This document shows, piece after piece, positions 1 through 64,000 of a stretch of 64,000 nt of DNA. Source of the stretch: an uncultured Candidatus Saccharibacteria bacterium (GTDB taxonomy: Bacteria > Patescibacteriota > Minisyncoccia > Phycocordibacterales > PALSA-1337). The stretch spans positions 18,594-82,593 of the forward strand of contig CAYQFS010000003.1 of assembly GCA_964416985.1 (NCBI GenBank), given 5' to 3'. Made by a program: the position numbers and the translations under genes. The notes beneath the pieces were generated by a model. The model saw only the letters and a list, made by a program, of their open reading frames with translations. It was not told the origin of the DNA and made no database searches. Every line of letters starts with the position of its first letter. The first letter of the stretch is position 1.

Positions 1-1073
1 AGGCGGATGACGCAGTAAATATCCAGATCGGCCAGTTTCTCTTTAACAGGGACTCAGGAAGCGTGCAGCTCGTCTCTCTTATCACTGATTCGAAAATTTA
101 CAATAACATAAGTACACAGTGGACCGATGTGGGGAATATTTTTTATTCATGGAAAGTAAATATTGATTCTTTGACGAATACTTCAGCTGATGCCGAGATT
201 GATGCTGCTCTGGCTCTCGCTCAGAAAAATGCAGCAGCCGTGAATCGTTTCCTTGATCTTGTTTCAACAGCTCTTGTGAGTATTACGAATAGTTCAAGTG
301 TTGAGACTCTGCCAATTATTGCTGGATGGAAACAGACGGTCGGCACGATTCGTACTTCTATGAGTGCCGCAACAATTAGTCTCACAAGTGCTCAGTCTGC
401 TTTTGCAAATGCACGAAGTTCTCACACCTCTCCCGGTCAAGCACAAATTTCTTCTGCGGAAGCGGGAGTCAAGAATCTCGAAGCCCAGCTCGCAAAGACG
501 ATCATAACAGCACCACTTTCGGGAACTATCGCGGCGCTTCCTCTCAGAGCAGGAGAACTTGCTTCTCCAGGACAGCTCATTGCAACCGTGGTGGGTTCGG
601 GAGGGCTCCAGGTGAGGGCGTACGTAAGCGGGGAAGATCTGGCACGTATTCAGAAAGACGCTGAGGTAACCATCCGAGGATCTATCAAGGGGAGAGTTAT
701 AAGTATTGCACCGAGTGTGAGTCAGGCCAATAAGAAGGCTGAGATAAAGATTGCTATTACTGATCCAAAGACAGCAAATCTCGTCGTAGGGGAAAGTGTC
801 CAAGCTCTCATTAAGGCCGATTCAATGGCTTCTATTGCCGAGACAGCTGCTACGTCTGGAACATATATTTTGCCAATTCAGGATGTAAAAATTGTCCCTG
901 GTGATGCGTATGTCTTTACCATTGATTCTGAATCAAAAGTCAAAAAAGTTCCTGTAATTCTTGGTGAGGTGAAGGGAGATTTCATTGAAGTCAAAAGCGG
1001 ACTCGATGACAGTATGAGTATCATTTCCCCAGTCTACGAGCTTAATGAGGGGGATGTCGTTCGCGTACAATAA
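1..1073 (+). CDS. HlyD-family periplasmic adaptor (membrane fusion protein) of an RND efflux system, 5'-partial; the frame is open to the window edge
   Basis: ORF 63..1073 stays open upstream to position 1. Beta-barrel/lipoyl-like segments (ITAPLSGTIAALPLRAGELASPGQLIATVV) are typical of MFPs. It sits immediately upstream of an RND permease. Confidence 0.7.
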   Translation, partial: ADDAVNIQIGQFLFNRDSGSVQLVSLITDSKIYNNISTQWTDVGNIFYSWKVNIDSLTNTSADAEIDAALALAQKNAAAVNRFLDLVSTALVSITNSSSVETLPIIAGWKQTVGTIRTSMSAATISLTSAQSAFANARSSHTSPGQAQISSAEAGVKNLEAQLAKTIITAPLSGTIAALPLRAGELASPGQLIATVVGSGGLQVRAYVSGEDLARIQKDAEVTIRGSIKGRVISIAPSVSQANKKAEIKIAITDPKTANLVVGESVQALIKADSMASIAETAATSGTYILPIQDVKIVPGDAYVFTIDSESKVKKVPVILGEVKGDFIEVKSGLDDSMSIISPVYELNEGDVVRVQ

Positions 1074-1076
1074 ACT

Positions 1077-4000
1077 ATGAGTAATAATAACGAGCATTCA
1101 TCCGACAGTCGCTATCTTGATCGCCTCGAGTTCCGTCCGGAACTGAGGAATATGTGGCTTTACTTCTTTATAAAGAATTTCCGTGTGGTGATTCTTCTTA
1201 TTCTCATCATTTCAGGATGGGGGATATATTCTTTTTTGAGCCTGCCAAGAGAATCAAATCCTGAAGTCAAAATTCCTATTGCCATCGTGAGCACATTGTA
1301 CCCTGGAGCTTCTCCTTCGGATGTCGAGGAATTTGTTACAAAGAAAATTGAAGCGGAACTTTCCGGTCTCAAGGGTTTGAAGAAACTTACTTCGAGCTCT
1401 CTCAATTCGCTCTCTTCGATCACGGTTGAATTTAATGCAAAGGAGGATAAGGACGACTCGATCAGAAGACTTCGCGACAAGCTTGGAAATATTCAGTCAA
1501 AGATTTCAACTGATGCGGAGGATCCACAAGTCATAGAGGTTTCTCTCGACGATACGCCTATCTGGTCGATTTCGATCACTGGTCCGTACGATGGATTTAC
1601 TCTTAGGAAATATGCCGAGGAGATTCAAGATGAACTCGAAAAAATTCCTGGCGTAAGGGAGATTCAAGTTTCTGGAGGTGATGAAAAGGAATTCGAAATT
1701 GCTTACATTCCTGAGAAACTCCTTTTTTATGGCATAACAAGCCAGGATGCAAATCAGATTGTTATCGCAACAAACACAGCTATTCCAGCCGGAAACTTTG
1801 AGACTGGAAAATTTGTCGTGCCGATTAGATCTGACGCAAGAACAGTTACCGCTTCAACCATTGCTTCAATTCCCGTCGGGCATACTGACAGTGGTGCAAC
1901 AATATTTCTCCGCGACATTGCTCGGGTGAGTGAGACAGCTCTCAAAAAGACCGCCTACTCTCGTTTCTCGATCGGAGGTTCAGAACCAAGGAATTCGGTA
2001 AACCTTTCTCTTATCAAACGACAAGGATCTTCGGTTCTTGATACCGTCGACACTGCAAAAGCCACGGTCGAAAAAACGATCGCCACATTTCCTCCTGGAG
2101 TAAAGTACGATGTTTCATTTGATCTTGCCTCGCAGGTGCGTGAGGACTTTGATCAATTGGGCCACGACTTCCTCCTTACTGTTCTTCTTGTCGCAATCAT
2201 TCTTTTCCTCATTGTCGGACTCAAGGAAGCCTTCGTTGCCGGACTTGCCATTCCTCTGGTGTTTTCTGTTACATTTGGTGTACTTCTTTCTCTAGGAATC
2301 ACTCTAAACTTTCTTTCGTCCTTCTCTCTTATTTTGGCTCTCGGTCTCCTCGTTGATGATGCAATCGTGGTTGTTTCTGCAACAAAACAGTATCTCAATT
2401 CAGGAAAGTTCACACCAGAGGAAGCCGTTCTCCTTGTTCTCAATGATTTTAAGTGGGTTCTTACGACAACGACTTTGGCAACAGTTTGGGCATTTCTCCC
2501 ACTTCTTTTTGCTTCAGGAATCATGGGGGAATATTTAAAATCAATTCCAATTACCATTTCCATTACCCTCACTGCTTCGCTTCTCATTGCCCTTATGGTG
2601 AACCATCCTCTAGCTGCTGTTCTTGAGCGCATTCGCCTTACAAAAAGATTTTTCTTCATCATTGAGGCAGTGATCATCCTCGTTGCGGGTGTGATGTTCT
2701 ATATTGGAAGCATTCTTGCAATTGTCCTTGGAGTTATCGCCCTCGTTATCGAAGGTTACCTCATCTGGTGGTATGAAAAAGATGGAAAGAGAATTCTTCG
2801 TGAAAATGCATTGAAAATGGAGAGGGAATGGAAGAGTGATGACCTCATTAGACAGAAGCTTCACGAGCAGGGAAGCAAGCAACACTCGAGTTTTTCATCA
2901 AAACTGATTCATGGAATTGTCAATTTTCATCAGTTCTTGCCTATTTATGAAAAATATTTTAAGTATTACATTCTCGACAAAAAGCGTAGAAAAAGAGTAA
3001 TTAGCTCGGTCATTGTACTTTTTGTTTTTGCTGTTGGTCTCGTCGCTACTGGTATAGTGAGGACGGAATTTTTCCCGGTTTCAGATCAGCAATACATTTA
3101 TGTTGATATGAAGGCTCCTGTCGGTACACGTCTCTCCGAAACAGATATTCACATTCGTGAGGTCGAAGAGAAGCTTCTTGGATATGAGGATGTCTCAAAT
3201 TTCTCGACTATCGTTGGACGACCGAGTGCAAATGGGGGATTTGTAGGAGGAAATGGCTCTTCAAATCTCGGCTCGATCACCATTACTCTCAAAAAGAAAG
3301 AAGAGAGAAAGATGAAATCATACGAACTGGCCGATATTATCCGAAATGACCTTTCAAAAATACAGGATCCGAGTCTCTCGATCGAAGTTTCCATTCCCGC
3401 AGGAGGTCCTCCTGCTGGAGCGGCATTTGAAGGGAGGATAATGGGGGACAACCTCGATGTGCTTACACAAATTGTCGCAGATCTTCGACCGCAACTCGCT
3501 TCGATTCCCGGGGTGATTAATGTCGGAGTTTCTCAGAAGGATTCTGTTCCTCAGTACACATTTGTTCTCGATCCCACACGAATGGAACAACATGATTTGA
3601 ATGCCGCCTACGTAGGATCGGTTTTGAGAACAGCAGTTGCTGGAATTGAACTTACCAAAATTATCAAAGATGAAAAAGAAGTGAAGCTCATTGCGACATT
3701 TGACCAATCGACCATTCCAAACCTTGCTGCTATTCAGAACATGCAGATTCTCAACATGAGAAAACAGCCGGTTTTCCTCAAAGATGTTGCTACAATTGAA
3801 CTCAAGCCTGCTGTTGATGTCATTACCCGAATCGATCAGAAGAGAACCATTCTTCTTTCGGCCGGTGTTGACTCATCAACAAACGGTCAGCTCGTTCTCG
3901 CTCAATTCCAGAAAAAGATTGCCGACTACAACATGCCTTCTGGATATCAGATTGTGTTTGGTGGTGAAAATGAGCAGAACGCTGAGTCAGTGATGTCCAT

Positions 4001-4478
4001 TCTTCGCGCCATGATTATTGCTCTCATTCTCATTGTTGCTACTCTCGTTATTCAATTTAATTCATTCAGAAAAGCTCTCATTGTTCTCGTGCCGATTCCT
4101 CTTGCTTTGATTGGGGTATTTATGGGTATGGCGATCTTTGATGTTCCATTGAGCTTCCCAGCTTTGATCGGAGTTCTGGCCCTCTTTGGTATCGTGGTCA
4201 AGAACGCCATCATCCTTGTTGATAAGATAAATATAAATATTAAAAGTGGAATTGAGTTCGAAGATGCTGTCGCTGACGCCGGTAAGTCCCGTCTCGAGGC
4301 AATCTTCATTACCTCAATCTGTACCATCATGGGTATCCTTCCTGTAACATTCTCAAATGAGTTCTGGATGGCCCTCGGCAGCTCTGTCATCTTTGGCCTT
4401 ACGCTCTCGTCCTTCCTCACGCTCTTTCTCGTCCCGGCGTTCTATCTTGTGTTTGTTAAAAGAGATGACAATATGTAG
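1077..4478 (+). CDS. RND family efflux transporter permease (AcrB/HAE1-like), 1133 aa
   Basis: Length, 12-TM architecture and two large periplasmic loops; conserved RND segments (ALGLLVDDAIVVV, FLPLLF..GIMGEY). Directly follows the MFP gene. Confidence 0.9.
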   Translation: MSNNNEHSSDSRYLDRLEFRPELRNMWLYFFIKNFRVVILLILIISGWGIYSFLSLPRESNPEVKIPIAIVSTLYPGASPSDVEEFVTKKIEAELSGLKGLKKLTSSSLNSLSSITVEFNAKEDKDDSIRRLRDKLGNIQSKISTDAEDPQVIEVSLDDTPIWSISITGPYDGFTLRKYAEEIQDELEKIPGVREIQVSGGDEKEFEIAYIPEKLLFYGITSQDANQIVIATNTAIPAGNFETGKFVVPIRSDARTVTASTIASIPVGHTDSGATIFLRDIARVSETALKKTAYSRFSIGGSEPRNSVNLSLIKRQGSSVLDTVDTAKATVEKTIATFPPGVKYDVSFDLASQVREDFDQLGHDFLLTVLLVAIILFLIVGLKEAFVAGLAIPLVFSVTFGVLLSLGITLNFLSSFSLILALGLLVDDAIVVVSATKQYLNSGKFTPEEAVLLVLNDFKWVLTTTTLATVWAFLPLLFASGIMGEYLKSIPITISITLTASLLIALMVNHPLAAVLERIRLTKRFFFIIEAVIILVAGVMFYIGSILAIVLGVIALVIEGYLIWWYEKDGKRILRENALKMEREWKSDDLIRQKLHEQGSKQHSSFSSKLIHGIVNFHQFLPIYEKYFKYYILDKKRRKRVISSVIVLFVFAVGLVATGIVRTEFFPVSDQQYIYVDMKAPVGTRLSETDIHIREVEEKLLGYEDVSNFSTIVGRPSANGGFVGGNGSSNLGSITITLKKKEERKMKSYELADIIRNDLSKIQDPSLSIEVSIPAGGPPAGAAFEGRIMGDNLDVLTQIVADLRPQLASIPGVINVGVSQKDSVPQYTFVLDPTRMEQHDLNAAYVGSVLRTAVAGIELTKIIKDEKEVKLIATFDQSTIPNLAAIQNMQILNMRKQPVFLKDVATIELKPAVDVITRIDQKRTILLSAGVDSSTNGQLVLAQFQKKIADYNMPSGYQIVFGGENEQNAESVMSILRAMIIALILIVATLVIQFNSFRKALIVLVPIPLALIGVFMGMAIFDVPLSFPALIGVLALFGIVVKNAIILVDKININIKSGIEFEDAVADAGKSRLEAIFITSICTIMGILPVTFSNEFWMALGSSVIFGLTLSSFLTLFLVPAFYLVFVKRDDNM

Positions 4479-4485
4479 GCAAACT

Positions 4486-4515
4486 AAAAGCCCCGAAACA
4501 TCGCGGGGCTTTGAG
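4486..4515. terminator. GC hairpin between convergent RND and pilin genes; putative bidirectional rho-independent terminator
   Basis: aaagccccgaaacatcgcggggcttt forms a 7-bp stem agccccg/cggggct, flanked by A-run and T-run. Confidence 0.5.
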
Positions 4516-4534
4516 GTTCTTGGAGAACCATGTG

Positions 4535-4900
4535 TTATCGCTCACTTTCTTCACGCAGCGGTGCTGCCAGAGGTAAACTGTGGCCGATAGTGGAGCAAGT
4601 GGGGGGAATGCCAAATTCATTGATCTTGTATTTTTCCTTGGATGCAAGACAGATTGGATATTTATCAAGTATCCTGTTTTTGTCTTCTTCCCGCATGACC
4701 TTGATCGGACTATTTTGGCGATACCAGGTTTCAACTTCTTCATTGAGCCGTACGAGGTTCATGATGCAGGCTTTTTTGTGAGTCTTTGACTGGCCAGCCC
4801 GATACATTGGGATGAGGGTTGCCGAGAGCAGAGCAATTATTGCGAGGACGACGAATAGCTCGACGAGCGAGAATCCATTCCGACAATTCAGTTTTTTCAT
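4535..4900 (-). CDS. Type IV pilin / pseudopilin with prepilin-type N-terminal cleavage-methylation domain
   Basis: N-terminus MKKLNCRNGFSLVELFVVLAIIALLSA matches the G|FxxxE class III signal peptide of type IV pilins. Confidence 0.8.
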   Translation of the reverse strand: MKKLNCRNGFSLVELFVVLAIIALLSATLIPMYRAGQSKTHKKACIMNLVRLNEEVETWYRQNSPIKVMREEDKNRILDKYPICLASKEKYKINEFGIPPTCSTIGHSLPLAAPLREESER

Positions 4901-4906
4901 TCAATT

Positions 4907-4932
4907 CTTTCTAGCACACGTTCTAGCACACG
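4907..4932. promoter_or_regulatory. Perfect 13-bp direct repeat (ttctagcacacgt x2) immediately upstream of the pilin start codon
   Basis: Seen directly: ctttctagcacacgttctagcacacgtttg. It lies in the 77-nt region between the pilin start (4900) and the MFS stop (4978). Confidence 0.4.
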
Positions 4933-4977
4933 TTTGTTGTTTCCGTGTGCGTTTCTGAGGAACTTATATCATGGATT

Positions 4978-6213
4978 CTATTGCTTGGCAACCTTGTCGC
5001 TCCTTACTTTCAAAAGACAAATAAATCCAAAAACAATAAACGCTGAGACTGCGAGAGTTGCAAGTCTGTAGCGGTCACTTCCGAGTGAAATAAATCCCGA
5101 AACTACGAGACCCCAGACAATAGGTCCTGCAAAAGAAGAAACCCTCTCAACGAGGCCGAAGTATGAAAAGGCGAGGTTATGTCCTCCAAGGGGAGCGAGG
5201 TACGACATGACTGATCTTGAGACAGCCCAGCTTGCTCCAAACCAGAAACCCATGAGAGTTGTGGCGATAATGAAAAGAGTAAAGTTGGTGACGAAGGCAA
5301 TTGAAGGAAGAATAAAAAGCCATCCGCCAACGAGGAAGAGAAGAGTTTTCTTGTGGCCAACTTTGTCGGCAATAAGTCCAGATATCATTCCTCCCATTGC
5401 TGACGTTAAAAGAATACCTATCATGATATATGTTTTAATTGCATCTGAAATATGCCAAACTTGCTCCATAAAAATGGAAAAGTTATTGGCAGCTGTAAGG
5501 ACTGCATCGTTAAAAAAGAAATATGAAAGCATGAAAAGGGCGATTCCAGGGAAAAGAAAAAGCGCCTTCGTGCTTGTAAGAAGATTCCGAACCTCGTTCT
5601 TTATTTTGAGCTCAGGACGAACTTTTTTTGGTTCGTTAAAGAATATGAGCATTGGCAGAGCAAGGATGGCAAAAAGAATAATTGCCGGGAAAAGAGTCTC
5701 AACTCTGAAAGCAGAATGGAAAATACTCCAGTGGCCAGAAGAAAAAGGAAGTACAACAAGAAGTCCGACGAATTGCCCGACATAATTTGCAGCAATTCCT
5801 ATTCCAGAAGTTCTTCCTCTTTTTCCTTCGGAGGCAATGTCATTTAAAAGGGGAGTATAGAAAGTAAAGGTAAGAAGATAGAAATAATTAGCGAAGGTGA
5901 ATAATCCAAGAGCCAAAAATCCCTTATCATACATAGCACTTACAGCGCATCCGATATAAAATATAACTGCAAGAACAGTACTTACTCGCAACCCGGTTAT
6001 TCTTCTAAAAAATCGATCGAGAAGAAGTCCAGTAATCGGTACAGTAAACAAAAGAAGTACAGCGGCAACTGTAAAAGTGAGATTGAGATAAATGTCGGCA
6101 ATACCCTGATCGACTACAATCCACTGGCCAAAATAGAAGAAAAAGACTATTGAAAGAATAGAATTTGCGAAATCGTAGAGTGCCCAGAGGAAGATATTTT
6201 TCCGAGTATTCAT
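4978..6213 (-). CDS. MFS-type transporter (12 TM predicted)
   Basis: 411-aa hydrophobic protein with two 6-TM halves and a basic inter-helix loop (DRFFRRITGLR) typical of the major facilitator superfamily. Confidence 0.65.
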   Translation of the reverse strand: MNTRKNIFLWALYDFANSILSIVFFFYFGQWIVVDQGIADIYLNLTFTVAAVLLLFTVPITGLLLDRFFRRITGLRVSTVLAVIFYIGCAVSAMYDKGFLALGLFTFANYFYLLTFTFYTPLLNDIASEGKRGRTSGIGIAANYVGQFVGLLVVLPFSSGHWSIFHSAFRVETLFPAIILFAILALPMLIFFNEPKKVRPELKIKNEVRNLLTSTKALFLFPGIALFMLSYFFFNDAVLTAANNFSIFMEQVWHISDAIKTYIMIGILLTSAMGGMISGLIADKVGHKKTLLFLVGGWLFILPSIAFVTNFTLFIIATTLMGFWFGASWAVSRSVMSYLAPLGGHNLAFSYFGLVERVSSFAGPIVWGLVVSGFISLGSDRYRLATLAVSAFIVFGFICLLKVRSDKVAKQ

Positions 6214-6215
6214 TT

Positions 6216-6290
6216 GTGCGCCCAGTAGGAATCGAACCTACGACCCACTCCTTAAAAGGGAGATGCTCTACCGACTGAGCTATGGGCGCA
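6216..6290 (-). tRNA. tRNA-Lys (anticodon UUU)
   Basis: The reverse complement folds as a cloverleaf: acceptor gcgccc/gggcgc, D-arm agctcagtcggtagagc, anticodon loop cTTTTAa, T-loop ggttcgattcc. No encoded CCA. Confidence 0.8.
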
Positions 6291-6332
6291 TATATGACTG
6301 CGAGCAAAACTATAGCATACTCAGGCCAAAGT

Positions 6333-7904
6333 TCAATTTTTGAGAGGCAATGAGAATGAGAACTGGCTTCCTTTACCCGCCCCTTCGGAGGCTACCCAGA
6401 TTTTGCCCTCATGGTGCTGGATGATCTTTTTTGATATGAAGAGGCCGATTCCCATGCCCTCAGTGTCGGAGGAACGGGCTTTGTCGGAGCGGTAGAATTT
6501 TGAGAAGATCATTTTGAGCTCGCTTTCCATCATTCCAATTCCGTCGTCTTTGACCGAGAAGACGGCGTTGCCATTATCGTTGAAAGAAGTTACTGAAATC
6601 TTTCCTGATTCTGGAGTGTAATGAATTGCATTCTCAATAAAAGTTTGGATAACGAATTTAATTCGGAGTTCATCACAGGGAGCTGTGAGTCCCGGCGTGT
6701 AATTTGTTTCAACAAACAATTTTTTTGTCGTGATCTGGAGAGAAAGGGAAGCAATTACTTCTGCAGCAAGAGCGGAGATGTCGTGAGATGTTTTCTGGTA
6801 ATCGTAATCACCCTTTTCTGTTTCTGAGGCATTTGCGAGGATGTCTGTTAGCTCGATGAGCTTGCTGTTTGAATTTTTGATATATTCAATCTGGGCTAGA
6901 CCTTCATTTGAAAGATTTTCAGCCTTGAGATTTTCTGTCGCCCATTTTATGGTGGTCAAAGGCGTGCGGAATTTGTGGGTGACTGTTGTAATGAATTCGT
7001 ACTTGAGAATATCTGTGGTACGGAGATTTTTCCAGACGAGGGTGCTGATTGTTGCCACGAGAATTCCCGATACAAGAGCCGTAACCCATGAAGGATATCC
7101 TGGATATGCTGCCACGATAAATGTGTGGAGATAATTGAGGATGAGGACAATTGCCCCGACTACAATAACAATAATTGAATAGAAAAAGGCCTGCTGCGCG
7201 ATCACTTTTACGTTAAGAAGGCCGTATTTTACGGCACCATAGAGAAACGGGACAGCGAACATAAGGCCGAATGCCATGCCCCAGAGAGGGTCAATCTGTA
7301 TGTTGTAGACGAGAAAGTTTGGGATGAGACCAACAAGGTAGGTGACAATGATGGCATAGGTGAAATATTTGTACTGGAGTCTCTGGTCATGCTCCACCGT
7401 CTTTTTCCAAGCCGTTGCCATTTTGTAGGTTATGTAAGGAACAATGAGGACATAGAGGTAGACAACCCGAATCCAATTAAATACTCCTGGAACATAATAA
7501 TTTGGGAAATACATTTTTGGTTCTGAAGGAAGGAAGAAAAGATTAGGATAGAATGAAAAGAAGATCGTGACGCCAATCGCAACTCCATATGAAATGGCGA
7601 TTATATAACGGTCTTTCCATTCCTGATCAAGAAGAGCAAGAACACTATGAAGATTGAATGCTCCAACAAAAAGCATTGAGAGATTGAACATGAGGATAGT
7701 TCGTGAAAGAAGAGGATCGGTGATGTTGACCCCGATTACATGTGAGACGACAAAGAAAAGAGCAGCGACACCGGTGAGGCCAAGGGCGATGTTTGCACGG
7801 CGTCGCGATCCATTCAAAAAGACGAAGAGAGAAAGTCCAGCAAGGGCGACTGCTGAAGCGATACAGATGATATTGTGCGCGACAAGATGAAAGCTTGCGA
7901 ACAT
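6333..7904 (-). CDS. Sensor histidine kinase with multi-TM N-terminal sensor domain (HisKA + HATPase_c)
   Basis: H-box TTVTHKFRTPLTTIKWATENL, and N/G1/G2 boxes (DDGIGMMESELKMIFSKFYR, GMGIGLFISKKIIQHHEGKIWV). The N-terminal half has about 8 TM helices. No response regulator is adjacent. Confidence 0.85.
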   Translation of the reverse strand: MFASFHLVAHNIICIASAVALAGLSLFVFLNGSRRRANIALGLTGVAALFFVVSHVIGVNITDPLLSRTILMFNLSMLFVGAFNLHSVLALLDQEWKDRYIIAISYGVAIGVTIFFSFYPNLFFLPSEPKMYFPNYYVPGVFNWIRVVYLYVLIVPYITYKMATAWKKTVEHDQRLQYKYFTYAIIVTYLVGLIPNFLVYNIQIDPLWGMAFGLMFAVPFLYGAVKYGLLNVKVIAQQAFFYSIIVIVVGAIVLILNYLHTFIVAAYPGYPSWVTALVSGILVATISTLVWKNLRTTDILKYEFITTVTHKFRTPLTTIKWATENLKAENLSNEGLAQIEYIKNSNSKLIELTDILANASETEKGDYDYQKTSHDISALAAEVIASLSLQITTKKLFVETNYTPGLTAPCDELRIKFVIQTFIENAIHYTPESGKISVTSFNDNGNAVFSVKDDGIGMMESELKMIFSKFYRSDKARSSDTEGMGIGLFISKKIIQHHEGKIWVASEGAGKGSQFSFSLPLKN

Positions 7905-7910
7905 GGTTTT

Positions 7911-8279
7911 TTAAAGAGGCATATCGATCGAGAACGCACCAGGACCTGTGAGGAGAAGGCACAGTGAAATGACGAGGAGGATGAAGTAATAGTTGATACC
8001 ATTTGTGAGAAATGCTCGGTTTTTAACCTTACGAACAAGATGAGTGAGGAAGACGAGCGTGGTGAGAAGGGCAATGAGCTGCGTCAGGAAACCAATTACG
8101 AGGCAGATTCCGAGGAAGGCCTCAAATGCGACGCAAGCCATTTTCATTCCCTTGCTTTCTTTGTCCTCGCGGCGGGTTCGTCGGTATGCCCAGAAAAGAA
8201 AGACAATTCCTAGAGTGAGCCGAAGGAGTAATGGGGAGAATTCCTGGTATGTAAGGAGCCATGGAAAAAGTGAAAGCAT
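7911..8279 (-). CDS. DoxX-family small membrane protein
   Basis: 122 aa and 4 TM, with overall similarity to the DoxX/SURF4 family. Weak call. Confidence 0.45.
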   Translation of the reverse strand: MLSLFPWLLTYQEFSPLLLRLTLGIVFLFWAYRRTRREDKESKGMKMACVAFEAFLGICLVIGFLTQLIALLTTLVFLTHLVRKVKNRAFLTNGINYYFILLVISLCLLLTGPGAFSIDMPL

Positions 8280-8317
8280 GGTATTGATATTTAATTAAAC
8301 TCTTATATAGTGTCTTT

Positions 8318-8794
8318 ATGATACCACAGGAAAGCGAAATCTGTCTGGCACTCCACAACATCCGAAGTACCCATAATGTTGGGGCTATTTTTCGCACGGC
8401 AGATGCAGCTGGTGTCTCAAAAATCTACCTCTGCGGCATCACTCCAGCTCCTATTGATCGTTTCGGGAGGGATCGAAAAGATATTTCCAAAGCTGCTTTA
8501 GGAGCAGAGAAAGTCATAGAATGGGAACAAGTCAAAGATATTAAGGCTCTCATAAGAAAGCTTAAGAAAGAAAAATATCAAATTATTGCGATTGAGCAAG
8601 ACGAAAAGTCTAAAAATTACAAAAAAATAAAATTAGTGAGAAAGAATTTAATAATTCTTGGAGCTGAAGTTGAGGGAATTGGAAAAGATATTTTGGATAC
8701 GTGTGACCAAATTGCCGAAATCCCAATGAAGGGCACAAAAGAATCGCTCAATGTTTCCGTCGCGGCGGGGGTCATCCTATATTCTCAGCTCTGA
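8318..8794 (+). CDS. SpoU/TrmH-family RNA 2'-O-methyltransferase
   Basis: Motifs NIRSTHNVGAIFRTADAAGV, IILGAEVEGI and LNVSVAAGVILY match the SPOUT (SpoU) methylase signature. Confidence 0.8.
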   Translation: MIPQESEICLALHNIRSTHNVGAIFRTADAAGVSKIYLCGITPAPIDRFGRDRKDISKAALGAEKVIEWEQVKDIKALIRKLKKEKYQIIAIEQDEKSKNYKKIKLVRKNLIILGAEVEGIGKDILDTCDQIAEIPMKGTKESLNVSVAAGVILYSQL

Positions 8795-8843
8795 AATGTT
8801 TACATTGTTCATACATTGTATATACTTGACTCAACAAAAAAAC

Positions 8844-9098
8844 ATGAAGACCCCCGAGACTCAAACAATAAGCATTAGACTCGAGAAAAAGACAAAGGAA
8901 GAGGCCCAGGAAATTTTGGAAAAAATGGGGCTTGACCTTTCGTCCGCTGTAAAAATCTTTCTGTATAATATTATTCTTAATAAAGCCATTCCTTTCGAAA
9001 TTAAATCAGAAGCCAATAAATCTTTTAGACAAATTGCAAAAGAAAACCTTAAAAAAGAGCTCGGTAAATTAAATTATTCTGATGTAGACGAAGGCTAA
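8844..9098 (+). CDS. RelB/DinJ-family type II antitoxin-like protein (ribbon-helix-helix), apparently orphan
   Basis: ISIRLEKKTKEEAQEILEKMGLDLSSAVKIFLYNIILNKAIPFEI parallels DinJ (VRARIDEDLKNQAADVLAGMGLTISDLVRITLTKVAREKALPF). Start moved to the ATG at 8844 to avoid overlap with SpoU. No toxin gene follows. Confidence 0.55.
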   Translation: MKTPETQTISIRLEKKTKEEAQEILEKMGLDLSSAVKIFLYNIILNKAIPFEIKSEANKSFRQIAKENLKKELGKLNYSDVDEG

Positions 9099-9970
9099 AT
9101 TTTTTGAATTTTCTGGTGACTTGTGCAAAAGTGTGTACCTCGGCCCGCAACGACGATGCGGGTAATGAAGCCGGGGCAGCCTTTTTTCGAGCATTTTTTG
9201 CCGGTTTTTCGGTAGGCATTGTGCTGTTCTTGGAATTTTCCGGGCTTTCCATGAATATTTCTATAGTCCGACATCGAATCTCCTCCGAAATCAATTCCTT
9301 TTGCGAGAGTTGTCTTTATGGCATTAAAAAGCTTTCTTAATGCGGGAGTGGGGACATCTTTTACAAGCTGCTCTGGATGGATTCCTGCTCTCCATAAGCT
9401 TTCGTCGGCGTAAATATTTCCAATTCCAGCAATGATGCTCTGGTCCATGAGAGTTGGTTTAATTTTCCCGTTTCTTTTTGTATATATTCTTTCGATAAAT
9501 TTCTTGAAATCAAAAGCTTTTTCGAGAGGCTCCGGGCCGATCCCCTTGAGATGCTCTGAATCGTGAATTGTGTCTGTCGGGACAACTGCAACTTTTGCAA
9601 ACTTTCTCATATCAGAAAGCTCGATATTTTTTCCATTCGAAAGGTATAAAATGAGATGGATAAAACGGTTAAATGGATCGCTTCGGTCGTAATCTCCATA
9701 GAGAAGGTGGCCGGTCATTTTCATGTGCACAATAATGGTGAGGTTATCGGACAGATGGATGAGGACATTTTTTGCTCGTCTCGAAACCTGGAGAATTTTT
9801 TTCCCAGTGATTTCCTTTTTAAAATATACAAAATATTTTGGATCCTTTATGTTCTTTGATCCTCTAAAATAGGTGCTTTTGTAGTCCGTCCAGACGTCAG
9901 AAATGGAAAGCCCCCGCACGACGCGGTCGAGTCCTCTTGCTGTTGTTTGTACTTCGGGCAATTCTGGCAT
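9095..9970 (-). CDS. mutM: Formamidopyrimidine-DNA glycosylase (Fpg/MutM; Fpg/Nei family)
   Basis: N-terminal MPELPEV catalytic Pro2/Glu3, H2TH region and C-terminal zinc finger CSKKGC...HFCTSH. Confidence 0.85.
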   Translation of the reverse strand: MPELPEVQTTARGLDRVVRGLSISDVWTDYKSTYFRGSKNIKDPKYFVYFKKEITGKKILQVSRRAKNVLIHLSDNLTIIVHMKMTGHLLYGDYDRSDPFNRFIHLILYLSNGKNIELSDMRKFAKVAVVPTDTIHDSEHLKGIGPEPLEKAFDFKKFIERIYTKRNGKIKPTLMDQSIIAGIGNIYADESLWRAGIHPEQLVKDVPTPALRKLFNAIKTTLAKGIDFGGDSMSDYRNIHGKPGKFQEQHNAYRKTGKKCSKKGCPGFITRIVVAGRGTHFCTSHQKIQKI

Positions 9971-9995
9971 ACAATTCTTATATCATACCTTGTTC

Positions 9996-11249
9996 ATGAA
10001 ATACATCTCCATCGCTTTTATTGCTACTGTTCTTCTTGTCACACCGTGGCTTATACAGAATTCTCCACGCACACTTGAGTATCTTGATAGTGCGTACAGT
10101 TTTGTTGGGCGCAACCTTGCAGCGGTTATTCTTCATGATCCTGTGACTATTGCAGATCTTCGAACCCGCTATGACAATGTAACTTCTGAGAAAAAGATTC
10201 GCATCCTCATTGTTCCGGGGCACGAGCCTGGTTATGGAGGGACTGAATACCGTGGAGTCACAGAAAGAGAACTCAATGTGCAACTCGCTAGAAACCTCCG
10301 TGATTTTCTAGTAAAGAATGGTCATTATGAAGTTATTATGACTCGCGATAATGAGAAATGGGATCCTATTTTTAGTACATATTTCCAGGCGAACTGGAGT
10401 GACATCATCTCATTTTTTAAGATGAACAAGGAGGATACGCTCCATCTCGTCTCGTTGGAGGGTGCCGCGAAAACAACCGGAAAAGTCTATCACAATGCCG
10501 CTCCTCAGAATGTTGCGTACCGCCTCTACGGAATTAATAAATGGGGAAATGAAAATAATGTTGACATCGCCATTCATATTCATTTCAACGATTATCCACG
10601 AAGAAATACTTCCGAACCAGGAACGTACTCGGGATTTGCTATCTATGTTCCAGAAAGAATATATGCAAATAGTACGACGACTCGAGCCATTGCCAACACT
10701 GTCTTCAAACGTCTTTCAAAATATAATCCAGTGAGCAATCTTCCAAACGAAAACTCCGGCGTTGTCGAAGAACCGGACCTCATTGCCATCGGTGCGTACA
10801 ACACCGCTGATGCGGCGAGTATGCTCATTGAATATGGATACATCTATGAGCCACAGATTTTCAATGAAAGTGTCCGTGACACGACTCTCAAGGATCTCGC
10901 ATTCCAGACATATCTCGGACTCCAAGACTTTTTTGGAAGTGGAAATGATGTCTCATTTGCCTACGATACACTCGTCCTTCCTCATGCATGGAAAGATATC
11001 ATGACGTCATCCCAGTCAAAGCCCGATGACGTAATTGCTCTACAAACCGCGATGCTTCTTGATGGTGTGTATCCTGGTGAAGGGAAGACAAAAAATGATT
11101 GTCCTCGAACTGGTAAATTGGGCCCATGCACACTGAATGCCCTTACAAATTTTCAGAAAAAATATGGGATTAAAGGAGAAGAGGGGATAGTTGGTGAAAA
11201 GACGAAGAAAATTTTGAATACCAAGTACTCAATCCAATCGGTTATATAA
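9996..11249 (+). CDS. N-acetylmuramoyl-L-alanine amidase (Amidase_3) with C-terminal peptidoglycan-binding domain
   Basis: N-terminal signal/TM (MKYISIAFIATVLLV). ILIVPGHEPGYGG..E..N, typical of the zinc amidase family. C-terminal ALQTAMLLDGVYPGEGK...LNALTNFQKKYGIKGEEGIVGEKT matches the PG_binding_1 pattern. Start taken at the ATG at 9996, in frame with the track ORF, to avoid the Fpg overlap. Confidence 0.7.
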   Translation: MKYISIAFIATVLLVTPWLIQNSPRTLEYLDSAYSFVGRNLAAVILHDPVTIADLRTRYDNVTSEKKIRILIVPGHEPGYGGTEYRGVTERELNVQLARNLRDFLVKNGHYEVIMTRDNEKWDPIFSTYFQANWSDIISFFKMNKEDTLHLVSLEGAAKTTGKVYHNAAPQNVAYRLYGINKWGNENNVDIAIHIHFNDYPRRNTSEPGTYSGFAIYVPERIYANSTTTRAIANTVFKRLSKYNPVSNLPNENSGVVEEPDLIAIGAYNTADAASMLIEYGYIYEPQIFNESVRDTTLKDLAFQTYLGLQDFFGSGNDVSFAYDTLVLPHAWKDIMTSSQSKPDDVIALQTAMLLDGVYPGEGKTKNDCPRTGKLGPCTLNALTNFQKKYGIKGEEGIVGEKTKKILNTKYSIQSVI

Positions 11250-11254
11250 CAGTC

Positions 11255-12523
11255 TTATTTCGAAGTAAGCAGTTTCTCGATTTCTTCTTTTGCAATCTGG
11301 GAATCACTCCATGGAGTTTTTGTTCCATTTGGTCCCATGATGTAGGGATCAGTTCCTTTTCCTGTAATGAGAACGGCATCACCAGTTTTTGCTCGCTTCA
11401 GAGCTTCTGCTATGGCAGCTCGGCGATCCATTATAATAGTTGGCTCCTGATCTTTTATTCCCTCGGCAACGTCAGCGACGATCTTGTTCGGATCTTCATC
11501 GTATGGATCCTCGTCAGTAAGAATAATTTCTTCACAATACGAATCTGCAATTCGCCCCATTTCTTTTCTTTTCCAATTATCTCTTCCACCCCCTGTTCCT
11601 CCAAGTACGCAGATATTTCGGGATGTCTCAAAAACCTGGTAAAGCTTTTCGAGCGAATCGGGAGTGTGGGCGTAGTCCACCACAACAGAAAAATCCTGTC
11701 CGGCGTGTATTCTCTCAACCCTTCCTTTTACCCCGTCAAACTTTTCGATTGCTCGTACAATGATGTCATTAGAAACGCCAAAGTTTCTTGCACAAGCAAT
11801 TCCCGCGAGTAGATTGTAAAGATTGAATAATCCAGAGAGGGGAGAATGAACCTTTTTCCCACTGAGTGTGAAATCGATTCCTTCTGATTTTACTTCATAC
11901 GGCTCAGCGTCCTTGATGCTGTAGGTAATTTTTTTGTCAGCTTCACAGGCAAGAAATCGATAAGCTTCTTTATCATCTCCATTCGCGATGATCGTCTTAT
12001 TTTCTTTTTTTGATGTAATCATTTCGCAGGCGATCTTCACTTTTGCAGCCGCGTAGTTTTCAAATGATCCATGAGAGTCAATGTGCTCTGGAGTTAGATT
12101 TGTAAAAACGAAGCAGTCGAGATCAATGAACTTGTGACGATACTGGAGCGTCCCTTGGGATGTCATTTCGAGGATGACGAAATCGCACTTTGCATTTACC
12201 GCCTTGCGAATGAGCCTCTGTACAAAGAATCTTCCCGGCATCGACATTTTAAATTTATTGTCCATCGAATCATGAGCGATTTTGTATCGAATGGTGTTTG
12301 AAAGGGCAGTGGCGTATCCTGCTTCTTCAAGAAAGGCATTGATTGCCTCTGTTGTTGTGCTCTTGCCTTTTGTTCCAGTGACCCCGATTACCTTTATTTT
12401 CCTCGATGGGAATCGGTAAATGAGAGCCGCAAGAAGTGCAAGAGTGTAATGATATGCGGGTTGAAAAAAAGCGAAGAGCTTTGTGGGGATGATTTTACGG
12501 CCGAAATTGAGGATTGATTCCAT
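11255..12523 (-). CDS. Mur ligase family protein (MurE-like UDP-MurNAc-peptide ligase)
   Basis: P-loop VIGVTGTKGKSTT; central Mur ligase domain (DxxxLE, TNLTPEHID); C-terminal domain GKGTD. 422 aa. Confidence 0.75.
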   Translation of the reverse strand: MESILNFGRKIIPTKLFAFFQPAYHYTLALLAALIYRFPSRKIKVIGVTGTKGKSTTTEAINAFLEEAGYATALSNTIRYKIAHDSMDNKFKMSMPGRFFVQRLIRKAVNAKCDFVILEMTSQGTLQYRHKFIDLDCFVFTNLTPEHIDSHGSFENYAAAKVKIACEMITSKKENKTIIANGDDKEAYRFLACEADKKITYSIKDAEPYEVKSEGIDFTLSGKKVHSPLSGLFNLYNLLAGIACARNFGVSNDIIVRAIEKFDGVKGRVERIHAGQDFSVVVDYAHTPDSLEKLYQVFETSRNICVLGGTGGGRDNWKRKEMGRIADSYCEEIILTDEDPYDEDPNKIVADVAEGIKDQEPTIIMDRRAAIAEALKRAKTGDAVLITGKGTDPYIMGPNGTKTPWSDSQIAKEEIEKLLTSK

Positions 12524-12562
12524 GGTTCAATTATGCCCTATTTTTAGGGTTTTATTAGTATT

Positions 12563-12597
12563 GACTTTTATGTCTATTTGTGCTATTACTCTTTACA
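12563..12597 (+). promoter_or_regulatory. Candidate sigma70-like promoter upstream of 12639 ORF
   Basis: ttgact, 17 nt, tattac; seen in sequence. Weak. Confidence 0.3.
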
Positions 12598-12638
12598 GAA
12601 TTCCCTGGTAATTAACCAAAACGACTACTGTCAAAGGG

Positions 12639-13481
12639 ATGTCAGCCAAGGAAAATAAAGAAAGGATCGTCATGGCAACTATTGTCGCAGGCGAGATGTA
12701 CGAAAAGTTGGATGGTCAGTTGTTCGAAATTAAACGGCAAATGCGTCAACCGAACGGCTACCCTCACGACCCAGAAGTTCTCTCACGAGGACTTCAGCAA
12801 CTCATCGAAGGTAACTTCGGAACACAACCTGTTGTTGAGGTCATGCAAACAGCTAAACCCCAACCTCTCATCCTCACTGGCACAGGTAACACCCTTGCCG
12901 ATTGGCTCAAAGCTCGTGAAAAAATGCACGAGTTTCTCACGGGAGAAAAAGTCAACTTCCTTGACATGTTTGTGGTGGATGACAAGACTCTCACTCGCAC
13001 AGATATCATGCCGTTCTTCCGTCCAGCTGGTGCCACTAACAGAATGGCCTTGGACTGGAAAGTGAAGCTAGGCATGAATCCCTCGTATGAGGAAGTGGAT
13101 GTGATGAAATACCGGAATGCTGGCGGATTAAATGCTCCTCAGCTTGGTTTCATGAAGCGCTCAATCCGGCCAGATGAGGAAACTCTCGGGAAACACGCGA
13201 TGTCTCCTGATGGACTCATCGAGACAAGGAAGACTTGGGTCAACCTGTTCGGTTACTCGGATGCGGATAGTCTTCACTTTCTCATAACTGGCGAGCACCT
13301 TGATTCTGGGGAAACATTGACATGGTTCCCAGATGATCGCTTGCCCGGTGGCAGGGAGGTGGCTCACGGCGATTGGGGCGTCCACGACGCTCAGGCCAAC
13401 TTCGACTGGAACTATCATGGCTATTGCCATCCGTTCATTGGGGCTCGTCTGGCAGAGCTCTTTCCCTTCAAAAAATCTTAA
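12639..13481 (+). CDS. Hypothetical protein (no recognisable domain); slightly GC-enriched relative to neighbours
   Basis: Long, clean ORF with good coding periodicity. No motif I can name. The true start may be the second Met, at 12672. Confidence 0.4.
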   Translation: MSAKENKERIVMATIVAGEMYEKLDGQLFEIKRQMRQPNGYPHDPEVLSRGLQQLIEGNFGTQPVVEVMQTAKPQPLILTGTGNTLADWLKAREKMHEFLTGEKVNFLDMFVVDDKTLTRTDIMPFFRPAGATNRMALDWKVKLGMNPSYEEVDVMKYRNAGGLNAPQLGFMKRSIRPDEETLGKHAMSPDGLIETRKTWVNLFGYSDADSLHFLITGEHLDSGETLTWFPDDRLPGGREVAHGDWGVHDAQANFDWNYHGYCHPFIGARLAELFPFKKS

Positions 13482-13555
13482 CCTTATTCCCTTGAACTCA
13501 GGGATTCACAGAGTGGCATGTATGAAAATTGCATGCCGCTTTTCTTTTTTCTATA

Positions 13556-14134
13556 CTATTTCCCCAAAACCTTCAACGCCTCCCGGACCTTGTCACTTGT
13601 TTTTGTAATTGTTTTTGGCAATTCTTTGAGAACATCTCGAGCTTCGTTTTGGGTATAGCCCAAAGATTTGAGAGCTTCGAGAGCGTCTGCGTCATTTTTC
13701 ATTGCACTCTTTGACTCTGGAGTGTGAGCAACCTTGTCGATCTTGTCCTTGAGTTCCATTACAATTTTTTCAGCAACCTTTTTACCAATTCCCGAGACCT
13801 TTGTGAGGTGCGAAGTATCTCCGGTTTGGACTGCAGTTTCGATAGCATGAACTGAAGCGGCGTTCAAAATTCCGAGAGCGGTTTTTGGGCCAATTCCAGA
13901 GATGGTAATGAGAAGTTCAAAGAAATTGAGTTCGGCAAGGGTGAGGAAGCCATAGAGATCGAGAGCATTTTCCCTGACGGCGAGGAATGTCCACAAGGTC
14001 ACTTTTTCCTCATCTTTACCGAGTTTGCTCAGTATATCCGAGGTCGTAGCAACCTTGTATCCGACGCCAGAAACGTCAAGAACGATGTATTTTGGGTCAA
14101 TATAGGCAATGGTTCCGGTCAAACGTGAGATCAT
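13556..14134 (-). CDS. ruvA: Holliday junction branch migration complex subunit RuvA
   Basis: N-terminal OB fold (MISRLTGTIAYIDPKYIVLDVSGVGYKV), tandem HhH motifs (ISGIGPKTALGIL; VSGIGKKVAEKIV) and a C-terminal RuvB-binding domain. Confidence 0.9.
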   Translation of the reverse strand: MISRLTGTIAYIDPKYIVLDVSGVGYKVATTSDILSKLGKDEEKVTLWTFLAVRENALDLYGFLTLAELNFFELLITISGIGPKTALGILNAASVHAIETAVQTGDTSHLTKVSGIGKKVAEKIVMELKDKIDKVAHTPESKSAMKNDADALEALKSLGYTQNEARDVLKELPKTITKTSDKVREALKVLGK

Positions 14135-14203
14135 GGGCTAATCATATAGTAAATGTTGCCTTTTTTAAAGCACTATGGTACGTTACAGGGACAACAAATA
14201 CAT

Positions 14204-14476
14204 ATGCCTATCACATCATCAGCGCAAAAGGCTCTCAGGGCCTCAATGAAGAAGAGATCATATAACCTTAAAACAAAGGCTTCTATTGACCTTCCTTTGA
14301 AGAAATTCAAGAAGCTTATTGCTGAAAAGAAGATCACAGAAGCAAAGGCACTCGTTCCCGCTATCTACAAGGCCCTCGACAAGGGAGCAAAGCGAAATTA
14401 CATCAAGGCAAACCACGCAGCTCGCAACAAGTCACGAGTCATGGCAGCGTTGAAGAGAGTAGAGGGGGTGAAGTAG
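14204..14476 (+). CDS. rpsT: 30S ribosomal protein S20
   Basis: MPITSSAQKALRASMKKRSYNLKTKASIDLPLKKF...ANHAARNKSRVMAALK is typical bS20. Start taken at the internal ATG at 14204 of track ORF 14153..14476. Confidence 0.85.
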   Translation: MPITSSAQKALRASMKKRSYNLKTKASIDLPLKKFKKLIAEKKITEAKALVPAIYKALDKGAKRNYIKANHAARNKSRVMAALKRVEGVK

Positions 14477-14585
14477 TATCTCAGCAAAAAAGAGATTCCA
14501 ACACAGAAAGTCTCATTCACACAATGGGATTTTTTGTTGCAATTAATAGTTTGTAGATATGACTTATATAACATATACTTAAACC

Positions 14586-14879
14586 ATGTTAAATCCAAAG
14601 ATTAAATTTATTAATTTTGAAGATATGCACCGAGAAAGCATGAAGGATCCTGCCTTTAGAAAAGCCTGGGATGCTCTTGATGTCGAATTTCAGATTATTC
14701 ATGATATTCTCAGAAAACGTATCGAGAAAGACATGAGCCAAAAACAGCTTGCGAAAAGGATTGGGAGCGACCAGTCAGTCATTTCGCGTCTTGAAGCAGG
14801 GAATTACAATCCTTCCATTAAATTTCTAAAACGTGTAGCAAAAGCTCTTGATGCAAGACTTAAGGTGACTTTGTTATAA
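14586..14879 (+). CDS. XRE-family helix-turn-helix transcriptional regulator (HigA/antitoxin-like architecture with a 45-aa N-terminal extension)
   Basis: HTH_XRE core: MSQKQLAKRIGSDQSVISRLEAGNYNPSIKFLKRVAKAL. Confidence 0.6.
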   Translation: MLNPKIKFINFEDMHRESMKDPAFRKAWDALDVEFQIIHDILRKRIEKDMSQKQLAKRIGSDQSVISRLEAGNYNPSIKFLKRVAKALDARLKVTLL

Positions 14880-14892
14880 TTTTCTGGTGGAG

Positions 14893-14967
14893 TGGTGCCC
14901 TCAGTAGGAATCGAACCTACATCGCAACTTCCGCAAAGTTGCGTCCTATCCATTGAACGATGAGGGC
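14893..14967 (-). tRNA. tRNA-Arg (anticodon GCG), CCA encoded
   Basis: Reverse complement gccctca...caact-ttGCGga-agttg...gtagg ttcgatt cctac tgagggc a cca. 7-bp acceptor stem; 7-bp anticodon stem with G37. Confidence 0.7.
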
Positions 14968-14992
14968 GTAGCAACAGGTTAGCATATCTAGC

Positions 14993-15451
14993 CTAAAATC
15001 CAAATCTTTCGAGAATTTTCTGAGTCAGAGGTTCGTGGTGTTCTGTTTCGGCAATATAATTCAAAAGAATGTCCCGCACTTTTTCTGGATCTACTTCATC
15101 AATATAAATCACAATGTAAGGCATAAACGTTTTCAAGGACTTGATGAGAATTTTTGAAGGACGCTCGTGAGCATCGATCCAGAATGATTCGAGAGAAAGA
15201 AAAGGGTAGAGGACATTTTCAGCCACGATTCCTCGATCATTTATTTCTATGTGAATAGTTTTTGGTTTTCGTGAAGCGTGTACGAGAAGGGCAAAGACCC
15301 CGATAATGATGAGGAGTCCAAATATCACGTTTCCAAAAATGAATGCGAGCGTTGCGGCTGTCAGAGTGATAATTCCGACTGCCCAGTACCAGTCGTTATT
15401 TTTTTCCGTATGAAAATGCTCAGGAGCATCCCATTCGATGAGCGGTTGCAT
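14993..15451 (-). CDS. Hypothetical membrane protein (2 TM)
   Basis: ORF with hydrophobic segments (VGIITLTAATLAFIFGNVIFGLLIIIGVFALLV). No family assignment. Confidence 0.35.
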   Translation of the reverse strand: MQPLIEWDAPEHFHTEKNNDWYWAVGIITLTAATLAFIFGNVIFGLLIIIGVFALLVHASRKPKTIHIEINDRGIVAENVLYPFLSLESFWIDAHERPSKILIKSLKTFMPYIVIYIDEVDPEKVRDILLNYIAETEHHEPLTQKILERFGF

Positions 15452-15513
15452 GGGGCTATTATAGCATCTTCAAAAGACCTGTTCGGTGAGAAGTGTGGGT
15501 AACGTATATATTC

Positions 15514-15598
15514 TGCGGATGGAGTGAGATTCGAACTCACGGCCCCCTTACGAGGGCGACGGTTTTCAAGACCGTTGCCTTAAACCACTCAGCCATCC
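15514..15598 (-). tRNA. tRNA-Ser (anticodon UGA), long variable arm
   Basis: Reverse complement contains anticodon arm acggt-ctTGAaa-accgt, variable arm cgccctcgtaagggggc, and T-arm gtgagttcgaatctcac. The ends are approximate. Confidence 0.75.
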
Positions 15599-15669
15599 AT
15601 CCATTGGTTAACTGTACAAAGATCCTCTCATATTTTGCTCTAATTTTCAACTTGGAGTAGACTGAGGCC

Positions 15670-16056
15670 ATGAGACTCCTCGGAATTGACTACGGAACAA
15701 AAAGGATTGGCATTGCTGTTTCAAATGAGGGTGCGGAATACGCCCTGCCTTTTTCGACCATTTCAAACTCAAAACGAATGCTCGACGAGATTGTAGAAAT
15801 AGCCAAGAGCAATTCAATCAAAGAAATTGTTCTTGGTGAATCGAAGAATTATAAAGGGGAAGCCAACGCGATTTTGCCAGCTGCTCTTGAACTCAAAAAA
15901 AATCTCGAAGCAAAGGAATTCATCGTTTACCTCGAACCTGAATTTATGACAAGCGCACATGTCGAAAAACTCCAAGGAAAGACAGATACCACTGACGCCT
16001 CGGCGGCGGCCCTCATTCTCCAGAGCTTCTTGGATAAAAGGAAAAATAGTGCATAA
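15670..16056 (+). CDS. ruvX: Putative pre-16S rRNA nuclease / Holliday junction resolvase-like YqgF (RuvX)
   Basis: MRLLGIDYGTKRIGIAVS, plus conserved acidic residues of the RNase H-like YqgF fold; 128 aa. Confidence 0.85.
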   Translation: MRLLGIDYGTKRIGIAVSNEGAEYALPFSTISNSKRMLDEIVEIAKSNSIKEIVLGESKNYKGEANAILPAALELKKNLEAKEFIVYLEPEFMTSAHVEKLQGKTDTTDASAAALILQSFLDKRKNSA

Positions 16057-16057
16057 T

Positions 16058-16435
16058 ATGGGCATGATTACATACGAAGACTTTGCAAGGGTAGAAATAA
16101 AGACAGGGAAGATACTTTCAGCTGAAAAAATCCCGGATACGGACAAGCTTCTGAAGCTCATGGTTGATTTTGCTGAATCAGTTGAAACAAAGGACGCGGA
16201 AGGCAATGTTACAGTAACTCAAAAACCCCGCCAGATTGTCTCGGGAATTTCCCTCTACTTTCCTGACCCCGCGATCCTCGTAGGGAAGACCTGCATGTTC
16301 GTGACAAACCTCGAACCAAGAATGATAAAGGGATACGAGAGTAATGGGATGCTTTTTGCGGTATCTACGGCAGAGGGAGCTTTCTCACTTCTTGAACCAA
16401 ACTCGACTATACCTCCTGGGACAAAAGCAAAATAG
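16058..16435 (+). CDS. Standalone tRNA-binding domain protein (CsaA / MetRS C-terminal EMAP-like OB fold)
   Basis: FARVEIKTGKILSAEKIPDTDKLLKLMVDFAE...VSGISLYF matches the tRNA_bind (Myf) domain. Start at the ATG at 16058, immediately after the ruvX stop. Confidence 0.7.
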   Translation: MGMITYEDFARVEIKTGKILSAEKIPDTDKLLKLMVDFAESVETKDAEGNVTVTQKPRQIVSGISLYFPDPAILVGKTCMFVTNLEPRMIKGYESNGMLFAVSTAEGAFSLLEPNSTIPPGTKAK

Positions 16436-16450
16436 AGATTCAATACAACT

Positions 16451-17080
16451 ATGTCATTTTACGATGTACTCGATCCAGAAAAGCTCATCACCACCTTCGG
16501 GCTTTTGGGAATAATCACCATCATTTTTCTCGAATCGGGAGTTTTCTTCGGTTTCTTTTTCCCAGGAGATTCACTTCTTTTTACGGCGGGATTTTTGGCG
16601 TCGCAGGATGTATTGCCTATCGTGATACTTACAATAGGAGTTTTTATTGCAGCAGTTCTTGGGGACAGCGTTGGTTACTGGTTTGGGAGAAAAACGGGCC
16701 CGAAATTATTTACTAAAGATGATTCTTTCTTTTTCAAGAAGAAGTATGTCACTCAAGCTGCGCATTTTTACGAAAAACATGGTAAAAAAACTATTATCTT
16801 TTCTCGGTTCATGCCGATCATTCGTACTTTTGCGCCGATTATCGCAGGAATTGGCTCAATGAACTACGCAACATTTCTTACGTACAATGTTGTCGGTGGA
16901 TTCATTTGGGCGGTCGGGATGACCCTCGGGGGATATTTTCTTGGACAAGTAGTTCCACATGCCGACCGATATATGTTGCCGATCGTTTGTATCATCATTG
17001 TTTCATCGTTCATTCCTCCAATTCTCCATTTTATCCGAAATAGGGACCATAAACACGAAGACAAAGATGTAGTACAATAG
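16451..17080 (+). CDS. DedA-family (VTT/SNARE-associated) membrane protein
   Basis: FFPGDSLLFTAGFLA and the GxxxP...RF(M/I)P re-entrant motif, with the GRKTGPKLF loop; 209 aa. Confidence 0.85.
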   Translation: MSFYDVLDPEKLITTFGLLGIITIIFLESGVFFGFFFPGDSLLFTAGFLASQDVLPIVILTIGVFIAAVLGDSVGYWFGRKTGPKLFTKDDSFFFKKKYVTQAAHFYEKHGKKTIIFSRFMPIIRTFAPIIAGIGSMNYATFLTYNVVGGFIWAVGMTLGGYFLGQVVPHADRYMLPIVCIIIVSSFIPPILHFIRNRDHKHEDKDVVQ

Positions 17081-17092
17081 AAGGGAATCTTT

Positions 17093-18073
17093 ATGATTAC
17101 CCAATCATTCTTCAAACTTTTCCCTCCTCCGAAATTTCTGAACATTCCTCATGCTGGCCTCGATATTTGTGATGATGCAGTCAGATGCATCGAATATTCT
17201 CATGGTGCACGAGGAATTACTATTCATCGTTACGGCACGAAGATGCTTCCTCCGGGAGTTGTCGAGTCTGGCCACATAAAGGACGAGCATCTTCTCGAAC
17301 AAACTGTCCGTGAGCTTGCACATGAGCTTAAAATTTCGATTGTTAAAGCGTCATTGCCAGAGGAAAGAATGTATCTCTTTAAAACAGAGGTACCCGATGC
17401 CTACGAAGAGGAAATTCGCCAGAATATTGAATTTAAACTCGAGGAAAATGTTCCTGTTTCTGCAGCTGACTCAGTTTTTTTCTTTGACCTCATTCCTCTA
17501 AATGCTGTTTCTGCTGAGATGAAGGATAAGAAAATAGCAAGCGTCTCGGTTGCTCCTCACGACCTTATTTCATCGTATCTAGGTGTACTCCAACGAGCGG
17601 GCCTGACAGTTCTTTCATTTGAAATCCAGGCAAAGGCAATTGCCAGGGCAATTGTGCCGAGGGATTCAATAGAAACACAGATCATTGTCTATATAATGGG
17701 GAACAAGACAGGTATTTATATCGTGTGTGGAGGTGTGGTTTGCTTCACCTCGACTATTTCATGGGGATACAGCACCATCGCTCAGTCGGCGGATGTTCCT
17801 GCTACTGCCGGAGAATTGAAAACCGAAATCCAAAGAGTGTATGGTTACTGGGTCGATCATGGAGGAGGAACCGATATTTCACGAGTCATTCTTGCTGGTC
17901 GCGGAGCTCTTTTTGAAGGGTTGGCATCACACTGTTCCCCCGATCCTAGGATTCCTGTCGAAGTCGCCCAGGTTTGGCAGAATGCTTTTTCTTCTGATAG
18001 ATACATTCCCCAAATTCCGTACGAAGATTCTCTCGACTATGCGATTGCGGCAGGTCTTGCTCTACCATCATGA
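17093..18073 (+). CDS. pilM: Type IV pilus assembly protein PilM (actin-like ATPase fold)
   Basis: GLDICDDAVRCIEY parallels the GLDIGSSSIK start of PilM. 326 aa. Followed by two single-TM genes in the PilN/PilO positions. Confidence 0.7.
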   Translation: MITQSFFKLFPPPKFLNIPHAGLDICDDAVRCIEYSHGARGITIHRYGTKMLPPGVVESGHIKDEHLLEQTVRELAHELKISIVKASLPEERMYLFKTEVPDAYEEEIRQNIEFKLEENVPVSAADSVFFFDLIPLNAVSAEMKDKKIASVSVAPHDLISSYLGVLQRAGLTVLSFEIQAKAIARAIVPRDSIETQIIVYIMGNKTGIYIVCGGVVCFTSTISWGYSTIAQSADVPATAGELKTEIQRVYGYWVDHGGGTDISRVILAGRGALFEGLASHCSPDPRIPVEVAQVWQNAFSSDRYIPQIPYEDSLDYAIAAGLALPS

Positions 18074-18624
18074 TTCATTACACACTTTTACCTGAACCAG
18101 AAATACGCAAACTTCGTCGCGAATATCGCGTCCGTGTTTTTGTGACCCTCCTTCTTTTTGTTTCGTGCGCAATTTTCATTGGCAGTCTCTCTCTTCTTCC
18201 TTCGTATTTTCTCTCTGACGATCAAGGGACAAAGGCTCTCAAAAGCGCTGAGGAGTTGCAAAAGGGTCGTGAAGAAAGGGGTATTGATCAGGTTGAAAAG
18301 GAATTAGCCAGAACTCAGACAATCTTGAAGCAGCTCACTCTTGAAAAAAGTAAAGTTGTTTTTTCAGATTTGATACAGACTGTCGGAAAATATCGCTCTC
18401 CTCAGATCCTCATCTCTGCTTTCGAACTTTCGAGTCTTCAATCGAAAGGAACAACCACAGTAACTGTTGTTCTGCAAGGAAAGGCACTTACTCGTGATGG
18501 TCTTATTGCTTTCAAGAAAAATCTTGAACAGGACAAGAGGTTTAGCGGAGTCGAATTGCCGATTTCAGATCTTGCTAAAAGTAAGGACATTCCGTTTGCG
18601 TTGAGGCTTTCATATTCCCAATAA
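18070..18624 (+). CDS. PilN-like type IV pilus inner-membrane assembly protein
   Basis: Overlaps the pilM stop by 4 nt. N-terminal basic stretch then a single TM (VFVTLLLFVSCAIFIGSLSLL) and a coiled-coil periplasmic region; called by position and topology. Confidence 0.5.
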   Translation: MIHYTLLPEPEIRKLRREYRVRVFVTLLLFVSCAIFIGSLSLLPSYFLSDDQGTKALKSAEELQKGREERGIDQVEKELARTQTILKQLTLEKSKVVFSDLIQTVGKYRSPQILISAFELSSLQSKGTTTVTVVLQGKALTRDGLIAFKKNLEQDKRFSGVELPISDLAKSKDIPFALRLSYSQ

Positions 18625-18625
18625 C

Positions 18626-19195
18626 ATGAAGATTAACCACCGACATTACATACTTCTTATCGTAGCATTCATTGTATTTCTTATTTCAGCTGCGAGCTAT
18701 CTTCTTTTGTATAGGGAGGTCGTTTCTCAGGCACGTCAATCATCGCAGATTCTCGCTGAGGTTACTCTCGAAAGTAACAAGAAACTCCATGAACGTGAGC
18801 TCACAGCTACATATGCAGATACACTAAGCGATAGGACTCGAGTCACATCTTTTGTTGTGTCTGAAGATAAAATAGTTCCTTTTATTGAGTCAATTGAAAA
18901 AATAGGGACTGATTCTGGGACTGACCTCGAGATTTCTGCAATTGGAACAGAAAAATCAACCACCCAGGATGCTGGTTTTGGCCATATCGCCGCCCATATT
19001 GATGTCAAGGGTTCTTGGACAAATGTTATGCGCGCACTTCTTCTCATTGAAAATATGCCGTACAGTGCCGTTATCAATAATGTGAGGCTGGTTGCCTCTG
19101 ACGCCATCCAGACAGTTGAAGTTAAAAAAGGGACGTCTCAAAAAATACGGCAGTGGGGACTTTCACTCGATATTCGAATACTCACTTCAAAATAA
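18626..19195 (+). CDS. PilO-like type IV pilus assembly protein
   Basis: Single N-terminal TM (YILLIVAFIVFLISAASYLLL) followed by a periplasmic domain. Gene order pilM-N-O. Confidence 0.45.
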   Translation: MKINHRHYILLIVAFIVFLISAASYLLLYREVVSQARQSSQILAEVTLESNKKLHERELTATYADTLSDRTRVTSFVVSEDKIVPFIESIEKIGTDSGTDLEISAIGTEKSTTQDAGFGHIAAHIDVKGSWTNVMRALLLIENMPYSAVINNVRLVASDAIQTVEVKKGTSQKIRQWGLSLDIRILTSK

Positions 19196-19197
19196 TC

Positions 19198-19533
19198 ATG
19201 AATACTACACCTTTCAAAAAATATATTCCTGTTCCTGATCTCTCTTTTTCGCGGGCAATGAAAGAGATGGGAAGAAATTCCTACGTTGACTGGATTGTCA
19301 TCATCTTCTTGAGTTTCATTGTAGCGATCGTTCTTATTGCAGGAAGTATGTACCTTTATTTCGCAGTCACGAAAGGAAACATCCGCTTTACAACTGTTTC
19401 TGACCCGGAAGCTACAGCAGCATCATTTGACGAGCGAAAACTTGTTGAAGTCATTTCAACATTTGATCAGAAAAATGCTGTGACTGAACAGGCCAAAAGA
19501 GCATTCACTGGAATCACAGACCCTTCGCAATAG
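19198..19533 (+). CDS. Small membrane protein co-transcribed with pilMNO (function unknown; occupies the PilP position)
   Basis: ATG at 19198, 2 nt after the pilO stop. One TM (WIVIIFLSFIVAIVLIAGSMYLYF). Confidence 0.35.
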   Translation: MNTTPFKKYIPVPDLSFSRAMKEMGRNSYVDWIVIIFLSFIVAIVLIAGSMYLYFAVTKGNIRFTTVSDPEATAASFDERKLVEVISTFDQKNAVTEQAKRAFTGITDPSQ

Positions 19534-19560
19534 GGGATATTTCTGGTATATTCTTACTAC

Positions 19561-19635
19561 GCTCTCGTAGTTAAATGGATATAACTGCGGACTTCTAAGC
19601 CGTAATTCGTGGTTCGATTCCACGCGAGAGCACCA
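19561..19635 (+). tRNA. tRNA-Arg (anticodon UCU), CCA encoded
   Basis: gctctcg ta gtta aatggata taac t gcgga cuUCUaa gccgt aatt cgtgg ttcgatt ccacg cgagagc a cca. Confidence 0.8.
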
Positions 19636-19738
19636 AATGTGTGAATAACTTGTGGGTAACCTGTATATTATCTGTGCATAAGAATGATATACTGGTAGGG
19701 TACGTTTACAACAATTATTATTAAATAAGTAATTTATT

Positions 19739-20092
19739 ATGGCTAAATCATTAGCGTTGGTTATCGGTATTGTTTTCCTTCTCGTTGGAGCAGCGGGTCT
19801 TTTTCCAAACACTATCGTAGGAGAAAATGCATTGTTTGTGACAGATTTTACTCATAACCTTATCCACTTGGTTGTCGGTCTCATCTTCGTCCTTGTTGCT
19901 GAAAAGGCAACTGCAAAATCAAGCGCAACATTGAAAACTCTCGGTATTATCGTCATCATCGTTGCTGCTCTTGGGTTCTTCTACGGAACAAGCATCTTTG
20001 GATTTATTTCTACAAATGCTGCTTCAAACTGGTTCCACCTTGTGATCGGCCTCATCGCTCTCATCGCAGGATTTTCTGGAAAGAAGTCGTAA
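19739..20092 (+). CDS. Small 4-TM membrane protein (DUF4383-like)
   Basis: 117 aa, four hydrophobic helices. Weak family guess. Confidence 0.35.
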   Translation: MAKSLALVIGIVFLLVGAAGLFPNTIVGENALFVTDFTHNLIHLVVGLIFVLVAEKATAKSSATLKTLGIIVIIVAALGFFYGTSIFGFISTNAASNWFHLVIGLIALIAGFSGKKS

Positions 20093-20117
20093 TTAATCTT
20101 TACTCAAGTAAAACAAA

Positions 20118-20142
20118 AAAGTGCCTTGCTGGCGCTTTTTTG
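20118..20142 (+). terminator. Rho-independent terminator after the 19739 gene
   Basis: aagtgccttgctggcgctt hairpin followed by tttttg. Confidence 0.45.
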
Positions 20143-20161
20143 TTGATAAGATATTTTTCTG

Positions 20162-20234
20162 TGCGCCCTAAGAGACTTGAACTCCTGACCTTCCCCGTGT
20201 AAAGGGGCTGCTCTACCAACTGAGCTAAGGGCGC
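20162..20234 (-). tRNA. tRNA-Val (anticodon UAC)
   Basis: Reverse complement gcgccct ta gctc agttggta gagc a gcccc uuUACac gggga aggtc aggag ttcaagt ctctt agggcgc a. No CCA. Confidence 0.8.
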
Positions 20235-20258
20235 ATATGTATGCTAGACTAACGTAAA

Positions 20259-21032
20259 ATGGATAAATTATCAAGAAAAATAAGCAAAAATATTGAGATT
20301 CTCTACGAAGATCCTGATATTGTGGCGGTCAACAAGCCGGCTGGTCTTGTCGTGCACTCTGATGGAAGAACCGATGAACCCGCGCTCACCGACTGGGTTA
20401 TCGAACACTATCCAAGGACAAAGAATGTTGGTGAAGCTCTCACAGACAAAGAAGGGAATGCAATTCCTCGACCAGGAATTGTTCATCGTCTTGATCGGGG
20501 AACTTCCGGAGTGATTCTCGTTGCAAAAACAAAAAAGGGTCATACACATCTCAAAGAGCAATTTCAAAATAGAACTCTTTCAAAAAAATATATTGCATTT
20601 GTTCATGGTGATATGAAAGACACGTATGGAATTATCAATCGCCCCATCGGAAAAAGTCCGAGCGATTTCCGAAGATTTTCTGCAACTCGAGGGGCGAAGG
20701 GGGAGATGCGGGAAGCCGAGACGTGGTGGACGATGTTTGCCTTTAAGTCCGGTTTCTCACTTGTCGAAGCCGAGCCAAAGACAGGTAGGACGCACCAGAT
20801 TCGAGTGCACTTTAAAGCCATCAATCATCCTGTTGTTTCCGATCCTCTCTATGGTGCGGGGAAGCCTCAGGCACTCGGTTTTGCACGAACTGCCCTCCAT
20901 GCAGCATCTATCACCTTTATCAATTGTAAGGGTAAGGAGGTGACCGTCAAAGCTCCGCTCCCAAAAGACTTTCTCGACGCGTTTGAGGAGCTTGGCATTG
21001 CTGATATTGCTAAAAAGAAGGGCTTGTGTTAG
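20259..21032 (+). CDS. RluA-family pseudouridine synthase
   Basis: Catalytic motif [16 protein letters not shown], and downstream GRTHQIRVH; 257 aa. Confidence 0.85.
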
Positions 21033-21046
21033 ATTTATCCCCACGT

Positions 21047-21478
21047 ATGGCAACAAACAAGGGTATTATTTCAACAGTAGATACAGCTGATCGAAAGGCA
21101 ATGAGTCTTCGTTCTGGCGACAATGTCCGCGTATGGCAAAAGGTTAAGGAAAAGGACAAGACACGACTCCAGGCTTTTGAAGGTCTCGTCCTCTCTCGAA
21201 AGCACGGCACAGAAGCTGGTGCCACTTTTACTGTGCGAAAAGTAATGGATGGTGTTGGTGTTGAAAAGATTTTCCCTCTCTACTCTCCAATGATCGACAA
21301 GATCGAGGTTCTCCGACGATCAAAGGTTCGACGAGCAAAGCTCTACTTCGTTCGTGAGAAGGCCACAAAGGAAATTCGACGCCAGATGCGCCGAATGCTT
21401 GCTCTCGACCCTGGACAGAATACTGATACAAAGATTGCAGCTCCTGCAGAAGCGAAGAAAGAAGAAGTCGCGGCGTAA
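21047..21478 (+). CDS. rplS: 50S ribosomal protein L19 with lysine/alanine-rich C-terminal extension
   Basis: [31 protein letters not shown]...FTVRKV...[13 protein letters not shown] is the canonical bL19 core. Start at the ATG at 21047. Confidence 0.9.
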
Positions 21479-21524
21479 TTTTGAGTTGAAAATAAAGGAT
21501 ATTTTAGGTATAGTTCCTTCTAAT

Positions 21525-21608
21525 GCGCAGATGGCGAAACTGGTAGACGCACTACCTTGAGGTGGTAGCGCCCTCACGGGCTTGGAGGTTCGAGTCCTCT
21601 TCTGCGCA
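21525..21608 (+). tRNA. tRNA-Leu (anticodon GAG), long variable arm
   Basis: gcgcaga tg gcg aaactggtag acgc a ctacc uuGAGgu ggtag cgccctcacgggcttg gaggt tcgagtc ctctt ctgcgc a. Confidence 0.8.
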
Positions 21609-21618
21609 CATTTTGAAG

Positions 21619-22695
21619 ATGAACATTAAAAAAGATCATCATGTTAGATTACTCCTTCTCTGTTGTTTTGTTTTTGTAGTGTTTGTTGGTATTGATTGGG
21701 CGATTGTTTTAATTAAATATAAGAGCGAGCCGAAGAATCCTCCTATTTTAGGTTATGTCCCTCAATTCGTTCTCCTCTCCTTTGATGGCTCAAAGGCTGT
21801 TTCGATGTGGAAGGAGACAAGAAGTTTTGAAAGGGAAATGAACAAGGACAAAAAGATTCTCAACTTCACCTATTTCATAAACGCCGCCTACTTCATTACC
21901 CCAGACAAAGCCAACCTCTACCAAGCACCAGGTCATCCTCGAGGTGAGAGTAATATTGGTTTTTCTGAAGATCTCGATAATCTCCGCGCTCGGATCGAGC
22001 AGGTGAATGTCGCTGTTGCTGACGGAGACGAAATTGCATCTCACACCGCCGGGCATTTTTGGGGAGGTACATGGTCAAAAGAGGACTGGCAAAAGGAGTT
22101 TGTTTCGTTTGATGATCTCCTCTTTGGTATAGCTCGTCATTATCCAGATACTACTCTACCAACCCTTCATCTCGACCCAAAAGATATCATTGGCTTCCGA
22201 GCGCCAGCTCTTTCGATAAATTCGTCACTTTATTCTGTTCTTGGCGAGCGTCATTTTCTCTATGATTCAAGTGAAATCTCTCAAGGTAAAAATGATATCT
22301 GGCCAACTAAGGACGAGAAGGGTATTTGGCATATTCCTCTTGGTATCGTTTTTCTCGATCGTGGTGCGAGTCCTGTCGTAGCTATGGATTACAGTATTCG
22401 TGAACATGTGCATTCTCTCAGCGCCACTGATTTTAGGAAGGGAACTCCCGAATGGAAAGCGACCTATGACGATGTCCTTGGTTCCTATCTCCGCTACTTT
22501 GAAAATAATTATAAAGGCACCCGTGCCCCGGTTCTCATTGGCCACCATTTTGAAGCATGGGACGACGATCTCTATTTTGAAGTCATGAAGGCGTTTGCGC
22601 GAGAAGTCTGCAGTAAGCCGGAGGTGCGATGCGGAACATTTCGAGATCTTGTCTTGTATATGAATGAATATGGGGTGCCGCTCGTCAAGAAGTAG
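21619..22695 (+). CDS. Polysaccharide deacetylase-family protein (NodB homology domain) with N-terminal TM anchor
   Basis: SFDGSK (Asp-Asp-type metal site variant), HT.GHFWG histidine motif, and overall CE4 layout. Start at the ATG at 21619, downstream of the tRNA. Confidence 0.6.
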   Translation: MNIKKDHHVRLLLLCCFVFVVFVGIDWAIVLIKYKSEPKNPPILGYVPQFVLLSFDGSKAVSMWKETRSFEREMNKDKKILNFTYFINAAYFITPDKANLYQAPGHPRGESNIGFSEDLDNLRARIEQVNVAVADGDEIASHTAGHFWGGTWSKEDWQKEFVSFDDLLFGIARHYPDTTLPTLHLDPKDIIGFRAPALSINSSLYSVLGERHFLYDSSEISQGKNDIWPTKDEKGIWHIPLGIVFLDRGASPVVAMDYSIREHVHSLSATDFRKGTPEWKATYDDVLGSYLRYFENNYKGTRAPVLIGHHFEAWDDDLYFEVMKAFAREVCSKPEVRCGTFRDLVLYMNEYGVPLVKK

Positions 22696-22738
22696 AAGTT
22701 GTGCTATAAATTGAAGGTTCTCGTGTGTGTTTGCATAT

Positions 22739-22810
22739 GGTGGCTATGGTGTAATGGTAACACTGGAGCTTGTGGAGCTCTCAACTCGGGTCCGATTCCC
22801 GATAGTCACC
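22739..22810 (+). tRNA. tRNA-His (anticodon GUG) with genomically encoded G-1
   Basis: g|gtggcta tg gtgt aatggta acac t ggagc uuGUGga gctcc tcaac tcggg tccgatt cccga tagtcac c. The extra 5' G pairs with the discriminator C. Confidence 0.8.
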
Positions 22811-22845
22811 CATTTAGAGATTTTCCTTAAATATGAAGCAGGTCA

Positions 22846-23178
22846 ATGACTTTTCGGTTCCAATTTGATATAATTTTCCTATATATGCAATTTAAAGGAG
22901 ATTTTAATATAAACAGAAAGACAATTCCTCGCCTTGTTGCCGTTTTTCTTTTCATAATTAGTTTAGCTGTTGCCAGAATAAATTTCGCTTATACTGGAAT
23001 AGGTATAGCACTATCAATAATTATTCTTGTATTCCAACAGCGTTTTTTAAATACAAAAGCGAGTGAGGAACCAGTAGTTGTCTATACGGGGCGTCAGAAA
23101 ATATTTGCTATTGTTGGTTTCTGTATTATAGCAGCACTTTTTGTATTTATGGGAGTTACGGCAGTAATGGAAAAATAG
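22846..23178 (+). CDS. Hypothetical small membrane protein (AT-rich)
   Basis: ORF with 3 hydrophobic helices. Composition is more AT-rich than the genome average. Confidence 0.3.
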   Translation: MTFRFQFDIIFLYMQFKGDFNINRKTIPRLVAVFLFIISLAVARINFAYTGIGIALSIIILVFQQRFLNTKASEEPVVVYTGRQKIFAIVGFCIIAALFVFMGVTAVMEK

Positions 23179-23393
23179 GGATATAAATTGTTGGATCGTC
23201 TAATTTTTCAAACACAGTTCTAACACCCTCTGCGACGGCACCCCACGTTTGACATATGAATTGAATTATGGTATTAATTACCTAGATCATTTTTGTTACA
23301 TCAGCAGCAGTCTGTTCGGAAAATTTCTAAATAGATTGTTGCTGATACGGTAACTTGGTAGGAAATCTACCGAAATCCTGATACGGGAGAAAA

Positions 23394-23783
23394 ATGAAAA
23401 AGATAACTCGGTTAAACTGCACATTAACAACACTCAAAGCAATCAATGTTTGCAATCAGATGGTTAAGTTGACTCTGGGTACTGACTTTGAATTGCATGA
23501 TGCTAAGTTTCGTTTTGAATCATTTAGCCCACAAGAGGGAGGCGGGATAATGATAAAAACTGAGGCCACACTAAGCATCCATAGTCTCAAACGCCCAGAG
23601 TTTGATTTAGGAGGAGCTCGTAAAATGGAAGTCTCATTTGCCTTCATTACGTGTTCATACGGATGGAGGATTGATCGAACTGTCCCTTTACTGGCTGTAA
23701 GTCTGGGAAAGGTGGCTCATTTTGATGTAAACAAGATCGATGAGTTGAATCTGTTGGAAGACAAGACCTTCGCACGCACGTAG
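23394..23783 (+). CDS. Hypothetical protein (AT-rich, orphan)
   Basis: ORF only; no motifs recognised. Confidence 0.25.
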   Translation: MKKITRLNCTLTTLKAINVCNQMVKLTLGTDFELHDAKFRFESFSPQEGGGIMIKTEATLSIHSLKRPEFDLGGARKMEVSFAFITCSYGWRIDRTVPLLAVSLGKVAHFDVNKIDELNLLEDKTFART

Positions 23784-23975
23784 TAATCGACGGCTCTTCC
23801 AAGGGTCTTCGATAGTTTTTTATTTTCAAACAACCGCAGAGTAACACCTGCGGTTTGTCTTTATACCAAACAAGTTCTAAATTTATCCACCACACGACCC
23901 CCATTTTGTTGTATACTTACCCCAGTAAGGCACGTAACCATTATCATCTAATTTAATTCAAAACAATGAATAACA

Positions 23976-24158
23976 ATGAATAATAATGAATCATCAAGCA
24001 TGGGAGTTGTCATTGGTATTTTGCTTGTAGTCGTCATCGCAATTGTGGCGTGGGTTGCATATACTCAGGGCTTTTTTAAGGTGAAAGAAGAGACAAAGGA
24101 CGACGCAAGCCTCCAAATAAATCTCGGAGGATCTTCAAGCGATACAGAGAAGAAATAA
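23976..24158 (+). CDS. Hypothetical small single-TM protein
   Basis: 60 aa; TM VVIGILLVVVIAIVAWVAY. Preceded by an aatgaata-type short repeat. Confidence 0.25.
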   Translation: MNNNESSSMGVVIGILLVVVIAIVAWVAYTQGFFKVKEETKDDASLQINLGGSSSDTEKK

Positions 24159-24206
24159 GCTTTAGTAGAAGGACATCGAGTATTATATTTAATCCCGAGT
24201 AAACAT

Positions 24207-24608
24207 ATGCGTGATCCAAATAATATTTTTCATTTAGCTATACCATGCGCAAATATTGATACCACTAAGGAATTTTACGTCGATAAGTTAGGTTGTAAAA
24301 TGGGCCGAAGGTATGACGATCGCATCACTCTTAATTTCTTCGGTGATCAGGTGGTTTGTCATCTACATCCAGATAAGGTAGACAAAGAACCCCAGATGTA
24401 TCCTCGTCATTTTGGAGTTACATTTAAAAATGAGGCTGAATACGATGCTCTTTTGAAGATGGCGACAGAGCAGAGACTGACATTCTATGAAAAACCATTC
24501 AACAGATTTCCAGGAAAAAAAGAAGAACATAAAACCTTTTTCCTGATAGATCCATCAAATAATCTTCTCGAGTTCAAGTACTATTTTTCCTCGGAAATGA
24601 TGTATTAG
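24207..24608 (+). CDS. VOC-family protein (glyoxalase/bleomycin-resistance/dioxygenase fold)
   Basis: FHLAIPCANIDTTKEFYVDKLGCK start is typical of VOC beta-alpha-beta-beta-beta modules; 133 aa. Confidence 0.55.
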   Translation: MRDPNNIFHLAIPCANIDTTKEFYVDKLGCKMGRRYDDRITLNFFGDQVVCHLHPDKVDKEPQMYPRHFGVTFKNEAEYDALLKMATEQRLTFYEKPFNRFPGKKEEHKTFFLIDPSNNLLEFKYYFSSEMMY

Positions 24609-24668
24609 CTTTTCTTTCACCCCTCGAGGTATACTTAACTAGTCAATAAAATTTGAAACTAGTTATTT

Positions 24669-25790
24669 ATGGACTTCATTATCTCATCTCGAAACGCGAT
24701 CATGGGTGGCCTCTACAAAGGCCTCCTCAAGCCTTTTTTCTTTGCCCGAGACCCTGAAGAAGTGCATGACAGAATGATAAGAGTGGGGGAGGGACTAGGA
24801 AAACATTATCTAGGTAGGTCGTTTGTTTCTCTTCTTTTTAAATATAGCAATCCGGTTCTTGAACAAAAAATTCTTGGCATGACATTTAAAAATCCCGTAG
24901 GACTTTCTGCAGGATTCGACAAGAACGCCGAGCTCACGGAGATCATACCTTCGGTGGGATTTGGATTTGCGGAAGTGGGATCGGTCACAGGGAATCCTTG
25001 TGAAGGCAATCCAAAGCCACGTCTATGGAGGCTCCCACATTCAAAAAGCCTCATGGTCCACTATGGGCTCAAGAATGATGGTTGTATCGTCGTTTCAAAA
25101 AGACTCGAATATAAAAATCATGAAATTCCGATCGGTATAAGCGTGGCAATGACAAACTGTGTTGAGAATGCCGAAGTCGGAGTTGCAATACAGGACGTCG
25201 AAAAAGCATTCAGGATAATGGAGCCACTCGCTCAGTACATTACGGTGAATATTAGCTGCCCAAACACTCATGGTGGCCAGCCCTTTATGCTTCCCGAAAA
25301 TTTGGAAAAACTTTTTGTAGTTCTCGATACCATTAAGACAACGAAACCTGTTTTCATAAAGCTTTCTCCTGATGTTTCATTTTCTCAGATAGATGGAATT
25401 CTCGATGTCGCTCGGAGACACCGTATTCAGGGAATTATTTGCACAAATTTGACCAAGAAAAGGGATAATCCAAAAATTGCAGACGAAAATATCCCGACTG
25501 TCGGAGGAATGAGCGGCAAGCTTGTCGAGGATCTTTCTGACAAGTTGCTTTCATATATTTATACAAAAGAAGGAAAAAGGTTTGTGCTTGTCGGAAGTGG
25601 TGGAGTTTTTTCGGCCGAAGATGCCTACAAAAAGATAAAAGCGGGGGCTTCGCTTGTTCAGATGATTACTGGGATGATATTTGAAGGGCCGCAAGTTGTG
25701 GGGAAAATAAACAGGGGATTGGTGAGTCTCCTCGAGCGTGATGGTTTCAAAAACATAAGTGAGGCAGTGGGAACTGGTATAATGAAGTAA
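24669..25790 (+). CDS. pyrD: Dihydroorotate dehydrogenase (quinone), class 2
   Basis: GLSAGFDKNAE, GFGFAEVGSVT, NISCPNT, GTGGMSG and IGSGGV motifs. Confidence 0.85.
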   Translation: MDFIISSRNAIMGGLYKGLLKPFFFARDPEEVHDRMIRVGEGLGKHYLGRSFVSLLFKYSNPVLEQKILGMTFKNPVGLSAGFDKNAELTEIIPSVGFGFAEVGSVTGNPCEGNPKPRLWRLPHSKSLMVHYGLKNDGCIVVSKRLEYKNHEIPIGISVAMTNCVENAEVGVAIQDVEKAFRIMEPLAQYITVNISCPNTHGGQPFMLPENLEKLFVVLDTIKTTKPVFIKLSPDVSFSQIDGILDVARRHRIQGIICTNLTKKRDNPKIADENIPTVGGMSGKLVEDLSDKLLSYIYTKEGKRFVLVGSGGVFSAEDAYKKIKAGASLVQMITGMIFEGPQVVGKINRGLVSLLERDGFKNISEAVGTGIMK

Positions 25791-26689
25791 TGAGAAAATC
25801 TTTTCTTGCGGCAATTTTCATTATTCTTGTTGTTTTTGTTTTTTCTTTGCATGAAATAAAGACTCGCTATGCAGTTGTCGAAGATGCAGGTCAAGTGGGC
25901 TCGGAGCCGATTTCCATATCTCCCTCAACCATTTACCCTGGTGATCCGATCATGATCACAGCAGGAGTTGGGAATCTTGTGCCTCGAAAAATAACGTTTG
26001 ATGGTAAAAAAGTCCCTCTCATTCTTTATGATACGAAAATACGAGGTTTTATTCCTATTGATTTTTATGAAAAAAATTCGAGCCACATAGTTGAAGTTAC
26101 TTTTTCAAATGGAACTCAGATGTCTAAAGCTATTGCTATTACTCATCGTCAAAAAATAGAGAAACCACTTGGAATTCCGGAAAAGCTTGGGGGGAATACC
26201 ACAGCTGCAGCACAAAGTATTGTGAGTAATCTTGAAAGAGAAAATGCAATTCTCAATAATATAAAAACAGCCCCCACTTCACTCTGGTCAGATGCATTCA
26301 GCTTTCCTCTCCCAACTATTTTTGTAACTGACGACTATGGCTATAATCGTACGACGGTGGGGGAGACGATCGTGCACAAAGGGACTGATTTTCGAGCAAG
26401 CGTGGGAACGCCAGTTGCCGCAATGAACAATGGTGTTGTCAGAATCTCGAGGATGTTTACTGTGTACGGGAATACGATTGTTGTGGATCATGGAAAAGGA
26501 ATTCAGACATTGTACATGCACCTTTCAAAAAGGAATGTCAAAGAAGGGGACATGGTCAAACGAGGAGAAATAATCGGACTAAGTGGCATGACAGGATATG
26601 CCGAGGGAGCCCATCTTCATGTAAGCATAAAGATCAATGGGATTTCCATTGATCCGATGACCTTTATGCATTTTTTTGTGTCACTGTGA
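25790..26689 (+). CDS. M23-family metallopeptidase (lysostaphin-like) with N-terminal TM anchor
   Basis: HxxxD zinc motif (VHKGTDF) and HxH (GAHLHVSI) within VVDHGKGIQTLYMHLS. Confidence 0.85.
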   Translation: MRKSFLAAIFIILVVFVFSLHEIKTRYAVVEDAGQVGSEPISISPSTIYPGDPIMITAGVGNLVPRKITFDGKKVPLILYDTKIRGFIPIDFYEKNSSHIVEVTFSNGTQMSKAIAITHRQKIEKPLGIPEKLGGNTTAAAQSIVSNLERENAILNNIKTAPTSLWSDAFSFPLPTIFVTDDYGYNRTTVGETIVHKGTDFRASVGTPVAAMNNGVVRISRMFTVYGNTIVVDHGKGIQTLYMHLSKRNVKEGDMVKRGEIIGLSGMTGYAEGAHLHVSIKINGISIDPMTFMHFFVSL

Positions 26690-26705
26690 TGACTACTAAT
26701 CTCGG

Positions 26706-27074
26706 TTAAGAAGCTGATTCGAGGAGTGTTAGCCATCCTCGACTGTTGAGGTACATCTGCAGCGCTTGACGGGTTTTTGTCCCATAGTAACCGATAGATG
26801 GATAGACTCCTGTTGCAAGCTGGAATCGACCAAGAGCAGCTTTGGTGAGTGGTCCAAAATATCCCAAAGGAACTCCTTGTGGTACCTGAAGGTATCCAAG
26901 TTCAGAGAGAAGTCCTTGTAGCTCTACAACATTGTATCCCGTCGAAGCAAGAGTCATGTCGGGACTTCCAAGAAGTGTAAACGGTGCTGCCTGTGCCGTG
27001 TTTGTATTGAACGCAAGGAATGAGACTCCAAGAAATACGGCAAGGCTCAAAACTAAATATTTTTTGTAGTTCAT
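26706..27074 (-). CDS. Secreted/anchored peptidoglycan-binding (PG_binding_1) domain protein; possible anti-sigma partner of the upstream ECF sigma factor
   Basis: Signal/TM (YLVLSLAVFLGVSFLAF) then VVELQGLLSELGYL...GYFGPLTKAALGRFQ, the PG_binding_1 signature. Start at the internal Met (MNYKKY). Confidence 0.5.
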   Translation of the reverse strand: MNYKKYLVLSLAVFLGVSFLAFNTNTAQAAPFTLLGSPDMTLASTGYNVVELQGLLSELGYLQVPQGVPLGYFGPLTKAALGRFQLATGVYPSIGYYGTKTRQALQMYLNSRGWLTLLESAS

Positions 27075-27152
27075 ATGCGTAAGGTTTAATTGGTAAACTG
27101 CGCCAGTGGGGAACTGCCCCACGTATTCTGTGACGTTTATCGAGCAGGTATA

Positions 27153-27665
27153 TTACAGCCCTTTGTCTCTGTAAAGTTTTTGTAACCGGGCCATTCCACG
27201 ATGGATATGGACAGCTATGACATTTTTCTTTTCGTGGGTTATTTTTGAAATTTCGCTAAGTGAAAGTCCTTTGAAGAATTTCATCACAAGTGTTGTACGG
27301 TACGGCTCTGGAACTTGTTTCAAAAGTTTCTGTGCTTCATGGGCGTCAATAGTATGTATCATCTCTTCGGTATCATTGAATCCAGGGTCAAATCCTTTTT
27401 CGTGAAGATCTTCGAGAGAATCGAGAGGCTTTCGTTTTCGGTATTCATCGATGACAAGGTTTGAAGTTATTTTGTAAAGAAGGGCACGCATGTTCTTGAC
27501 TGGTTTTACAGCCATGTACTGCCATGCCTTTATAAATGCTTCCTGGAGAATATCTGTCGAGAGCTCACGGTCATTGAGCTTGAAAAAGCTGAAGCGGAAG
27601 AGGGAATCAGCATATTTTTTGTATGCTTCATTGAATTTTTTGTGCCTCGAAGTTTCTTTTTCCAT
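27153..27665 (-). CDS. ECF-type (group 4) sigma-70 family RNA polymerase sigma factor
   Basis: Region 2 (ILQEAFIKAWQY...LYKITSNLVIDEYRKRK) and region 4 HTH (LSLSEISKITHEKKNVIAVHIHRGMARLQKL). Start placed at MEKETS. Confidence 0.75.
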   Translation of the reverse strand: MEKETSRHKKFNEAYKKYADSLFRFSFFKLNDRELSTDILQEAFIKAWQYMAVKPVKNMRALLYKITSNLVIDEYRKRKPLDSLEDLHEKGFDPGFNDTEEMIHTIDAHEAQKLLKQVPEPYRTTLVMKFFKGLSLSEISKITHEKKNVIAVHIHRGMARLQKLYRDKGL

Positions 27666-27695
27666 AGGCATCACTACCATGCTATCATATATCAT

Positions 27696-30008
27696 ATGTT
27701 TGCACATAGACTCGCTGCCTTTGACCTTGATGGAACTCTTTCAGAGAGTAAATCTCCCATGACTATGGAGATGGGCGAGCTCGTCTATAAACTTTCTCAA
27801 ATTACAAAAGTGGCTATCATCTCTGGGGGAAGTTTCGCTCAGTACGAAGAACAGTTTTTGCCGTTCATCAAGCCATCAGCAAATATTATCCTTCTTCCAA
27901 CTGATGGAAGTCAGAGGTTTGAGTACGATGAAAAAAAGAAGCAATGGATACGTGTCGACAAGGAAATTTTTCCTGAAGCACTGAAGGCTGAGGTAATGAA
28001 GGTTTTGACTCAGATTATTTCTTCACGACGTTTTGACATTCCCCAAAATCCCGTGGGGAATTATCTTGAGGATCGTGAAACAGAGATCAATTTCTCGGCC
28101 CTTGGTCAGAGAGCCTCTATAGATGCAAAAAAAATCTGGGATCCTCATCAGGAAAAAAGAATGAAGATAAAGGAGGAGATAGAAAAAAGAGTAAAGGGAA
28201 TTACCGCAAGTGTGGCTGGCACAACATCGATCGACATTCTTCCTTCTGGTTTTGACAAGGCTTTTGGACTCTGCCTTTACTTGAAAAAGATGGGAATGGA
28301 GAAAAAAGATCTTATTTTTATTGGTGACGCTATTTTCCCTGGTGGGAATGACTACTCAGTCTTTGAGGCAGGAATTGAATCAATCAAAACTGACGGGCCT
28401 TCTCATACTGCCGCACTACTTCGCTCCTGGCTTTCAGGGGGAGAGGGAACTTCGATTTTTCCAAAAAATCCAGTGGCTTTCTTTTGCACCGAGTACGCCC
28501 TCGAAGACAATCATCACATGTACGCAGGAGGACTGGGAATTCTTGCGGCTGACTATCTTCTCGAGGTCGCTGACAAAAAGATTCCATTTATCGCTCTTGG
28601 GCTCAATTATGATCCAGAAAAAATAAAGGATTTTGCAATTTATCATCACGAAGGACAGCCACTCATTGTCTCGGTGCCGATTAGCGATCACATTCTTCAT
28701 GCACAGGTGTGGCATCGGATTCTTTCCGAAAATGTGCATATTTTTCTTCTTGATACCAATATTGAAAAAAATAATGAAGAGCGAAGAAAGATAACATCTC
28801 TTCTGTATGATCCTCATTTCTATACTCGCGTTCAGCAGCAGATTCTTCTCGGAATTGGGGGGATGCAGATACTCAAAAAACTTGGCATCAATCCCTCCAT
28901 CTATCATCTGAATGAAGGACATACGGCTTTTGGTGGTGTGGCTGTAATGGTAGAAAAGAAAGAAGACACGTCAAAAATTGTAGCCACGAAGCACACTATT
29001 CTTTCTGAGGCTGGGCTTCATATTCCTCGAAAAGATTTTTCTGTTCTTCTCGGAGTATATTGCAAAGAATTTGGCGTTGATCCGGCTGACGTGTTTGAAA
29101 AAGGAAAGTACGAGCTTGATCCCGATATTTTTTCAACTACAAAGTTCGTTATGAACATTTCAAACAGGAAAAACAGTGTGAGTACTCTCCATGCAGTTTT
29201 TGAAAAGAGACGACATCCTCATAGTCTTCTCATTCCAATTACCAATGGTGTCTATGAAAAAAGATGGCAGGCGAAAGAACTCCTTGCTCGCGACAGAGAT
29301 ATTTCTGACAGGGATCTTTGGAAGATAAAAAGAAAATTGAGGTCCAATCTTTTTAACTATCTCGAGGAAAATCATGGGAAAGAATTGAATCCTGATATCT
29401 GTACTGTTGTGTGGGCACGAAGGTTCGCTGCCTACAAAAGGCCATTTCTCCTCTTTTCTGATTACGAGAGAATTATAAAACTTCTCTCAAACCAGGAGCA
29501 CCCTGTTCAGTTCATCATTTCAGGAAAAGCTCATGATGCCGACGAAGAAGGTAAGGAAATTGTAAGAAAAATAACCGCTCTCTCTGAAGATCCAGCAACT
29601 CATGGAAGAGTTGTCTATATTCCACATTATTCTCTCGATGTTGCCCGTGAGCTCGTTCGTGGTGCCGATATTTGGCTCAATACCCCTGAACGAGGAAAAG
29701 AAGCCTGCGGTACAAGCGGCATGAAGGCGGCCCTTAATGGTTCATTGCAGTGTAGTATTTCTGATGGCTGGGTTGATGAGGTTAATTGGGGAGGGCGGGG
29801 ATGGATTCTTCCCGAAGAAAATACGGCCCACGTTCTCTACGACCTTCTCGAGCACGAAATTCTTCCGGATTTCTATGGAGTTTCGGATGGAGGAGTCCCA
29901 CATCAATGGATAAATAAGATGCGCTCGACAATTGAGCTCGTCGAAAAGACGTATACGACTTCTCATATGCTTGATCGCTATATGAAAAACCTCTATTTTC
30001 TGGTATAA
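27696..30008 (+). CDS. Fusion protein: N-terminal eukaryotic-type phosphomannomutase (PMM, HAD-IIB) domain + C-terminal alpha-glucan (glycogen/maltodextrin) phosphorylase domain
   Basis: N-term: FDLDGTLSE...KVAIISGGSFAQYEEQ...FGDAIFPGGNDYSVFE parallels eukaryotic PMM (DVDGTL, VGGSD, FGDKTMPGGNDHEIF). C-term: GGLGILAADYL and the PLP-lysine motif GTSGMKAALNG of GT35 phosphorylases. Confidence 0.75.
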   Translation: MFAHRLAAFDLDGTLSESKSPMTMEMGELVYKLSQITKVAIISGGSFAQYEEQFLPFIKPSANIILLPTDGSQRFEYDEKKKQWIRVDKEIFPEALKAEVMKVLTQIISSRRFDIPQNPVGNYLEDRETEINFSALGQRASIDAKKIWDPHQEKRMKIKEEIEKRVKGITASVAGTTSIDILPSGFDKAFGLCLYLKKMGMEKKDLIFIGDAIFPGGNDYSVFEAGIESIKTDGPSHTAALLRSWLSGGEGTSIFPKNPVAFFCTEYALEDNHHMYAGGLGILAADYLLEVADKKIPFIALGLNYDPEKIKDFAIYHHEGQPLIVSVPISDHILHAQVWHRILSENVHIFLLDTNIEKNNEERRKITSLLYDPHFYTRVQQQILLGIGGMQILKKLGINPSIYHLNEGHTAFGGVAVMVEKKEDTSKIVATKHTILSEAGLHIPRKDFSVLLGVYCKEFGVDPADVFEKGKYELDPDIFSTTKFVMNISNRKNSVSTLHAVFEKRRHPHSLLIPITNGVYEKRWQAKELLARDRDISDRDLWKIKRKLRSNLFNYLEENHGKELNPDICTVVWARRFAAYKRPFLLFSDYERIIKLLSNQEHPVQFIISGKAHDADEEGKEIVRKITALSEDPATHGRVVYIPHYSLDVARELVRGADIWLNTPERGKEACGTSGMKAALNGSLQCSISDGWVDEVNWGGRGWILPEENTAHVLYDLLEHEILPDFYGVSDGGVPHQWINKMRSTIELVEKTYTTSHMLDRYMKNLYFLV

Positions 30009-30012
30009 TCTT

Positions 30013-31530
30013 ATGTACATGCCAATTTTCCGCCTCAAGAAAAGTCTCAAAATCCTCTTCGTTGGCGCAGAAGCCGCTCCTTTTGCAAAAGTGGGGGGTG
30101 TAGGCTCCGTAATGTACTCTTTGCCAAAAGCTCTTGCCGAGCTCGGCCACGATGCTCGTGTGATGATTCCGCGGTATCTTTCGATCGAAGATAGCAAATT
30201 TTCCCTCACCATGGAGCACAAAGAGCTCAGAGTCCCAACAGGGAATGAAGAGGGACCGGAATTTCTCATTTGTAATGTAAAGAAATGCGATCCTGGAATC
30301 TCTGGTGGAGCAGTCACAACCTACTTTCTCGAAAACCAGGAATACTATGAACAAAGAGCAAACGTTCACGGTTATGCCGATGATTCGACTCGGTGGGCAC
30401 TTCTTTGTCGTGGAGTTCTCGAATTTATCAGCAAGTCATCTTCGTGGGTTCCAGATGTTGTTGTTTCTCTCGACTGGCAGGCAGGCCTTCTTCCTGATTA
30501 CATAAAGACTGTGTACAAGTCGGACCCGATTCTTTCAAAAATCTCTACAGTTTTTTCAATCCATAACCTGTATTTCCAGGGAATGTTCGATCATCATTTT
30601 GTTTCTGAAATGGATTTTGATGATGGCCACTCTCCGATTCCCGGTTTTAACAACCCTCGTCTCGCAAAAATAAATTCAATGCGAAGGGGAATCATGCACG
30701 CTGATATCGTAAATACCGTTTCTCCAAATTATGCCAAAGAAATTATGACAAAAGAATACGGAGAACTTCTCGATGAACTTCTTCGCGAGAGAAAGGCAGT
30801 ACTTTCAGGAATATTAAATGGTATCGACTACTCTGTGTGGGATCCAAAAAACAATAGCCATGTTGCATTTCCTTATAATGAAAAAAGTCTTTCGGAACGG
30901 GCCAAAAATAAAAAGGCTCTCCAGGAACGTTTTGGACTTCCGGCTAAAGAAGACGTTTTTCTTGTTTCTATAGTCGGACGTCTCGCAAAACAAAAAGGTC
31001 TTGATCTTCTCACAAACACGATCGAAGTTCTTCTCCAAGAATTACCCCTACAGCTCGTAGTCGTGGGGGAGGGTGATTCTGAGTTTATGAGTCTTTTTCA
31101 TGATCTTGAAACAAAGTATCCAAAACAGGTTGCGACTCATCTAAAATACGATTCAGTTCTTCCTCATATGGCTTTTGCTGGAGCTGATGTAGTGCTTGTC
31201 CCATCTCGTTTTGAACCATGTGGTCTTGTTCAAATGGAAGCGATGCGAATGGGATGTATTCCGATTGTCCGGAAGACAGGAGGTCTTGCAGACAGTGTTG
31301 AGGATTATAATCCTGACAAACAGACAGGAACTGGCTTTGTTTTTGAAAAATTCGATTCATCTTCTCTTATGATTGCTCTCATTAGAGCTTTCGAAGATTT
31401 TCGTGACAAGAAAAAGTGGCAGGGGCTTCAGAAGCGTGCCATGACTGAGGATTTCTCTTGGATACATTCAGCAAAAAAATACTCCGAACTTTTTGCTCGA
31501 GCTATCCAGATTCATGGCAAGAAAAACTAA
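30013..31530 (+). CDS. glgA: Glycogen (starch) synthase, GT5 family
   Basis: KILFVGAEAAPFAKVGGVGSV (KxGGL motif), a central GT-B fold, and C-terminal E....PSRFEPCGL. Confidence 0.9.
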   Translation: MYMPIFRLKKSLKILFVGAEAAPFAKVGGVGSVMYSLPKALAELGHDARVMIPRYLSIEDSKFSLTMEHKELRVPTGNEEGPEFLICNVKKCDPGISGGAVTTYFLENQEYYEQRANVHGYADDSTRWALLCRGVLEFISKSSSWVPDVVVSLDWQAGLLPDYIKTVYKSDPILSKISTVFSIHNLYFQGMFDHHFVSEMDFDDGHSPIPGFNNPRLAKINSMRRGIMHADIVNTVSPNYAKEIMTKEYGELLDELLRERKAVLSGILNGIDYSVWDPKNNSHVAFPYNEKSLSERAKNKKALQERFGLPAKEDVFLVSIVGRLAKQKGLDLLTNTIEVLLQELPLQLVVVGEGDSEFMSLFHDLETKYPKQVATHLKYDSVLPHMAFAGADVVLVPSRFEPCGLVQMEAMRMGCIPIVRKTGGLADSVEDYNPDKQTGTGFVFEKFDSSSLMIALIRAFEDFRDKKKWQGLQKRAMTEDFSWIHSAKKYSELFARAIQIHGKKN

Positions 31531-31554
31531 TTTTTCCTACAGCTATATACCACT

Positions 31555-32955
31555 ATGAAATGGGCAAATTTTTTGCATATTTATCAACCTCCAACACAGA
31601 AACCAATCTGGGTGAGGCGCATTGCTGATGAATCCTACAGAAAAGTTTTTTCAGGTCTCAAAAATATTCCCCGAGCCCGCATTACATTAAATATGAATAG
31701 TGTCCTCTGTGACCTTCTCGCGGAAAACGGGGCTCAGGATGTAATCGACAACATACGGTTTCTGCTTGAAAGGGGGAATATCGAGCTTACCGGAAGTGCA
31801 AAATACCACGCTTTTCTTCCGCTCTTACCGGAGTCAGAAATTGAGCGCCAAATAAAGCTCAATGAAGAAGGACTAACAAAATATTTTGGAACTAGCTGGA
31901 AGAAAGGAGGCTTTTTCTCTCCCGAAATGGCATATTCAAAAAAGGTGGCGCAGGTCGCACAAAGACTCGGTTATAAATGGATCATTATTGATGAGCTCGC
32001 ATTTCCTAAGGGAAAAACTCTTTCTCGCGACGTGGTATATGAAATAGAGGGCATTAAGGATTTTTATGTATTTTTTAGAGAAAGAAATTTTTCTTTTAAA
32101 ATTCTTTCAGCTTCACAGCTTTCAACTCTACCAGCTATTCTTCGTTTTCTCGAACCCCGTTTCGGAAAAAATGAATACACAGTAACGGGGATGGATGGAG
32201 AAACGTTTGGTCATCACAGGCCAGGACTTGAAAAGCTTCTCTTCGATCTTCTCTCACATCAAAACATTGATCCGATTTCTCTTGGCGATGTCCTCAATCT
32301 TGGCTTAAAAAAGGAAAGTATCGAGCCGTGTTCCTCGACATGGGCTTCAATGCCGAACGATCTTGACAACCATGAGCCATTTTTGAGGTGGAATAATCCG
32401 AACAATGAAATTCAGCAGTATCAATGGAAATTGACAAATCTTGCCATTCAGATTGTCGGCCGTGATCAGGGTCAAACGTCACGTCTTATTCTCGATCACT
32501 CTCTTCACTCAGATCAGTACTGGTGGTCATCGGCACGGCCGTGGTGGAGTCTTGAAATGATTGAACGGGGAGCTTTTGACCTTAAAAATGTGGTTGATAC
32601 TTCAGAAAAAGCTACTGAAGCTGAAAAAGCTGAAGCGGCAGATCTTTATAAAAGGATTCTTTTTACCGGTTTTGAGTGGCAGAGAACAGGGAAGGTTGAT
32701 GAGATTTCGCGCACTGAAAATGAAGAAATTCGTGAGCGTCTCGAAGAAAAGGAAAAACTTTTCATTACACGAGAGGAATTTCAAGACATGATAAACAATC
32801 TTGCTGAACAAATGAAATCAGCCGCAGATTCACAGGAGTATCACCGTGCTTCGATGATAAAAGACCGCATGCGTGAGCTCGAAGAAGAGATGGAAAGGAA
32901 TGACAGAGGGGAGAGCAAAAATCAGCACAAACCAGGAGGGGATTTGATGTTTTAA
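31555..32955 (+). CDS. Glycoside hydrolase family 57 enzyme (alpha-glucan branching/amylase type) with C-terminal charged coiled-coil tail
   Basis: GH57 signatures: HIYQPP near the N-terminus, and catalytic MDGETFGHH. Confidence 0.75.
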   Translation: MKWANFLHIYQPPTQKPIWVRRIADESYRKVFSGLKNIPRARITLNMNSVLCDLLAENGAQDVIDNIRFLLERGNIELTGSAKYHAFLPLLPESEIERQIKLNEEGLTKYFGTSWKKGGFFSPEMAYSKKVAQVAQRLGYKWIIIDELAFPKGKTLSRDVVYEIEGIKDFYVFFRERNFSFKILSASQLSTLPAILRFLEPRFGKNEYTVTGMDGETFGHHRPGLEKLLFDLLSHQNIDPISLGDVLNLGLKKESIEPCSSTWASMPNDLDNHEPFLRWNNPNNEIQQYQWKLTNLAIQIVGRDQGQTSRLILDHSLHSDQYWWSSARPWWSLEMIERGAFDLKNVVDTSEKATEAEKAEAADLYKRILFTGFEWQRTGKVDEISRTENEEIRERLEEKEKLFITREEFQDMINNLAEQMKSAADSQEYHRASMIKDRMRELEEEMERNDRGESKNQHKPGGDLMF

Positions 32956-33521
32956 TTTTTGAACACCGGTGCGTCCTCGATCGAAGCCTCAGGAACTTTT
33001 TTATACAAAGGATTTTTGACGAGTGAAGGCACACCGTTTTTTTCTATGACATAATATGCAGCACCACGGAATTTTTTGAATTGACTATAGTCTGCATGGC
33101 CGGGAAGGGAAACAGGGTTCTTTTCTTCAAAATTGACCGGACTGTCGTCTGATGTGACAAACCAGACCTTCCCAGTATTGATAGCAAGGTGACCTGTCTC
33201 TTTTGGAATATGAACTTTGTCTCCAGCCTTTACTCTGAATGCTCGGAACGTTTCGACTTCGCCATCAACTATTTTTCCTTGAAGGATGACAATTCCTTCA
33301 CCTTGGAGAACTGTGTAGACTTCTTCGAGGTCTCCGACATGGTAATGGCCATAAGTCTTTATGTATTCGCCTCCGATAGTGCCACTTTCCCATACGGTGA
33401 TATTGGTCCGGGGAGTGCCTCCACGAATCATATAATAATGAATCTCGGGCCCCGCCGTTCCGGGACTCATGAGAACATCCTGCATTTCTTTGTGACTGCG
33501 TGTGGCAAATGGTTGTAACAT
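32952..33521 (-). CDS. Cupin-type glucose-6-phosphate isomerase (archaeal-type PGI)
   Basis: TYGHYH..DLEEVY and HIPKETGHLAIN correspond to the metal-binding T.GH.H...E.Y and H motifs of Pyrococcus cupin PGI. Start at the internal Met (MLQPFATRS). Confidence 0.75.
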   Translation of the reverse strand: MLQPFATRSHKEMQDVLMSPGTAGPEIHYYMIRGGTPRTNITVWESGTIGGEYIKTYGHYHVGDLEEVYTVLQGEGIVILQGKIVDGEVETFRAFRVKAGDKVHIPKETGHLAINTGKVWFVTSDDSPVNFEEKNPVSLPGHADYSQFKKFRGAAYYVIEKNGVPSLVKNPLYKKVPEASIEDAPVFKN

Positions 33522-33562
33522 CCCTACATAGTAACAGATTGTTGAGGTATAATAAATACAAC

Positions 33563-34162
33563 ATGTCCAAGGCAAAAGGCTCTCGAAAAAGTGGAATCAG
33601 AAGACTGAGTAGGATGCGCGGCGCTGCTCTTGCGGGGGATCTTTTCATTATTGCAATTGGAATTTTCATTGCCTACATTCTCGTGAGACTTGGAGCTGTC
33701 GATTTTTTTGTAAATGCCGTCCATGGTTACCACGCGGTAGCAAGTTTTATCGCTGGTATTTTCTTTACCTCAGCTTTCACTCTCGCTCCCGCATCAATTG
33801 CTTTGAGTCGTATTGCCGAGACGGCACCTATCTCGAGTGTTGCTCTCTGGGGAGCTCTCGGAGCGCTTGTCGGAGACATGATTCTTTTCTTCTTTGTTAA
33901 GGATAAATTTTATGATGATCTCATCAAGGCTATAAAACCCTCTGTCCGGCATCATATTTTCCGGTCGTTTCACCTCGGTTTCCTGAAATGGCTCTCACCA
34001 GTTATCGGGGCTCTCATCATCGCTTCACCTTTACCTGATGAACTCGGCATCGCCCTTCTTGGTGCATCAAAAGTGAAGCTCTCGGTTCTCGTTCCAATAG
34101 CATTTGTGATGAATATGATCGGAATCTGCCTTCTTTTGGGTCTTGTGCATATTTTCTTTTGA
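33563..34162 (+). CDS. Hypothetical polytopic membrane protein
   Basis: 5-6 TM helices. Start choice (33563 vs 33614) is uncertain. Confidence 0.4.
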   Translation: MSKAKGSRKSGIRRLSRMRGAALAGDLFIIAIGIFIAYILVRLGAVDFFVNAVHGYHAVASFIAGIFFTSAFTLAPASIALSRIAETAPISSVALWGALGALVGDMILFFFVKDKFYDDLIKAIKPSVRHHIFRSFHLGFLKWLSPVIGALIIASPLPDELGIALLGASKVKLSVLVPIAFVMNMIGICLLLGLVHIFF

Positions 34163-34171
34163 TAGAGTATA

Positions 34172-34840
34172 ATGGCTTCCATGACATCAAAACGAATCAT
34201 TACCTGGGCGAGTTTTATAATCATTATCGGACTCATCATTTGGGGTCTTATTGCAGCTCAGATCAAGAACAATAGGGAACAGGAGCTTGCTGCATTGCCA
34301 GGAGAAGTGGTCGCTACGGACCATATAAAGGGAAGCGAAGGCGTTCCAGTGACTGTCGTTGAGTATGGTGACTTTCAGTGCCCAGCTTGTGCACAGTATT
34401 ATCCTATAGTTGAACAAGTCTTTTCCGAACTCGGAACAAGCACAGCTCGTCTCGTATTTCGTCATTTTCCTCTTCAACAGCATGCAAATGCTATTCCAGC
34501 TGCTCATGCTTCAGAAGCAGCTTCAAATCAGGGTAAATTCTGGGAAATGTACTCAATGCTCTATGAAAAGCAGGAAGAGTGGCAAGGACTCACTGATCCA
34601 AAAGAAACATTTGTTTCGTATGCAAAACTGCTCGGACTCGATACTGTCAAATTTGCGTCTGACATGGAGCTTCCTGAAACTGCAGAGAGAGTTTTGACTG
34701 ACTATCGTGGAGGAGTAAGTGCAAAAGTCGGTGGAACCCCTACATTCTTTGTAAATGGAAAGCAGATCGTTACACCTCAAAGCTATGAACAATTTAAAGA
34801 ACTTCTTCAAAAAACCGCTTCAGAAGGAACACATTCCTAA
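34172..34840 (+). CDS. DsbA-family thiol:disulfide oxidoreductase (thioredoxin fold, CPAC active site)
   Basis: N-terminal TM, VVEYGDFQCPACAQYYP, and a cis-Pro region (GGTPTFFVNG). Confidence 0.8.
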   Translation: MASMTSKRIITWASFIIIIGLIIWGLIAAQIKNNREQELAALPGEVVATDHIKGSEGVPVTVVEYGDFQCPACAQYYPIVEQVFSELGTSTARLVFRHFPLQQHANAIPAAHASEAASNQGKFWEMYSMLYEKQEEWQGLTDPKETFVSYAKLLGLDTVKFASDMELPETAERVLTDYRGGVSAKVGGTPTFFVNGKQIVTPQSYEQFKELLQKTASEGTHS

Positions 34841-35285
34841 GTGGATCGTCATAAAGCTTCTCGTTATTGCCCTCCTGGGCTTTGCTGATGCGACATATCT
34901 TGTGATTGAGCACTATCTAAATGCCATTCCTCCCTGTGCGATTGGTAGCTGTGAGCTTGTCCTCACGAGCGCATATTCGAGAGTTTTTGGTCTGCCCGTC
35001 TCTCTTCCAGGAGCCTTGTACTACCTAGCTCTCCTTGTTCTCTTCACTATGTACCTCGATACAAAGAGGGAAAAAGTTTTGAGAGTCGCGCTTCTCTTGA
35101 GCCCTCTTGGATTTCTCGTTTCCCTCTATTTCTTCGTCATTCAGGCTTTTGTTCTCCACGCTTTCTGCCAGTATTGCATTGGCTCGGCCATTACCTCAAC
35201 CCTCATCTTCATCATTTCTCTCTACACCCTCATTACATATCGAAAAGAAGCTCAAAAAGAAAATATGACCTGCCCAATTTCATGA
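34785..35285 (+). CDS. Vitamin K epoxide reductase (VKOR)-family membrane protein, likely DsbA reoxidant
   Basis: Loop cysteine pair CAIGSC and TM CxxC (CQYC). Overlaps the DsbA 3' end in another frame, so the start is uncertain. Confidence 0.65.
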   Translation: MNNLKNFFKKPLQKEHIPKWIVIKLLVIALLGFADATYLVIEHYLNAIPPCAIGSCELVLTSAYSRVFGLPVSLPGALYYLALLVLFTMYLDTKREKVLRVALLLSPLGFLVSLYFFVIQAFVLHAFCQYCIGSAITSTLIFIISLYTLITYRKEAQKENMTCPIS

Positions 35286-36166
35286 TCATAAGTACAATTC
35301 TCATTTTAAAACCAACAAAAGACTACGAACTTCTCGACTCAGGAGAAGGTGAAAAACTCGAACGCTTTGGGAAAGTTATTCTCTCGCGTCCTGATCCACA
35401 AGCTCTTTGGAGGAAATACCTCCCACTTGCTGAATGGAAAAAAGCTGATGCTACGTTTTCACGAGAGGCACGGGAGGGAAGTTGGAATATCAAAAAAGAC
35501 ACCCCAGAAAAATGGACAATCGAATTTGGTGATCTCAAATTTTTAATTAAACCGACAGCTTTCAAACACACGGGACTTTTTCCTGAGCAGGTTTTGAACT
35601 GGGACTGGACTCGAGAAATTATTTCAAAAGCAGTTCTCAAAGGGGAGACACCCGAAGTTCTCAATCTTTTTGGATACACGGGAGGAGCTACTCTCGCATG
35701 CGCACAAGCCGGAGCAAAAGTCGTTCATGTCGACAGCTCAAAGTCCGCAGTCGCCTGGGCGCGTGAAAATGCTGAGCTCTCAGGTCTTTCTGAAAAACCT
35801 GTAAGATGGATTCTCGATGACACCAGAGTTTTTGTCGAAAGGGAAATAAAAAGAGGAAGAAAGTACGACGCCATCATTATGGATCCTCCGGCCTTTGGCC
35901 ACGGTCCTTCAAAAGAGCTCTGGAAAATTGAGGATCATTTTCTTCCTCTTGTCGAAGATTGCTTGAAGCTCCTCTCTGACAAGCCTCTTTTCTTTATCAT
36001 AAATGGATACTCTGCAGGGTATTCTGCTGTCGCGTATGAGAATAACCTAAAGACTCTTGTCGAGAAGTTTGGTGGCAAAATGGAAATAGGCGAACTCACT
36101 GTCGAAGAATCAGCAGGCAAGCGACTGCTTCCTTGTGGAATATTTGCAAGGTGGCAGAGAAACTAG
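35282..36166 (+). CDS. Class I SAM-dependent RNA methyltransferase (RlmI/YwbD-like)
   Basis: LNLFGYTGGATLACAQAGA (motif I) and DPPAFG (motif IV). Start at the ATG that overlaps the VKOR stop by 4 nt. Confidence 0.65.
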   Translation: MIISTILILKPTKDYELLDSGEGEKLERFGKVILSRPDPQALWRKYLPLAEWKKADATFSREAREGSWNIKKDTPEKWTIEFGDLKFLIKPTAFKHTGLFPEQVLNWDWTREIISKAVLKGETPEVLNLFGYTGGATLACAQAGAKVVHVDSSKSAVAWARENAELSGLSEKPVRWILDDTRVFVEREIKRGRKYDAIIMDPPAFGHGPSKELWKIEDHFLPLVEDCLKLLSDKPLFFIINGYSAGYSAVAYENNLKTLVEKFGGKMEIGELTVEESAGKRLLPCGIFARWQRN

Positions 36167-36900
36167 AAGTCGCAGAATGATACTGTATATGAGCGAGTCG
36201 AATCGGTATCTTGTACTACCAAGGCATCTTTCGTAGTGTCGACACCGCTAAAGTCGTCCCAGATTCCGAAACCGCTACTAGTATTTATGTATGTGTAAGT
36301 CGTATTGCCATTTATTCCACTATCATTATTTTCTTTCCATGCTCCCGATGAAGCATTTTGTATATAAAACGAGTCAAATTTTATATTACTTGCTGCTGCT
36401 GAACTATCGTAAGAAAAAGCTTTCCAAGAGCATCCCCCAGCATCTGTACAAATGTTTTGACTACCCTTCAGGAGACTCAATGTCATGGTTCCTGTCCAGG
36501 CCACATTGTTTGTTCCTTGCCCCGTATCTACAGAGTTACAAGAATTCGCCTCCCCTCCACCACCGCTACTCGGTGTCGTCCACGTCGCGTTTCCATTTGC
36601 GTCTGAAGTCAAAATTTTATTTGCACCAGCTCCGCTCAAAATCTGCACTCCTCCATTAAAAATAGCTTTTCCAAAGACTGAAAGTCCGACTGTGAAAGGA
36701 GTGTTGGCATCGGTGTTAATGAAGAGTTGCCCAAGCTTTGACTGGCTTGTTGCACCAACATTCACTGGAGCATCCACATTGCTTCCTGGAGGCGCACCGG
36801 CTGGTGTAGTCCAGGCTGCCTGTAGGGAAGAAACCCCAAGGACAACACCGAGACCGAGGACTATTGCTACTGCGTATTTTGTTATTGATTGTTTGTTCAT
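36163..36900 (-). CDS. Secreted Gly/Ser/Thr/Asn-rich protein with signal peptide (possible surface/adhesin-like)
   Basis: Signal peptide MNKQSITKYAVAIVLGLGVVLGVSSLQA; low-complexity G/S/T/N-rich mature region with conserved Cys pairs. Confidence 0.45.
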   Translation of the reverse strand: MNKQSITKYAVAIVLGLGVVLGVSSLQAAWTTPAGAPPGSNVDAPVNVGATSQSKLGQLFINTDANTPFTVGLSVFGKAIFNGGVQILSGAGANKILTSDANGNATWTTPSSGGGGEANSCNSVDTGQGTNNVAWTGTMTLSLLKGSQNICTDAGGCSWKAFSYDSSAAASNIKFDSFYIQNASSGAWKENNDSGINGNTTYTYINTSSGFGIWDDFSGVDTTKDALVVQDTDSTRSYTVSFCDF

Positions 36901-36909
36901 GTTATTTTT

Positions 36910-37221
36910 TTAAATTCCTTGGGTTCTTTTAATTTGTGATAATTTCTCGTCCTTTTCTTTTTGTGTCAGCTTGACTTGTGATGTGTCCGATCCCTCGAGT
37001 ATCTTCTGTTTGGCCACCGATTCTTGCGGAGTTAGAGTGACTCTCCGATGGATTTCGGGGATCTGTTGTTCGACGATGATGGATTCAGGAGTTGCTTTGT
37101 ACATGTAGATCACGTACGCAAGAAAAACGAGAACTATCATCACGAAAATCGAGAGGATGACGATGAAGTGAGAATGTTTTTGTTCTTGAGGGAAATCAGG
37201 GAATGTACTAACCATACACAC
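36910..37221 (-). CDS. Small single-TM protein
   Basis: ORF with TM FIVILSIFVMIVLVFLAYVIYM. Sits immediately upstream of the secreted protein. Confidence 0.3.
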   Translation of the reverse strand: MCMVSTFPDFPQEQKHSHFIVILSIFVMIVLVFLAYVIYMYKATPESIIVEQQIPEIHRRVTLTPQESVAKQKILEGSDTSQVKLTQKEKDEKLSQIKRTQGI

Positions 37222-37289
37222 ATTATAGTATCGAATGGGGGTTGAGGCAATTTAAAATATGTGAATATCTTCTCCTCTGTGCTAGTATG

Positions 37290-37958
37290 AAAACTATGAA
37301 GGTACTTTACGAGGACAATCATCTCATTGGCATCTACAAACCAGCAGGAACCCTCATCCAGGGCGATAAAACTGGGGTTTCTTCCATTATGGACGAGGTC
37401 AAAGATTATTTGAGACAAAAATACAAGAAGCCGGGGAATATTTTCCTTGGGCTCATTCATCGCCTCGACAGGAATGTGGACGGAGTCGTTCTCTTCGCAA
37501 AAACGTCAAAGGGAGCATCGAGACTTTCGGAACAATTTCGTCTTCATACAGTTCAAAAGACCTACCATGCCTGGGTCGAGGGGATTCCACGAAAGAGCAA
37601 GGATACTCTTGTTCATTATCTCTATCATGATGAAATTAAAAATGTCTCAACCATTACTGAAGAAGAAAAAAAGCATGCTGATATGGCTGAACTTTCCTAT
37701 GATGTCATTAAAAATGAGGAAGGATTTTCTCTTCTTAAAATTACCCTGAAGACAGGTCGACATCACCAGATTCGAGCACAGCTTTCACACATCGGTCACC
37801 CCATCGTTGGAGACACGAAGTATGGTTCAAAGGTCAAACTTCCTGATCAGAGAGTGATGCTTACCGCCACGTCTCTTTCATTTGATCCTGCTACGGCTGT
37901 CGATGCTGACATAGAACGAAAAACTGTGAGCATAGAAATTCCAAAGAAATCGTGGTAA
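37290..37958 (+). CDS. RluA-family pseudouridine synthase (second paralogue)
   Basis: HRLDRNVDGVVLFAKT and GRHHQIRAQL. Confidence 0.8.
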   Translation, partial: KTMKVLYEDNHLIGIYKPAGTLIQGDKTGVSSIMDEVKDYLRQKYKKPGNIFLGLIHRLDRNVDGVVLFAKTSKGASRLSEQFRLHTVQKTYHAWVEGIPRKSKDTLVHYLYHDEIKNVSTITEEEKKHADMAELSYDVIKNEEGFSLLKITLKTGRHHQIRAQLSHIGHPIVGDTKYGSKVKLPDQRVMLTATSLSFDPATAVDADIERKTVSIEIPKKSW

Positions 37959-37968
37959 TGTAATCTTC

Positions 37969-38793
37969 ATGCAACTTCTCGACGGAAAAAAAGTACGCGA
38001 AGCCCGAACTCCGCTTCTCATAGAAAAAATAGCGGCTCTTTCTTTTACCCCATGCCTCGTCATTGTCCAGGTTGGAAACAGGGAAGACTCGACGGCATTT
38101 ATTAGTGCAAAAAGGTCTTTTGCAAAGAAACTGGGGGTCAAGGAGATTCATGTCCAGCTCGAGGAAAAAGCAACACAGGATGAAGTTATAGAAACTATAC
38201 AAAAGTACAATTCTGACAAAGACGTTCATGGGATTATTGTCCAGCTTCCATTGCCTATCAACATGGATCCTGATGCAGTTATTGATGCAATAGATGTCTG
38301 TAAGGATGTCGACGGTCTTACGTCTCATAACGTGAAGCGATGGATGAATGGCCGCGCTGACGGTGTTATGCCTGCCACAACCCGCGGGATAAGGGAGCTC
38401 CTCGATTTTTACAAAATTGATCTTTTCGGAAAAAAGGTGGTGATGATTGGAAGGTCGTCGCTTGTGGGAAAACCAACCGCGTTTATGTGTCTCAATCAAA
38501 ATGCAACTGTCACAATCTGTCACAGCAAGACTCACGATCTCGAAAAAGAAACAAAGAATGCCGATGTTGTCATTGTGGCAATAGGGAAGCCAGGATTTAT
38601 CGGGACAAAGCATCTTTCGAAAGGCCAGATTGTCATCGATATCGGAATTACCCGTTTGCTTGATGGAAAACTTTCAGGAGATGTCAATTTTGAAGAGGCA
38701 AAAAATCTCGTAGAAATGATCACCCCAGTCCCAGGAGGTGTTGGCCAAATGACCGTCCTCGCTCTTTTTGAAAACCTCGTTGAAATGTGCTAA
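37969..38793 (+). CDS. folD: Bifunctional methylenetetrahydrofolate dehydrogenase / methenyl-THF cyclohydrolase
   Basis: MQLLDGKKV..., HGIIVQLPLP, GRSSLVGKP and PGGVGQMT motifs. Confidence 0.9.
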   Translation: MQLLDGKKVREARTPLLIEKIAALSFTPCLVIVQVGNREDSTAFISAKRSFAKKLGVKEIHVQLEEKATQDEVIETIQKYNSDKDVHGIIVQLPLPINMDPDAVIDAIDVCKDVDGLTSHNVKRWMNGRADGVMPATTRGIRELLDFYKIDLFGKKVVMIGRSSLVGKPTAFMCLNQNATVTICHSKTHDLEKETKNADVVIVAIGKPGFIGTKHLSKGQIVIDIGITRLLDGKLSGDVNFEEAKNLVEMITPVPGGVGQMTVLALFENLVEMC

Positions 38794-38838
38794 AATCAGC
38801 TTCTATTACAAATTATTACAAAGTAACTATACAAAATT

Positions 38839-39636
38839 ATGAATAATGACATGCTTAAGCAAAGAATGTGGAAAGTTGCCATTACTGCAGGAGGACTCCT
38901 CTCTCTTTTTCTCGTAGTCATCTCCATCAAAGTCATCCGAGAAACTGCCTATGTTGGACGTGATGTTCCCGCAATGAATACGATCAGTGTTAATGGAAAA
39001 GGGGAGGAATTCCAAGCTCCAGACATTGCGACGTTCTCATTTGGAGTAACCGAAAATGCAAAGACAGTCGATGTAGCCCAGACCGCAGCGACAACAAAGA
39101 TCAATGCAGCGATCAAGGCCTTGAAGGATAATGGAATTGATGAAAAGGATATAAAGACAACTTCATACAATATCAATCCTCATTATGAATATCAGCAGGA
39201 AATGTGTGTAGCAGGAAGCTGTCGAAGTGGTCGCCAGGTTCTCACAGGATACGATGTTAGCCAGAATGTTGAAGTAAAAGTACGAGATATTTCAAAGGCT
39301 GGATCACTCTTTACGACAGTTGGAAATCTTGGAGTTCAAAACGTAAACGGTCTAGCTTTCTCAATCGATAAAATCGAAGATGTGCGTGCAAAGGCTCGGG
39401 CAGAAGCTATCTCTGACGCTCAGGCAAAGGCAGAAGTCCTTGCAAAGCAGCTTGGGGTTCGGATTGTACGAATCAGCAGCTTCTATGACTCAGGAGACGC
39501 TCAGCCGTACTATGGCTATGCAAAGGGAGGAATGGAGATAATGAATGCTTCAGTCGCACCAATGGCAACACCTTCGATTCCAAGCGGAGAACAGAAAGTC
39601 ACCTCACAGGTTACTATCACGTACGAGATTCGCTAG
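38839..39636 (+). CDS. SIMPL-domain (DUF541, YggE-like) protein with N-terminal TM anchor
   Basis: Two SIMPL half-domains with conserved Cys (CVAGSC). Confidence 0.65.
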   Translation: MNNDMLKQRMWKVAITAGGLLSLFLVVISIKVIRETAYVGRDVPAMNTISVNGKGEEFQAPDIATFSFGVTENAKTVDVAQTAATTKINAAIKALKDNGIDEKDIKTTSYNINPHYEYQQEMCVAGSCRSGRQVLTGYDVSQNVEVKVRDISKAGSLFTTVGNLGVQNVNGLAFSIDKIEDVRAKARAEAISDAQAKAEVLAKQLGVRIVRISSFYDSGDAQPYYGYAKGGMEIMNASVAPMATPSIPSGEQKVTSQVTITYEIR

Positions 39637-39648
39637 ATCATTGACTAA

Positions 39649-39700
39649 AACCCCACAAAAGAGTACTATATCCCTGTCACCCCAGGGAGGGGTTTTTTAT
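39649..39700 (+). terminator. Rho-independent terminator after the SIMPL gene
   Basis: ccctgtcaccccaggg hairpin nested in cccc...gggg, followed by tttttt. Confidence 0.5.
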
Positions 39701-39730
39701 TAGAAAAAGCTCGATTAAAGAGAAAATATC

Positions 39731-39907
39731 ATGAAACTAGCAGAATATGTAAATGAAACAAAGGCCGAAATGTCGCATGTTAGCTGGCCGACTCGACGAC
39801 AGGCGATTAGCTACTCGGTAGCGGTTGTTCTCGTGTCAGTTATCACAGCTCTCTTTCTCGCATTTTCTGACTATATCTTCTCACGACTTCTCACCCTCCT
39901 CGTCTAA
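39731..39907 (+). CDS. secE: Preprotein translocase subunit SecE (58 aa; below the ORF-track length cut-off)
   Basis: Manual translation: MKLAEYVNETKAEMSHVSWPTRRQAISYSVAVVLVSVITALFLAFSDYIFSRLLTLLV. Single TM. Position immediately upstream of nusG-rplK. Confidence 0.7.
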   Translation: MKLAEYVNETKAEMSHVSWPTRRQAISYSVAVVLVSVITALFLAFSDYIFSRLLTLLV

Positions 39908-39932
39908 TTTATAAAACTTTTTACACATCATT

Positions 39933-40478
39933 ATGAGCAAACAGCAAGTTGGAGGACAAAGGAATTGGTACGCCATTCACACCTATGCAGGGTATGAAAA
40001 TGCAGTGGCGCGAAACCTCAAGCAACGTATTGAGTCTCTCGGAATGGAGGATCGCATATTTAATGTTCTCGTTCCGACCGAAAAGAAAATCAAAATTAAG
40101 GGAGGAAAACGGGTTGAAGAAGAAGAAAAAATTTACCCTGGATATGTCCTTGTTGATATGATTGTTACTGATGACTCATGGTATGTTGTCCGAAATACCC
40201 CCCGAGTTACCGGTTTTGTCGGTTCTGGAGTTTATCCTGTTCCTCTTGAGAAGAAAGAGGTTGATATGCTTTTTGCCCGAATGAACAAGGACGAAGTCAA
40301 ACACACCATCGATCTTGTTGTTGATGACGTTGTGAAGATTGTTGACGGTCCTTTCAAGGATCTTGAAGGCAAGGTTAATGAAGTCGATGACAGCCGAGGA
40401 AAGGTCAAAGTTCTTGTCTCGATGTTCGGCCGGGAAACACCGGTAGAACTCGATTTCTTGCAAGTTAAGAAGATATAA
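39933..40478 (+). CDS. nusG: Transcription termination/antitermination factor NusG
   Basis: NGN domain ([14 protein letters not shown]) and C-terminal KOW ([19 protein letters not shown]). Confidence 0.9.
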
Positions 40479-40503
40479 GGTAATCTACATCCACCAACAT
40501 TTT

Positions 40504-40929
40504 ATGGCTAAAAAGATAATCAAAAAGGTAAAAGTAAGCGCTCCAGCAGGGAAAGCAACCCCAGCTCCTCCTTTGGGCCCTACTCTCGGACAGGCGGGCG
40601 TCAACATTGGTGATTTCACAAAGAAATTCAACGATGCTACAAAGGGCATGATGGGAGACATTGTTCCTGTTGTCATTTCTGTTTATGAAGACAGAACATA
40701 TAGCTTTGTTTTGAAAACTCCTCCAGCAAGTTCACTCATTCTTAAGGCCGCAGGAGTTGAAAAAGGTTCAGGAAAGCAGGCTTTGAAAAAAGCGGGAACC
40801 ATTACTCGAGCTCAGGTAAAGGCAATTGCAGAAAAGAAAATGCCTGATCTCAACGCAAGCGACATCAACTCAGCAATGAGAATAATTGAAGGATCATGCA
40901 GATCTCTTGGGATTGAGGTGAAAGGTTAA
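40504..40929 (+). CDS. rplK: 50S ribosomal protein L11
   Basis: [30 protein letters not shown] is the invariant uL11 N-terminal domain. Confidence 0.95.
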
Positions 40930-40931
40930 TT

Positions 40932-41456
40932 TTACCTCTCCATATCTACCCAACTGTATTTGAGACCTGTTTTTTCGTCAAAGTGTTCCTCGTTGAAAGT
41001 TATTTTTTTAAATTCACTATAATCTGGGAAAAAGACATCTCCCTCTGCATCTGTCTCGACTAAGGTCAGGTATAATCTGTCAGTTAGAGGAAGCCCTTGT
41101 TTATAAATTTCACCTCCACCAATGAGAAAGATTTCTTTAGTTTCATTTTGACTTGCCATCTCATGGGTCGAAGCTTTTTCAACAGCTTCTTCAAGTGTTG
41201 AGCAGATAATTGCGTCAGGAGCTTTGAAATCTGCATTTCGGGTGATGACGTAGTTTTGGCGATTGGGAAGAGCTTTTCCGATTGATTCATACGTTTTTCT
41301 GCCGAGGATTACGGCGTGGCCGGAGGTGATTCGCTTGAAACGCTTGAGATCATCGGAAATATAGACCAGGAGTTTACCCCCGTTGCCTATAGCGGCATTT
41401 TTTTTGCTCAATGCGACAACGATGCTTATGAGGGGTTTTTGTTGTGATGACATCAT
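40932..41456 (-). CDS. folA: Dihydrofolate reductase
   Basis: ISIVVALSKNAAIG, LGRKTYESIG and a GGGEIY-type motif are typical of DHFR. Confidence 0.85.
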   Translation of the reverse strand: MMSSQQKPLISIVVALSKKNAAIGNGGKLLVYISDDLKRFKRITSGHAVILGRKTYESIGKALPNRQNYVITRNADFKAPDAIICSTLEEAVEKASTHEMASQNETKEIFLIGGGEIYKQGLPLTDRLYLTLVETDAEGDVFFPDYSEFKKITFNEEHFDEKTGLKYSWVDMER

Positions 41457-41542
41457 AGGAAAGTAGATTTTGAGGCTTGTCATCTATGACAATTCCTTTG
41501 TTAGGATTATACTTTATCTATTGATTAAATAAAACTCACTTC

Positions 41543-42223
41543 ATGCAGACAAATTACGAAATCGAAATAAAGACACTTCTCGGATCCAAAGAAAATGCAG
41601 AGAAACTAAAAAAAGACCTCAAGAAAAATTTTCCTGATATGAAGCTTGTAGGGCAGGGCCGTCAGCTTAATCATTATTTTAATCTTCCACCAGACATAGC
41701 CCTCTTACAAAAGAATGTTGCAAAGTTTGTTCCCACAGAAAAAGAATTGGAATTAGAGAATATCTTGAGTCATGGAAAGAAAATGTCTCTTCGAACTCGC
41801 GACGCGGATGGAAAAGTCTTTCTCGTTATAAAAGCATCATTGGGGGATGATACTAGTTCAAATGGAGTCAAACGAGTTGAGTTCGAGTGTTCAGTCAGCA
41901 AAACACTTGCACAGCTTGATCAAATTCTCCTTGATTCTGGAGCAACATATCAGGCAAAATGGTCTCGTGAGAGGGAAGAATATGATGCAGGAGGTATGCA
42001 TGTTTGTATCGATAGGAATGCTGGATATGGCTATCTTGCAGAATTTGAAAGAGTAACTCAGGATGAAGCATCTTTCGATTCAATTAAAACAGAGCTTTTG
42101 TCGGTCATGAAAAGGCTTGGGGTAGCTGAACTTGCCCAAGATCGTCTCGAGAGGATGTTTGCACACTATAATGCTCATTGGTCGGAGTATTATGGAACAG
42201 AGAAGACTTTTACTATAGAATAA
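41543..42223 (+). CDS. CYTH-domain protein (triphosphate tunnel metalloenzyme)
   Basis: N-terminal EIEIK (ExExK) signature and later acidic strands (EFE, ERE). Confidence 0.6.
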   Translation: MQTNYEIEIKTLLGSKENAEKLKKDLKKNFPDMKLVGQGRQLNHYFNLPPDIALLQKNVAKFVPTEKELELENILSHGKKMSLRTRDADGKVFLVIKASLGDDTSSNGVKRVEFECSVSKTLAQLDQILLDSGATYQAKWSREREEYDAGGMHVCIDRNAGYGYLAEFERVTQDEASFDSIKTELLSVMKRLGVAELAQDRLERMFAHYNAHWSEYYGTEKTFTIE

Positions 42224-42231
42224 AGAAACCT

Positions 42232-42819
42232 ATGTATCTTTCAGATGTTGATATAAAGAAAGCAATAAAAAAAGGAGAAATAATCATTCGGGATTATGAT
42301 GAGGCGCGTCTTCAGCCGGCAAGTTACGATATTCTTTTGGGAAATAAATTCATTGTTCACAATACTCAGTCTGTTGCGGCAATCGACCCGGTCATGAAAA
42401 TTTATCCTGAATCGAGTGAAATTATTGTTCCAGACAATGGAACATTTATCCTTCATCCTGGAGTGAGTGTCCTCGGGACTTCGGTTGATCACTTTGGATC
42501 CGACAAATTTCTCATACAACTTTCAGGGAAAAGCAGTCTAGCTCGTATCGGTCTCATCATTCATAATACAGCCGGGATCATCAATCCAGGACATTTTCTT
42601 AATATTACCTTCGAACTCTGCAACCTGAACCACATGCCGATTATTCTTCGTCCAAATATGAGGATTGGCCAGATTCTCTTTTCAGAACTTTCAAGCCCTC
42701 CGGCGAAGGATTACAAAACAACAGGAAGGTATCATGGAAGGGACTGGCAGCATTTTGTCGATCCAAAAGAAGAGGAAATGAAGGCCAAGAAAAAAACCTT
42801 GAGCAAGAAATCAAAATAA
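42232..42819 (+). CDS. dcd: dCTP deaminase
   Basis: [19 protein letters not shown]..., [22 protein letters not shown] and ELC..N motifs of the Dcd/dUTPase superfamily. Confidence 0.85.
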
Positions 42820-42835
42820 ATCTCTCAAAAATCCG

Positions 42836-43882
42836 ATGAAGAAAAAAGCCATTCCAAAGAAGAAGAAATCAGCCAAGAAAAATGCCCGGCATCCTGAGTA
42901 TCAGTATCTCGACATACTTAAGGATATTTTGGAAAATGGTTTTGAGAAAAAAGAATTTAATAGCGGGATTGCCATCAAGAGCGTTTTTGGACGGATGATG
43001 CGTTTCGACCTTTCAAAAGATTTTCCTCTTCTCACAACAAAAAAAGTCTTTATGCGAGGAATCATCCATGAGCTCGTGTGGTTTCTTCGAGGTGAGACAA
43101 ATATAAAATATCTTGTTGACAATGATGTGCATATCTGGGATGAGTGGCCTTACAAAGAGTACAAAAAGAAAATGGAGGCTGGAGAAGTTCCTACTATGAC
43201 CCAGGTCGAGTTTATTTCAAAAATAAAAGACGATTCATCTTTTGCAAAAAAATGGGGAGAACTTGGTCCTGTCTATGGACGGCAGTGGAGAAAGTGGCCT
43301 GCCTCAGACGGAAGGGAAATTGACCAGCTTGCATGGGCAATTGAGAAGACAAAAAAGTATCCAGATAGAAAGCACGTTGTTATTTCTGCGTGGAATCCTG
43401 AATATGTCTATGAAATGGCTCGTCCGGGAACGTCGATGGCAATACCTCCATGTCACACACTTTTTAACATCAATGTGACGAACGGAAAACTTTCTCTTTC
43501 CCTCTATCAGAGGAGTGCGGATACATTTCTCGGGGTTCCATTTAACATTGCTTCGTATTCTCTCATGGCTCTCGTTCTCGCACAGATCTGTGGATATAAG
43601 CCAGGAGAGTTTGTTCATATGCTCGGAGATACACACCTCTATGGAAATCATTATGAACAAGCACGAGAGCAGATGAAGAGGAAACCGCGGCCGTTTCCTC
43701 GTGTGAAGATAAATCCAAATCTTAAGGATATTAATGACGTGAGATTTGAAGACTTCGAGCTCATTGAGTATGATCCACACCCTCCGATAAAAGGGGAGAT
43801 CACTGTCGTTGGAGGTTTTCATGAAAAGGACAGGAAAGATTTTAGTTTCAAGGATAAAAAGGGCGTCAAGAGGAACAAATAA
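42836..43882 (+). CDS. thyA: Thymidylate synthase (ThyA, folate-dependent), with basic N-terminal extension
   Basis: Catalytic [30 protein letters not shown] and DTHLYGNH. Confidence 0.9.
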
Positions 43883-43951
43883 TATTATTATGATTTAACA
43901 CACTCATTTTTAAATAGATCTTATTTATTCTTAAAAATATATTAATTCCCC

Positions 43952-45124
43952 ATGAAAGACATTCAAATCAAAAAACTTATCGAAGCTGAAAAGAAGCGCC
44001 AAAAGAGTGTCGTGAATCTCATTGCGTCCGAAAACTACGTCTCAAAGGATGTTCTCGAGGCCCTTGGCTCTGAACTTACAAATAAATACGCAGAAGGTTA
44101 TGCTGGCAAGCGTTATTATGGTGGGAATCATATTGTTGATAAAATTGAGACACTTGCGATCGAGCGAGCCCTCAAGCTTTTTGGACTTTCTACAGAAACA
44201 TGGCATGTGAACGTCCAGCCTCTGTCGGGCTCTCCTGCAAATCTCGCAGTGTATGCTGCTCTTGTTCCATCAGGAGCAAAGATCATGGGAATGTCTCTCG
44301 ACCAAGGAGGACACCTCACCCATGGCCACAAAGTTTCTGTTACAGGAAAATTCTGGATGCAGATTCCGTACGGAGTAAACAAACAAACCGAAACACTTGA
44401 CTACAATGAACTAAAAGAAATTGCTCTTCGTGAAAAGCCAGCGATCATCGTCGGGGGATACACGGCGTATCCTCGAGTCGTCGATTTCAAGAAACTTCGT
44501 GAAGTTGCAGATGAGTCAGGAGCTCTTCTCATGATCGACATGTCGCATTTCGCTGGTCTTGTGGCAGGAAAGCAGTACCCATCTCCGTTTGAATATGCAG
44601 ATATTGTCACAACGACAGTTCACAAGACTCTCCGTGGCCCACGAAGCGCAATTATTTTCTCAAAGAAGGACGAAAGAGAACTTGGGAAGAAAATTGATCG
44701 CGCGGTGTTTCCTGGACTTCAGGGAGGTCCTCACTTGAATCAGATTGCAGCAGTTGCCGTTGCGCTCAAGGAGGCCTCGACTCCTGCTTTCAAAAAATAT
44801 GCACTTCAGGTAAAGAAAAATGCAAAGGTTCTCGCAGATGAACTTGCAAAAAAAGGATGGAAAATAATTTCTGGAGGAACAGACAGTCATCTTGTACTCA
44901 TTGATACATGGATGGGCGGAAAGGGAATTTCAGGCAAGGAGGCTGGAGACAGACTTGAAAAAGAGGGAATTATTGTAAATAAAAATGCGGTGCCATTTGA
45001 TACTCGGCCACCAATGGATCCTTCAGGTATTCGTCTCGGAACTGCTGCCGAGACTACTCGAGGAAAGAAAGAAAAGGACATAAAAAAAATCGCCGAGCGA
45101 ATTGATGCGATCTTGAGGGGATAA
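43952..45124 (+). CDS. glyA: Serine hydroxymethyltransferase
   Basis: NLIASENYVS..., YAEGYAGKRYYGG, and PLP-lysine TTTVHKTLRGPR. Confidence 0.9.
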   Translation: MKDIQIKKLIEAEKKRQKSVVNLIASENYVSKDVLEALGSELTNKYAEGYAGKRYYGGNHIVDKIETLAIERALKLFGLSTETWHVNVQPLSGSPANLAVYAALVPSGAKIMGMSLDQGGHLTHGHKVSVTGKFWMQIPYGVNKQTETLDYNELKEIALREKPAIIVGGYTAYPRVVDFKKLREVADESGALLMIDMSHFAGLVAGKQYPSPFEYADIVTTTVHKTLRGPRSAIIFSKKDERELGKKIDRAVFPGLQGGPHLNQIAAVAVALKEASTPAFKKYALQVKKNAKVLADELAKKGWKIISGGTDSHLVLIDTWMGGKGISGKEAGDRLEKEGIIVNKNAVPFDTRPPMDPSGIRLGTAAETTRGKKEKDIKKIAERIDAILRG

Positions 45125-45131
45125 AAACAAA

Positions 45132-45174
45132 CCCCTCTCTCCTTCCGGTTTTATCCAGCAAAAGAGAGAGGGGG
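45132..45174. other. 10-bp perfect-stem hairpin (cccctctctc ... gagagagggg) starting a 215-nt structured intergenic region
   Basis: Seen directly. No T-run follows, so it is not a simple terminator. Confidence 0.4.
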
Positions 45175-45340
45175 CCTCAGTGGCAGGCGCGGCGAAACGG
45201 GTTCCTCAAGTTGGTGTCATGCACAAGACACGTTTGTTTCTTCCGGCCAAAATAATGATCGTATTTACTGCAAGTAGCATAACAGAATCCTCAAAAAAGT
45301 CAACTTTTGGCACTTTGGAGGTGTTTAATGCTAGAATGTC

Positions 45341-47053
45341 GTGGTGAAACATACTATTAAAGAAAAGCTCATTCTGAGCCTTCGGACGGCCGCAGAAAAG
45401 GCAGGAATTACCGATCCAAAGGTGCACCTCGAACACCCTGAGGATATTTTTCATGGGGATTACGCTACAAACCTCGCCCTGGCGTACTCAAAAGCACTAA
45501 AGACTAGCCCAAAAATCCTTGCCGAAAAGATTCTTGAAGAATTTAAAAAAGATTTGCCGAACGAAGTAGAATCAACAAGTATTGCTGGTCCTGGGTTTAT
45601 AAATATAAAACTAAAAGACAGCGTTTTCATCGAGAACGTCCTCACTATTGGTAGCGACTATGGAAAGGGAAATCAGGATATGGGAAGAAAGGTAATGGTT
45701 GAGTACACTGATCCCAATCCATTCAAAATTTTTCATATCGGTCACCTCATGGCAAACGCTATTGGGGAATCTCTTTCAAGGATAATTGAATTTTCAGGAG
45801 CGAAGGTTATTCGAGCCAATTATTTTGGTGACGTAGGACTTCATGTGGCAAAAACCATGTGGGGTATTTTGAATACTAAAGCTGATTTTCCTGATGAGTC
45901 AGAACCGCTTGTTTCGAGGATAGAATTTCTAGGAAAAATGTACGTTACCGGATCAAATGCTGAAGGCGAAAAGGAAATAAAGGAAATTGCAGCAATTAAC
46001 AAGAAGATTTTTGAGAAATCAGACGCAGAAATAAATGAGTTCTATGATCTTGGAAGAAAATGGAGCCTCGAATATTTCGAAACCATTTACAAAAAGTTGG
46101 GAACGAAATTTGATGAGTATTTTCCTGAAAGTTCTGTCGCTGGCGATGGGGTAAAAATTGTTCAGGAATTTCTTAAAAAAGGCATATTCGAGACAAGCGA
46201 AGGTGCCACCATTTTCCCGGGAGAAAAATATGGAGTTCATACCCGCGTTTTCATTAACTCTCAAGGACTTCCAACATACGAAGCAAAGGAACTCGGCCTC
46301 ACGAAGAAAAAGTTTGAGCTCTATCCTGACCTCTCAGAATCGGTCGTCGTGACTGCAAACGAGCAGAGTGATTATTTTAAAGTTCTTATACGGGCTATTG
46401 GTGCAATTTATCCTGAAATTGCCTCAAAAATGAAGCACCTGAGTCATGGGATTCTGCGGCCTTCAACTGGAAAAATGTCTTCTCGAAAGGGAAATGTTGT
46501 TTCAGCTGAGGAATTATTGAATGAATTCCAAACTCTTGTTCTCGAGAAAATGAAGGATCGTGAATGGAAAGGAAATGAAAAAGAAATGGTCGCAGAGATG
46601 GTCGCCATTGCTGCTCTCAAGTACGTTGTACTCCGCCAAGCAATCGGAGGCGATATTATATATGACAAGGAAAAAATAGTTTCATTTGAAGGGGACTCGG
46701 GTCCATATCTCCAGTATGCGGCCGTTCGCGCTGAGGCAGTTGTAAGAAAAGCTCATGATGTCGGAATTTCTGAAAAAGTTTCTTCAAAGCCGACAGAAGC
46801 TACACTACTCGAAAGAATGCTCGCTCGTTTTCCTGAAACCATTGAGCGCTCTCGCATCGAATACGCCCCTCATCACATCGTGACCTATCTCATTGAGCTT
46901 TCTTCTGCTTTCAATTCCTACTATGCCGTCAATAAAATAATTGATGAAAAAGATTCTCTTTCCTCATATCGAGTGGCTCTGACAAAAGCTTTTGTCTCGG
47001 TGATGAAAAATGGTCTTTGGGTTTTGGGTATCAAAGTGCCGGAGAGGATGTAA
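45341..47053 (+). CDS. argS: Arginyl-tRNA synthetase
   Basis: Class I HIGH motif (FHIGHLMANAIGE), ArgRS N-terminal add-1 domain, and KMSK-variant region (GKMSSRKGN). Confidence 0.9.
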   Translation: MVKHTIKEKLILSLRTAAEKAGITDPKVHLEHPEDIFHGDYATNLALAYSKALKTSPKILAEKILEEFKKDLPNEVESTSIAGPGFINIKLKDSVFIENVLTIGSDYGKGNQDMGRKVMVEYTDPNPFKIFHIGHLMANAIGESLSRIIEFSGAKVIRANYFGDVGLHVAKTMWGILNTKADFPDESEPLVSRIEFLGKMYVTGSNAEGEKEIKEIAAINKKIFEKSDAEINEFYDLGRKWSLEYFETIYKKLGTKFDEYFPESSVAGDGVKIVQEFLKKGIFETSEGATIFPGEKYGVHTRVFINSQGLPTYEAKELGLTKKKFELYPDLSESVVVTANEQSDYFKVLIRAIGAIYPEIASKMKHLSHGILRPSTGKMSSRKGNVVSAEELLNEFQTLVLEKMKDREWKGNEKEMVAEMVAIAALKYVVLRQAIGGDIIYDKEKIVSFEGDSGPYLQYAAVRAEAVVRKAHDVGISEKVSSKPTEATLLERMLARFPETIERSRIEYAPHHIVTYLIELSSAFNSYYAVNKIIDEKDSLSSYRVALTKAFVSVMKNGLWVLGIKVPERM

Positions 47054-47105
47054 AATATGTCTATTTTCATCTTTAGTATGTGATATCCGGTGTGTATCAG
47101 ATTGT

Positions 47106-47135
47106 ATTAGATAGTATTAGATAGTATTAGATAGG
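47106..47135. repeat. Tandem repeat (tattagatag)x3
   Basis: Seen directly: gtattagatagtattagatagtattagatagg. Confidence 0.6.
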
Positions 47136-47173
47136 GCAATAATCCAGTGTTCGCTGCATTTTATGGCATGCTA

Positions 47174-47203
47174 TTGACAAATTGGGTAGAGTTGGTGTAT
47201 AAT
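47174..47203 (+). promoter_or_regulatory. Near-consensus sigma70 promoter (TTGACA-18-TATAAT) upstream of the DGR target gene, followed by a long 5'-UTR hairpin (about 47232-47290)
   Basis: ttgacaaattgggtagagttggtgtataat. Downstream, an imperfect inverted repeat cttcgctgcaacag...ctccgttgtggcgaag encloses a perfect hairpin gccttaa-at-ttaaggc. Confidence 0.55.
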
Positions 47204-47333
47204 AGTAATGTAGTTCTTTGATTTGCCAGTATCTTCGCTGCAACAGAAAGCGCCTTAAATTAAGGCTTTCTCCGTTGTGGCGAAGAGCCCAACAAACTAA
47301 ACTTGTGTCCGAAAGGATACTAACCAAGAAAGG

Positions 47334-48056
47334 GTGACAACGATGAAAAATCCATCGATTGCATCAGACAACGAAGTCAGTGAAGGCCAAATCGAAACCT
47401 GTGTGACCCTAGTCACCGATGCTACGCGCAAAGGGACAGGCACAGCGCTTCGCGAACTCGCCAAGAACGGTGTTCTCACCAAAAAGAATATTGAGCGGGT
47501 GCGGGCGCGCGGCAACGAAGTGGTTGCTGAGATTACGAGAATCGTAAAGGAGAAGTTTGCCGAAATTGCCGAGAATATCGCCGGCATCGTCAAGCTCATC
47601 TCCGGCGCGGAAATTCTCGAACTCGACGAGACGGACGGGAAGGCAACCATTGCGAAAGCGAAGGATGCCTTTCCCGGCTGGATCGATCCCGACTTCAAGG
47701 AATACGGTTGCGATGTGAAGTCGGAGCCGACCAAGAAGGCACAGGTTTCCGTCCATGAGATGATCAAGGACGGGACATTCGCCCAGATCTTTAATGGCAT
47801 GGGCGATGACCTCAATAGTCTTTGTCTTACACAGCCGCAGATCATCCAATTCGTGGAGAAACACCACAAGTGGCTCCGCACGGATGGATATGCAACCTTT
47901 TTCTTATTCAAGGTTGGCGAAGAGTTCTTCGTTGCGGACGTGGGCTTCCACGTCGGGCGTCTCGAGGTCTACGTGCGCCGCTTCTCGAACGACTTCGTCT
48001 GGCGCGCCGAGGACCGTCATCGCATTGTAGTCCCGCAACTGGCACTTGCAAATTAG
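47334..48056 (+). CDS. DGR target (variable) protein; GC-rich; VR at the C-terminus
   Basis: The 3' approximately 117 bp is a mutated copy of the downstream template repeat (see VR/TR features). About 55% GC, against about 40% for neighbours. No recognisable C-type-lectin GGSW motif. Confidence 0.75.
   Translation: MTTMKNPSIASDNEVSEGQIETCVTLVTDATRKGTGTALRELAKNGVLTKKNIERVRARGNEVVAEITRIVKEKFAEIAENIAGIVKLISGAEILELDETDGKATIAKAKDAFPGWIDPDFKEYGCDVKSEPTKKAQVSVHEMIKDGTFAQIFNGMGDDLNSLCLTQPQIIQFVEKHHKWLRTDGYATFFLFKVGEEFFVADVGFHVGRLEVYVRRFSNDFVWRAEDRHRIVVPQLALAN
47925..48041 (+). repeat. DGR variable region (VR), including the 3' invariant IMH-like segment cgtcatcgcattgtagtcccg
   Basis: Aligns base for base with TR 48366..48482. 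All 20 mismatches in the alignment fall at positions that are A in the TR. Confidence 0.85.
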
Positions 48057-48057
48057 T

Positions 48058-48080
48058 CCTGAGCCTTTGGCTCTCAGTCC
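48058..48080 (+). other. GC hairpin (gagcc-ttt-ggctc) just downstream of VR/stop; candidate DGR target-recognition stem-loop
   Basis: Inverted repeat ctgagcctttggctctcag, seen directly. Position relative to the VR matches known DGR hairpin/cruciform elements. Confidence 0.45.
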
Positions 48081-48365
48081 CTCTGACCCTTGTCAAAATT
48101 TATTTTGGCAAATCAGGGGGATTTTTGTATACTGGAAAGGCACGCATGAATGTACGGTGGCTATGGCTCCCGTGCCACGCTTGTGAAAAAATACGTTCGA
48201 GAATTCTGCCGCCCGCCAGCTGGCGGGTTGCAGAAGAGTGGATGTATTTTTATCTAAACAAAAAATAATCAGTTGGTGTAGTGGACTGGAGGACTTCAAT
48301 GTCCCGAATACTATTCAATCTGTCCTGATTGGGCGGATGGTGTACTGGATGGTTCGTTGCACATT

Positions 48366-48482
48366 ATCTTCGTTGCGAACGTGAACTTCAACGACGGGCA
48401 TCTCAAGGTCAACATGAACCGCTTCTCGAACGACAACGTCTGGAACGCCGAGAACCGTCATCGCATTGTAGTCCCGAAACTG
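48366..48482 (+). repeat. DGR template repeat (TR), non-coding, rich in AAC codons in the VR frame
   Basis: atcttcgttgcgAACgtgAACttcAACgacgggcatctcAAggtcAACatgAACcgcttctcgAACgacAACgtctggAACgccgagAACcgtcatcgcattgtagtcccg. 21-nt exact match to the VR at the 3' end. Confidence 0.85.
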
Positions 48483-48497
48483 TCATTTCTCTCATCA

Positions 48498-48866
48498 TTA
48501 TTTGGTGAGAGTTTTGTTGAGTATTGATTTAGCAGTGGGACTTTGGAGGCCTTTGCGCCATCCACCAAGCATTCGCCCTATCTCTTCTAGCTTTTCCGAG
48601 AGTTCTGTATATTTGTCAGTCGGAATGAGCTTGCTCTCCCAGGCTAGCTGATAAAAGAATTTAAGAGTGTCTACCTTCGTTATGGTCCGGCCGAGCATAA
48701 CAGTCTTGGCTTCTGGTGGCAGATAAATGCAAGAGAAACTGAATTCCAAAGTATCAAGAAATAAGTCTTCAATCTTCTGACCAATACCGAGACGTTCAAC
48801 GCGCGGAAAGTTCCTATGAATGGCTAACCAAAATTGGTATGCTTCCTTTTCCTTCAAAATCACCAC
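48498..48866 (-). CDS. avd: Avd-like accessory variability determinant (four-helix-bundle / 23S rRNA intervening-sequence protein family), GTG start, opposite strand to TR/RT
   Basis: 122 aa, with the ...FP..E..G...Q.... pattern; the C-terminal EEIGRMLGGWRKGL parallels Bordetella bAvd EVGRILGSWIARV. Located between the TR and the RT. Confidence 0.7.
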   Translation of the reverse strand: MVILKEKEAYQFWLAIHRNFPRVERLGIGQKIEDLFLDTLEFSFSCIYLPPEAKTVMLGRTITKVDTLKFFYQLAWESKLIPTDKYTELSEKLEEIGRMLGGWRKGLQSPTAKSILNKTLTK

Positions 48867-48877
48867 TGGAGAATTGC

Positions 48878-48887
48878 GGGGGGGGGG
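48878..48887. repeat. Homopolymeric G10 tract between the divergent avd start and the RT start (C10 in the avd 5'-UTR)
   Basis: gaattgcggggggggggtcgtc, seen directly. It lies inside the upstream extension of the RT ORF (which would read GGG) and 12 nt upstream of the avd GTG. Confidence 0.9.
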
Positions 48888-48910
48888 TCGTCATAGTCAT
48901 TTTAATTTTT

Positions 48911-49900
48911 GTGAAAAATAAAGGGGTTGCGTACAACCATATCATATCTCTCAAAAATATCCACGAAGCGTGGCGTGAATTTGTCTCTGGTAAAAAATAT
49001 AAAACCGATGTGGCAGAATTCCTGCTCAAACTCTCGGAGAATACTTATAAGCTTCACATTGATCTAAAAAATAAAATATATGTCCACGGACCGTACGAAG
49101 CCTTCGCGGTTAATGACCCAAAGCCGCGCAGTATCCATAAAGCGAGCGTGCGGGACCGTTTACTCCACCATGCTCTCTATCGCCAACTCTACCCTTATTT
49201 TGATCAGAAATTTATTCACGATTCCTATTCTTGCCGTGACTTCAAGGGGACGCATCGGGCATTGGAGCGCTTTATGCAATTTTCTTGCAAGGTTTCAAAG
49301 AGCAATAAACGCACTTGTTGGGTATTGAAATGTGATGTTCGTAAGTTCTTTGCTTCGGTGGATCATTCAGTTCTCATGACGATACTTAAAAAGCATATTT
49401 CTGATCCTGATATTATCAATCTTGTCGGTGGGGTAGTGGAGAGTTTTAAAAGTACTGGTCCGGGAAAGGGTTTGCCACTCGGTAATCTTACTTCGCAACT
49501 TCTGGTGAATGTTTATATGAATGAATTTGATCAATACGTAAAGCATATTCTCAAACAGAAGTTTTATATTCGCTATGCTGATGATTTTGTGATTATGCAT
49601 CATGACCGCATTACATTACTAGAAGTGTTACCGAAAATTCATGCTTTTCTTGGATCGGTCCTTAAACTACAGCTTCATCCCGATAAGGTTTCTATCGAGA
49701 CAGTTTCTTCTGGCATTGATTTTCTTGGCTGGATCCATTTTCCTAATCACCGTGTGTTGCGGACCACCACAAAAAGAAGAATGTTCAAGAATTTAAAAAT
49801 GACAGAGACAAAACGTGAGACACTTCAATCGTATCTTGGACTTTTAAAACACGGCAATACCCATAAGTTACAAAACTCAATAAATAAATTTAAGACATAA
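48911..49900 (+). CDS. DGR-type reverse transcriptase (track ORF 48839..49900; probable start GTG at 48911, downstream of the G-tract)
   Basis: RT motifs 1-7, including NIHEAWREF, the DGR-type GKGLPLGNLTSQLLVNVYMNEFD and IRYADDFVI (YxDD), around 330-353 aa. No maturase or endonuclease domain, so not group II. Confidence 0.9.
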   Translation: MKNKGVAYNHIISLKNIHEAWREFVSGKKYKTDVAEFLLKLSENTYKLHIDLKNKIYVHGPYEAFAVNDPKPRSIHKASVRDRLLHHALYRQLYPYFDQKFIHDSYSCRDFKGTHRALERFMQFSCKVSKSNKRTCWVLKCDVRKFFASVDHSVLMTILKKHISDPDIINLVGGVVESFKSTGPGKGLPLGNLTSQLLVNVYMNEFDQYVKHILKQKFYIRYADDFVIMHHDRITLLEVLPKIHAFLGSVLKLQLHPDKVSIETVSSGIDFLGWIHFPNHRVLRTTTKRRMFKNLKMTETKRETLQSYLGLLKHGNTHKLQNSINKFKT

Positions 49901-49953
49901 AAAATTATCCTCTGGAACTTCCTTTTTATTTTTTTAGGAATATAATTTTCTTT

Positions 49954-50781
49954 ATGCCACAAGAAATTACTATCACTGCTCCCCATAAAGATTTCGAATC
50001 AATCAAAAAGATTGATGAGAATGGCGTGGAATACTGGACAGCAAGGGAGCTTATGCCAATACTTGGGTATTCAAAGTGGCAGAATTTTGAAATAGTCATA
50101 AAAAAGGCTCAAGAAGCTTGCGTCAATAGCCGCCAGTTTCCCCAGGATCATTTTACTGAAGCCAGTAAATTGATCAAAATGGCTAAAGATGCTGTGCGTG
50201 AAATAAACGACTATAACCTTGATAGGTATGCCTGTTATTTAATTGCCCAAAACGGAGACTCTACTAAGAAAGAAATTGCCCTTGCCCAAACATATTTTGC
50301 GGTACAAACGCGTAACCAGGAGATGTTTAATAAACTTTCTGATGATGAGAAAAGAATACAAAGACGAGAGGAAGTAACTGACAGAAATAAACATCTTTTC
50401 AGTACGGCCAAACTTGCAGGCGTCTCAAATTTTGGAAAATTCAATGATGCAGGGTATAAAGGCCTCTATACCATGCCTCTTTCTGAAATTGAGAAGAGAA
50501 AGAAGGTAAAGAAAGGAGAATTACTCGATCGTGCAGGAAGTGTAGAACTTGGAGCCAATCTTTTTAGAATTACCCAGACAGAAGACAAAATCAAGAGAGA
50601 AAATATAAAAGGAGATACAGAAGCACAAAGAACACACTTTGATGTTGGAAAGAAAGTTCGTCAGACAATGAAAGAACTTGGCGGGGAAATGCCAGAAAAT
50701 CTCAAACCAGAAAGGCATATAAAGGAAATTAGGAAGAATAACAGATTCCTCAAAAAGAAATCACAAGCGAGAATAAAATAG
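49954..50781 (+). CDS. dinD: DinD-like protein (DNA-damage-inducible protein D family)
   Basis: GVEYWTARELMPILGYSKWQNFEIVIKKAQEAC and LDRYACYLIAQNGD closely parallel E. coli DinD segments (..WSARDL..LGY..W.NF...I.KA; LTRYACYLIVQN). Confidence 0.6.
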   Translation: MPQEITITAPHKDFESIKKIDENGVEYWTARELMPILGYSKWQNFEIVIKKAQEACVNSRQFPQDHFTEASKLIKMAKDAVREINDYNLDRYACYLIAQNGDSTKKEIALAQTYFAVQTRNQEMFNKLSDDEKRIQRREEVTDRNKHLFSTAKLAGVSNFGKFNDAGYKGLYTMPLSEIEKRKKVKKGELLDRAGSVELGANLFRITQTEDKIKRENIKGDTEAQRTHFDVGKKVRQTMKELGGEMPENLKPERHIKEIRKNNRFLKKKSQARIK

Positions 50782-50796
50782 TATTTTTAGCCAAAA

Positions 50797-53700
50797 ATGC
50801 TAAAATGGCATTTACGTATGGAAAAGAGCAAGCAAGCCCAAACCGAAGAGAAAATACTGGCTTTTTGGGAAGAAAAAAAGATATTCAAGAAAACCCTCGA
50901 CAAGGAATTTCCGAAGGGCGATTTTATCTTTTATGATGGACCACCATTTGCAACAGGAGAGCCACACTATGGTCACGTCGTCCCGGGAACAATCAAAGAC
51001 ATAATTCCTCGTTATAAAACGATGAAAGGCTATCGCGTCCGCAGGCGATGGGGTTGGGACTGTCATGGATTGCCGGTAGAAAATCTCATCGAAAAAGAGC
51101 TCGGTCTTAAATCAAAAAAAGATATCCTTGACTACGGTATTGGAAAGTTTAATGCAAAGGCCCAAGAAAGCGTCATGCGGTATGCTGATGACTGGAGAAG
51201 GATCATTCCTCGCCTCGGTCGTTTTGTCGACATGGAGGATGACTATCGAACAATGGATACACCATACACCGAGTCAGTGTGGTGGGCTTTTTCTGAACTC
51301 TATAAAAAGGGATTAATTTATGAAGGATTCAAGTCAATGAATCTTTGCCCTCGCTGTGAGACAACACTTTCGAACTTTGAGGTAAGTCAGGGGTACAAGG
51401 ATATAACGGATATTTCGGTTTTTGTTACATTTGAAATAGTCGATGAGCCGGGAACTTTTCTTCTCGCATGGACGACAACCCCGTGGACTCTTCCAGGAAA
51501 TGTAGCGCTCGCAGTGAATCCTTCAATTCAATATTCAAAAATAAAAATACATAATCAGCAGTTATACGTAGCAACACCACGACTTTCTGCTGTGAAAGTA
51601 GAATATACAGTTGTCTCTGAAATTTCAGGAAAAGATCTTATCGGAAAATCATACAAACCTGTTTTCCCTTACTATTTTTCTGATCAAAAATTAAAAAATA
51701 AAGAAAATGGTTGGAAAGTTTATGGTGCCGATTTTGTAACAACGGAAGACGGAACAGGGATCGTTCATATTGCCCCAGCTTTTGGAGCCGATGATTACGA
51801 ACTTTCACTGAAGCACAATCTGCCGTTTGTTCAGCATGTTGGAACGAATGGCCAGTTCAAGGCGGAGGTTACGGATTTTGCTGGTCAGGATGTAAAACCA
51901 AAAGATTCTCCAGAAGAAAAGGACAAGCACCAAAAAGCTGATATTGAGATTATCAAATATCTTGCAGCCCACGGAACTCTTTTTGCAAAAGAAAAACTTG
52001 TACACTCATATCCGCACTGCTGGAGATGTGATACTCCACTTCTCAATTACGCAGCCTCATCATGGTTTGTAAAGGTTACTGATCTGAAGGATAAGCTCGT
52101 CAAAGAAAATAAGAAAGTGGGGTGGATTCCTCCTGAAGTTGGTGAAGGGCGGTTTGGAAATTGGCTCATGGGTGCTCGGGACTGGGCAATTTCACGTTCA
52201 CGTTTTTGGGGAGCGCCTCTGCCGGTCTGGAAAGAAGAAACAACAGGGGAATGTCATGTTCTCTCGTCGATTGCCGATCTCAAAAAATACAGTCATGCAA
52301 GAAATACCTACTACGTGAGCCGACACGGAGAAGCGGAAAATAATGTAAAGATGATCATCAGTTCTCTCAAGGAAAATCCGCATCATTTGACCGACCTTGG
52401 AAAAAAGCAGGCGAAGGAAGCGGGGCAATGGCTCAAGGATAAACATATTGATCTCATTATCACATCTCCATTTGTTAGAACAAAGGAGACGGCTGAAATC
52501 ATTGCTCAGCAGATTGGATTTGATAAAAATAAGATTGTTTTTGACGAAAGACTTCGGGAGCTTGGGGCGGGAATCTGGAACGGGAAAAACTTCCATGATT
52601 TTGTAGCGCATCTCAAAGAAGAGGATCGCTTCGAAATTGCTCCAGAGGGAGGTGAACAGTATGCTGATATAAAAAAGCGTATGGGGGACATCCTCTATGA
52701 CCTCGAGCAGAAGCATAGTGGCAAAAATATTCTTCTCGTTTCTCATGATACGCCACTTTTTCTTCTTGAGACAGTCGCCCAAGGCCTCAATCGAAAGCAG
52801 TCGATAGAACTCCGAGGTCACAAGGATCATTTTAATGAAAATGCAAAGCCTCGAAAGCTCGAATTTCATCCCTTGCCGCATAACGCTGAGTACGAAGCCG
52901 ATCTCCATCGGCCGTTCATTGACGAAATTCCTCTCATCTCCGAAAAGGGAAACAAGCTCGTGCGAATTCCCGAAGTTTTTGACTGCTGGTTTGAGTCGGG
53001 TTCAATGCCGTTTGGAGAAGCTCATTATCCATTCCAAAAATGCGATTTCAATCCTAAGCCGGGTCCATTTACAAAAATTCTCGGAAAAACTAAAGGCTAT
53101 CCTGCTGATTTTATTGCAGAAGGACTTGACCAGACTCGTGGCTGGTTTTACTCGATGATGGTCCTTGGGGTCGCTCTTTTTGGCCGATCTCCTTACAAAA
53201 AAGTTGTGGTCAATGGTCTCGTCCTTGCTGAAGATGGTCGCAAGATGTCGAAGCGTGAGAAGAATTATCCCGACCTCATGCTTATTGTAAATAAATATGG
53301 AGCTGATGCTCTCCGCTACTTCCTCATGTCATCTCCGGTCGTTCATGCTCAAGATTTTTGTTTTTCTGAGAGGGGAGTTGATGAGGTAATGAAAAAGCAC
53401 ATTGGTCGACTCAACAACGTCGTGACATTCTATGAAATGTATGCGAGTGAAGCAACCGATCTCACGATCACAAGCACCGATCCTCTCGATCTTTGGATTG
53501 TTTCTCGATTAGCAGAGCTAGCCTTAGAAGTCACACATGGTCTTGAAAAATATGAAATCGACCGAGCATCACGTCCTTTTGCAGAATTTATTGACGACCT
53601 TTCAACGTGGTATATTCGCCGTTCACGAGATCGATTTAAGAGTGAAAATGTGGAAGACAAAAATCGAGCCCTCGCTACGACTCGAAAAGTCCTTCTCGAT

Positions 53701-54297
53701 CTCTCAAAACTTCTGGCACCAATTATGCCGTTTCTTGCCGAGGATATGTACCAGCATGTGAAAGGTGAAAAGGAGAGTGTGCATCTCGAGCCGTGGCCTG
53801 AATTTAAAAGGGCTGATGCAAACATAATTGTAGACATGAAAGAGGTTCGCCGTGTCGCGTCCCTTGGCCTCGAAGCCCGCATGAAGGCAAAGATAAATGT
53901 CCGCCAGCCCCTCGCAAAGCTTTCAGTTAAATCTCCAATTCCAAAAAATCTCGCAGACATTATTAAAGATGAGGTAAATGTAAAAGAAGTTGTGACAGAT
54001 GCAGCGCTTTCGGAAGAAGTAGTACTTGATACTATCCTTACGCCTGAGCTCAGAGAAGAAGGGAATGTCCGTGAACTTCTTCGCGCAATTCAGGATCTTC
54101 GAAAAGAAAAAGGACTGACGATACAGGATCGTGCAATTTTGACAATTGATACCGATCGAAAAACTCAGGAACTTATTACAAAAAACAAAGAAGGCCTTTC
54201 ATCTGCGACGTTGCTCAAAGAAATAAAGTTTGGAAATTTGGAAGGTGAGGTAAAAATGGTGGGAGAACTCAGCTTAAAAATAGATATCGGGAAATAA
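50797..54297 (+). CDS. ileS: Isoleucyl-tRNA synthetase, type 2 (eukaryote-like), carrying an inserted ~170-aa histidine-phosphatase (PGAM-like) domain
   Basis: GPPFATGEPHYGHV (HIGH) and RKMSKREKNYPD (KMSKS), plus the CP1 editing region. The insert at about 52300-52810 is YYVSRHGEAENN...ITSPFVRTKETAEI...LLVSHDTPLF (RHGE + SHD catalytic motifs). Confidence 0.9.
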   Translation: MLKWHLRMEKSKQAQTEEKILAFWEEKKIFKKTLDKEFPKGDFIFYDGPPFATGEPHYGHVVPGTIKDIIPRYKTMKGYRVRRRWGWDCHGLPVENLIEKELGLKSKKDILDYGIGKFNAKAQESVMRYADDWRRIIPRLGRFVDMEDDYRTMDTPYTESVWWAFSELYKKGLIYEGFKSMNLCPRCETTLSNFEVSQGYKDITDISVFVTFEIVDEPGTFLLAWTTTPWTLPGNVALAVNPSIQYSKIKIHNQQLYVATPRLSAVKVEYTVVSEISGKDLIGKSYKPVFPYYFSDQKLKNKENGWKVYGADFVTTEDGTGIVHIAPAFGADDYELSLKHNLPFVQHVGTNGQFKAEVTDFAGQDVKPKDSPEEKDKHQKADIEIIKYLAAHGTLFAKEKLVHSYPHCWRCDTPLLNYAASSWFVKVTDLKDKLVKENKKVGWIPPEVGEGRFGNWLMGARDWAISRSRFWGAPLPVWKEETTGECHVLSSIADLKKYSHARNTYYVSRHGEAENNVKMIISSLKENPHHLTDLGKKQAKEAGQWLKDKHIDLIITSPFVRTKETAEIIAQQIGFDKNKIVFDERLRELGAGIWNGKNFHDFVAHLKEEDRFEIAPEGGEQYADIKKRMGDILYDLEQKHSGKNILLVSHDTPLFLLETVAQGLNRKQSIELRGHKDHFNENAKPRKLEFHPLPHNAEYEADLHRPFIDEIPLISEKGNKLVRIPEVFDCWFESGSMPFGEAHYPFQKCDFNPKPGPFTKILGKTKGYPADFIAEGLDQTRGWFYSMMVLGVALFGRSPYKKVVVNGLVLAEDGRKMSKREKNYPDLMLIVNKYGADALRYFLMSSPVVHAQDFCFSERGVDEVMKKHIGRLNNVVTFYEMYASEATDLTITSTDPLDLWIVSRLAELALEVTHGLEKYEIDRASRPFAEFIDDLSTWYIRRSRDRFKSENVEDKNRALATTRKVLLDLSKLLAPIMPFLAEDMYQHVKGEKESVHLEPWPEFKRADANIIVDMKEVRRVASLGLEARMKAKINVRQPLAKLSVKSPIPKNLADIIKDEVNVKEVVTDAALSEEVVLDTILTPELREEGNVRELLRAIQDLRKEKGLTIQDRAILTIDTDRKTQELITKNKEGLSSATLLKEIKFGNLEGEVKMVGELSLKIDIGK

Positions 54298-54318
54298 ATA
54301 AACCCAAAATCACCCTAT

Positions 54319-54876
54319 ATGCACCACATCTACACAACTCCAGCCTTCGTTGTGAGCAGTCTTCCTCGAGGGGAAGCGGGGAAGTCCCTTCTTCTTTTTA
54401 CTCGTGACTTTGGAATGATATGGGCAACTGCGCAGGGAATCAGGCTCTCTCAGTCAAAACTTCGCCACCACATCCAGGACTATTCTTTTTCGTATGTTTC
54501 AATTGTGCGGGGAAAAGAAATGTGGAGACTGACCGGCGCAGGCGAGCTTCAGGAAAAAATAAAACCAAGCAAACTCTATGTTCGCATTTTGAATGTATTA
54601 AAAAGGCTTCTGACGGGGGAAGAAAAAAATGAGAAACTTTTTGAAATAATCGAGACAAGCTCGAAGGCCACTTACGAAGAAAAAGATACTGAAATCATTG
54701 AGTGTATTATAATGCTTAGAATCTTGAATGCACTTGGATATATTTCAAATAAAAAAGAATTCGATAAGTTTTTAATTGACAACGCACTTTCACCCGATTT
54801 GGTTGAAGAAATGAAAAAAGTGAAGCTCCTCGTGGTTAAGGAAATCAACTCAGCTCTCAAGGAGAGTCAGCTCTAG
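54319..54876 (+). CDS. recO: DNA repair protein RecO (short form lacking zinc finger)
   Basis: N-terminal OB fold TPAFVVSSLPRGEAGKSLLLFTRDFGMIWATAQGIRLSQSKL parallels the RecO N-domain. Confidence 0.55.
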   Translation: MHHIYTTPAFVVSSLPRGEAGKSLLLFTRDFGMIWATAQGIRLSQSKLRHHIQDYSFSYVSIVRGKEMWRLTGAGELQEKIKPSKLYVRILNVLKRLLTGEEKNEKLFEIIETSSKATYEEKDTEIIECIIMLRILNALGYISNKKEFDKFLIDNALSPDLVEEMKKVKLLVVKEINSALKESQL

Positions 54877-54903
54877 TATTGCATATGGTATAATAGTTCC
54901 ATT

Positions 54904-56847
54904 ATGGCACAGGACCCGAGCCAAATTGAAGAACTTAAAAAAACTCTCTATTCCCGCAATGCTCCCCTTATAAGGACAAAGCGCAGACTTCGTTTTGAAA
55001 AACCGCAGACGGAAGGGGTGCAGACTGACTGGGAACATCCACCTGAGGATCCGGAAAATGTCGAGCTCAACAAATATTATCAAGATCACTCAATGTCATT
55101 TCTCAAAAAACTTTTCGTCGCATCACTCCTCTTTTTTATCCTTGCGGTTGGAATTGGGGCGTATCTCGTTTTTAACGGGGCAAATATTGTTTCAGCAAAC
55201 AACATCGACATCACAGTGAGTGGTCCTGTCTCTGTTGCAGGAGGAACTCCCGTTTCATTTGAAGTGCAAGTCATAAATAAAAATAACATCAAGCTCCAGA
55301 ATGTGGATTTTCTTGTTGAATTTCCTGCAGGGACTGTTGATCCAAACGACACTACAAAAGAACTCAAGCAGTACCGAGAATTTATAGGTGAAATAGAACC
55401 AGGAGCAGTAGCTCAGAAGACAATTAAGGCAGTTATGTATGGGCAGGAAAATAGCAAAAAGGAGATTGTAGTTACTACCTCCTATCAAGTTAAAGGATCA
55501 AACGCTATAGTCCCAAAGCAAAAGACATTTGACATTCTCATCAGTTCATCGCCACTTTCTCTTACTGTTAGTTCATTTGATGAGATAACATCGGGTCAGA
55601 CCTTTGACATGAAAGTAACCCTCGCTTCCAATTCAAAAGAAACATTGAAAAATCTTGTCCTCAAAGCAAATTATCCTTTTGGCTACAACTTTGTTTCTTC
55701 CGATGTTCAGACAATAGGTGACAGTTCAACATGGAAAATAGGGGATATTCCTCCCGGAGGGAAGAAAGTCGTTACAATCAAAGGAAAGCTCGAGGGTGAG
55801 GATGACGAGACACGGGCATTTAGATTTATGGCAGGGACTCTGAGTCAAAATGGACAGAGTGTTGTGCCGACGATTGGAACACAGTTCATTTCTGAATCAA
55901 AAGAAATAAGCATACGAAAACCATTCATTACTGTTGGTATTTCTCTCGATGATACTGTTGGAACAAAGGAATACATTGGAGAATTTAATGATTCAATTAA
56001 GGTGGAAGTCTCCTGGTTCAATAATCTCCCGACAGCTATCAGTGACGGAGAAATCCATTTGAAACTGACAGGAAATGCCTTTGATAAATTTTCTGTTTCT
56101 CCAGAACAGGGCCTCTACCAATCTGCAAACAATACTATAACCTGGAACAAAATTACTACTCCTGAGCTCGGTACGATTGGCGCCGGTGAAAGTGGAAAGG
56201 TTACCTTTAACCTTACTCCTCGAGATTTGAGTACATCATTCAAGGGAGTTTCCAATCCTTCAATTTCTCTTTCGGTTGATGTTGAAGGTCGAAGAGTTTC
56301 CGAGAGTAATGTCCCCGAGCAGATCAGCTCGAGCGCTTCTCGAAAATTGAAGATTTCTTCAAACGCTTCTCTTTCATCACAGATTCTTCGGTCAACTGGT
56401 GGATTTACCAACACAGGACCGATTCCTCCTCGTGCTGAACAACAGACAACGTACACAGTCATCTGGAACGTCGACAACACCGCCAACACTCTTTCTGGTG
56501 CCGAAGTCCATGCATCTCTTCCTGCATACGTAACATGGCTTGGAAAAGTTTCTCCTTCCGATGAGGACATTACATTTGATAAGAGCTCCGGTGATATTAT
56601 CTGGAAAGTGGGAAGTCTTGATACTTACACCGTAAGCAATAGGCGCCGACGCCAGGTAGCTTTCCAGATTTCATTTGAGCCAAGCGTTGCCCAGATTGGC
56701 CAGTCTCCAAACCTCGTAAACCAGGCTATTCTCACTGCTCACGACGACTTTACCGAACAAACCCTCACAAGTGCTAATAGTCCTATCAACACGCGATTTA
56801 CCGGTGATCCAACGTTCAAGGATGGAGATGAGGTGGTGGGGAGGTAG
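54904..56847 (+). CDS. Large membrane-anchored extracellular protein with tandem beta-sandwich (CARDB/Big-like) repeats
   Basis: Single TM (LFVASLLFFILAVGIGAYLVF) then roughly four repeated ~100-aa beta-rich modules (e.g. VSGPVSVAGGTPVSFEVQVINK...; ...GESGKVTFNLTP...). No catalytic motif. Confidence 0.4.
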   Translation: MAQDPSQIEELKKTLYSRNAPLIRTKRRLRFEKPQTEGVQTDWEHPPEDPENVELNKYYQDHSMSFLKKLFVASLLFFILAVGIGAYLVFNGANIVSANNIDITVSGPVSVAGGTPVSFEVQVINKNNIKLQNVDFLVEFPAGTVDPNDTTKELKQYREFIGEIEPGAVAQKTIKAVMYGQENSKKEIVVTTSYQVKGSNAIVPKQKTFDILISSSPLSLTVSSFDEITSGQTFDMKVTLASNSKETLKNLVLKANYPFGYNFVSSDVQTIGDSSTWKIGDIPPGGKKVVTIKGKLEGEDDETRAFRFMAGTLSQNGQSVVPTIGTQFISESKEISIRKPFITVGISLDDTVGTKEYIGEFNDSIKVEVSWFNNLPTAISDGEIHLKLTGNAFDKFSVSPEQGLYQSANNTITWNKITTPELGTIGAGESGKVTFNLTPRDLSTSFKGVSNPSISLSVDVEGRRVSESNVPEQISSSASRKLKISSNASLSSQILRSTGGFTNTGPIPPRAEQQTTYTVIWNVDNTANTLSGAEVHASLPAYVTWLGKVSPSDEDITFDKSSGDIIWKVGSLDTYTVSNRRRRQVAFQISFEPSVAQIGQSPNLVNQAILTAHDDFTEQTLTSANSPINTRFTGDPTFKDGDEVVGR

Positions 56848-56903
56848 GGAGAAGGTTAATAAAAACTGGCCAGAGTAGTGTCCTCTGGCCAGTGCCTCCG
56901 TAA

Positions 56904-56942
56904 CCACGACTGGAGGCGGCTAATGCATGTCGTGGTGTTTTC
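56904..56942 (+). terminator. Rho-independent terminator after the 54904 gene
   Basis: ccacgac-tggaggcggctaatgcat-gtcgtgg, followed by tgtttt. Confidence 0.5.
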
Positions 56943-56954
56943 CCTGCCGATAAC

Positions 56955-57095
56955 GCGATAGACGAGTTTCGCTGATCAGGGCTTCATTATTGCGCCTGTA
57001 TCAACAGGGCTTTCGCGGGAGCGTTCGTGCTATTTAAGACAAGAATACTCTAAATTTTCTGGTAGTCAAGGGTATCCTGACTTTTTGCCTTGTGG
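56955..57095 (+). ncRNA. Candidate small structured RNA between two terminators (unknown family)
   Basis: Begins right after terminator 56904..56942 and ends with its own hairpin+T-run (agtcaagggtatcctgact ttttg). Internal helices ccctg...caggg and gcga...tcgc. No ORF of 60 aa or more across the 56.9-57.3 kb gap, which is unusually long for a genome this compact. Confidence 0.25.
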
Positions 57096-57336
57096 ACACA
57101 TGCCGAAATACATCGAACCGCCTAAAAGACTACCTTTCTCGGTTCTGGGATTATTATAATTCAAACCTTGCTTTGCAGAAGATGTTTGCTGTAGCTAGAA
57201 AGTTCTTCCCAAAGGGTCACAATAAGGGCATTTAAATGTCTTCTGTATTGGCGCGTGATTTTCTAAAAAAGCCTTCCCGTAATTACGCAAAAATAATGGG
57301 TAAAAAACGGCGAATAATGTTAAAATTAGTTTAATT

Positions 57337-58026
57337 ATGGTTGAATTTTATGAAGATTGGTACAAGAATTTAATAAATCATAGTAATGAAAAAGACCTCC
57401 TCGTAAACAAAATCAAGGACCTGCTCAAGGGCAAGGTCGATGATTCTTGCCTTGAGATCGGTTTGGGAGTATATGCCTATTTTGCTGAAAATCTTTCCTC
57501 TCTTTTCAATAAATACCTAATTGTTGAAAAACGAGCTGTAGAGGCAACTTTACCTAGGGGTGTTCATCTAATAAATGGTGACTGGGAGAGTACGAAAATT
57601 GAAGAAAAATTTGATGTGATTTTGGCGTCTCATGTTATTTATTATTTTAAGGATACAAAAGCTGCTGTTGAAAAGATGTTTGATAGTCTAAAAGAGGGTG
57701 GTAGAGTTTATTTTGTAGTAAATGGTAGAGAGTCAGATTATGGGCCTATTAAATTAGCTTTTGCTGAAATGATCAGTGTTCCGTATGTTTTTACTTACGA
57801 TACATTACACAAAATTCTTGAGGGTAGAAAAGTAAGAGAATATACGACACAAGCAAGTCTATCTTTTGTAGATTATGACGAGCTCTATGATGTGCTTAAA
57901 CTCTCTTTCGACATGTATCCAGAGGAATATAAAGCAAATAAAGATAACGTAATTCAGTGGCTTGAGCAAAATATAAAAGGTGACAAATTTTTTATAGATC
58001 AAAAAATCATTGAGGTAACAAAGTAA
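57337..58026 (+). CDS. Class I SAM-dependent methyltransferase (Methyltransf_11/12-like), AT-rich
   Basis: Motif I-like LEIGLGVYAYF; motif post-II FDVILASHVIYY. About 33% GC. Confidence 0.55.
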   Translation: MVEFYEDWYKNLINHSNEKDLLVNKIKDLLKGKVDDSCLEIGLGVYAYFAENLSSLFNKYLIVEKRAVEATLPRGVHLINGDWESTKIEEKFDVILASHVIYYFKDTKAAVEKMFDSLKEGGRVYFVVNGRESDYGPIKLAFAEMISVPYVFTYDTLHKILEGRKVREYTTQASLSFVDYDELYDVLKLSFDMYPEEYKANKDNVIQWLEQNIKGDKFFIDQKIIEVTK

Positions 58027-58030
58027 ATCT

Positions 58031-58705
58031 ATGACACAGATAAATCCTGAAATAAGCCAAAAATTTCTTAACGAGATAAAAAATCAAACCTCAAGGGTTT
58101 TGGATATTGATGGTGTAAAAATCAAAACTTGCAAAGATGTTTTCCCACCACAAAGCGATTTTTCAAGAACCTCTGAAAAATTACATACAATCTTTGAGAA
58201 TTTAACCAATAAAAGCGTTCTAGATGTTGGTACAGGTACTGGTGTCCAAGCTGTACAAGCTGCAAAAGCTGGCGCAAGAAAAGTTGTTGCATTGGATATA
58301 AATCCCGCTGCAATTTCTTGTGCTAAAGAAAACATCGAGCTAAATAATGTTGGTGATGCTGTTACTGTACTCGAGAGTGATCTATTCAACTCATTAGGGA
58401 AAGAAGATAAATTTGATGTTGTAATAGCCAATTTACCAATTACCGATTTTCCTATTGAGGGTATTGTTGAATCAGCATTATATGATCCGGATTATAAACT
58501 CCACAAACGCTTTTTAACTGAAGTAAAAAACTATCTTAGTGAGGACGGCTTTATTGTAATGACTCATATCAATTTAAAAGGGCTAAGTGATTTTGAAGAA
58601 TTTGAAAAAATGCTATTTAAATACGAATTTACACCTGAAAAATATAATGAGATTAATTACGCTGGTTACTTATGGAGGATTTATAAAATTGTCCCAGTTA
58701 AATGA
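58031..58705 (+). CDS. Class I SAM-dependent methyltransferase, 'small domain' (HemK/RsmC-like) with a degenerate NPPY-to-NLPI motif, AT-rich
   Basis: VLDVGTGTGVQAV (motif I), VALDINPAAI, VIANLPI (motif IV). Confidence 0.55.
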   Translation: MTQINPEISQKFLNEIKNQTSRVLDIDGVKIKTCKDVFPPQSDFSRTSEKLHTIFENLTNKSVLDVGTGTGVQAVQAAKAGARKVVALDINPAAISCAKENIELNNVGDAVTVLESDLFNSLGKEDKFDVVIANLPITDFPIEGIVESALYDPDYKLHKRFLTEVKNYLSEDGFIVMTHINLKGLSDFEEFEKMLFKYEFTPEKYNEINYAGYLWRIYKIVPVK

Positions 58706-58995
58706 TTGTTTCAGCACTTACATAGCCTAGCTCTGAATTTTCTACAAAGCCTTCCCAAAACTCTTTTCCAAATTTTTCTATGCCTCCCTCTGAAATAATT
58801 GGCCCATGCCATTGAATATTGCCATATTTGGCTATCAAAAAGGACGGTATTTTTGCATAACTCACATTGATCGTGGTGGCATTATTCATCATTCCTAAAA
58901 TACGCCACAGAAATGTAAATAAGACACCGGTCAAGGCCGTTGAGCCCTAATTTGTAATTATCCCTCATAGGATGTACTATAAGAGCAATAAATAT

Positions 58996-60570
58996 ATGGC
59001 CCAAGAAGAGACAAAGATGGAAAAAATCATATCCCTCGCCAAGCGACGAGGTTTTGTATTTCAGGGATCTGAGATTTATGGGGGACTCGCAGGAACATGG
59101 GATTACGGGCCTCTCGGAGTCTCTTTGAAGAATAATATTCGCTCTTTGTGGTGGAAGCGTTTTGTCCTTGATCGTGAGGATATGTATGGAACTGACGCTG
59201 CGATTCTCATGAATCAGAACGTTTGGAAGGCGAGCGGGCATGTGGCGGGATTTTCTGATCCACTCGTTGAATGTGAAAATTGTAAAAAACGTTTCCGAGT
59301 CGATCATCTTCTGAATGAAAGAAACTATGTAAATTTACTAGACTCAGTTTCTAATTTTTCAGATGGCCTGATTAAAAGATTAAGGCCTGAATTGGATGAT
59401 CTAAAGTCTATCGCTGAGTATCCTTCAACTTCAGAAGAGGCAAAAAAAGCACTTTTTGCTGATCTAGAAAAACAGCTCAGTAACAAGATTATAAATGCTA
59501 AGAAAATTGTTGATGAAGAAAAGAAAGCCCGAAATTACTTAGGAATTTTTCCTCAATTTCTTCTTAACCAAGAGAATGATTGTCCAAACTGTGGTAAAAG
59601 AAAATGGTTGGAACCCCGTCAGTTCAACATGATGTTCAAGACCAACGTTGGTCCCCTTGAAAATGAAGACTCAATTTCATATCTTCGACCGGAGACAGCA
59701 CAGGGAATGTTTGTAAATTTCAAGAATATTCTTGACACATTTCACCCAAAGCTCCCGTTTGGAATGGCTCAGATCGGAAAGGCTTTTCGAAATGAAATCG
59801 CTCCGCGAGATTTTGTGTTTCGATCACGGGAATTTGAGCAAATGGAAATCGAATATTTTGTTACTCCAAAAGAGTGGGAAAAGACATTTGAGCATTTTGT
59901 AAAGGAAGTTCGTGCATTTACTGACGATGTTGGTCTCGACAAGAAGCATGTTCATGAGCTTGAGATAGAAAAAGATAGCCTTGCGCATTATTCAAAACGC
60001 ACGATTGATTTTGAGTTTGATTTTCCATTTGGAAAAAAGGAACTCTATGGACTCGCGTATCGAACAGATTTTGACCTGAAACAGCATTCAGAATATAGTA
60101 AGGTTGACCTCTCATACTACGACGAAGAGACAAAAGAGCGCTTTATCCCTCATTGCATCGAGCCGTCATTCGGACTTGATCGAACAGTTCTTGCGGTTCT
60201 TTCGGATGCATATATGGAAGATACTTCCGGTGAAGAGCCACGAGTCTATATGAAATTTTCTCCAAAAGTCGCTCCCGTTAAAGTTGCAGTCTTTCCACTT
60301 CTCAAAAACAAGCCGCAGCTCATCGAAAAGGCAAGGGAGGTCTATACAATGCTCAAGAAAGAGATCGGGGCAGTGACATTCGACGACAACGGAAATATCG
60401 GAAAGCGCTATCGAAGACAGGATGAAATTGGTACACCGTACTGCGTGACTGTTGATTTCGAAACAATTGAAAAAGATGCGGGAGTTACCATTCGTGACCG
60501 TGATACTGGAAAGCAGGAAAGAATGAAAATTGAAGATCTCACTCCATTTCTAAAGTCAAAGATCAACTAG
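58996..60570 (+). CDS. glyS: Glycyl-tRNA synthetase (alpha2 dimeric, class II)
   Basis: KRRGFVFQGSEIYGGLAGTWDYGPLG, class II motif 2 (FRNEIAPRDFVFRSREFEQMEIEYF), motif 3 and a C-terminal anticodon-binding domain. Confidence 0.9.
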   Translation: MAQEETKMEKIISLAKRRGFVFQGSEIYGGLAGTWDYGPLGVSLKNNIRSLWWKRFVLDREDMYGTDAAILMNQNVWKASGHVAGFSDPLVECENCKKRFRVDHLLNERNYVNLLDSVSNFSDGLIKRLRPELDDLKSIAEYPSTSEEAKKALFADLEKQLSNKIINAKKIVDEEKKARNYLGIFPQFLLNQENDCPNCGKRKWLEPRQFNMMFKTNVGPLENEDSISYLRPETAQGMFVNFKNILDTFHPKLPFGMAQIGKAFRNEIAPRDFVFRSREFEQMEIEYFVTPKEWEKTFEHFVKEVRAFTDDVGLDKKHVHELEIEKDSLAHYSKRTIDFEFDFPFGKKELYGLAYRTDFDLKQHSEYSKVDLSYYDEETKERFIPHCIEPSFGLDRTVLAVLSDAYMEDTSGEEPRVYMKFSPKVAPVKVAVFPLLKNKPQLIEKAREVYTMLKKEIGAVTFDDNGNIGKRYRRQDEIGTPYCVTVDFETIEKDAGVTIRDRDTGKQERMKIEDLTPFLKSKIN

Positions 60571-60587
60571 GCGTTCACTAAACCTCT

Positions 60588-61868
60588 ATGAAATTCAAAA
60601 AGACTATTTTAAAAAGTGGCCTCCGGGTCATAACGGTACCGATGCAGGATAATCCGGCGGTGACTGTTCTTGTGATGGTTGAAGCTGGCTCAAAATATGA
60701 AAAAAAGGAAAATAATGGGATCTCTCATTTTCTTGAACACATGATGTTCAAAGGAACTCCACGAAGGCCAAAGGCTATCGATATTTCAAGAGAATTCGAT
60801 TCGCTTGGAGCGCGACACAATGCATTTACGTCTCAGGAATATACTGGCTACTATGCAAAAGTTGATGCAAGACATCTCGATCAGGCCCTTGATATTGTCT
60901 CCGACATGTACCTCAATCCACTTTTTGATACAGGAGAAATAGAAAAAGAGAAAGGAGTAATTATTGAGGAAATAAAAATGTACAATGATCTTCCTCAGCA
61001 TCATGTCCAGGATGTGATAAGTGAATTGATGTTTAGAGGACAGCCTGCGGGACGAAGTGTTCTCGGGACAGAGGAAAATATTCGCTCATTTGACCGGGGC
61101 CATTTTGCTGATTATATGAAGAAACACTATGTTGCACCAGCCACAACTGTTATCGTTTCAGGATCAATTAAGGAAGATGAGGTTGTTTCAAAGGTTGAAA
61201 AACTTTTTAAAAACATTCCAGTTCGAGAAAAAGGCAAAAAAGTAGCTGTAAAAGAATCACAAAAGAAACCAGACATTGCTGTTGTCCACAAGGCAACAGA
61301 TCAGACACATCTCGTCATTGCTCTACGAACTTTTCATGTAAAAGATCCGAGAATTCCAACCATGAAAATCCTTTCAGCTATTCTTGGAAAAGGAATGAGC
61401 TCGCGTCTTTTTTCAAAAATGAGAAATGAGCTCGGCATCTGCTATTACATTAACGCGTCACATAGTCCAAGCACAGATCATGGAGACCTTTCTATTTCAG
61501 CCGGGGTCGATAACAAGAGAGTCGATCTCGCAATAAAACATATCTTAATTGAACTCAATCGAATGAAGGATGAGCTTGTTTCTGATGTTGAAATGAAAAA
61601 AGCAAAGGACTATATTGCCGGAACAATGATGCTCGACCTCGAAACATCCGATTCTCAGGCGGAGTATGTGGGGTATCAGGAAATTTTGAAAGGTGAGATC
61701 AAATTGCCCGAACAGGCCATTGCCGAAATGGCTAGTATAACAGCTGAGCAGGTGAGGGAGTTGGCGCGGGAGATTTTTGTTGATGAAAAACTCAATATGG
61801 CGATCATCGGTCCTTACGAGGATGCAAAACGCTTCGTGCCCCTCCTTACGTTCAAAAAGCTCCCGTAA
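60588..61868 (+). CDS. M16-family zinc peptidase (pitrilysin/insulinase-like)
   Basis: Inverted zinc motif HFLEHMMFKGT (HxxEH) and downstream E; two M16 halves. Confidence 0.85.
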   Translation: MKFKKTILKSGLRVITVPMQDNPAVTVLVMVEAGSKYEKKENNGISHFLEHMMFKGTPRRPKAIDISREFDSLGARHNAFTSQEYTGYYAKVDARHLDQALDIVSDMYLNPLFDTGEIEKEKGVIIEEIKMYNDLPQHHVQDVISELMFRGQPAGRSVLGTEENIRSFDRGHFADYMKKHYVAPATTVIVSGSIKEDEVVSKVEKLFKNIPVREKGKKVAVKESQKKPDIAVVHKATDQTHLVIALRTFHVKDPRIPTMKILSAILGKGMSSRLFSKMRNELGICYYINASHSPSTDHGDLSISAGVDNKRVDLAIKHILIELNRMKDELVSDVEMKKAKDYIAGTMMLDLETSDSQAEYVGYQEILKGEIKLPEQAIAEMASITAEQVRELAREIFVDEKLNMAIIGPYEDAKRFVPLLTFKKLP

Positions 61869-61889
61869 TAGTATATACTTGAGCGTACT

Positions 61890-63341
61890 ATGGCAAAAAA
61901 CGGAGAATTGAAGAATTTTTACATAACCACTACATTGCCCTATGTAAACGCAGAGGCTCACATTGGTCATGCCCTCGAATTTATCCGTGCCGACGTCATT
62001 GCCCGTGAGAAAAAGCTCAAAGGCAAGGATGTATTTTTCGGAACTGGGACGGACGAACATGGGGCAAAAATAGAGAGGAACGCAGCATCTCTCAATATAA
62101 AGCCTCAGGAATTTGTCGACAAAGTCTCGAAAACCTTTAGAGATCTTATGAATCAGTTGGGAATTTCTCCCGATGTTCATTTTCATCGCACAACCGACCC
62201 AAAGCATATTGCAGCTGCTCAGGAATTTTGGAAGATCTGCAAGAAAAACGGATACATTTACAAAAAGAATTACAAAATAAAATATTGCGTTGGTTGCGAA
62301 CTTGAAAAGACGGAGTCAGAACTCATTGATGGAAAATGTCCGATTCACCCATCTCTTCAGATCGAGGAAATTGATGAAGAAAACTATTTCTTCAAATTTA
62401 GCGAATTCCAGAAGCCACTTCTTGAATTTTATGATGAAAATCTTGAGTTTGTCGTGCCATCGTTTAGATTTAATGAAATAAAAGCCTTTGTAAAAAATGG
62501 TCTCAATGACTTTAGTATTTCTCGTTTGAAAAGCAAAATGTCATGGGGAGTTGAGGTTCCTGATGATCCACACCATGTCATGTATGTATGGTTCGACGCT
62601 CTCGTGAGCTACATTTCAAATATCGGCTGGCCGCAGGACAAGGAATCATTTGAGAGATGGTGGATTTCTACGGGTGGCGTAGTGCAGTATTGTGGAAAGG
62701 ATAATCTTCGTCAGCAGTCGGCGATGTGGCAGTCGATGCTTATGGCCGCAGGACTTCCAAATTCAAAGCAGATTGTAATCAATGGCTTTGTGACTGGTGA
62801 AGGTGGGATAAAGATGAGCAAATCGATCGGCAATGTAGTCGATCCTCTCGAAATTATAAAAGAATATGGAACTGATGCCCTTCGCTACTTTGTTCTTCGT
62901 GAAGTGCATCCTTTTGAAGATAGCCCATTTACTCTTGAAAAATTTAAAGAATCCTACAACGCCCATCTTGCAAATGGTCTCGGAAACCTCGTCAGTCGTG
63001 TCATCAAGATGGCTGAGACAAATAATGTGACACTTGATCCAAAATGTACCCCGACTGATGATCCTCGTCATGCTGCTTTTTATGCTAGCTATGAAATTAA
63101 CAAAGTTTGTGACGACATCTGGCTTCGCATCCAGCATGCCGACAAATTTATCCAGGACAATCAGCCTTTCAAGGTTATAAAAACAGATGAAGCGAAAGGA
63201 AGGGAACAAATTGCATATCTACTCACACAGATTGCGGAAGTGGCGCATCTTTTGAGACCAATTTTGCCTCAGACTTCAGAGAAGATTTCGCAGGCGCTCA
63301 GGGATAATAAGATTGGGGAACCTCTTTTCATGAGGAAGTAA
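61890..63341 (+). CDS. metG: Methionyl-tRNA synthetase (short form without the C-terminal tRNA-binding domain)
   Basis: HIGH-variant AHIGHALE, zinc knuckle CVGCELEK...CPIH, and KMSKS (GIKMSKSIGN). Confidence 0.9.
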   Translation: MAKNGELKNFYITTTLPYVNAEAHIGHALEFIRADVIAREKKLKGKDVFFGTGTDEHGAKIERNAASLNIKPQEFVDKVSKTFRDLMNQLGISPDVHFHRTTDPKHIAAAQEFWKICKKNGYIYKKNYKIKYCVGCELEKTESELIDGKCPIHPSLQIEEIDEENYFFKFSEFQKPLLEFYDENLEFVVPSFRFNEIKAFVKNGLNDFSISRLKSKMSWGVEVPDDPHHVMYVWFDALVSYISNIGWPQDKESFERWWISTGGVVQYCGKDNLRQQSAMWQSMLMAAGLPNSKQIVINGFVTGEGGIKMSKSIGNVVDPLEIIKEYGTDALRYFVLREVHPFEDSPFTLEKFKESYNAHLANGLGNLVSRVIKMAETNNVTLDPKCTPTDDPRHAAFYASYEINKVCDDIWLRIQHADKFIQDNQPFKVIKTDEAKGREQIAYLLTQIAEVAHLLRPILPQTSEKISQALRDNKIGEPLFMRK

Positions 63342-63342
63342 T

Positions 63343-64000
63343 ATGAAATTTATCGATATCCATTGTCACCTCAACCTTGAGCAATTTGATCTTGATTACG
63401 AAGAAGCTATTTCCCGTGCTCAGGAAAAAGAAGTTGGGATGATTGTTGTGGGAGTCGATCTTGCAACTTCAAAAAAAGCTGTGGAAATTGCAGAAAAGCA
63501 TCACAATATCTGGGCGGTGGTAGGACTTCACCCGACAGATGCTCCAAATGAAATTTTTGAAAGGGAAGAGTATTTAAAATTGGCGCGTCATCCGAAAGTC
63601 GTAGGGATAGGGGAGTGTGGACTCGAGTATTGTCGAGGGGCCATTAAAAATAAAGAAAATCAGACCAAGATTTTTCTTGAGCACATATCTATCGCAAATG
63701 AAGTGAAAAAGCCCCTCATGCTCCACATTCGAAACGGCCTTACTCCAGAAGAAAATGCATACTCTGATGCAATTGAAATACTAAAAAAACATGCAAAGGT
63801 TTCCGGCAATGTGCACTTTTTTGCAGGGACATGGGAGGAGGGTAGGCAGTTCATTGACCTCGGATTCCGTCTTTCATTTACCGGAGTCATTACATTTACA
63901 CATGATTATGATGAAGTTATCAAGAAAGCACCGCTTAACATGATTCTTTCAGAGACTGATGCGCCATTTGTTGCACCTGTTCCACATAGAGGGGAAAGGA
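63343..64000 (+). CDS. TatD-family metal-dependent hydrolase (3'-partial; runs off the window)
   Basis: MKFIDIHCHLN (HxH), GECGLEY, LMLHIR and HFFAG motifs. ATG sits 2 nt after the metG stop. Confidence 0.85.
   Translation, partial: MKFIDIHCHLNLEQFDLDYEEAISRAQEKEVGMIVVGVDLATSKKAVEIAEKHHNIWAVVGLHPTDAPNEIFEREEYLKLARHPKVVGIGECGLEYCRGAIKNKENQTKIFLEHISIANEVKKPLMLHIRNGLTPEENAYSDAIEILKKHAKVSGNVHFFAGTWEEGRQFIDLGFRLSFTGVITFTHDYDEVIKKAPLNMILSETDAPFVAPVPHRGER

Follow-up and report, generated by a model that had tools for sequence, protein, structure and literature searches.

The window analyzed in this work, which is the whole 64,000-nt stretch of DNA, contains a gene in which an N-terminal HAD-superfamily mutase domain resembling the alpha-phosphoglucomutase PgmH is fused to a C-terminal GT35 alpha-glucan phosphorylase. 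We estimate with a probability of about three in four that its product is a bifunctional glycogen-catabolic enzyme of Patescibacteria (CPR), which would convert glycogen and inorganic phosphate (Pi) into glucose-1-phosphate (G1P) and then glucose-6-phosphate (G6P), feeding the neighboring cupin-type glucose-6-phosphate isomerase (cPGI). Both enzyme activities, the specificity for glucose rather than mannose, and the catabolic direction are predictions, and the mutase activity is proposed from homology and gene context. No description of a GT35 phosphorylase fused to a HAD mutase was found in the literature searched, and the architecture, which is made of two known enzyme kinds, is apparently new.

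The fusion gene forms one open frame of 770 amino acids, from the ATG at position 27696 to the stop at position 30008 (Table 1). The first-pass annotation described a single polypeptide with a domain boundary near residue 260, and both points hold, as the two domains of this ORF were matched by Pfam and by NCBIfam models, and the assembled sequence has neither a stop nor a frame break across positions 28450–28520. The motifs FDLDGTL (with D10 and D12), KVAIISGGS, GDAIFPGGNDYSVFE, and GTSGMKAALNG, which had been quoted for this protein, are present, except that the one given as FGDA reads FIGDA. An exact copy of the fusion protein exists in a public collection (P0001, on a 117-kb NCBI contig). 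The same architecture was found in 54 fused full-length homologues with 38–78% identity, which are distinct 90%-identity clusters from independent NCBI, JGI, ENA, and Logan assemblies. The occurrence of the same fused frame in all these clusters rules out an assembly chimera or a frameshift, and the fusion is genuine and conserved. The N-terminal truncations seen among the homologues are only apparent, because their gene calls start late. In databases these proteins are labeled "alpha-glucan family phosphorylase," "starch phosphorylase," or "HAD hydrolase," and such one-domain labels miss half of the function.

Table 1. Positions in the window of the fusion gene, its parts, and the neighboring genes
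Feature	Position	Strand	Basis
pgmH-like HAD mutase::GT35 phosphorylase fusion gene	27696..30008	+	Uninterrupted frame; Pfam and NCBIfam match both halves
N-terminal domain, residues 1-247: HAD-IIB core and C2b-type cap (~85-187)	27696..28436	+	4BND match; AF2/Foldseek
Linker, ~residues 248-259 (SGGEGTSIFPKN)	28437..28472	+	Low pLDDT; variable among homologues
C-terminal domain, residues 260-770: minimal GT35 (TIGR02094-type, "clade 2"-like)	28473..30005	+	TIGR02094, 9L6I
GlgA-type glycogen/starch synthase (GT5)	30013..31530	+	Glyco_transf_5 222.6 bits; Glycos_transf_1 73.9 bits
GH57-family enzyme (branching enzyme, glucanotransferase, or amylase)	31555..32955	+	PF03065 100.1 bits
Cupin-type glucose-6-phosphate isomerase-like gene	32952..33575	-	PF06560 GPI 68.7 bits

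The Pfam scan of the fusion matched the phosphomannomutase (PMM) model PF03332 to residues 27–225 with 53.6 bits (cut-off 22.4), which is above the 33.2 bits of the Hydrolase_3 model and supports the earlier assignment of this domain to the PMM family rather than to generic HAD phosphatases. The HAD-IIB model TIGR01484 of NCBIfam gave 69.7 bits, and weak matches to S6PP and trehalose-PPase were also obtained. In a sequence search of the PDB, the best match was the alpha-phosphoglucomutase 4BND (116 bits, E 2e-32), whereas eukaryotic PMMs scored 72 bits or less. When the AF2 model of the domain (pLDDT 93.5) was used in Foldseek, 4BND was again first (E 3e-27, TM 0.79), the ranks 1–24 were all alpha-phosphoglucomutases (alpha-PGMs) or PMMs, with 22 PMM chains at ranks 3–24, and phosphatases appeared from rank 25. 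Hence, the earlier term "eukaryotic-type PMM" was right about the family and the fold, but the nearest characterized relative is PgmH of Lactococcus lactis (4BND). The latter is reportedly an "atypical" HAD-superfamily alpha-phosphoglucomutase. Since the domain is nearer to this type, PGM activity does not need to be explained as a side activity of a PMM. Measurable PGM activity is known for some PMM-type enzymes, such as P. falciparum HAD5 (PMC8808168).

The catalytic residues of the N-terminal domain are D10, which is the nucleophile (nt 27723–27725), D12, T14, S43, K188, D211, N218, and D219, and motif I, DxDx[T/V], is found as F9-D10-L11-D12-G13-T14. Every HAD catalytic motif is kept across the 54 fused homologues: D10 is present in at least 90% of them, D12 is invariant where the N-terminus was called, with the gaps reflecting miscalled gene starts, and S43, K188, D211, N218, and D219 of motifs II–IV (GDxxxxGGND) are invariant or at least 90% kept. 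Given this conservation of every catalytic residue in 54 lineages, a regulatory, noncatalytic N-terminal domain was rejected. In PMM2, the bisphosphate intermediate is bound at its second phosphate by the basic cap and clasp residues R21, R134, and R141 (PMC4263888). The position of R134 corresponds to R127 of the fusion, which is kept as R or K, and R127, K145, and R155 in the cap are invariant or nearly so among the fusions. The other two PMM2 residues are replaced by K19 and Q138, both as in 4BND, and the residue after Gln138 is not conserved among the fusions. The eukaryotic PMM1/PMM2 and the protist PMMs share the fold and the catalytic motifs with this domain, but their scores are lower, and PMM2 differs from it in the Arg21 and Arg141 positions. 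In contrast, L. lactis PgmH has the same size (~250 aa), the HAD core with a C2b cap, the DxD nucleophile motif, and the GGND motif, and it shares the signatures that set the domain apart from PMM2, namely Lys where PMM2 has the Arg21 clasp, SA[LI]GQ (SAIGQ in PgmH), WDP, and GTT. The differences from PgmH are the identity of only ~30% and the fact that PgmH is a stand-alone Firmicute enzyme, while the domain in Patescibacteria is covalently joined to a phosphorylase.

The assignment of the remaining part of the protein to GT35 phosphorylases with a PLP-lysine motif was confirmed by the match to the alpha-glucan phosphorylase model TIGR02094 (404.7 bits, cut-off 191.7) and by the presence of all catalytic residues; the Phosphorylase model PF00343 also matched (78.3 bits, cut-off 27). 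The score for NF041129, the equivalog model of Thermococcales maltodextrin phosphorylase, was 309.6 bits against a cut-off of 1500, and by this measure the domain is a related subfamily member and not an equivalog. The closest solved structure is that of the "clade 2" glycogen phosphorylase (GP) from Segatella copri (9L6I, 30% identity), in which the catalytic residues are H316, R507, R508, K513, and K609 (PMC12912991). The first four align to H433, R575, R576, and K581 of the fusion, among which R575, R576, and K581 would bind phosphate by this alignment. Of these four residues, only R575 varies among the 54 fusions, with at least 90% conservation. The K609 aligns to the PLP lysine K677 (nt 29724–29726) in EACGTSGMK677, which is invariant in the 54 sequences, and the position 671, beside the glucose-binding Gly, is occupied by Cys. 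The full-length AF2 model (pLDDT 90.8) has the GT-B fold with two Rossmann domains, like the solved phosphorylases, and the top Foldseek match was the S. copri enzyme (E ~1e-45), followed by the E. coli, rabbit, and human GPs. The domain is shorter than the S. copri enzyme (~510 aa vs. 852 aa), whose residues 1–115 and ~713–852 have no aligned equivalent in it.

The linker between the domains is flexible and contains the only stretch of the full-length model with pLDDT below 50 (residues 249–251), and it aligns with the N-terminal leader of stand-alone GlgP. In the homologues, the interval from T238 to E266 is 16–58 residues long, a spread of ~40 residues. This variability and the low-confidence stretch, together with the occurrence of both domain orders in relatives, fit co-localization and a fixed 1:1 stoichiometry of the two enzymes better than a fixed tunnel between them.

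The neighbors named in the first-pass annotation, which were GlgA, a GH57 enzyme, and a cupin PGI on the opposite strand, were all found by Pfam. The glgA gene starts 4 nt downstream from the fusion gene, and this synteny is kept in Patescibacteria loci. The GH57 gene is kept beside glgA, and its product has remote similarity to solved GH57 enzymes (E ~1e-5). The cPGI gene is convergent with the operon, its product is remotely similar to the Pyrococcus/Thermococcus cPGI structures (E 3e-7), and it belongs to the cluster both in the window and in loci L001/L002, L005, L006, L007, L017, and L038. The description of these genes as archaeal/eukaryote-flavored was loose: together they form a module conserved in Patescibacteria. 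Pfam scans of 56 ORFs of the window detected no PGM of the alpha-D-phosphohexomutase type. The ORFs covered were the fusion gene and its neighbors, together with all 50 ORFs of at least 150 aa that are not in nested or overlapping frames, except those at 50797–54297 and 58031–58705. A GlgC/NTP-transferase gene was found neither among the scanned ORFs of the window nor in the 10-kb flanks of L001–L007, and searches for promoters and terminators near the operon gave chance-level results.

Comparison of the gene context in loci of the homologues showed that both split and fused versions exist in related genomes, with the split halves inside the same cluster. In L003, glgP-glgA-GH57 is preceded, at a distance of 30 nt, by a stand-alone pgmH of 264 aa. 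The P0064 locus has a stand-alone pgmH that adjoins cPGI at the end of glgP-glgA-GH57, and in L038 pgmH is split and convergent, directly after glgP. The L008 locus of Saccharibacteria has the fused form, although the gene is cut by the contig end. Both L008 and L038 were among the matches listed in a contig search with the phosphorylase peptides EACGTSGM and GAD[IV]WLNTP; these matches were mostly unfused phosphorylases from outside the CPR (Acidobacteria and others), and they do not provide a fair census of the fused taxa. The reverse-order fusion, GlgP::PgmH, occurs in two lineages (P0117 and P0158), and the P0117 operon (L006) has the order pgi-glgA-GH57-glgP::pgmH. Further fusion partners of this mutase domain are GH130 mannoside phosphorylases (P0250, P0255) and mannose-6-phosphate isomerases (PMI-type cupins), so its partners are always neighbors of hexose-1-phosphate/hexose-6-phosphate interconversion. 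The N-terminal fusions are spread over several groups of an unbootstrapped tree, which together with the two orientations suggests selection rather than accident. On the other hand, the Patescibacteria clusters L004, L009, L012, and L017 have no pgmH within 10 kb, which indicates that the two genes are often, but not always, coupled. Overall, the series of split, fused, and reverse-fused forms provides Rosetta-stone support for a functional coupling of the two putative activities.

A comparable logic is known from Firmicutes, in which GH65 maltose/trehalose phosphorylases are encoded in operons with beta-phosphoglucomutases. In those operons, as in the GH130 fusions, a phosphorylase releases a hexose-1-phosphate, on which a small HAD mutase acts by shifting the phosphate to C6 for use in glycolysis. 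The GH65 systems use beta-G1P and a C1-cap beta-PGM, and the GH130 fusions mannose-1-phosphate, whereas here a retaining GT35 alpha-glucan phosphorylase and a mutase predicted to be alpha-specific, with a C2b cap, are parts of one polypeptide. In the proposed pathway, the PLP-dependent GT35 domain would convert alpha-1,4-glucan and phosphate to alpha-glucose-1-phosphate, the PgmH-like domain would convert it to glucose-6-phosphate through the Asp10 phospho-enzyme and a glucose-1,6-bisphosphate intermediate, and the neighboring cPGI would form fructose-6-phosphate (F6P). The glycogen to G1P to G6P to F6P route, which had been suggested from the gene content, is backed by the split loci, by the reverse-order fusion, and by the other phosphorylase and isomerase fusions, although the activities themselves are predicted. 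Most likely, the fusion came about when the stop codon and the short spacer that separated neighboring pgmH and glgP genes were lost, and it would secure the 1:1 co-expression and proximity of consecutive enzymes in the glgP-glgA-GH57(-pgi) operon.

The HAD-IIB proteins are mostly phosphatases, and sugar-phosphate phosphatases cannot be strictly separated from mutases by sequence alone. It could thus be considered that the N-terminal domain dephosphorylates a sugar phosphate, such as G1P, G6P, or glucose-1,6-bisphosphate, releasing glucose and recycling phosphate, which would make the protein a phosphate-catalytic "glucoamylase." Such a role would agree with the matches to Hydrolase_3, TIGR01484, S6PP, and trehalose-PPase, and with the DxD chemistry common to both kinds of enzymes. 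It is, however, improbable given that the phosphatase models gave lower scores than the PMM model, that the 24 best fold matches are all mutases, the first of them an alpha-PGM, and that the cap residues R127, K145, and R155, which putatively contact the second phosphate, are so well conserved. The recurrent linkage or fusion to the hexose-6-phosphate isomerases cPGI and PMI also speaks against it, because this linkage makes sense only if the product of the mutase is a hexose-6-phosphate. It is very improbable that the domain is a PMM specific for mannose and was joined to the phosphorylase by mere gene adjacency, for example in cell-envelope sugar synthesis, without metabolic coupling. The Pfam PMM match and the close relatives with the same motifs fused to GH130 enzymes and PMI are in line with this reading, and no positions that split glucose- from mannose-specific members were evident when stand-alone domains were aligned with those fused to GT35, GH130, or PMI partners. 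Since the PgmH-like clade includes members fused to mannose-pathway enzymes, the glucose specificity is suggested by context and not by diagnostic residues. Nevertheless, the GH130 and PMI fusions, too, join the domain to the enzyme of a neighboring step in the pathway, which suggests that the fusion partner tracks the substrate, with an alpha-glucan phosphorylase and a G6P isomerase as the partners here. The recurrence of the fusion in both orientations argues against adjacency without coupling, and the nearest characterized enzyme is annotated as an alpha-PGM. L. lactis PgmH is said to be glucose-specific and inactive on mannose phosphates.

The direction of the pathway has to be considered separately, because with GlgA in the operon the mutase could equally serve synthesis, from G6P to G1P. 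In this case the phosphorylase would extend or prime alpha-glucan chains with G1P, which would provide GlgA with primers or make an NDP-glucose pyrophosphorylase dispensable. The presence of GlgA and the GH57 enzyme and the lack of GlgC in the regions scanned are compatible with this direction, as is the reversibility of phosphorylases in vitro; for the S. copri enzyme, assays were run both ways (PMC12912991). However, the Pi/G1P ratios in vivo push GT35 phosphorylases toward degradation, and GlgA would still require an NDP-glucose donor, so that a pyrophosphorylase is presumably encoded elsewhere. We give the anabolic direction little credence. Also unlikely is a stronger proposal, in which the fusion is the sole PGM of these reduced genomes and truly channels its substrates, retaining G1P and glucose-1,6-bisphosphate, or else runs in reverse from G6P to alpha-glucan without a nucleotide sugar. 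If the reverse run were true, one polypeptide would provide a minimal ATP-free glycogen cycle in Patescibacteria.

The favored reading, a bifunctional catabolic enzyme, is biochemically unsurprising. Consecutive pathway enzymes are often fused, and therefore no concept is overturned. Alpha-PGM is in common use in in vitro synthetic enzymatic biosystems (PMC10521662), and a very compact natural phosphorylase-phosphoglucomutase of 770 aa could suit cell-free starch-to-G6P biosystems. The split, fused, and reverse-fused forms also link the PgmH-type HAD mutases, which have been little studied, to the phosphorolytic breakdown of sugars, where their partners are GT35 as well as GH130 enzymes. For Patescibacteria, whose reduced genomes have been annotated largely automatically, the fusion offers a concrete gene predicted to carry out the G1P/G6P step.

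The first-pass annotation had described a phosphomannomutase (PMM) domain joined to an alpha-glucan phosphorylase in one polypeptide, and the domain scan bore this out, with Pfam PMM and Phosphorylase both matched in one ORF. The gene is a single open frame of 770 codons from ATG to stop, and the frame proved unbroken across the junction at 28450-28520 in the window sequence. An alternative GTG start at 27642 would add only an unconserved leader, and the GC content is even over the region. The gene scan also recovered the neighbours that had been named: GlgA, a GH57 protein and an opposite-strand cupin-type glucose-6-phosphate isomerase (cPGI). The GH57 protein shows only remote likeness to solved GH57 enzymes (E ~1e-5) and may act as a branching enzyme, a transferase or an amylase; a UVR-motif match lies near its C terminus (residues 411-445), and likewise in its homologue from locus L004 (13209-14696). 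On the other side of the fusion gene is an ECF-type sigma factor gene. The fused gene likewise has a sigma-70 r2/r4 gene directly upstream in two other settings, divergent in L007 and on the same strand in L001/L002, so the sigma factor gene and the fusion gene may be linked in regulation. The remaining window consists of housekeeping genes typical of small genomes, and its RVT_1/Bro-N cassette may be a retroelement, either of the diversity-generating kind or of another.

Features of the window and arrangements of the mutase domain elsewhere (L, loci of homologues; P, homologous proteins)
Feature	Locus or protein	Position or length	Strand	Arrangement
RND efflux pump (AcrB-like)	window	1077-4478		at window start, with HlyD-like adaptor
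ECF-type sigma factor	window	27153-27707	-	divergent; annotated ATG overlaps fusion start by 12 nt
Fusion gene	window	27696-30008	+	mutase, then GlgP (28473-30005)
GlgA/GT5	window	30013-31530	+	downstream, 4-nt gap to fusion gene
GH57 protein	window	31555-32955	+	downstream of GlgA
Cupin-type PGI	window	32952-33575	-	convergent
Folate/thymidylate block	window	37969-45124		FolD, DHFR (-), CYTH, dCTP-deaminase-like, ThyA, SHMT
Reverse transcriptase cassette	window	48839-54297	+	RVT_1 (353 aa), Bro-N protein (49954-50781), 1166-aa ORF (50797-54297)
Mutase fused N-terminal to GlgP	window, L001/L002, L005, L007, L008
Mutase as separate gene	L003	264 aa		30 nt upstream of glgP
Mutase as separate gene	P0064 locus	257 aa		adjoins cPGI, at far end of cluster
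Mutase as separate gene	L038			convergent, directly after glgP
Mutase fused C-terminal to GlgP	P0117, P0158	P0117: L006 8001-10346		reverse order
Mutase not found within 10 kb	L004, L009, L012, L017
Mutase N-terminal to GH130 beta-mannoside (beta-1,4-mannooligosaccharide) phosphorylase	P0250, P0255, P0123	751, 643, 359 aa (P0123 partial)
Mutase with C-terminal PMI-type (mannose-6-phosphate isomerase) cupin	P0140, P0165, P0205	342-383 aa
Mutase with N-terminal histidine phosphatase/PGAM-like domain	P0175	492 aa
Mutase with Gmad2 domain	P0187

Searching 5.8 billion protein clusters recovered the identical protein in NCBI, on a 117-kb contig, together with more than 50 further full-length proteins carrying the same two Pfam domains. 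As these came from NCBI, JGI, ENA and Logan assemblies, an artefactual fusion was ruled out. End-to-end alignment of 54 of these homologues gave identities of 38-78%. Among the organisms given as their sources are 'Patescibacteria group bacterium' and 'Candidatus Paceibacterota bacterium', and a fused copy cut by the contig end (L008) is from a Candidatus Saccharibacteria MAG. The window itself is placed among Patescibacteria by its ArgRS, which shares 72% identity with that of a 'Patescibacteria group bacterium', 63% with Paceibacterota and 59% with Taylorbacteria.

The N-terminal domain matched Pfam PMM (PF03332; 53.6 bits, cut-off 22.4, residues 27-225) better than Hydrolase_3 (33.2 bits), which agrees with its earlier assignment as a PMM rather than a generic HAD phosphatase; HAD-IIB (TIGR01484) scored 69.7 bits. 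The best match among all PDB sequences is the 'atypical' alpha-phosphoglucomutase PgmH of Lactococcus lactis (4BND; 116 bits, E 2e-32, residues 5-246), with PMM2 (72 bits) and other PMMs well behind. The AlphaFold2 model of residues 1-250 (pLDDT 93.5, pTM 0.83) likewise retrieved 4BND as the top Foldseek hit (E 3e-27, TM 0.79), followed by 22 PMM chains, while HAD phosphatases and nucleotidases appeared only from rank 25 down. Set against the residue roles in PMM2 (PMC4263888), the domain retains D10 as nucleophile, D12, K188 as motif III lysine (K189 in PMM2) and R127 as cap arginine (R134 in PMM2), with K19 in place of the R21 clasp and Q138 in place of R141. The site for the second phosphate resembles that of PMMs only in part. 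Both substitutions, as well as the SA[LI]GQ, WDP and GTT signatures, are common to the domain and 4BND. PgmH is reportedly specific for glucose phosphates, according to Neves et al. in 2006. Among the 54 fusions D10, D12, T14, S43, K188, D211, N218 and D219, as well as the cap residues R127, K145 and R155, are invariant or nearly so. Motif I is seemingly missing in three gene calls (P0048, P0051, P0053); that of P0048 begins 18 codons too late, dropping DxD, and the upstream in-frame sequence in L007 is MPKLIVFDLDNTL. Just upstream of this fused gene, at ~7800-7985, L007 looks tRNA-gene-like by eye (GGTAGCTCAGTTGGTAGAGCG…GGTTCGAGTCC). The domain is a conserved member of the PgmH/PMM mutase family, predicted from its residues to be catalytically intact.

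The C-terminal domain scored 78.3 bits with Pfam Phosphorylase (PF00343) and 404.7 bits with TIGR02094 (cut-off 191.7, residues 315-768). By profile both halves belong to their families. Its closest solved relative is the 'clade 2' glycogen phosphorylase (GP) of Segatella copri (9L6I; 263 bits, 30% identity, Foldseek E ~1e-45), whose catalytic residues PLP-Lys609, H316, R507, R508 and K513 (PMC12912991) align to K677, H433, R575, R576 and K581. In the family R575 is at least 90% conserved and the other four are invariant. At ~510 aa the domain is unusually short compared with the 852-aa S. copri GP. Its start coincides with that of the stand-alone phosphorylases of Patescibacteria (496-590 aa), and therefore nothing was lost on fusion. 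Patescibacteria GT35 phosphorylases, including the unfused P0049-P0120, are in general minimal, at ~500-590 aa where characterised enzymes have ~800-850 aa, and in their EA[S/C]GTSGMK PLP motif Cys takes the place of Ser; hundreds of non-CPR genomes are also among the matches listed for the EACGTSGM peptide. Short phosphorylases with 33-36% identity to the query also occur on MAG contigs titled 'uncultured Pseudomonadales' (L010, L011, L013); their match spans are like those of the short Patescibacteria proteins, and therefore these bins may be mislabelled.

In Patescibacteria the order glgP-glgA-GH57, frequently accompanied by cPGI, forms a conserved module; among the matches listed (80 phosphorylase loci) it was confined to loci with Patescibacteria-group titles (Saccharibacteria, Saccharimonadia, Paceibacterota). 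The proposed search for split and fused versions in related genomes found both in this same module. The reversed domain order in two proteins necessarily reflects a separate fusion event; one of them ends a one-strand operon, pgi-glgA-GH57-glgP::pgmH, in L006. In an unbootstrapped NJ tree built from phosphorylase domains the N-terminal fusions fell into at least 4-5 groups interleaved with unfused proteins, which, in a tree of this kind, suggests that fusion or fission happened more than once. The linker of the fusion can be aligned to the leader at the N terminus of stand-alone GlgP (…ESH..FPK.PVAFF), which fits an origin by read-through between adjoining mutase and glgP genes.

When 1.84 billion representatives were scanned exhaustively by HMMER, the N-terminal domain had 2085 matches (272 with E <1e-30). 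The best 150 of these 2085 were mostly stand-alone proteins of ~250 aa, and the longer ones were fusions, the GT35 partner occurring in both orders. The GH130 fusions are a parallel pairing of phosphorylase and mutase, presumably for mannose-1-phosphate. Each phosphorylase or isomerase partner yields a hexose-1-phosphate or uses a hexose-6-phosphate, as a 1,6-mutase function of the HAD domain would lead one to expect. These partners are hard to reconcile with a phosphatase, which is an improbable reading of the domain; the PGAM-like and Gmad2 partners are neutral on this question. The mutase domains in mannose contexts have motifs in common with those in glucan contexts, and therefore sugar specificity is unreadable from sequence and is taken from the fusion partner. 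That the domain is a mannose-specific PMM, its fusion being incidental, appears very improbable.

We favour, with a probability of about 0.75, a predicted series from glucan through glucose-1-phosphate (G1P) and glucose-6-phosphate (G6P) to fructose-6-phosphate (F6P). The PLP site would catalyse (glucan)n + Pi -> (glucan)n-1 + alpha-G1P, the HAD site alpha-G1P + E-Asp10~P -> glucose-1,6-bisphosphate -> G6P + E-Asp10~P, and the adjoining cPGI would convert G6P to F6P. Operation of the fusion in the anabolic direction is unlikely. The gain from fusion is probably stoichiometric co-expression and proximity. In the full-length model (pLDDT 90.8, pTM only 0.70) each domain is confidently predicted but linker residues 249-251 fall below a pLDDT of 50, and the T238-E266 interval, which includes the linker, is 16 to 58 residues long depending on the homologue; this variable, low-confidence linker and the existence of both domain orders give no pointer to a fixed inter-domain tunnel.

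No description of the PgmH::GlgP architecture was found in the searchable literature, and database labels of these proteins name one half only. Both halves are known families and the architecture is the new part; as consecutive enzymes are often found fused, it should cause specialists little surprise. The finding is of use for annotating the carbon metabolism of Patescibacteria, and the protein itself would be of use as a compact bifunctional enzyme; in the little-studied PgmH-like HAD clade the proteins with PMI and PGAM-like partners represent further sugar-phosphate pathway fusions.

Follow-up and report, generated by a model that had tools for sequence, protein, structure and literature searches.

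The window, that is, the whole stretch of 64,000 nucleotides that was analyzed, carries a complete and apparently intact diversity-generating retroelement (DGR) in which all parts are present (a target gene with a C-terminal VR, a TR, Avd, and a reverse transcriptase, RT), and the locus is very probably a chromosomal DGR that belongs to the Patescibacteria (CPR) clade and has the B3 cassette architecture. The preliminary description had recognized a complete DGR from the letters alone, and this was confirmed by the adenine-specific divergence of the repeats, the best match of the RT to chain 8ub7_A, an Avd recognized by PF22296, and the lack of a maturase or endonuclease. The 310-nt "non-coding" stretch before the TR, whose nature had been missed, is, judged by its covariation, a conserved structured RNA, and such a large conserved folded leader of a DGR template RNA seems not to have been described before. 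As a DGR, the locus is one more among thousands catalogued in Patescibacteria, and the cassette itself is ordinary for the group; the comparative work on the leader, for which the comparison set comprised ~140 related loci, matters more than the DGR itself. The features of the cassette are as follows:

47174-47203, plus strand: target-gene promoter, TTGACA-18-TATAAT, 12/12 consensus match
47210-47342, plus strand: structured 5' UTR of the target (20-locus alignment including orphan targets; covariation judged by eye only)
47343-48056, plus strand: target (variable protein) gene, 237 aa from ATG 47343; the ORF opens at GTG 47334
47926-48041, plus strand: VR; substituted sites span 47937-48012, followed by the invariant IMH-like 3' part 48013-48041, ending CCGCAACTG
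48078-48125, plus strand: hairpin and T-run after the target, fold -9.6 kcal/mol (DNA), z = -3.0; stem covaries between loci
48105-48133, plus strand: TR-RNA promoter, TTGGCA-17-TATACT after TG (extended -10); scan 10/12
48140-48366, plus strand: structured leader of the TR RNA (RNAalifold, covariance model, covariation against slid partners)
48367-48482, plus strand: TR, nine in-frame AAC codons, IMH*-like end CCGAAACTG
48489-48516, plus strand: 3' hairpin and T-run of the TR RNA, 9 bp, CTCTCATCA/TGGTGAGAG (terminator scan, z = -2.3)
48498-48866, minus strand: avd (accessory variability determinant), 122 aa; PF22296 bAvd, 41.4 bits
48878-48887, no strand: G10 homopolymer at the divergent avd/RT junction
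48911-49900, plus strand: DGR reverse transcriptase, 329 aa from GTG 48911; RVT_1, 1.8e-24

A repeat search and a scripted alignment placed VR and TR in register, ungapped, at an offset of 441 nt. Between 47926-48041 and 48367-48482 there were 17 mismatches (18 if the pair 47925/48366 is counted), comprising nine A>G, four A>C, and four to five A>T changes from TR to VR. The 20 mismatches reported from alignment by eye were a miscount; their reported confinement to TR adenines held when the computed alignment was tabulated by TR base (17/17 at A). Homology ended at 48041/48482, beyond which mismatches fell at TR thymines. Within the mutable part (47926-48035), all 16 mismatches were at A, which occupied 28 of the 110 positions (hypergeometric P = 4.4e-12). 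Of these 16 substitutions, ten changed the first and six the second base of a codon, the third base being untouched throughout, and every one of the 13 altered codons was nonsynonymous. Of the nine AAC codons that the TR holds in frame, eight were altered, and 12 of the 16 substitutions lay inside AAC codons, in agreement with the earlier remark that most changes hit the first or second A of such codons. The VR takes up the final 44 codons of the target (237 aa), in frame and without stops. An identical block of 21 nt (CGTCATCGCATTGTAGTCCCG, 48015-48035), also noted previously, was common to both repeats, and as expected of an IMH, 48013-48041 was unsubstituted in the VR and the TR ended in a differing IMH*. 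The 17th mismatch (VR C 48036, TR A 48477) distinguishes CCGCAAC in the VR from CCGAAAC in the TR; because this difference was fixed in nearly all related loci, it was not attributed to random mutagenesis. Across 24 related cassettes, 441 of 509 VR/TR mismatches fell at TR adenines, with A making up only 25% of the TRs, and a family alignment of the targets was variable exactly at the TR-AAC codons. Even cassettes whose TRs and targets are unrelated retained the RAACU end of the TR.

The target gene follows a promoter whose ATTGACA...TATAAT was kept upstream of targets in other loci, and its 5' UTR, which matched nothing in Rfam, contains a long helix (47233-50 with 47267-88) enclosing a hairpin (47250-66) and a second hairpin at 47305-20. 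In the protein, a helical hairpin at the N terminus is followed by a weakly CLec-like domain at the C terminus; neither signal peptide nor transmembrane segment was evident, and the protein is probably cytoplasmic. Some 200 Patescibacteria proteins make up its family, which carries no annotation and whose C-terminal domain weakly resembles C-type lectins, and the nearest structural neighbors of the VR domain were CLec-fold and FGE-type proteins, TvpA among them. The family is small and soluble, with a conserved 5' UTR and anomalous GC3. Directly after the VR, in the place of a GC-rich inverted repeat or cruciform, the hairpin at 48061-73 folded no better than shuffled sequences (z = -0.33); according to Wu et al. 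(PMC5758913), about one-third of DGRs carry such a structure downstream of the IMH. The hairpin at 48078-48125 is likely the target-gene terminator; we read it (48078-48121) as a terminator rather than a cruciform because its upper part is AT-rich and a T-run follows. Its 3' arm and the -35 of the TR-RNA promoter overlap.

The TR lies within a transcription unit of its own, with predicted ends, consisting of an extended -10 promoter, the 230-nt leader, the TR, and a hairpin with T-run. The promoter element TG-TATAMT was kept in nearly all of 24 loci at a fixed distance from the AGTTGG block (mostly 133-136 nt, 143 nt in the window, and up to 160 nt in loci with a P2 insertion). The leader folds into five or more covarying helices: P1 (48152-48175) and P2 (48190-48248) precede an A-rich linker and the invariant AGUUGG (48271-48276), after which the long-range helix P3 (48276-87 with 48351-62) encloses P4 (48291-48304) and P5 (48318-48338). 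P3 ends 4 nt before the TR, and the 98-nt spacing from AGTTGG to the TR is fixed. RNAalifold yielded 51 pairs, 42 of them with compensatory changes; 94.4% of leader cells were paired, compared with 40-48% for slid partners, and covariation was 0.62 versus 0.11-0.17. Eighty distinct metagenomic sequences gave a similar picture (93% paired versus 33-41%; covariation, 0.67). The covariance model (R1) had a single match in the window, at 113 bits, and together with a sequence pattern found more than 120 further loci, whereas no Rfam family, RT-1 to RT-19 included, matched 46500-50500 at E <= 1. The leader accompanied avd and RT even where the target family differed. On the 3' side of the TR, a hairpin with covarying stems was found in all loci, including those with other targets, and is predicted to be the TR-RNA terminator and/or an Avd-binding stem-loop; Handa et al. 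(bioRxiv 10.1101/2023.10.23.563531) described 9-bp stem-loops just 3' of the TR in many DGRs, CPR included. After the 9-bp hairpin and T-run comes a variable gap of 0-60 nt and then antisense avd, so there is no room 3' of the TR for an Sp-like RNA of 140 nt.

At the divergent junction, the G10 tract stands 11 nt upstream of where avd starts, and a -10-like CATAGT (48892-97) follows it after 4 nt. A tract of at least six G was present in 88 of 99 loci (mode, 9-10), and among 23 locus pairs with near-identical flanks, 10 differed by one G. The literature searched did not describe a length-variable poly-G tract in DGRs. Phase-variable promoters governed by homopolymer tracts are known from Neisseria porA/opc and Bordetella fim. 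They share with the present junction a G/C homopolymer of 9-13 nt beside a -10-like box in the promoter region and a tract length that varies by one between otherwise identical loci; unlike them, the tract here is known from sequence alone, and homopolymer assembly errors could mimic its variation. We infer that the tract may tune or switch expression of RT or avd, and its variable length suggests that hypermutation may be switchable in minimal-genome organisms.

A mechanism can be proposed in which the extended -10 promoter (48105-48133) would give rise to a discrete RNA of ~380 nt, in which the multi-helix leader (230 nt) is followed by the TR (116 nt) and, on the 3' side, by a hairpin with U-run. 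RT (48911-49900) and Avd (48498-48866, encoded on the opposite strand) would bind this TR RNA and copy the TR into cDNA with misincorporation opposite adenines, and the cDNA would take the place of the VR (47926-48041), in the 3'-terminal part of the target gene. The direction of transfer would be marked by the IMH-like end, CCGCAACTG designating the VR as recipient and CCGAAACTG the TR as donor. Some 13-18 codons would thereby be recoded, allowing ~10^15 possible proteins, and the recoded residues would lie on the beta-hairpin/loop face of the small CLec-like domain of the 237-aa protein. The leader may have taken over roles of the Bordetella 3' spacer RNA, for example as an RNP scaffold; the P3 duplex abutting the TR could act as a polymerization stop, and the invariant AGUUG might pair for cis-priming with the TR-terminal RAACU, which is independent of coding; both partners are invariant and show no covariation. 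Taken as a whole, an "inside-out" template RNA for this large clade of CPR DGRs, reversed with respect to the Bordetella model, in which RNP assembly, polymerization stop, and priming all reside in the 5' leader and a hypermutable G9-11 tract in the avd/RT divergent promoter region forms a phase-variable switch or rheostat for hypermutation, is a tentative reading that we regard as possible rather than probable.

The leader might instead stand outside the reverse-transcription machinery, either regulating in cis from the 5' side (as attenuator, riboswitch, or stability element) or being a separate small RNA that simply lies ahead of the TR, with priming by sequences 3' of the TR as in Bordetella. 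The conserved stem-loop just 3' of the TR, of the kind that Handa et al. report for many DGRs, speaks for this, as does the fact that binding of the leader by RT and Avd is itself deduced. We nevertheless consider it rather doubtful, since the space 3' of the TR is too short for an Sp-like RNA of 140 nt and none of the Rfam RT motifs matched, the leader directly adjoins the TR with constant spacing (98 nt from AGTTGG, with P3 4 nt off) and co-occurs with avd and RT whatever the target family, and its size and multi-helix build are closer to an RNP scaffold than to an attenuator.

Returning to the DGR as a diversifying element, among sister loci whose TR, leader, and target flank are identical, VR differences lay at TR-A positions in 18/18, 16/17, 3/3, and 4/4 cases and in 45/48 overall. 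Judging by this turnover, almost exclusively at TR adenines, the DGR lineage is active, and this very copy presumably diversifies its target as well. It is unlikely that the cassette is a relic whose VR/TR differences stem from past mutagenic homing and whose target is no longer diversified. A single VR haplotype is on record for the locus, the one further copy found (L001, Logan SRR13287418) having an identical VR and a scan of JGI metagenomes for this TR/VR giving no match. The family also includes decayed members, among them L055, L069, L093, L111, and L114, with truncated RTs directly after the TR, and L016, with frameshifted RT and avd and an adenine-depleted TR. In the window, however, RT and avd are uninterrupted, YADD and contact residues are conserved, the TR retains nine AAC codons and the VR is in frame without stops, and promoter, leader (113 bits), and hairpin are full length; close relatives, moreover, show continuing VR turnover.

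The assignment to DGRs extends to the two protein partners. The RT contains LGNLTSQ (49478-49498) and YADD (49574-49585), both read from its sequence as claimed earlier, and was matched by RVT_1. The earlier length of 330-353 aa has to be amended: the 329-aa version from GTG 48911 is the most likely, and the 353-aa ORF (ATG 48839) is disfavored because its frame runs through the non-coding poly-G junction; public gene calls include both. The best solved relative was chain 8ub7_A (135 bits, 2.6e-38), with group II and retron RTs at ~79 bits. We take 8ub7_A to be the Bordetella phage DGR RT (bRT), as the numbering of its residues agrees with that of the bRT residues cited in the preprint by Handa et al. 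F66, R74, I76, D138, Q187, and D215/D216, which are among the bRT template/dNTP-contact or catalytic residues (Handa et al., bioRxiv 10.1101/2023.10.23.563531), are conserved, and I181 is replaced by L. On profile and structure-sequence scores, then, the RT has the marks of the DGR clade (RVT_1, YxDD, [LIV]GxxxSQ, no maturase or endonuclease, and closest similarity to bRT). Avd passed the PF22296 gathering score of 40 with 41.4 bits over its full length, which upholds the claim of an Avd-like gene; NF033474 (DivGenRetAVD) scored 58 bits, under its cutoff of 80, and a PDB sequence search with Avd gave no match. It is extremely improbable that the RT comes from another retroelement or defense system (group II intron, retron, or DRT/Abi) and that the repeat is an ordinary partial gene duplication: the top-scoring NCBIfam model was indeed group_II_RT_mat (142 bits), with weaker matches to Drt3a, Drt2, and a retron RT, but these scores are far under the curated cutoffs (300, 200, 390, and 235), bRT leads the other solved RTs by 55 bits, an Avd gene is adjacent, and random divergence cannot give 16/16 changes on adenines, repeated in 24 loci. 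A group II intron was rejected on TIGR04416 (142 bits versus a cutoff of 300) and on an Rfam scan that at E <= 1 gave no RNA family of group II, and retron, DRT, and Abi systems on St85 (53 versus 235), Drt3a (73 versus 200), Drt2 (61 versus 390), and AbiA (25 versus 250). The profile search showed neither maturase nor endonuclease and Rfam no intron RNA, as the preliminary description had it.

The closest known systems are the CPR DGRs. In Wu et al. 2018 (PMC5758913), architecture B3, TR-(avd)-RT, accounts for 90% of their CPR DGR set, and in Roux et al. 2021 (PMC8144416), DGR clade 2 is restricted to CPR and has targets without transmembrane or known domains. Host group, gene order, and orientations agree with the present locus, as do an upstream target with C-terminal VR and without recognizable domain, signal peptide, or transmembrane segment, an avd on the opposite strand, and a chromosomal location; there is no essential difference, and the locus belongs there. 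The order target-TR-(avd)-RT with reversed avd was found in the window and in ~24 of 39 genome loci, and of 101 loci that bear the leader, 93 had avd on the minus strand. The reversed avd and the TR between target and avd stand as described, only not as a departure, this being the standard layout in CPR. Host labels of the 39 loci were mostly Paceibacterota, Taylorbacteria, Zambryskibacteria, and Moranbacteria. Some TPA records among them were labeled Saccharibacteria or Gammaproteobacteria. The neighbors of the RT gene were avd, dinD, and tRNA-synthetase genes. A structured 230-nt leader, a dedicated TR promoter and terminator, and a poly-G tract were not found in the available text of Wu 2018 and Roux 2021.

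In the CLec-fold variable proteins of other DGRs (Mtd, TvpA 2y3c, archaeal AvpA, and Thermus TaqVP), the VR forms the C-terminal strands and loops, and the VR here would do likewise. The mechanistic prototype is the BPP-1 DGR (mtd-avd-TR-brt), for which Handa et al. (bioRxiv 10.1101/2023.10.23.563531) obtained cryo-EM structures of bRT-Avd-RNA. Both systems have adenine-specific TR-to-VR transfer, an Avd, an IMH/IMH*-type difference at the repeat ends, the same catalytic and template/dNTP-contact residues (F66, R74, I76, D138, Q187, D215/216), a 9-bp stem-loop just 3' of the TR, and a duplex abutting the TR 5' end. They differ in that avd is co-oriented and upstream of the TR in BPP-1 but inverted and downstream here, that the BPP-1 target is a phage tail fiber of canonical CLec fold whereas ours is a small cellular protein whose CLec-like domain is very divergent, and that no significant cruciform directly follows the VR here. 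The functional 140-nt Sp of BPP-1, with its Avd-binding stem-loop, priming A56, stop duplex, thumb ring, and bRT-binding stem, is located 3' of the TR, and of the upstream sequence 20 nt suffice; here, by contrast, the 3' side holds only the hairpin and T-run before antisense avd, the large conserved structure lies on the 5' side, and a Bordetella-type 3' structured spacer RNA (Sp; Rfam RT-10) was not encountered, with no Rfam match. The RT-10 motif (Weinberg et al. 2017, PMC5737381) is a structured RNA between TR and RT in BPP-1-type DGRs; like our leader, it is a conserved structured RNA within the DGR template transcript, but it lies 3' rather than 5' of the TR. The Bordetella phage is the only mechanistic model, and its 3' spacer RNA is required there; since avd is inverted directly after the TR in ~90% of CPR DGRs, there is no room in these for a 3' spacer RNA on the Bordetella model. 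The covariation-supported leader is a concrete, testable candidate for where the functions of the 3' spacer went in CPR DGRs.

The cassette is a DGR of a well-documented kind, belonging to the CPR (Patescibacteria) clade with architecture B3, and consists of the following parts.

47334-48056: target gene, with the VR at its 3' end
48140-48366: leader, a structured RNA directly 5' of the TR
48367-48482: TR
48498-48866, minus strand: avd
48878-48887: G10 homopolymer between the divergent avd and RT starts
48911, plus strand: GTG, the most likely RT start
49478-49498: RT motif LGNLTSQ
49574-49585: RT motif YADD

A repeat search recovered the 3' 116-117 nt of the target ORF, ungapped, 441 nt downstream, and VR and TR were the only copies of this repeat in the window. 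Base-by-base comparison of 47926-48041 with 48367-48482 yielded 17 mismatches (18 with the pair 47925/48366 included), so that the 20 given in the preliminary description were a miscount; its claim that mismatches occur only at TR adenines held for all 17-18 when they were tabulated by TR base (A>G 9, A>C 4, A>T 4-5). Beyond the repeat limits VR/TR similarity breaks down, and the next mismatches fall on TR thymines. Within the 110 nt ahead of the terminal motif, 16/16 changes were located on the 28 adenines (hypergeometric P = 4.4e-12). Substitutions affected codon positions 1, 2 and 3 in 10, 6 and 0 cases, respectively, all 13 of the 13 changed codons were nonsynonymous, and 8/9 in-frame AAC codons of the TR were altered in the VR. 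The earlier remark was that most mismatches hit the first or second A of AAC codons; the identical 21-nt 3' block reported at the same time was recovered at 48015-48035 in both copies. The coding capacity of the TR amounts to ~10^15-10^16 protein variants. The TR terminates in CCGAAAC and the VR in CCGCAAC, an IMH*/IMH-type distinction fixed in nearly all related loci. The cruciform expected directly 3' of the VR was not significant.

The profile search that had been suggested for RT and Avd returned RVT_1 (1.8e-24) for the RT ORF and a full-length Pfam bAvd match, just over the gathering score, for avd, which also matched the NCBIfam DGR Avd model at a score under its cutoff. The closest solved chain to the RT was 8ub7_A (328 aa; 135 bits, E 2.6e-38), with group II/retron RTs weaker at ~79 bits, and none of the NCBIfam RT models, whether group II, Drt, retron or Abi, came near its cutoff. 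We infer that 8ub7 is bRT, the Bordetella phage DGR reverse transcriptase, because its numbering matches exactly the residues that the cryo-EM preprint on bRT-Avd-RNA gives (R74, I181, G182, Q187, D138, D215/216; Handa et al., bioRxiv 10.1101/2023.10.23.563531). In bRT numbering, the window RT keeps F66, R74, I76, D138, Q187 and D215/216, with I181 replaced by Leu. The YADD and GNLTSQ motifs on which a DGR RT had been proposed are present in the RT, and the DGR interpretation as a whole, with its adenine-confined mismatches, RT and Avd, is real and correct.

The two layout features previously described as departures, the reversed avd and the position of the TR, are instead the norm for Patescibacteria, because the TR-(avd)-RT core order defined as architecture B3 by Wu et al. 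2018 (PMC5758913) is exactly the same. Roux et al. 2021 (PMC8144416) describe a Patescibacteria-restricted DGR clade in whose targets transmembrane segments and other known domains are typically missing. Among one-genome-per-species contigs, 39 loci encode a target relative, and ~24 of these share the layout of the window: target, ~310-nt spacer, TR, oppositely oriented avd, then RT; in those ~24 cassettes, 441/509 VR/TR mismatches fell on TR adenines, which make up 25% of the TRs. Some loci (L019 and L024) carry two targets each, and others are orphan targets. One orphan (L002), compared with the TR of the cassette in its own MAG (L005), differed at 13 A and 3 T, and a foreign TR fitted almost equally; trans-targeting of orphan targets by a cassette elsewhere in the same MAG is plausible on this comparison. 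The window cassette is flanked by argS and dinD/ileS and is therefore chromosomal. Directly 3' of the RT, 49954-50781 encodes a full-length DinD homologue (NF008573, 322 bits, Bro-N domain), followed at 50797-54297 by an isoleucyl-tRNA synthetase ORF of 1166 aa with an apparent histidine-phosphatase/phosphoglycerate-mutase-like insert (...RHGEAENN...SPFVRTKETA..., read from the translation only).

Erosion of the DGR was also observed inside the family, with decayed cassettes at seven loci (L016, L055, L069, L093, L111, L114 and L149). In L016, frameshifts interrupt both RT and avd, and the TR is stripped of most adenines (15 A, with only 3 VR/TR mismatches); the TR of L149 has an internal deletion, and at several metagenomic loci the RT is cut down to its C-terminal third, directly 3' of the TR.

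Sequence searches with the target protein against Pfam, NCBIfam and PDB gave no match, and the named proteins among its ~203 homologues are hypothetical proteins of Patescibacteria, Paceibacterota, Taylorbacteria and Zambryskibacteria. The family alignment is conserved save for the C-terminal FFVAxVxxxxxGxLxVxVxRFSxDxVWxAxxRxRVVVPQL, in which x marks TR AAC or A-containing codons. With the family alignment as input, AlphaFold2 modelled the full target at pLDDT 89 and residues 85-240 at pLDDT 94.7 and pTM 0.91. In the prediction a helical hairpin at the N-terminus leads into an alpha/beta domain, and the VR makes up the three final strands together with their connecting loop. A Foldseek search against the PDB returned no significant match. 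The C-terminal domain may be a very divergent CLec-like scaffold, a reading that agrees with the expectation of Roux et al. 2021 (PMC8144416) that CPR VR domains yet to be characterised are novel variants of CLec.

In base composition the target gene is foreign to both its cassette and its host: mean GC3 is 0.63, vs 0.36 (RT) and 0.37 (avd), and the difference holds in 22/22 loci (the window target being scored outside the VR, at 47343-47925). Adenine-specific off-target mutagenesis as the source of the high GC3 would account for A being the most depleted base at four-fold degenerate sites (0.14 vs 0.26-0.29), yet T is also depleted and C enriched (target: A 0.14, C 0.39, G 0.26, T 0.22; RT: A 0.26, C 0.20, G 0.21, T 0.33). 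Upstream, 47174-47342 holds a perfect sigma-70 consensus promoter for the target gene and a conserved ~130-nt 5' UTR, for which no Rfam family was found; this UTR forms a long helix around a hairpin, with apparent covariation, and is kept upstream of two orphan targets (L002 and L020). Just 5' of the promoter lies a 10-nt tandem repeat, GTATTAGATA, in ~4 copies (47094-47133), which is not conserved in related loci.

The single further copy found of the window locus, on a Logan contig of 1980 nt, has the same VR, and JGI metagenome contigs scanned for exact matches to the window TR/VR with N at every adenine gave 0 hits. Among 102 related loci, 21 pairs had an identical 118-nt TR, and sister pairs were retained when the leader was also 100% identical and the 200 nt of target upstream of the VR were >= 99.5% identical.

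VR differences between sister loci
Pair; VR differences; at TR-adenine positions
L032 / L068; 18; 18
L103 / L157; 17; 16
L029 / L088; 3; 3
L056 / L118; 4; 4
L110 / L118; 4; 4

In total, 45 of 48 VR differences over the sister pairs lay at TR-adenine positions, which provides direct evidence that mutagenic homing occurs in nature for such cassettes. For the window copy the evidence of activity is indirect, through its apparent intactness.

Three results rise above the routine, namely a covariation-supported leader RNA, its implications for priming in B3 DGRs, and a poly-G tract at the avd/RT junction. The leader and poly-G findings concern the whole clade rather than the window alone, and the mechanistic roles proposed for them are hypotheses from sequence comparison and analogy. 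In an alignment of 24 cassettes over the stretch between VR and TR, conservation was strong even at 45-60% target identity. A hairpin with a T-run follows the target at 48078-48125 (z = -3.0, covarying stems); a TG-TATAMT extended -10 box is kept in nearly all loci, and an independent promoter scan identified TTGGCA-17-TATACT at 48105-48133. The geometry of the ~230 nt that lead into the TR is almost fixed: the -10 box precedes AGTTGG by mostly 133-136 nt (143 in the window, <= 160 in loci with a P2 insertion), and AGTTGG precedes the TR by 98 nt. The elements of the leader in the window are listed below.

48152-48175: helix P1
48190-48248: helix P2
48271-48276: invariant AGUUGG
48276-48287 with 48351-48362: helix P3, ending 4 nt before the TR
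48291-48304: helix P4
48318-48338: helix P5

RNAalifold predicted eight helical segments with 51 pairs in all, and compensatory double changes were seen at 42 of these pairs. Pairing extended to 94.4% of cells vs 40-48% with partners slid by 1-3 columns, the covariation score was 0.62 vs 0.11-0.17, and 0/500 shuffles reached the observed values. A covariance model built on the 3' domain of the leader only gave one match in the window (113 bits). Scanning JGI metagenomes for a 47-nt leader motif gave at least 120 additional loci; among the matches listed, the covariance model matched 100/100 metagenomic loci, 99 of them at full length, and 80 distinct metagenomic leaders had 93% of cells paired vs 33-41%, with a covariation of 0.67 vs ~0.1. 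Around the motif, again among the matches listed, avd (minus strand) was present at 93/101 loci and RT (plus strand) at 64/75 with enough sequence, while the target family of the window was near at only 68/87. Because avd and RT accompany the motif more often than the target family does, the leader appears to belong to the RT/Avd machinery and not to the target. Rfam 15 gave no RNA family at E <= 1 across 46500-50500, and no description of such a leader was found in Rfam or the searchable literature, although an earlier mention elsewhere is possible. The same leader, avd and RT also occur with unrelated TRs (e.g. ...NVNWNGDGWNLNANPLDNPNRWNAGNQVFSRN...) and non-family targets (L041, L063, L064, L077, L085, L099, L112, L115, L143, L160 and others), a pattern indicating target swapping within one RT/RNA lineage. 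At one further locus (L034, 3330-3376), the leader motif lies between two family targets with no avd/RT found nearby by tblastn (E <= 1e-3); the cassette at this locus has either diverged or decayed.

Tracts of >= 6 G were found at the avd/RT junction in 88/99 loci (mode 9-10, range 6-14), and 10/23 pairs with >= 97% identical flanks differed by one G; at one locus (L037) a run of N lies exactly at the tract. A coding frameshift switch was rejected, and a non-coding promoter or UTR element is favoured instead, because neither avd nor RT reads through from an upstream ATG in most loci. With the tract non-coding, the RT most likely starts at GTG 48911, the position homologous to ATG in L003, L005 and L006; in public data the RT gene has been called both at 329 aa and at 353 aa. 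The length variation would fit a hypermutable tract and homopolymer assembly error equally. The tract is followed, 4 nt on, by a -10-like (C/T)ATAGT box, and homopolymer-tract promoters exist in Neisseria and Bordetella. By analogy, the poly-G tract could switch or tune expression of RT and/or avd as a phase-variable promoter element.

On the 3' side of the TR, a 9-bp hairpin with a T-run (48489-48516; covarying stems, z = -2.3) starts ten nt after the TR-end motif and was called a terminator by a terminator scan; a variable gap of 0-60 nt separates it from the 3' end of the opposite-strand avd. With promoter, leader, TR, and hairpin plus T-run in series, these elements are predicted to form one self-contained promoter-to-terminator unit of ~380 nt. 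Among the matches listed, 21 loci have the same leader, avd and RT with unrelated TRs and targets, and in most of the intact ones the TR still finishes in G(A/C)AAC(T), with the conserved hairpin following after 8-12 nt. This end is complementary to the invariant AGUU(G) of the leader and makes a candidate 4-5-bp primer:template duplex; AGUUG and RAACU are both invariant across loci, hence there is no covariation signal either way.

In the Bordetella DGR (Handa et al., bioRxiv 10.1101/2023.10.23.563531), the functional RNA lies 3' of the TR as a spacer of 140 nt. This spacer contains an Avd-binding stem-loop, RT-binding elements, the priming A56, for which four base pairs with TR 118-121 are essential, and a stop duplex formed with the 11 nt just 5' of the TR; only 20 nt upstream of the TR are required. 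The survey of other DGRs in that study was limited to 40 nt on the 5' and 100 nt on the 3' side of the TR. The functional RNA of Bordetella lies 3' of the TR, whereas in the window and related cassettes the large conserved structure lies 5' of it. This difference suggests that most functions of the Bordetella spacer have moved to the 5' leader in B3 cassettes, where P3, abutting the TR, would be the analogue of the stop duplex, and the hairpin 3' of the TR that of the Avd-binding stem-loop.

Follow-up and report, generated by a model that had tools for sequence, protein, structure and literature searches.

Contingency loci are best known from host-adapted pathogens, and the closest described counterparts of the locus examined here are genes of Neisseria, Haemophilus and Campylobacter that carry a homopolymer inside the open reading frame (ORF), such as lgtA/C/D, pgtA, hmbR and the Campylobacter capsule and LOS genes. 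The locus lies in a 64,000-nt stretch of DNA that was analysed as a whole (hereafter the window), and the gene concerned is avd, part of a diversity-generating retroelement (DGR). Like the pathogen genes, avd has an uninterrupted G/C run of the ~8-14 nt class within the first codons of its ORF, and the length of that run differs between otherwise identical strains. As in those genes, a change of one nucleotide in either direction toggles between a full-length and a truncated product (here in silico), and repeat units that are not a multiple of three appear to have been selected. In contrast to them, avd encodes an accessory of mutagenesis by a reverse transcriptase (RT) and not a surface antigen or a modification enzyme, i.e. 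one hypermutable site gates another. Its hosts are free-living or episymbiotic Patescibacteria of groundwater and freshwater rather than host-adapted pathogens, and its repeat type turns over (G, GA, GT, CT and 7-mers) at one homologous position.

Two further kinds of switch invite comparison. Phasevarions (phase-variable DNA methyltransferases) and repeat-switchable mutator genes also have a simple-sequence repeat (SSR) inside an ORF and exert a second-order control of diversity, since the switched product changes many downstream phenotypes or raises variability; however, they act by global methylation or by a genome-wide change of mutation rate, whereas the avd tract would affect targeted hypermutation of a single region of ~120 nt in a single gene. 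The (TA)n repeat of Haemophilus influenzae hifA/hifB likewise sits at the junction of two cooperating divergent genes, but it lies between -35 and -10 and acts on the transcription of both, whereas the avd tract is inside one ORF and acts on its reading frame, any effect on RT transcription being hypothetical.

Among DGRs the prototype is that of Bordetella phage BPP-1 (mtd-avd-TR-brt), where Avd is required for cDNA synthesis by the DGR reverse transcriptase, a requirement that to our knowledge is known only from DGRs of the BPP-1 type. The window locus shares with it the RT, an Avd of the bAvd fold, an adenine-specific pair of template repeat (TR) and variable repeat (VR), the position of the VR at the C-terminus of the target gene and evidence of ongoing diversification. 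Unlike in BPP-1, avd is inverted and stands head-to-head with the RT gene, their start codons being 10 nt apart; the TR is placed upstream of avd, apparently with its own promoter and terminator; and there is an SSR in the 5' end of avd. We know of no SSR described in BPP-1 avd and a literature search found no such description, nor did it find any report of a DGR or an avd gene with a repeat tract, phase variation or frameshift switching.

The locus is an active DGR, in which the target gene with its VR and the TR are followed by avd on the minus strand and the RT gene on the plus strand. The target gene (47334-48056, plus strand, 240 aa) has no Pfam match, and the VR at its 3' end (47926-48047) was delimited by repeat comparison with the TR (48367-48488, plus strand), a 122-nt repeat that is 84% identical to it; 17 of the 19 mismatches between the two fall at TR adenines. 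Consensus matches place a promoter-like site upstream of the TR (TTGGCA-17-TATACT, 48105-48133, plus strand), possibly the promoter of a TR RNA, and a terminator-like hairpin with a T-run directly after it (48489-48511, plus strand), where it overlaps the avd stop codon. The position of this hairpin suggests that the TR RNA is a transcript separate from the RT mRNA and makes a TR-RT co-transcript running antisense through avd less probable. The part of avd downstream of the tract (48498-48877, minus strand) matches the bAvd four-helix-bundle family (Pfam PF22296, E-value 2.3e-10, 41.4 bits against a cutoff of 40), and homologues 95% identical to it are annotated as four-helix-bundle proteins. 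The RT (48911-49900, plus strand, 329 aa, GTG start) matches RVT_1 (E-value 1.8e-24), and its homologues in DGR loci of Patescibacteria, with identities of up to 90%, number in the thousands; an independent contig yields exactly the same 329-aa product. The divergent avd ATG and the start of the RT are separated by an AT-rich spacer of 10 nt, TTTAATTTTT (48901-48910), with no Shine-Dalgarno sequence on either side, and two relatives (L166 and L167) share this head-to-head arrangement with a spacing of 10-11 nt. A contig of the same strain (L003) is identical to the window over 2,711 nt except for 15 positions, all of them in the VR and all at TR adenines; since the differences are confined in this way, the element must be active and its diversification ongoing. 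Thus an RT, a TR/VR pair, Avd and continuing adenine-directed diversification of the VR are all present.

At the junction of avd and the RT gene, a run of exactly ten G occupies 48878-48887, between a C (48877) and a T (48888); on the avd strand it is C10 and is read as proline codons at the 5' end of the ORF. The first-pass annotation had given the same coordinates and had argued that a homopolymer of 10 nt is not expected by chance, and both statements are confirmed: G10 is the only G/C run longer than six in the 64,000 nt (42.3% GC), and under an i.i.d. model 0.02 runs of at least ten would be expected per window. Runs of at least six are under-represented (six observed, namely G10 and five of length 6, versus 9.4 expected under the same model), and chance or base composition is ruled out as the origin of the tract. 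Moreover, CCC is the rarest proline codon of the source genome (13.8%), and the pure C run therefore points to selection at the level of nucleotides.

What such a run does depends on where avd translation starts. The mechanically called ORF opens at GTG 48866, 11 nt from G10, and on that basis the tract had been seen as an untranslated element replacing the avd Shine-Dalgarno sequence, in which a change of one nucleotide would alter initiation spacing. The comparison with relatives does not bear this out. The codon at 48866 is GTA or ATC in related loci, and GTG 48866 is therefore most likely an internal valine codon. Upstream, the avd frame is open back into the tract with no stop codon (PPPRNSPVVILKEKEAY), and on the far side of the tract there are two ATG codons in phase with each other (48900-48898 and 48894-48892, minus strand), either of which we infer to be the start, giving M-T-M-T-T-Pro(n). 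The tract would be read as Pro-Pro(-Pro), followed by the conserved Avd N-terminus ...P-V-V-I-L-K-E-K-E-A-Y; the uninterrupted C10 thus lies between the putative start (48894 or 48900) and that N-terminus, and is above the instability threshold of contingency loci. In line with such a start, 68 of 120 Avd homologues in the database are called from an ATG with the pattern M-x(1-5)-PP(P)-...-P-x-V-I-L-K and align to the N-terminus inferred here, and the hypothetical C9 product of the window aligns with them over its full length. ATG ACy ATT AAr followed by C9 is also what the two in-frame relatives closest to the window read.

Since the tract is inside the ORF, its length sets the reading frame. 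Translated in silico from the upstream ATGs, Avd is full-length (131-134 aa) when the tract is C9 or C12, whereas C10 runs into a stop after 26-28 aa and C11 after 11-13 aa. The window allele, C10, is accordingly predicted to be Avd-OFF, one slip away from ON, and its predicted product is an out-of-frame peptide of 28 (or 26) aa, MTMTTPPPQFSSGDFEGKGSIPILVSHS (48814-48900, minus strand), which corresponds to the 3' part of a minus-strand ORF at 48814-49029.

G10 also falls within an ORF that runs from ATG 48839 into the RT gene, and the RT had been suggested to start there, reading the tract as glycines. This extension is ruled out: the N-terminus of 20 of the 20 closest RT homologues is MKNKGVAY or nearly so, matching a start at GTG 48911, and the extension is closed by a stop codon both in a relative (L005) and in a G11 allele of the same strain. 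The RT thus starts at GTG 48911, downstream of the tract, and its ORF in the window locus is therefore independent of tract length.

The RT extension was one part of a wider proposal, in which the tract is an untranslated element of a control region shared by the divergent genes and its length alters promoter or Shine-Dalgarno spacing for avd, and RT expression through either the extension or a -35 region. The tract does lie 24-33 nt upstream of the RT start, where the -35 of a promoter with a short leader would be; in one subclade (L038, L056, L062, L147 and L163) the RT has no canonical start downstream and apparently reads the tract as glycine; and in loci of the L007 type the gap between tract and RT ATG is 4 nt, which puts the tract in a Shine-Dalgarno position and fits mimicry of such a sequence by poly-G. 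In the window and its nearest relatives that mimicry fails, since the gap is 20-24 nt, and the in-frame stops of L005 and the replacement of poly-G by other repeat types speak further against it. A scan for consensus promoter hexamers gave no hit around the tract, although promoter types of Patescibacteria are poorly known, and homologous repeats that reach 32 nt in relatives do not fit a promoter spacer of 16-18 nt, as would be needed for switches of the porA/opc/fim/hif type. Together with translation of Avd homologues through the tract, and with a distance from tract to gene that is fixed for avd and variable for the RT (see below), this makes regulation by spacing improbable, and its RT-extension part is largely refuted.

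The tract is not peculiar to the window strain. Runs of G7-G14, with a mode of 10, occupy the avd/RT junction in 119 related Patescibacteria DGR loci (RT 54-86% identical). Across these loci, 853,579 nt in total, the junction holds 119 G/C runs of at least eight, versus four elsewhere. In 53 of 98 distinct loci the tract lies 13-15 nt upstream of the valine codon of P-x-V-I-L-K, whereas anything from 28 to 86 nt separates it from the RT N-terminus, and in 29 of the 98 no canonical avd start is in frame on either side of it; hence the tract is tied to avd and not to the RT. Relatives without poly-G have (GA)6-14, (GT)8-16, (CT)11 or (GCTGATT)3/(GGGTGTT)3 at the same position, units of 1, 2 and 7 nt all of which shift the frame. 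Because such different repeats occupy the same spot, what is conserved is the instability of the repeat and not the chemistry of G, and a G-quadruplex or a protein-binding site is ruled out as a general explanation. Viral contigs yielded only two distant RT relatives (34-36% identity), both without a repeat.

These observations also bear on whether the tract has a function at all: it might instead have arisen in sequencing or assembly, or be the frameshift of an avd gene that is decaying into a pseudogene. Illumina platforms are prone to errors in poly-G, the tract is a break point of several contigs and shows aberrant poly-C in two, and the window avd is indeed frameshifted relative to its ATG. 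Yet ~120 loci, which stem from many studies and assemblers and one of which belongs to a complete genome, share the tract at this position, and this conservation together with the 119-to-4 specificity for the junction rules out an assembly artefact. Decay of avd is hard to reconcile with the high conservation of the Avd sequence downstream of the tract, with the replacement of the homopolymer by other repeats and with DGR activity in the window strain and several others. We regard an absence of function as very improbable.

A contingency switch should leave strains that differ in little else but tract length, and such strains exist. In the window strain the tract is G10 in the window and in L003 (SRR13287419) and G11 in L001 (SRR13287412), the flanks being otherwise identical. 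Elsewhere, too, strains with 99.6-100% identity over the rest of the locus are set apart by tract length and the VR alone; one pair is the complete genome of Wolfebacteria GW2011_GWB1_47_1 (L045, G14, OFF) and L148 (G9, ON), with no mismatch in 6,963 nt and the tract as the sole difference. Further near-identical ON/OFF pairs are L127/L135, L145/L146 and L049/L157, and a dinucleotide repeat gives an ON/OFF pair as well, (TC)6 in L065 being OFF and (TC)7 in L067 being ON. Beyond the G10/G11 and G14/G9 cases there are about ten further sets with repeat-number polymorphism, and in several pairs the only other differences cluster in the ~100-nt VR. Full-length and shortened products (in silico) are therefore found as natural ON/OFF pairs. 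Illumina sequencing may miscount a run of G10 or more by one nucleotide, but this error is insufficient as an explanation because differences of 2, 3 and 5 nt and differences in dinucleotide repeats also occur. Exact-protein look-ups with the GTG-start Avd and with ArgRS gave no match, and the contig matched in a look-up with the Bro-N protein was too short to span the tract. The idea of a slipped-strand on/off switch at this junction, raised in the first-pass annotation, thus gains strong comparative support from the strain differences and the substitute repeats.

Taking the sequence comparisons together, we propose, with a probability of about 0.72, that the tract is a contingency switch on Avd and thereby on DGR mutagenesis. 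Translation of avd would begin at an ATG upstream of the C tract, with the tract forming proline codons and setting the frame; slipped-strand mispairing at replication would often change its length, and each population would hold both Avd-ON and Avd-OFF cells. If Avd is needed for cDNA synthesis by the RT, as in BPP-1, then adenine-mutagenic rewriting of the VR would become a stochastically switched activity, ON cells diversifying the VR and OFF cells inheriting a given VR stably. The anatomy of the locus, the frame logic, the conservation of the tract, its length polymorphism, the turnover of repeat types and the activity of the DGR are observed here, whereas we infer the rate and reversibility of switching, that cells in the OFF state lack Avd, and that retrohoming in this clade depends on it. 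Replication slippage probably switches DGRs on and off in a large group of Patescibacteria. We lean, with less confidence than for the window locus, towards a whole clade of Patescibacteria DGRs with a built-in SSR in the first avd codons, usually poly-C/G and apparently replaced repeatedly by GA, GT, CT or 7-mer repeats, that would act as a stochastic on/off switch of targeted retro-mutagenesis. In the classification of Roux et al. 2021 (PMC8144416) these elements probably correspond to 'DGR clade 2', which is confined to the CPR.

One may also consider that the frame is corrected at the level of RNA. The C run could be slippery for RNA polymerase or for the ribosome (transcriptional slippage, or a +1/-1 shift of tRNA-Pro on CCC-C aided by stalling at poly-proline), every allele would then yield some Avd, and the tract would serve as an attenuator or rheostat that keeps Avd low, a role compatible with DNA-level switching. 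All three assemblies of the window strain (G10, G10 and G11) are predicted to be OFF, yet the VR has diversified between samples, so ON cells may form a minority, or else OFF alleles still give some Avd, for which internal initiation at GTG 48866, RNA-polymerase slippage and ribosomal frameshifting on the C run are possible routes. Among 85 long-tract loci the frame offsets 0, +1 and -1 occur in 24, 40 and 21, and the commonest is the one that needs a +1 ribosomal shift or an mRNA shorter by 1 nt; this skew (chi-square p = 0.025) is weakened by phylogenetic non-independence. In addition, a perfect, covarying hairpin of 8-12 bp abuts the tract in about 20 of 101 loci, and in known systems a hairpin abutting a slippery run stimulates slippage or frameshifting. 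With ~20% of loci, and with the window showing no significant structure beside its tract (z = +1.47), hairpin and G run are ruled out as a universal RNA element, whether an odd terminator or a slippage stimulator. Unlike genes with programmed frameshifts, avd has no fixed offset, all three being present and in-frame alleles being common (68 of the 120 called homologues are in frame), and the (GA)n, (GT)n and 7-mer repeats that replace the homopolymer are not ribosomal slippery sites. We therefore consider RNA-level recoding unlikely, though less so than regulation by spacing.

The distribution of frames is informative for DNA-level switching as well. In-frame alleles are not enriched among long tracts, their share being about one third (24/85), which fits free switching but fits equally well a frame that is irrelevant. 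Of the 8 loci whose tract has decayed to at most six nucleotides, 6 have the upstream ATG in frame, compared with 24 of the 85 with long tracts (Fisher p = 0.013), a difference that supports a start upstream of the tract.

The question at stake is how DGRs are regulated, and how their hosts avoid overwriting a VR variant that works. A switch of the kind proposed would be a simple, heritable answer, in which a minority of cells diversify and the result is locked in the rest: a two-tier hypermutation, with a ligand-binding protein diversified in a few cells and a successful variant frozen by a slip to OFF. Among cellular DGRs of the candidate phyla radiation it would be the first regulatory mechanism to be described, and it would extend contingency loci to ultra-small environmental bacteria. 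It would also mean that mutability itself is selected, as the repeat type changes while its position is kept; that di- and heptanucleotide repeats take the place of poly-G at a single homologous site would be unusually clean evidence for this. A practical consequence is that automated annotation of this clade systematically gives avd a wrong start or cuts it short, as in the GTG-start ORF of the window and in the 122-aa NCBI call in its nearest relative. Assemblies, too, tend to break at the avd tract, and several contigs end inside it.

The ten consecutive G residues at 48878-48887, bordered by C and T in the window sequence, form the only G/C run to exceed a length of 6 anywhere in the 64 kb of the window (GC content 42.3%), where an i.i.d. 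model predicts 0.02 G/C runs of at least 10 and such runs are, if anything, under-represented; the first-pass annotation was therefore right that this run is not expected by chance. Between argS and ileS, the tract is part of a diversity-generating retroelement (DGR) that is complete and matched every testable defining DGR feature. The target gene (47334-48056) carries the variable repeat (VR, 47926-48047) at its C-terminus, and the template repeat (TR, 48367-48488) is 84% identical to VR, with 17 of 19 mismatches at TR adenines. There follow a bAvd-family gene (avd, minus strand, 48498-48866 when called mechanically from a GTG) and an RVT_1 reverse transcriptase gene (RT, plus strand, ending at 49900). 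A sigma-70-like promoter-like site (plus strand, 48105-48133, 10/12 match, about 230 nt 5' of TR) and a terminator-like hairpin with a T-run (plus strand, 48489-48511, directly 3' of TR and overlapping the avd stop codon), both consensus matches only, flank TR and point to a short RNA transcribed from TR on its own, convergent with avd. Such a putative separate RNA would differ from the avd-TR-brt co-transcript of BPP-1. A consensus promoter scan of the window gave no support for the tract as a promoter spacer.

Protein-guided scans yielded 160 related loci (L-numbers below; RT identity 54-86%), nearly all of which stem from MAGs of Patescibacteria (CPR) or from metagenomes of aquatic, groundwater and peat habitats, and avd was divergent from RT in every locus where the junction is present. 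A single G run of 7-14 on the RT-sense strand separates the two genes in 119 loci (101 distinct flanks), with lengths of 7 (4 loci), 8 (9), 9 (37), 10 (44), 11 (18), 12 (4), 13 (2) and 14 (1). Across 853,579 nt of related loci, 119 G/C runs of at least 8 fell at the junction vs four elsewhere. Conservation of the tract extends across a large DGR clade. The four off-junction runs (L027:41, G8; L029:2169, C8; L040:387, G8; L138:6601, G9) may point to further phase-variable genes or to second DGR cassettes. Assemblies also tend to break or flip strand at the tract: contigs end inside the G run in L013, L014, L129 and L140, and C14 or C16 replaces the expected poly-G at the contig ends of L012 (1-40) and L103 (1-25).

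The position of the tract is locked to avd: 13-15 nt (mode 14) separate its end from the Val codon of the Avd N-terminal motif P-x-V-I-L-K in 53 of 98 distinct loci, while anything from 28 to 86 nt lies between it and the conserved RT N-terminus. Read in frame with avd, the tract encodes prolines, and this frame is open across it in 116/116 loci. Since this genome uses CCC least of all proline codons (13.8%), the pure C run is a nucleotide-level rather than an amino-acid feature. No canonical in-frame avd start exists on either side of the tract in 29/98 loci. A conserved CAT just downstream of it (plus strand) reads as ATG on the avd strand. This ATG is probably the real avd start, which would place the tract inside the ORF, because homologue N-termini, the alignment of a C9 product, the DNA of relatives and the frames of decayed tracts all point to it. 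In the protein database, 68 of 120 Avd homologues have a called ATG start and follow the pattern M-x(1-5)-PP(P)-x(2-5)-P-x-V-I-L-K (e.g. MTIKSPPQRSPVVILK, MTIKTPPRQFPAVILK, MLPPPREAPKVLLK), the others being shortened calls such as MVILKEKE or LKEKEAY; the hypothetical C9 product of the window, MTMTTPPRNSPVVILKEKEAY..., aligns end to end with the ATG-called proteins. The two closest in-frame relatives read ATG ACC ATT AAA T-C9 (database homologue P0122, locus L166) and ATG ACT ATT AAG A-C9 (P0123, L167), with only 10-11 nt between the avd ATG and the divergent RT ATG. An upstream ATG is in the avd frame in 6/8 loci with a decayed tract (6 or shorter) vs 24/85 with long tracts (Fisher p = 0.013), in-frame decayed examples being MPPAGRLPILE (L144), MEHKNFYIASDRETPRVLIK (L121) and MNTQQATTPRELPGVILK (L081). 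The earlier proposal of an untranslated leader, in which the tract replaces the Shine-Dalgarno sequence of an avd starting at GTG 48866, does not hold: read from the upstream ATG that GTG is a Val codon, and relatives have GTA or ATC there. Systematic mis-annotation of avd in this clade is explained by the tract. The spacer between the divergent starts (window 48901-48910; L166 169-178; L167 452-462) is AT-rich, only 10-11 nt long and free of a Shine-Dalgarno sequence on either side, which suggests that the mRNAs are leaderless or that each promoter lies within the coding region of the opposite gene.

Of the two RT start codons weighed in the first-pass annotation, ATG 48839 and GTG 48911, homologue N-termini point to the latter: the 20 closest RT homologues all begin with MKNKGVAY or a close variant, corresponding to GTG 48911. 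The extension from ATG 48839, which would have read through the tract, meets a stop codon both in L005 and in the G11 allele, and the RT ORF of the window is not affected by tract length. In one subclade (L038, L046, L056, L062, L074, L147, L163) the conserved RT N-terminus lies only ~11-20 nt past the tract, there is no canonical RT start downstream of it, and the RT frame gives the tract as Gly-Gly-Gly, in some loci from an upstream GTG or ATG. In L038, L056, L062, L147 and L163 the tract seems to be part of the RT ORF itself, and one repeat may thus fix the reading frames of the two divergent genes together in this subclade.

Computed from the ATG at 48900-48898 or 48894-48892 (minus strand), C9 gives an Avd of 133/131 aa and C12 one of 134/132 aa, C10 (window and L003) a 28/26-aa peptide and C11 (L001) a 13/11-aa peptide; the window allele is thus predicted to be OFF. 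L003 and L001 are short, independent assemblies of the same strain found by exact-protein look-ups (three sequencing runs). The former (SRR13287419, 2,711 nt) has G10 and 15 differences from the window, all at TR-adenine sites of VR; the latter (SRR13287412, 1,593 nt) has G11 and is otherwise identical. The DGR is active in this strain, and tract length is variable there. L001 starts at window position 48713, and L003, a Logan contig, starts 3 nt inside VR (L003 1-2 vs window 47929), which is consistent with assembly-graph breaks from VR heterogeneity in the sample. Similarly, the complete genome of Candidatus Wolfebacteria GW2011_GWB1_47_1 (L045) matches metagenome contig L148 over 6,963 nt with 0 mismatches; the only difference is G14 (predicted OFF) vs G9 (predicted ON). 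Further predicted ON/OFF pairs are L127/L135, L145/L146 and L049/L157, and in L049/L157, L145/L146, L065/L067 and L022/L112 the remaining differences cluster in one block of ~70-100 nt, the VR. Near-identical strains differ only at two hypermutable sites, the tract and VR.

Where the G run is missing, its exact position is taken by a different simple-sequence repeat: (GA)~14 in L084, whose RT is 81% identical to that of the window, (GA)6-9 in L064, L065, L067 and L154, (GT)8-16 in L057, L075 and L125, (CT)11 in L117, (GCTGATT)3 in L024 and (GGGTGTT)3 in L116. Unit lengths of 1, 2 and 7 each shift the reading frame; relative to the upstream ATG four of these loci are in frame and six out of frame, and with identical flanks (TC)6 in L065 gives MRKPVSLSR-stop and (TC)7 in L067 gives MRKPVSLSLDSASILSRVKEGY.... 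Because other repeats take the exact place of the tract, the conserved trait is the instability of the site rather than any chemistry particular to G, which makes the locus a clean example of selection for mutability.

The best-supported reading is an in-ORF contingency switch of the classic type, on a new kind of gene, with the same anatomy as the homopolymer contingency genes of Neisseria, Haemophilus and Campylobacter. Slipped-strand mispairing would alter C-tract length and with it the avd frame, so that cells would alternate between full-length Avd and a short peptide. In BPP-1, Avd is required for cDNA synthesis; if the same applies here, DGR mutagenesis itself would be phase-variable. 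The core of the on/off switch first suggested from the sequence is supported by the length polymorphism, repeat turnover and predicted ON/OFF pairs, but its mechanics are not: the frame would shift, rather than initiation spacing or an RT extension. All three assemblies of the window's strain are predicted OFF, yet VR is diversified: either ON cells form only a minority, or OFF alleles are leaky, with initiation at the internal GTG, slippage of RNA polymerase or frameshifting by tRNA-Pro along the C run as conceivable routes. An RNA-level contribution to the Avd frame, by slippage or frameshifting at the C run, is compatible with an excess of alleles needing a +1 shift (40/85) and with a perfect covarying hairpin that adjoins the tract in about 20% of loci, although no hairpin was found next to the tract in the window, the frame offset between tract sides is not fixed among loci, and ribosomal slippage would not be expected at di- and heptanucleotide repeats.

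For the contingency switch, what is new is the combination: a simple-sequence repeat that would gate a DGR accessory gene, is conserved throughout a CPR-wide clade and turns over in type. Full-text searches turned up no report linking DGRs or avd to homopolymers, phase variation, frameshifts, slipped-strand mispairing or simple sequence repeats; the large DGR surveys of Wu et al. 2018 (PMC5758913) and Roux et al. 2021 (PMC8144416) do not mention an avd repeat, the latter defining a DGR clade 2 restricted to Patescibacteria. The avd tract offers a concrete, testable regulatory mechanism for DGRs.

The hairpin, of 8-12 bp, occurs in ~20/101 loci (e.g. L007, L008, L022, L026, L045, L080, L118, L127, L141, L163), where it directly precedes the G run on the RT-sense strand, with stems GAGAATTACC/GGTAATTCTC, GAGAAGCACC/GGTGCTTCTC, GATCAATAATG/CATTATTGATC, GCTAATAATT/AATTATTAGC and AAAAGTACC/GGTACTTTT. 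Its 3' arm encodes the Avd V-I-L codons, and its possible roles are to promote slippage or frameshifting or to protect the avd 5' end. Elsewhere around the cassette, a 10-nt unit (GTATTAGATA/GTATCAGATT) is repeated in tandem about four times at 47094-47133, between argS and the target gene, and may serve as a regulatory site or form a second repeat of variable length, and a Bro-N (BRO family N-terminal domain) protein gene (49954-50781, plus strand), directly 3' of RT and before ileS, hints at mobile or phage-derived surroundings.
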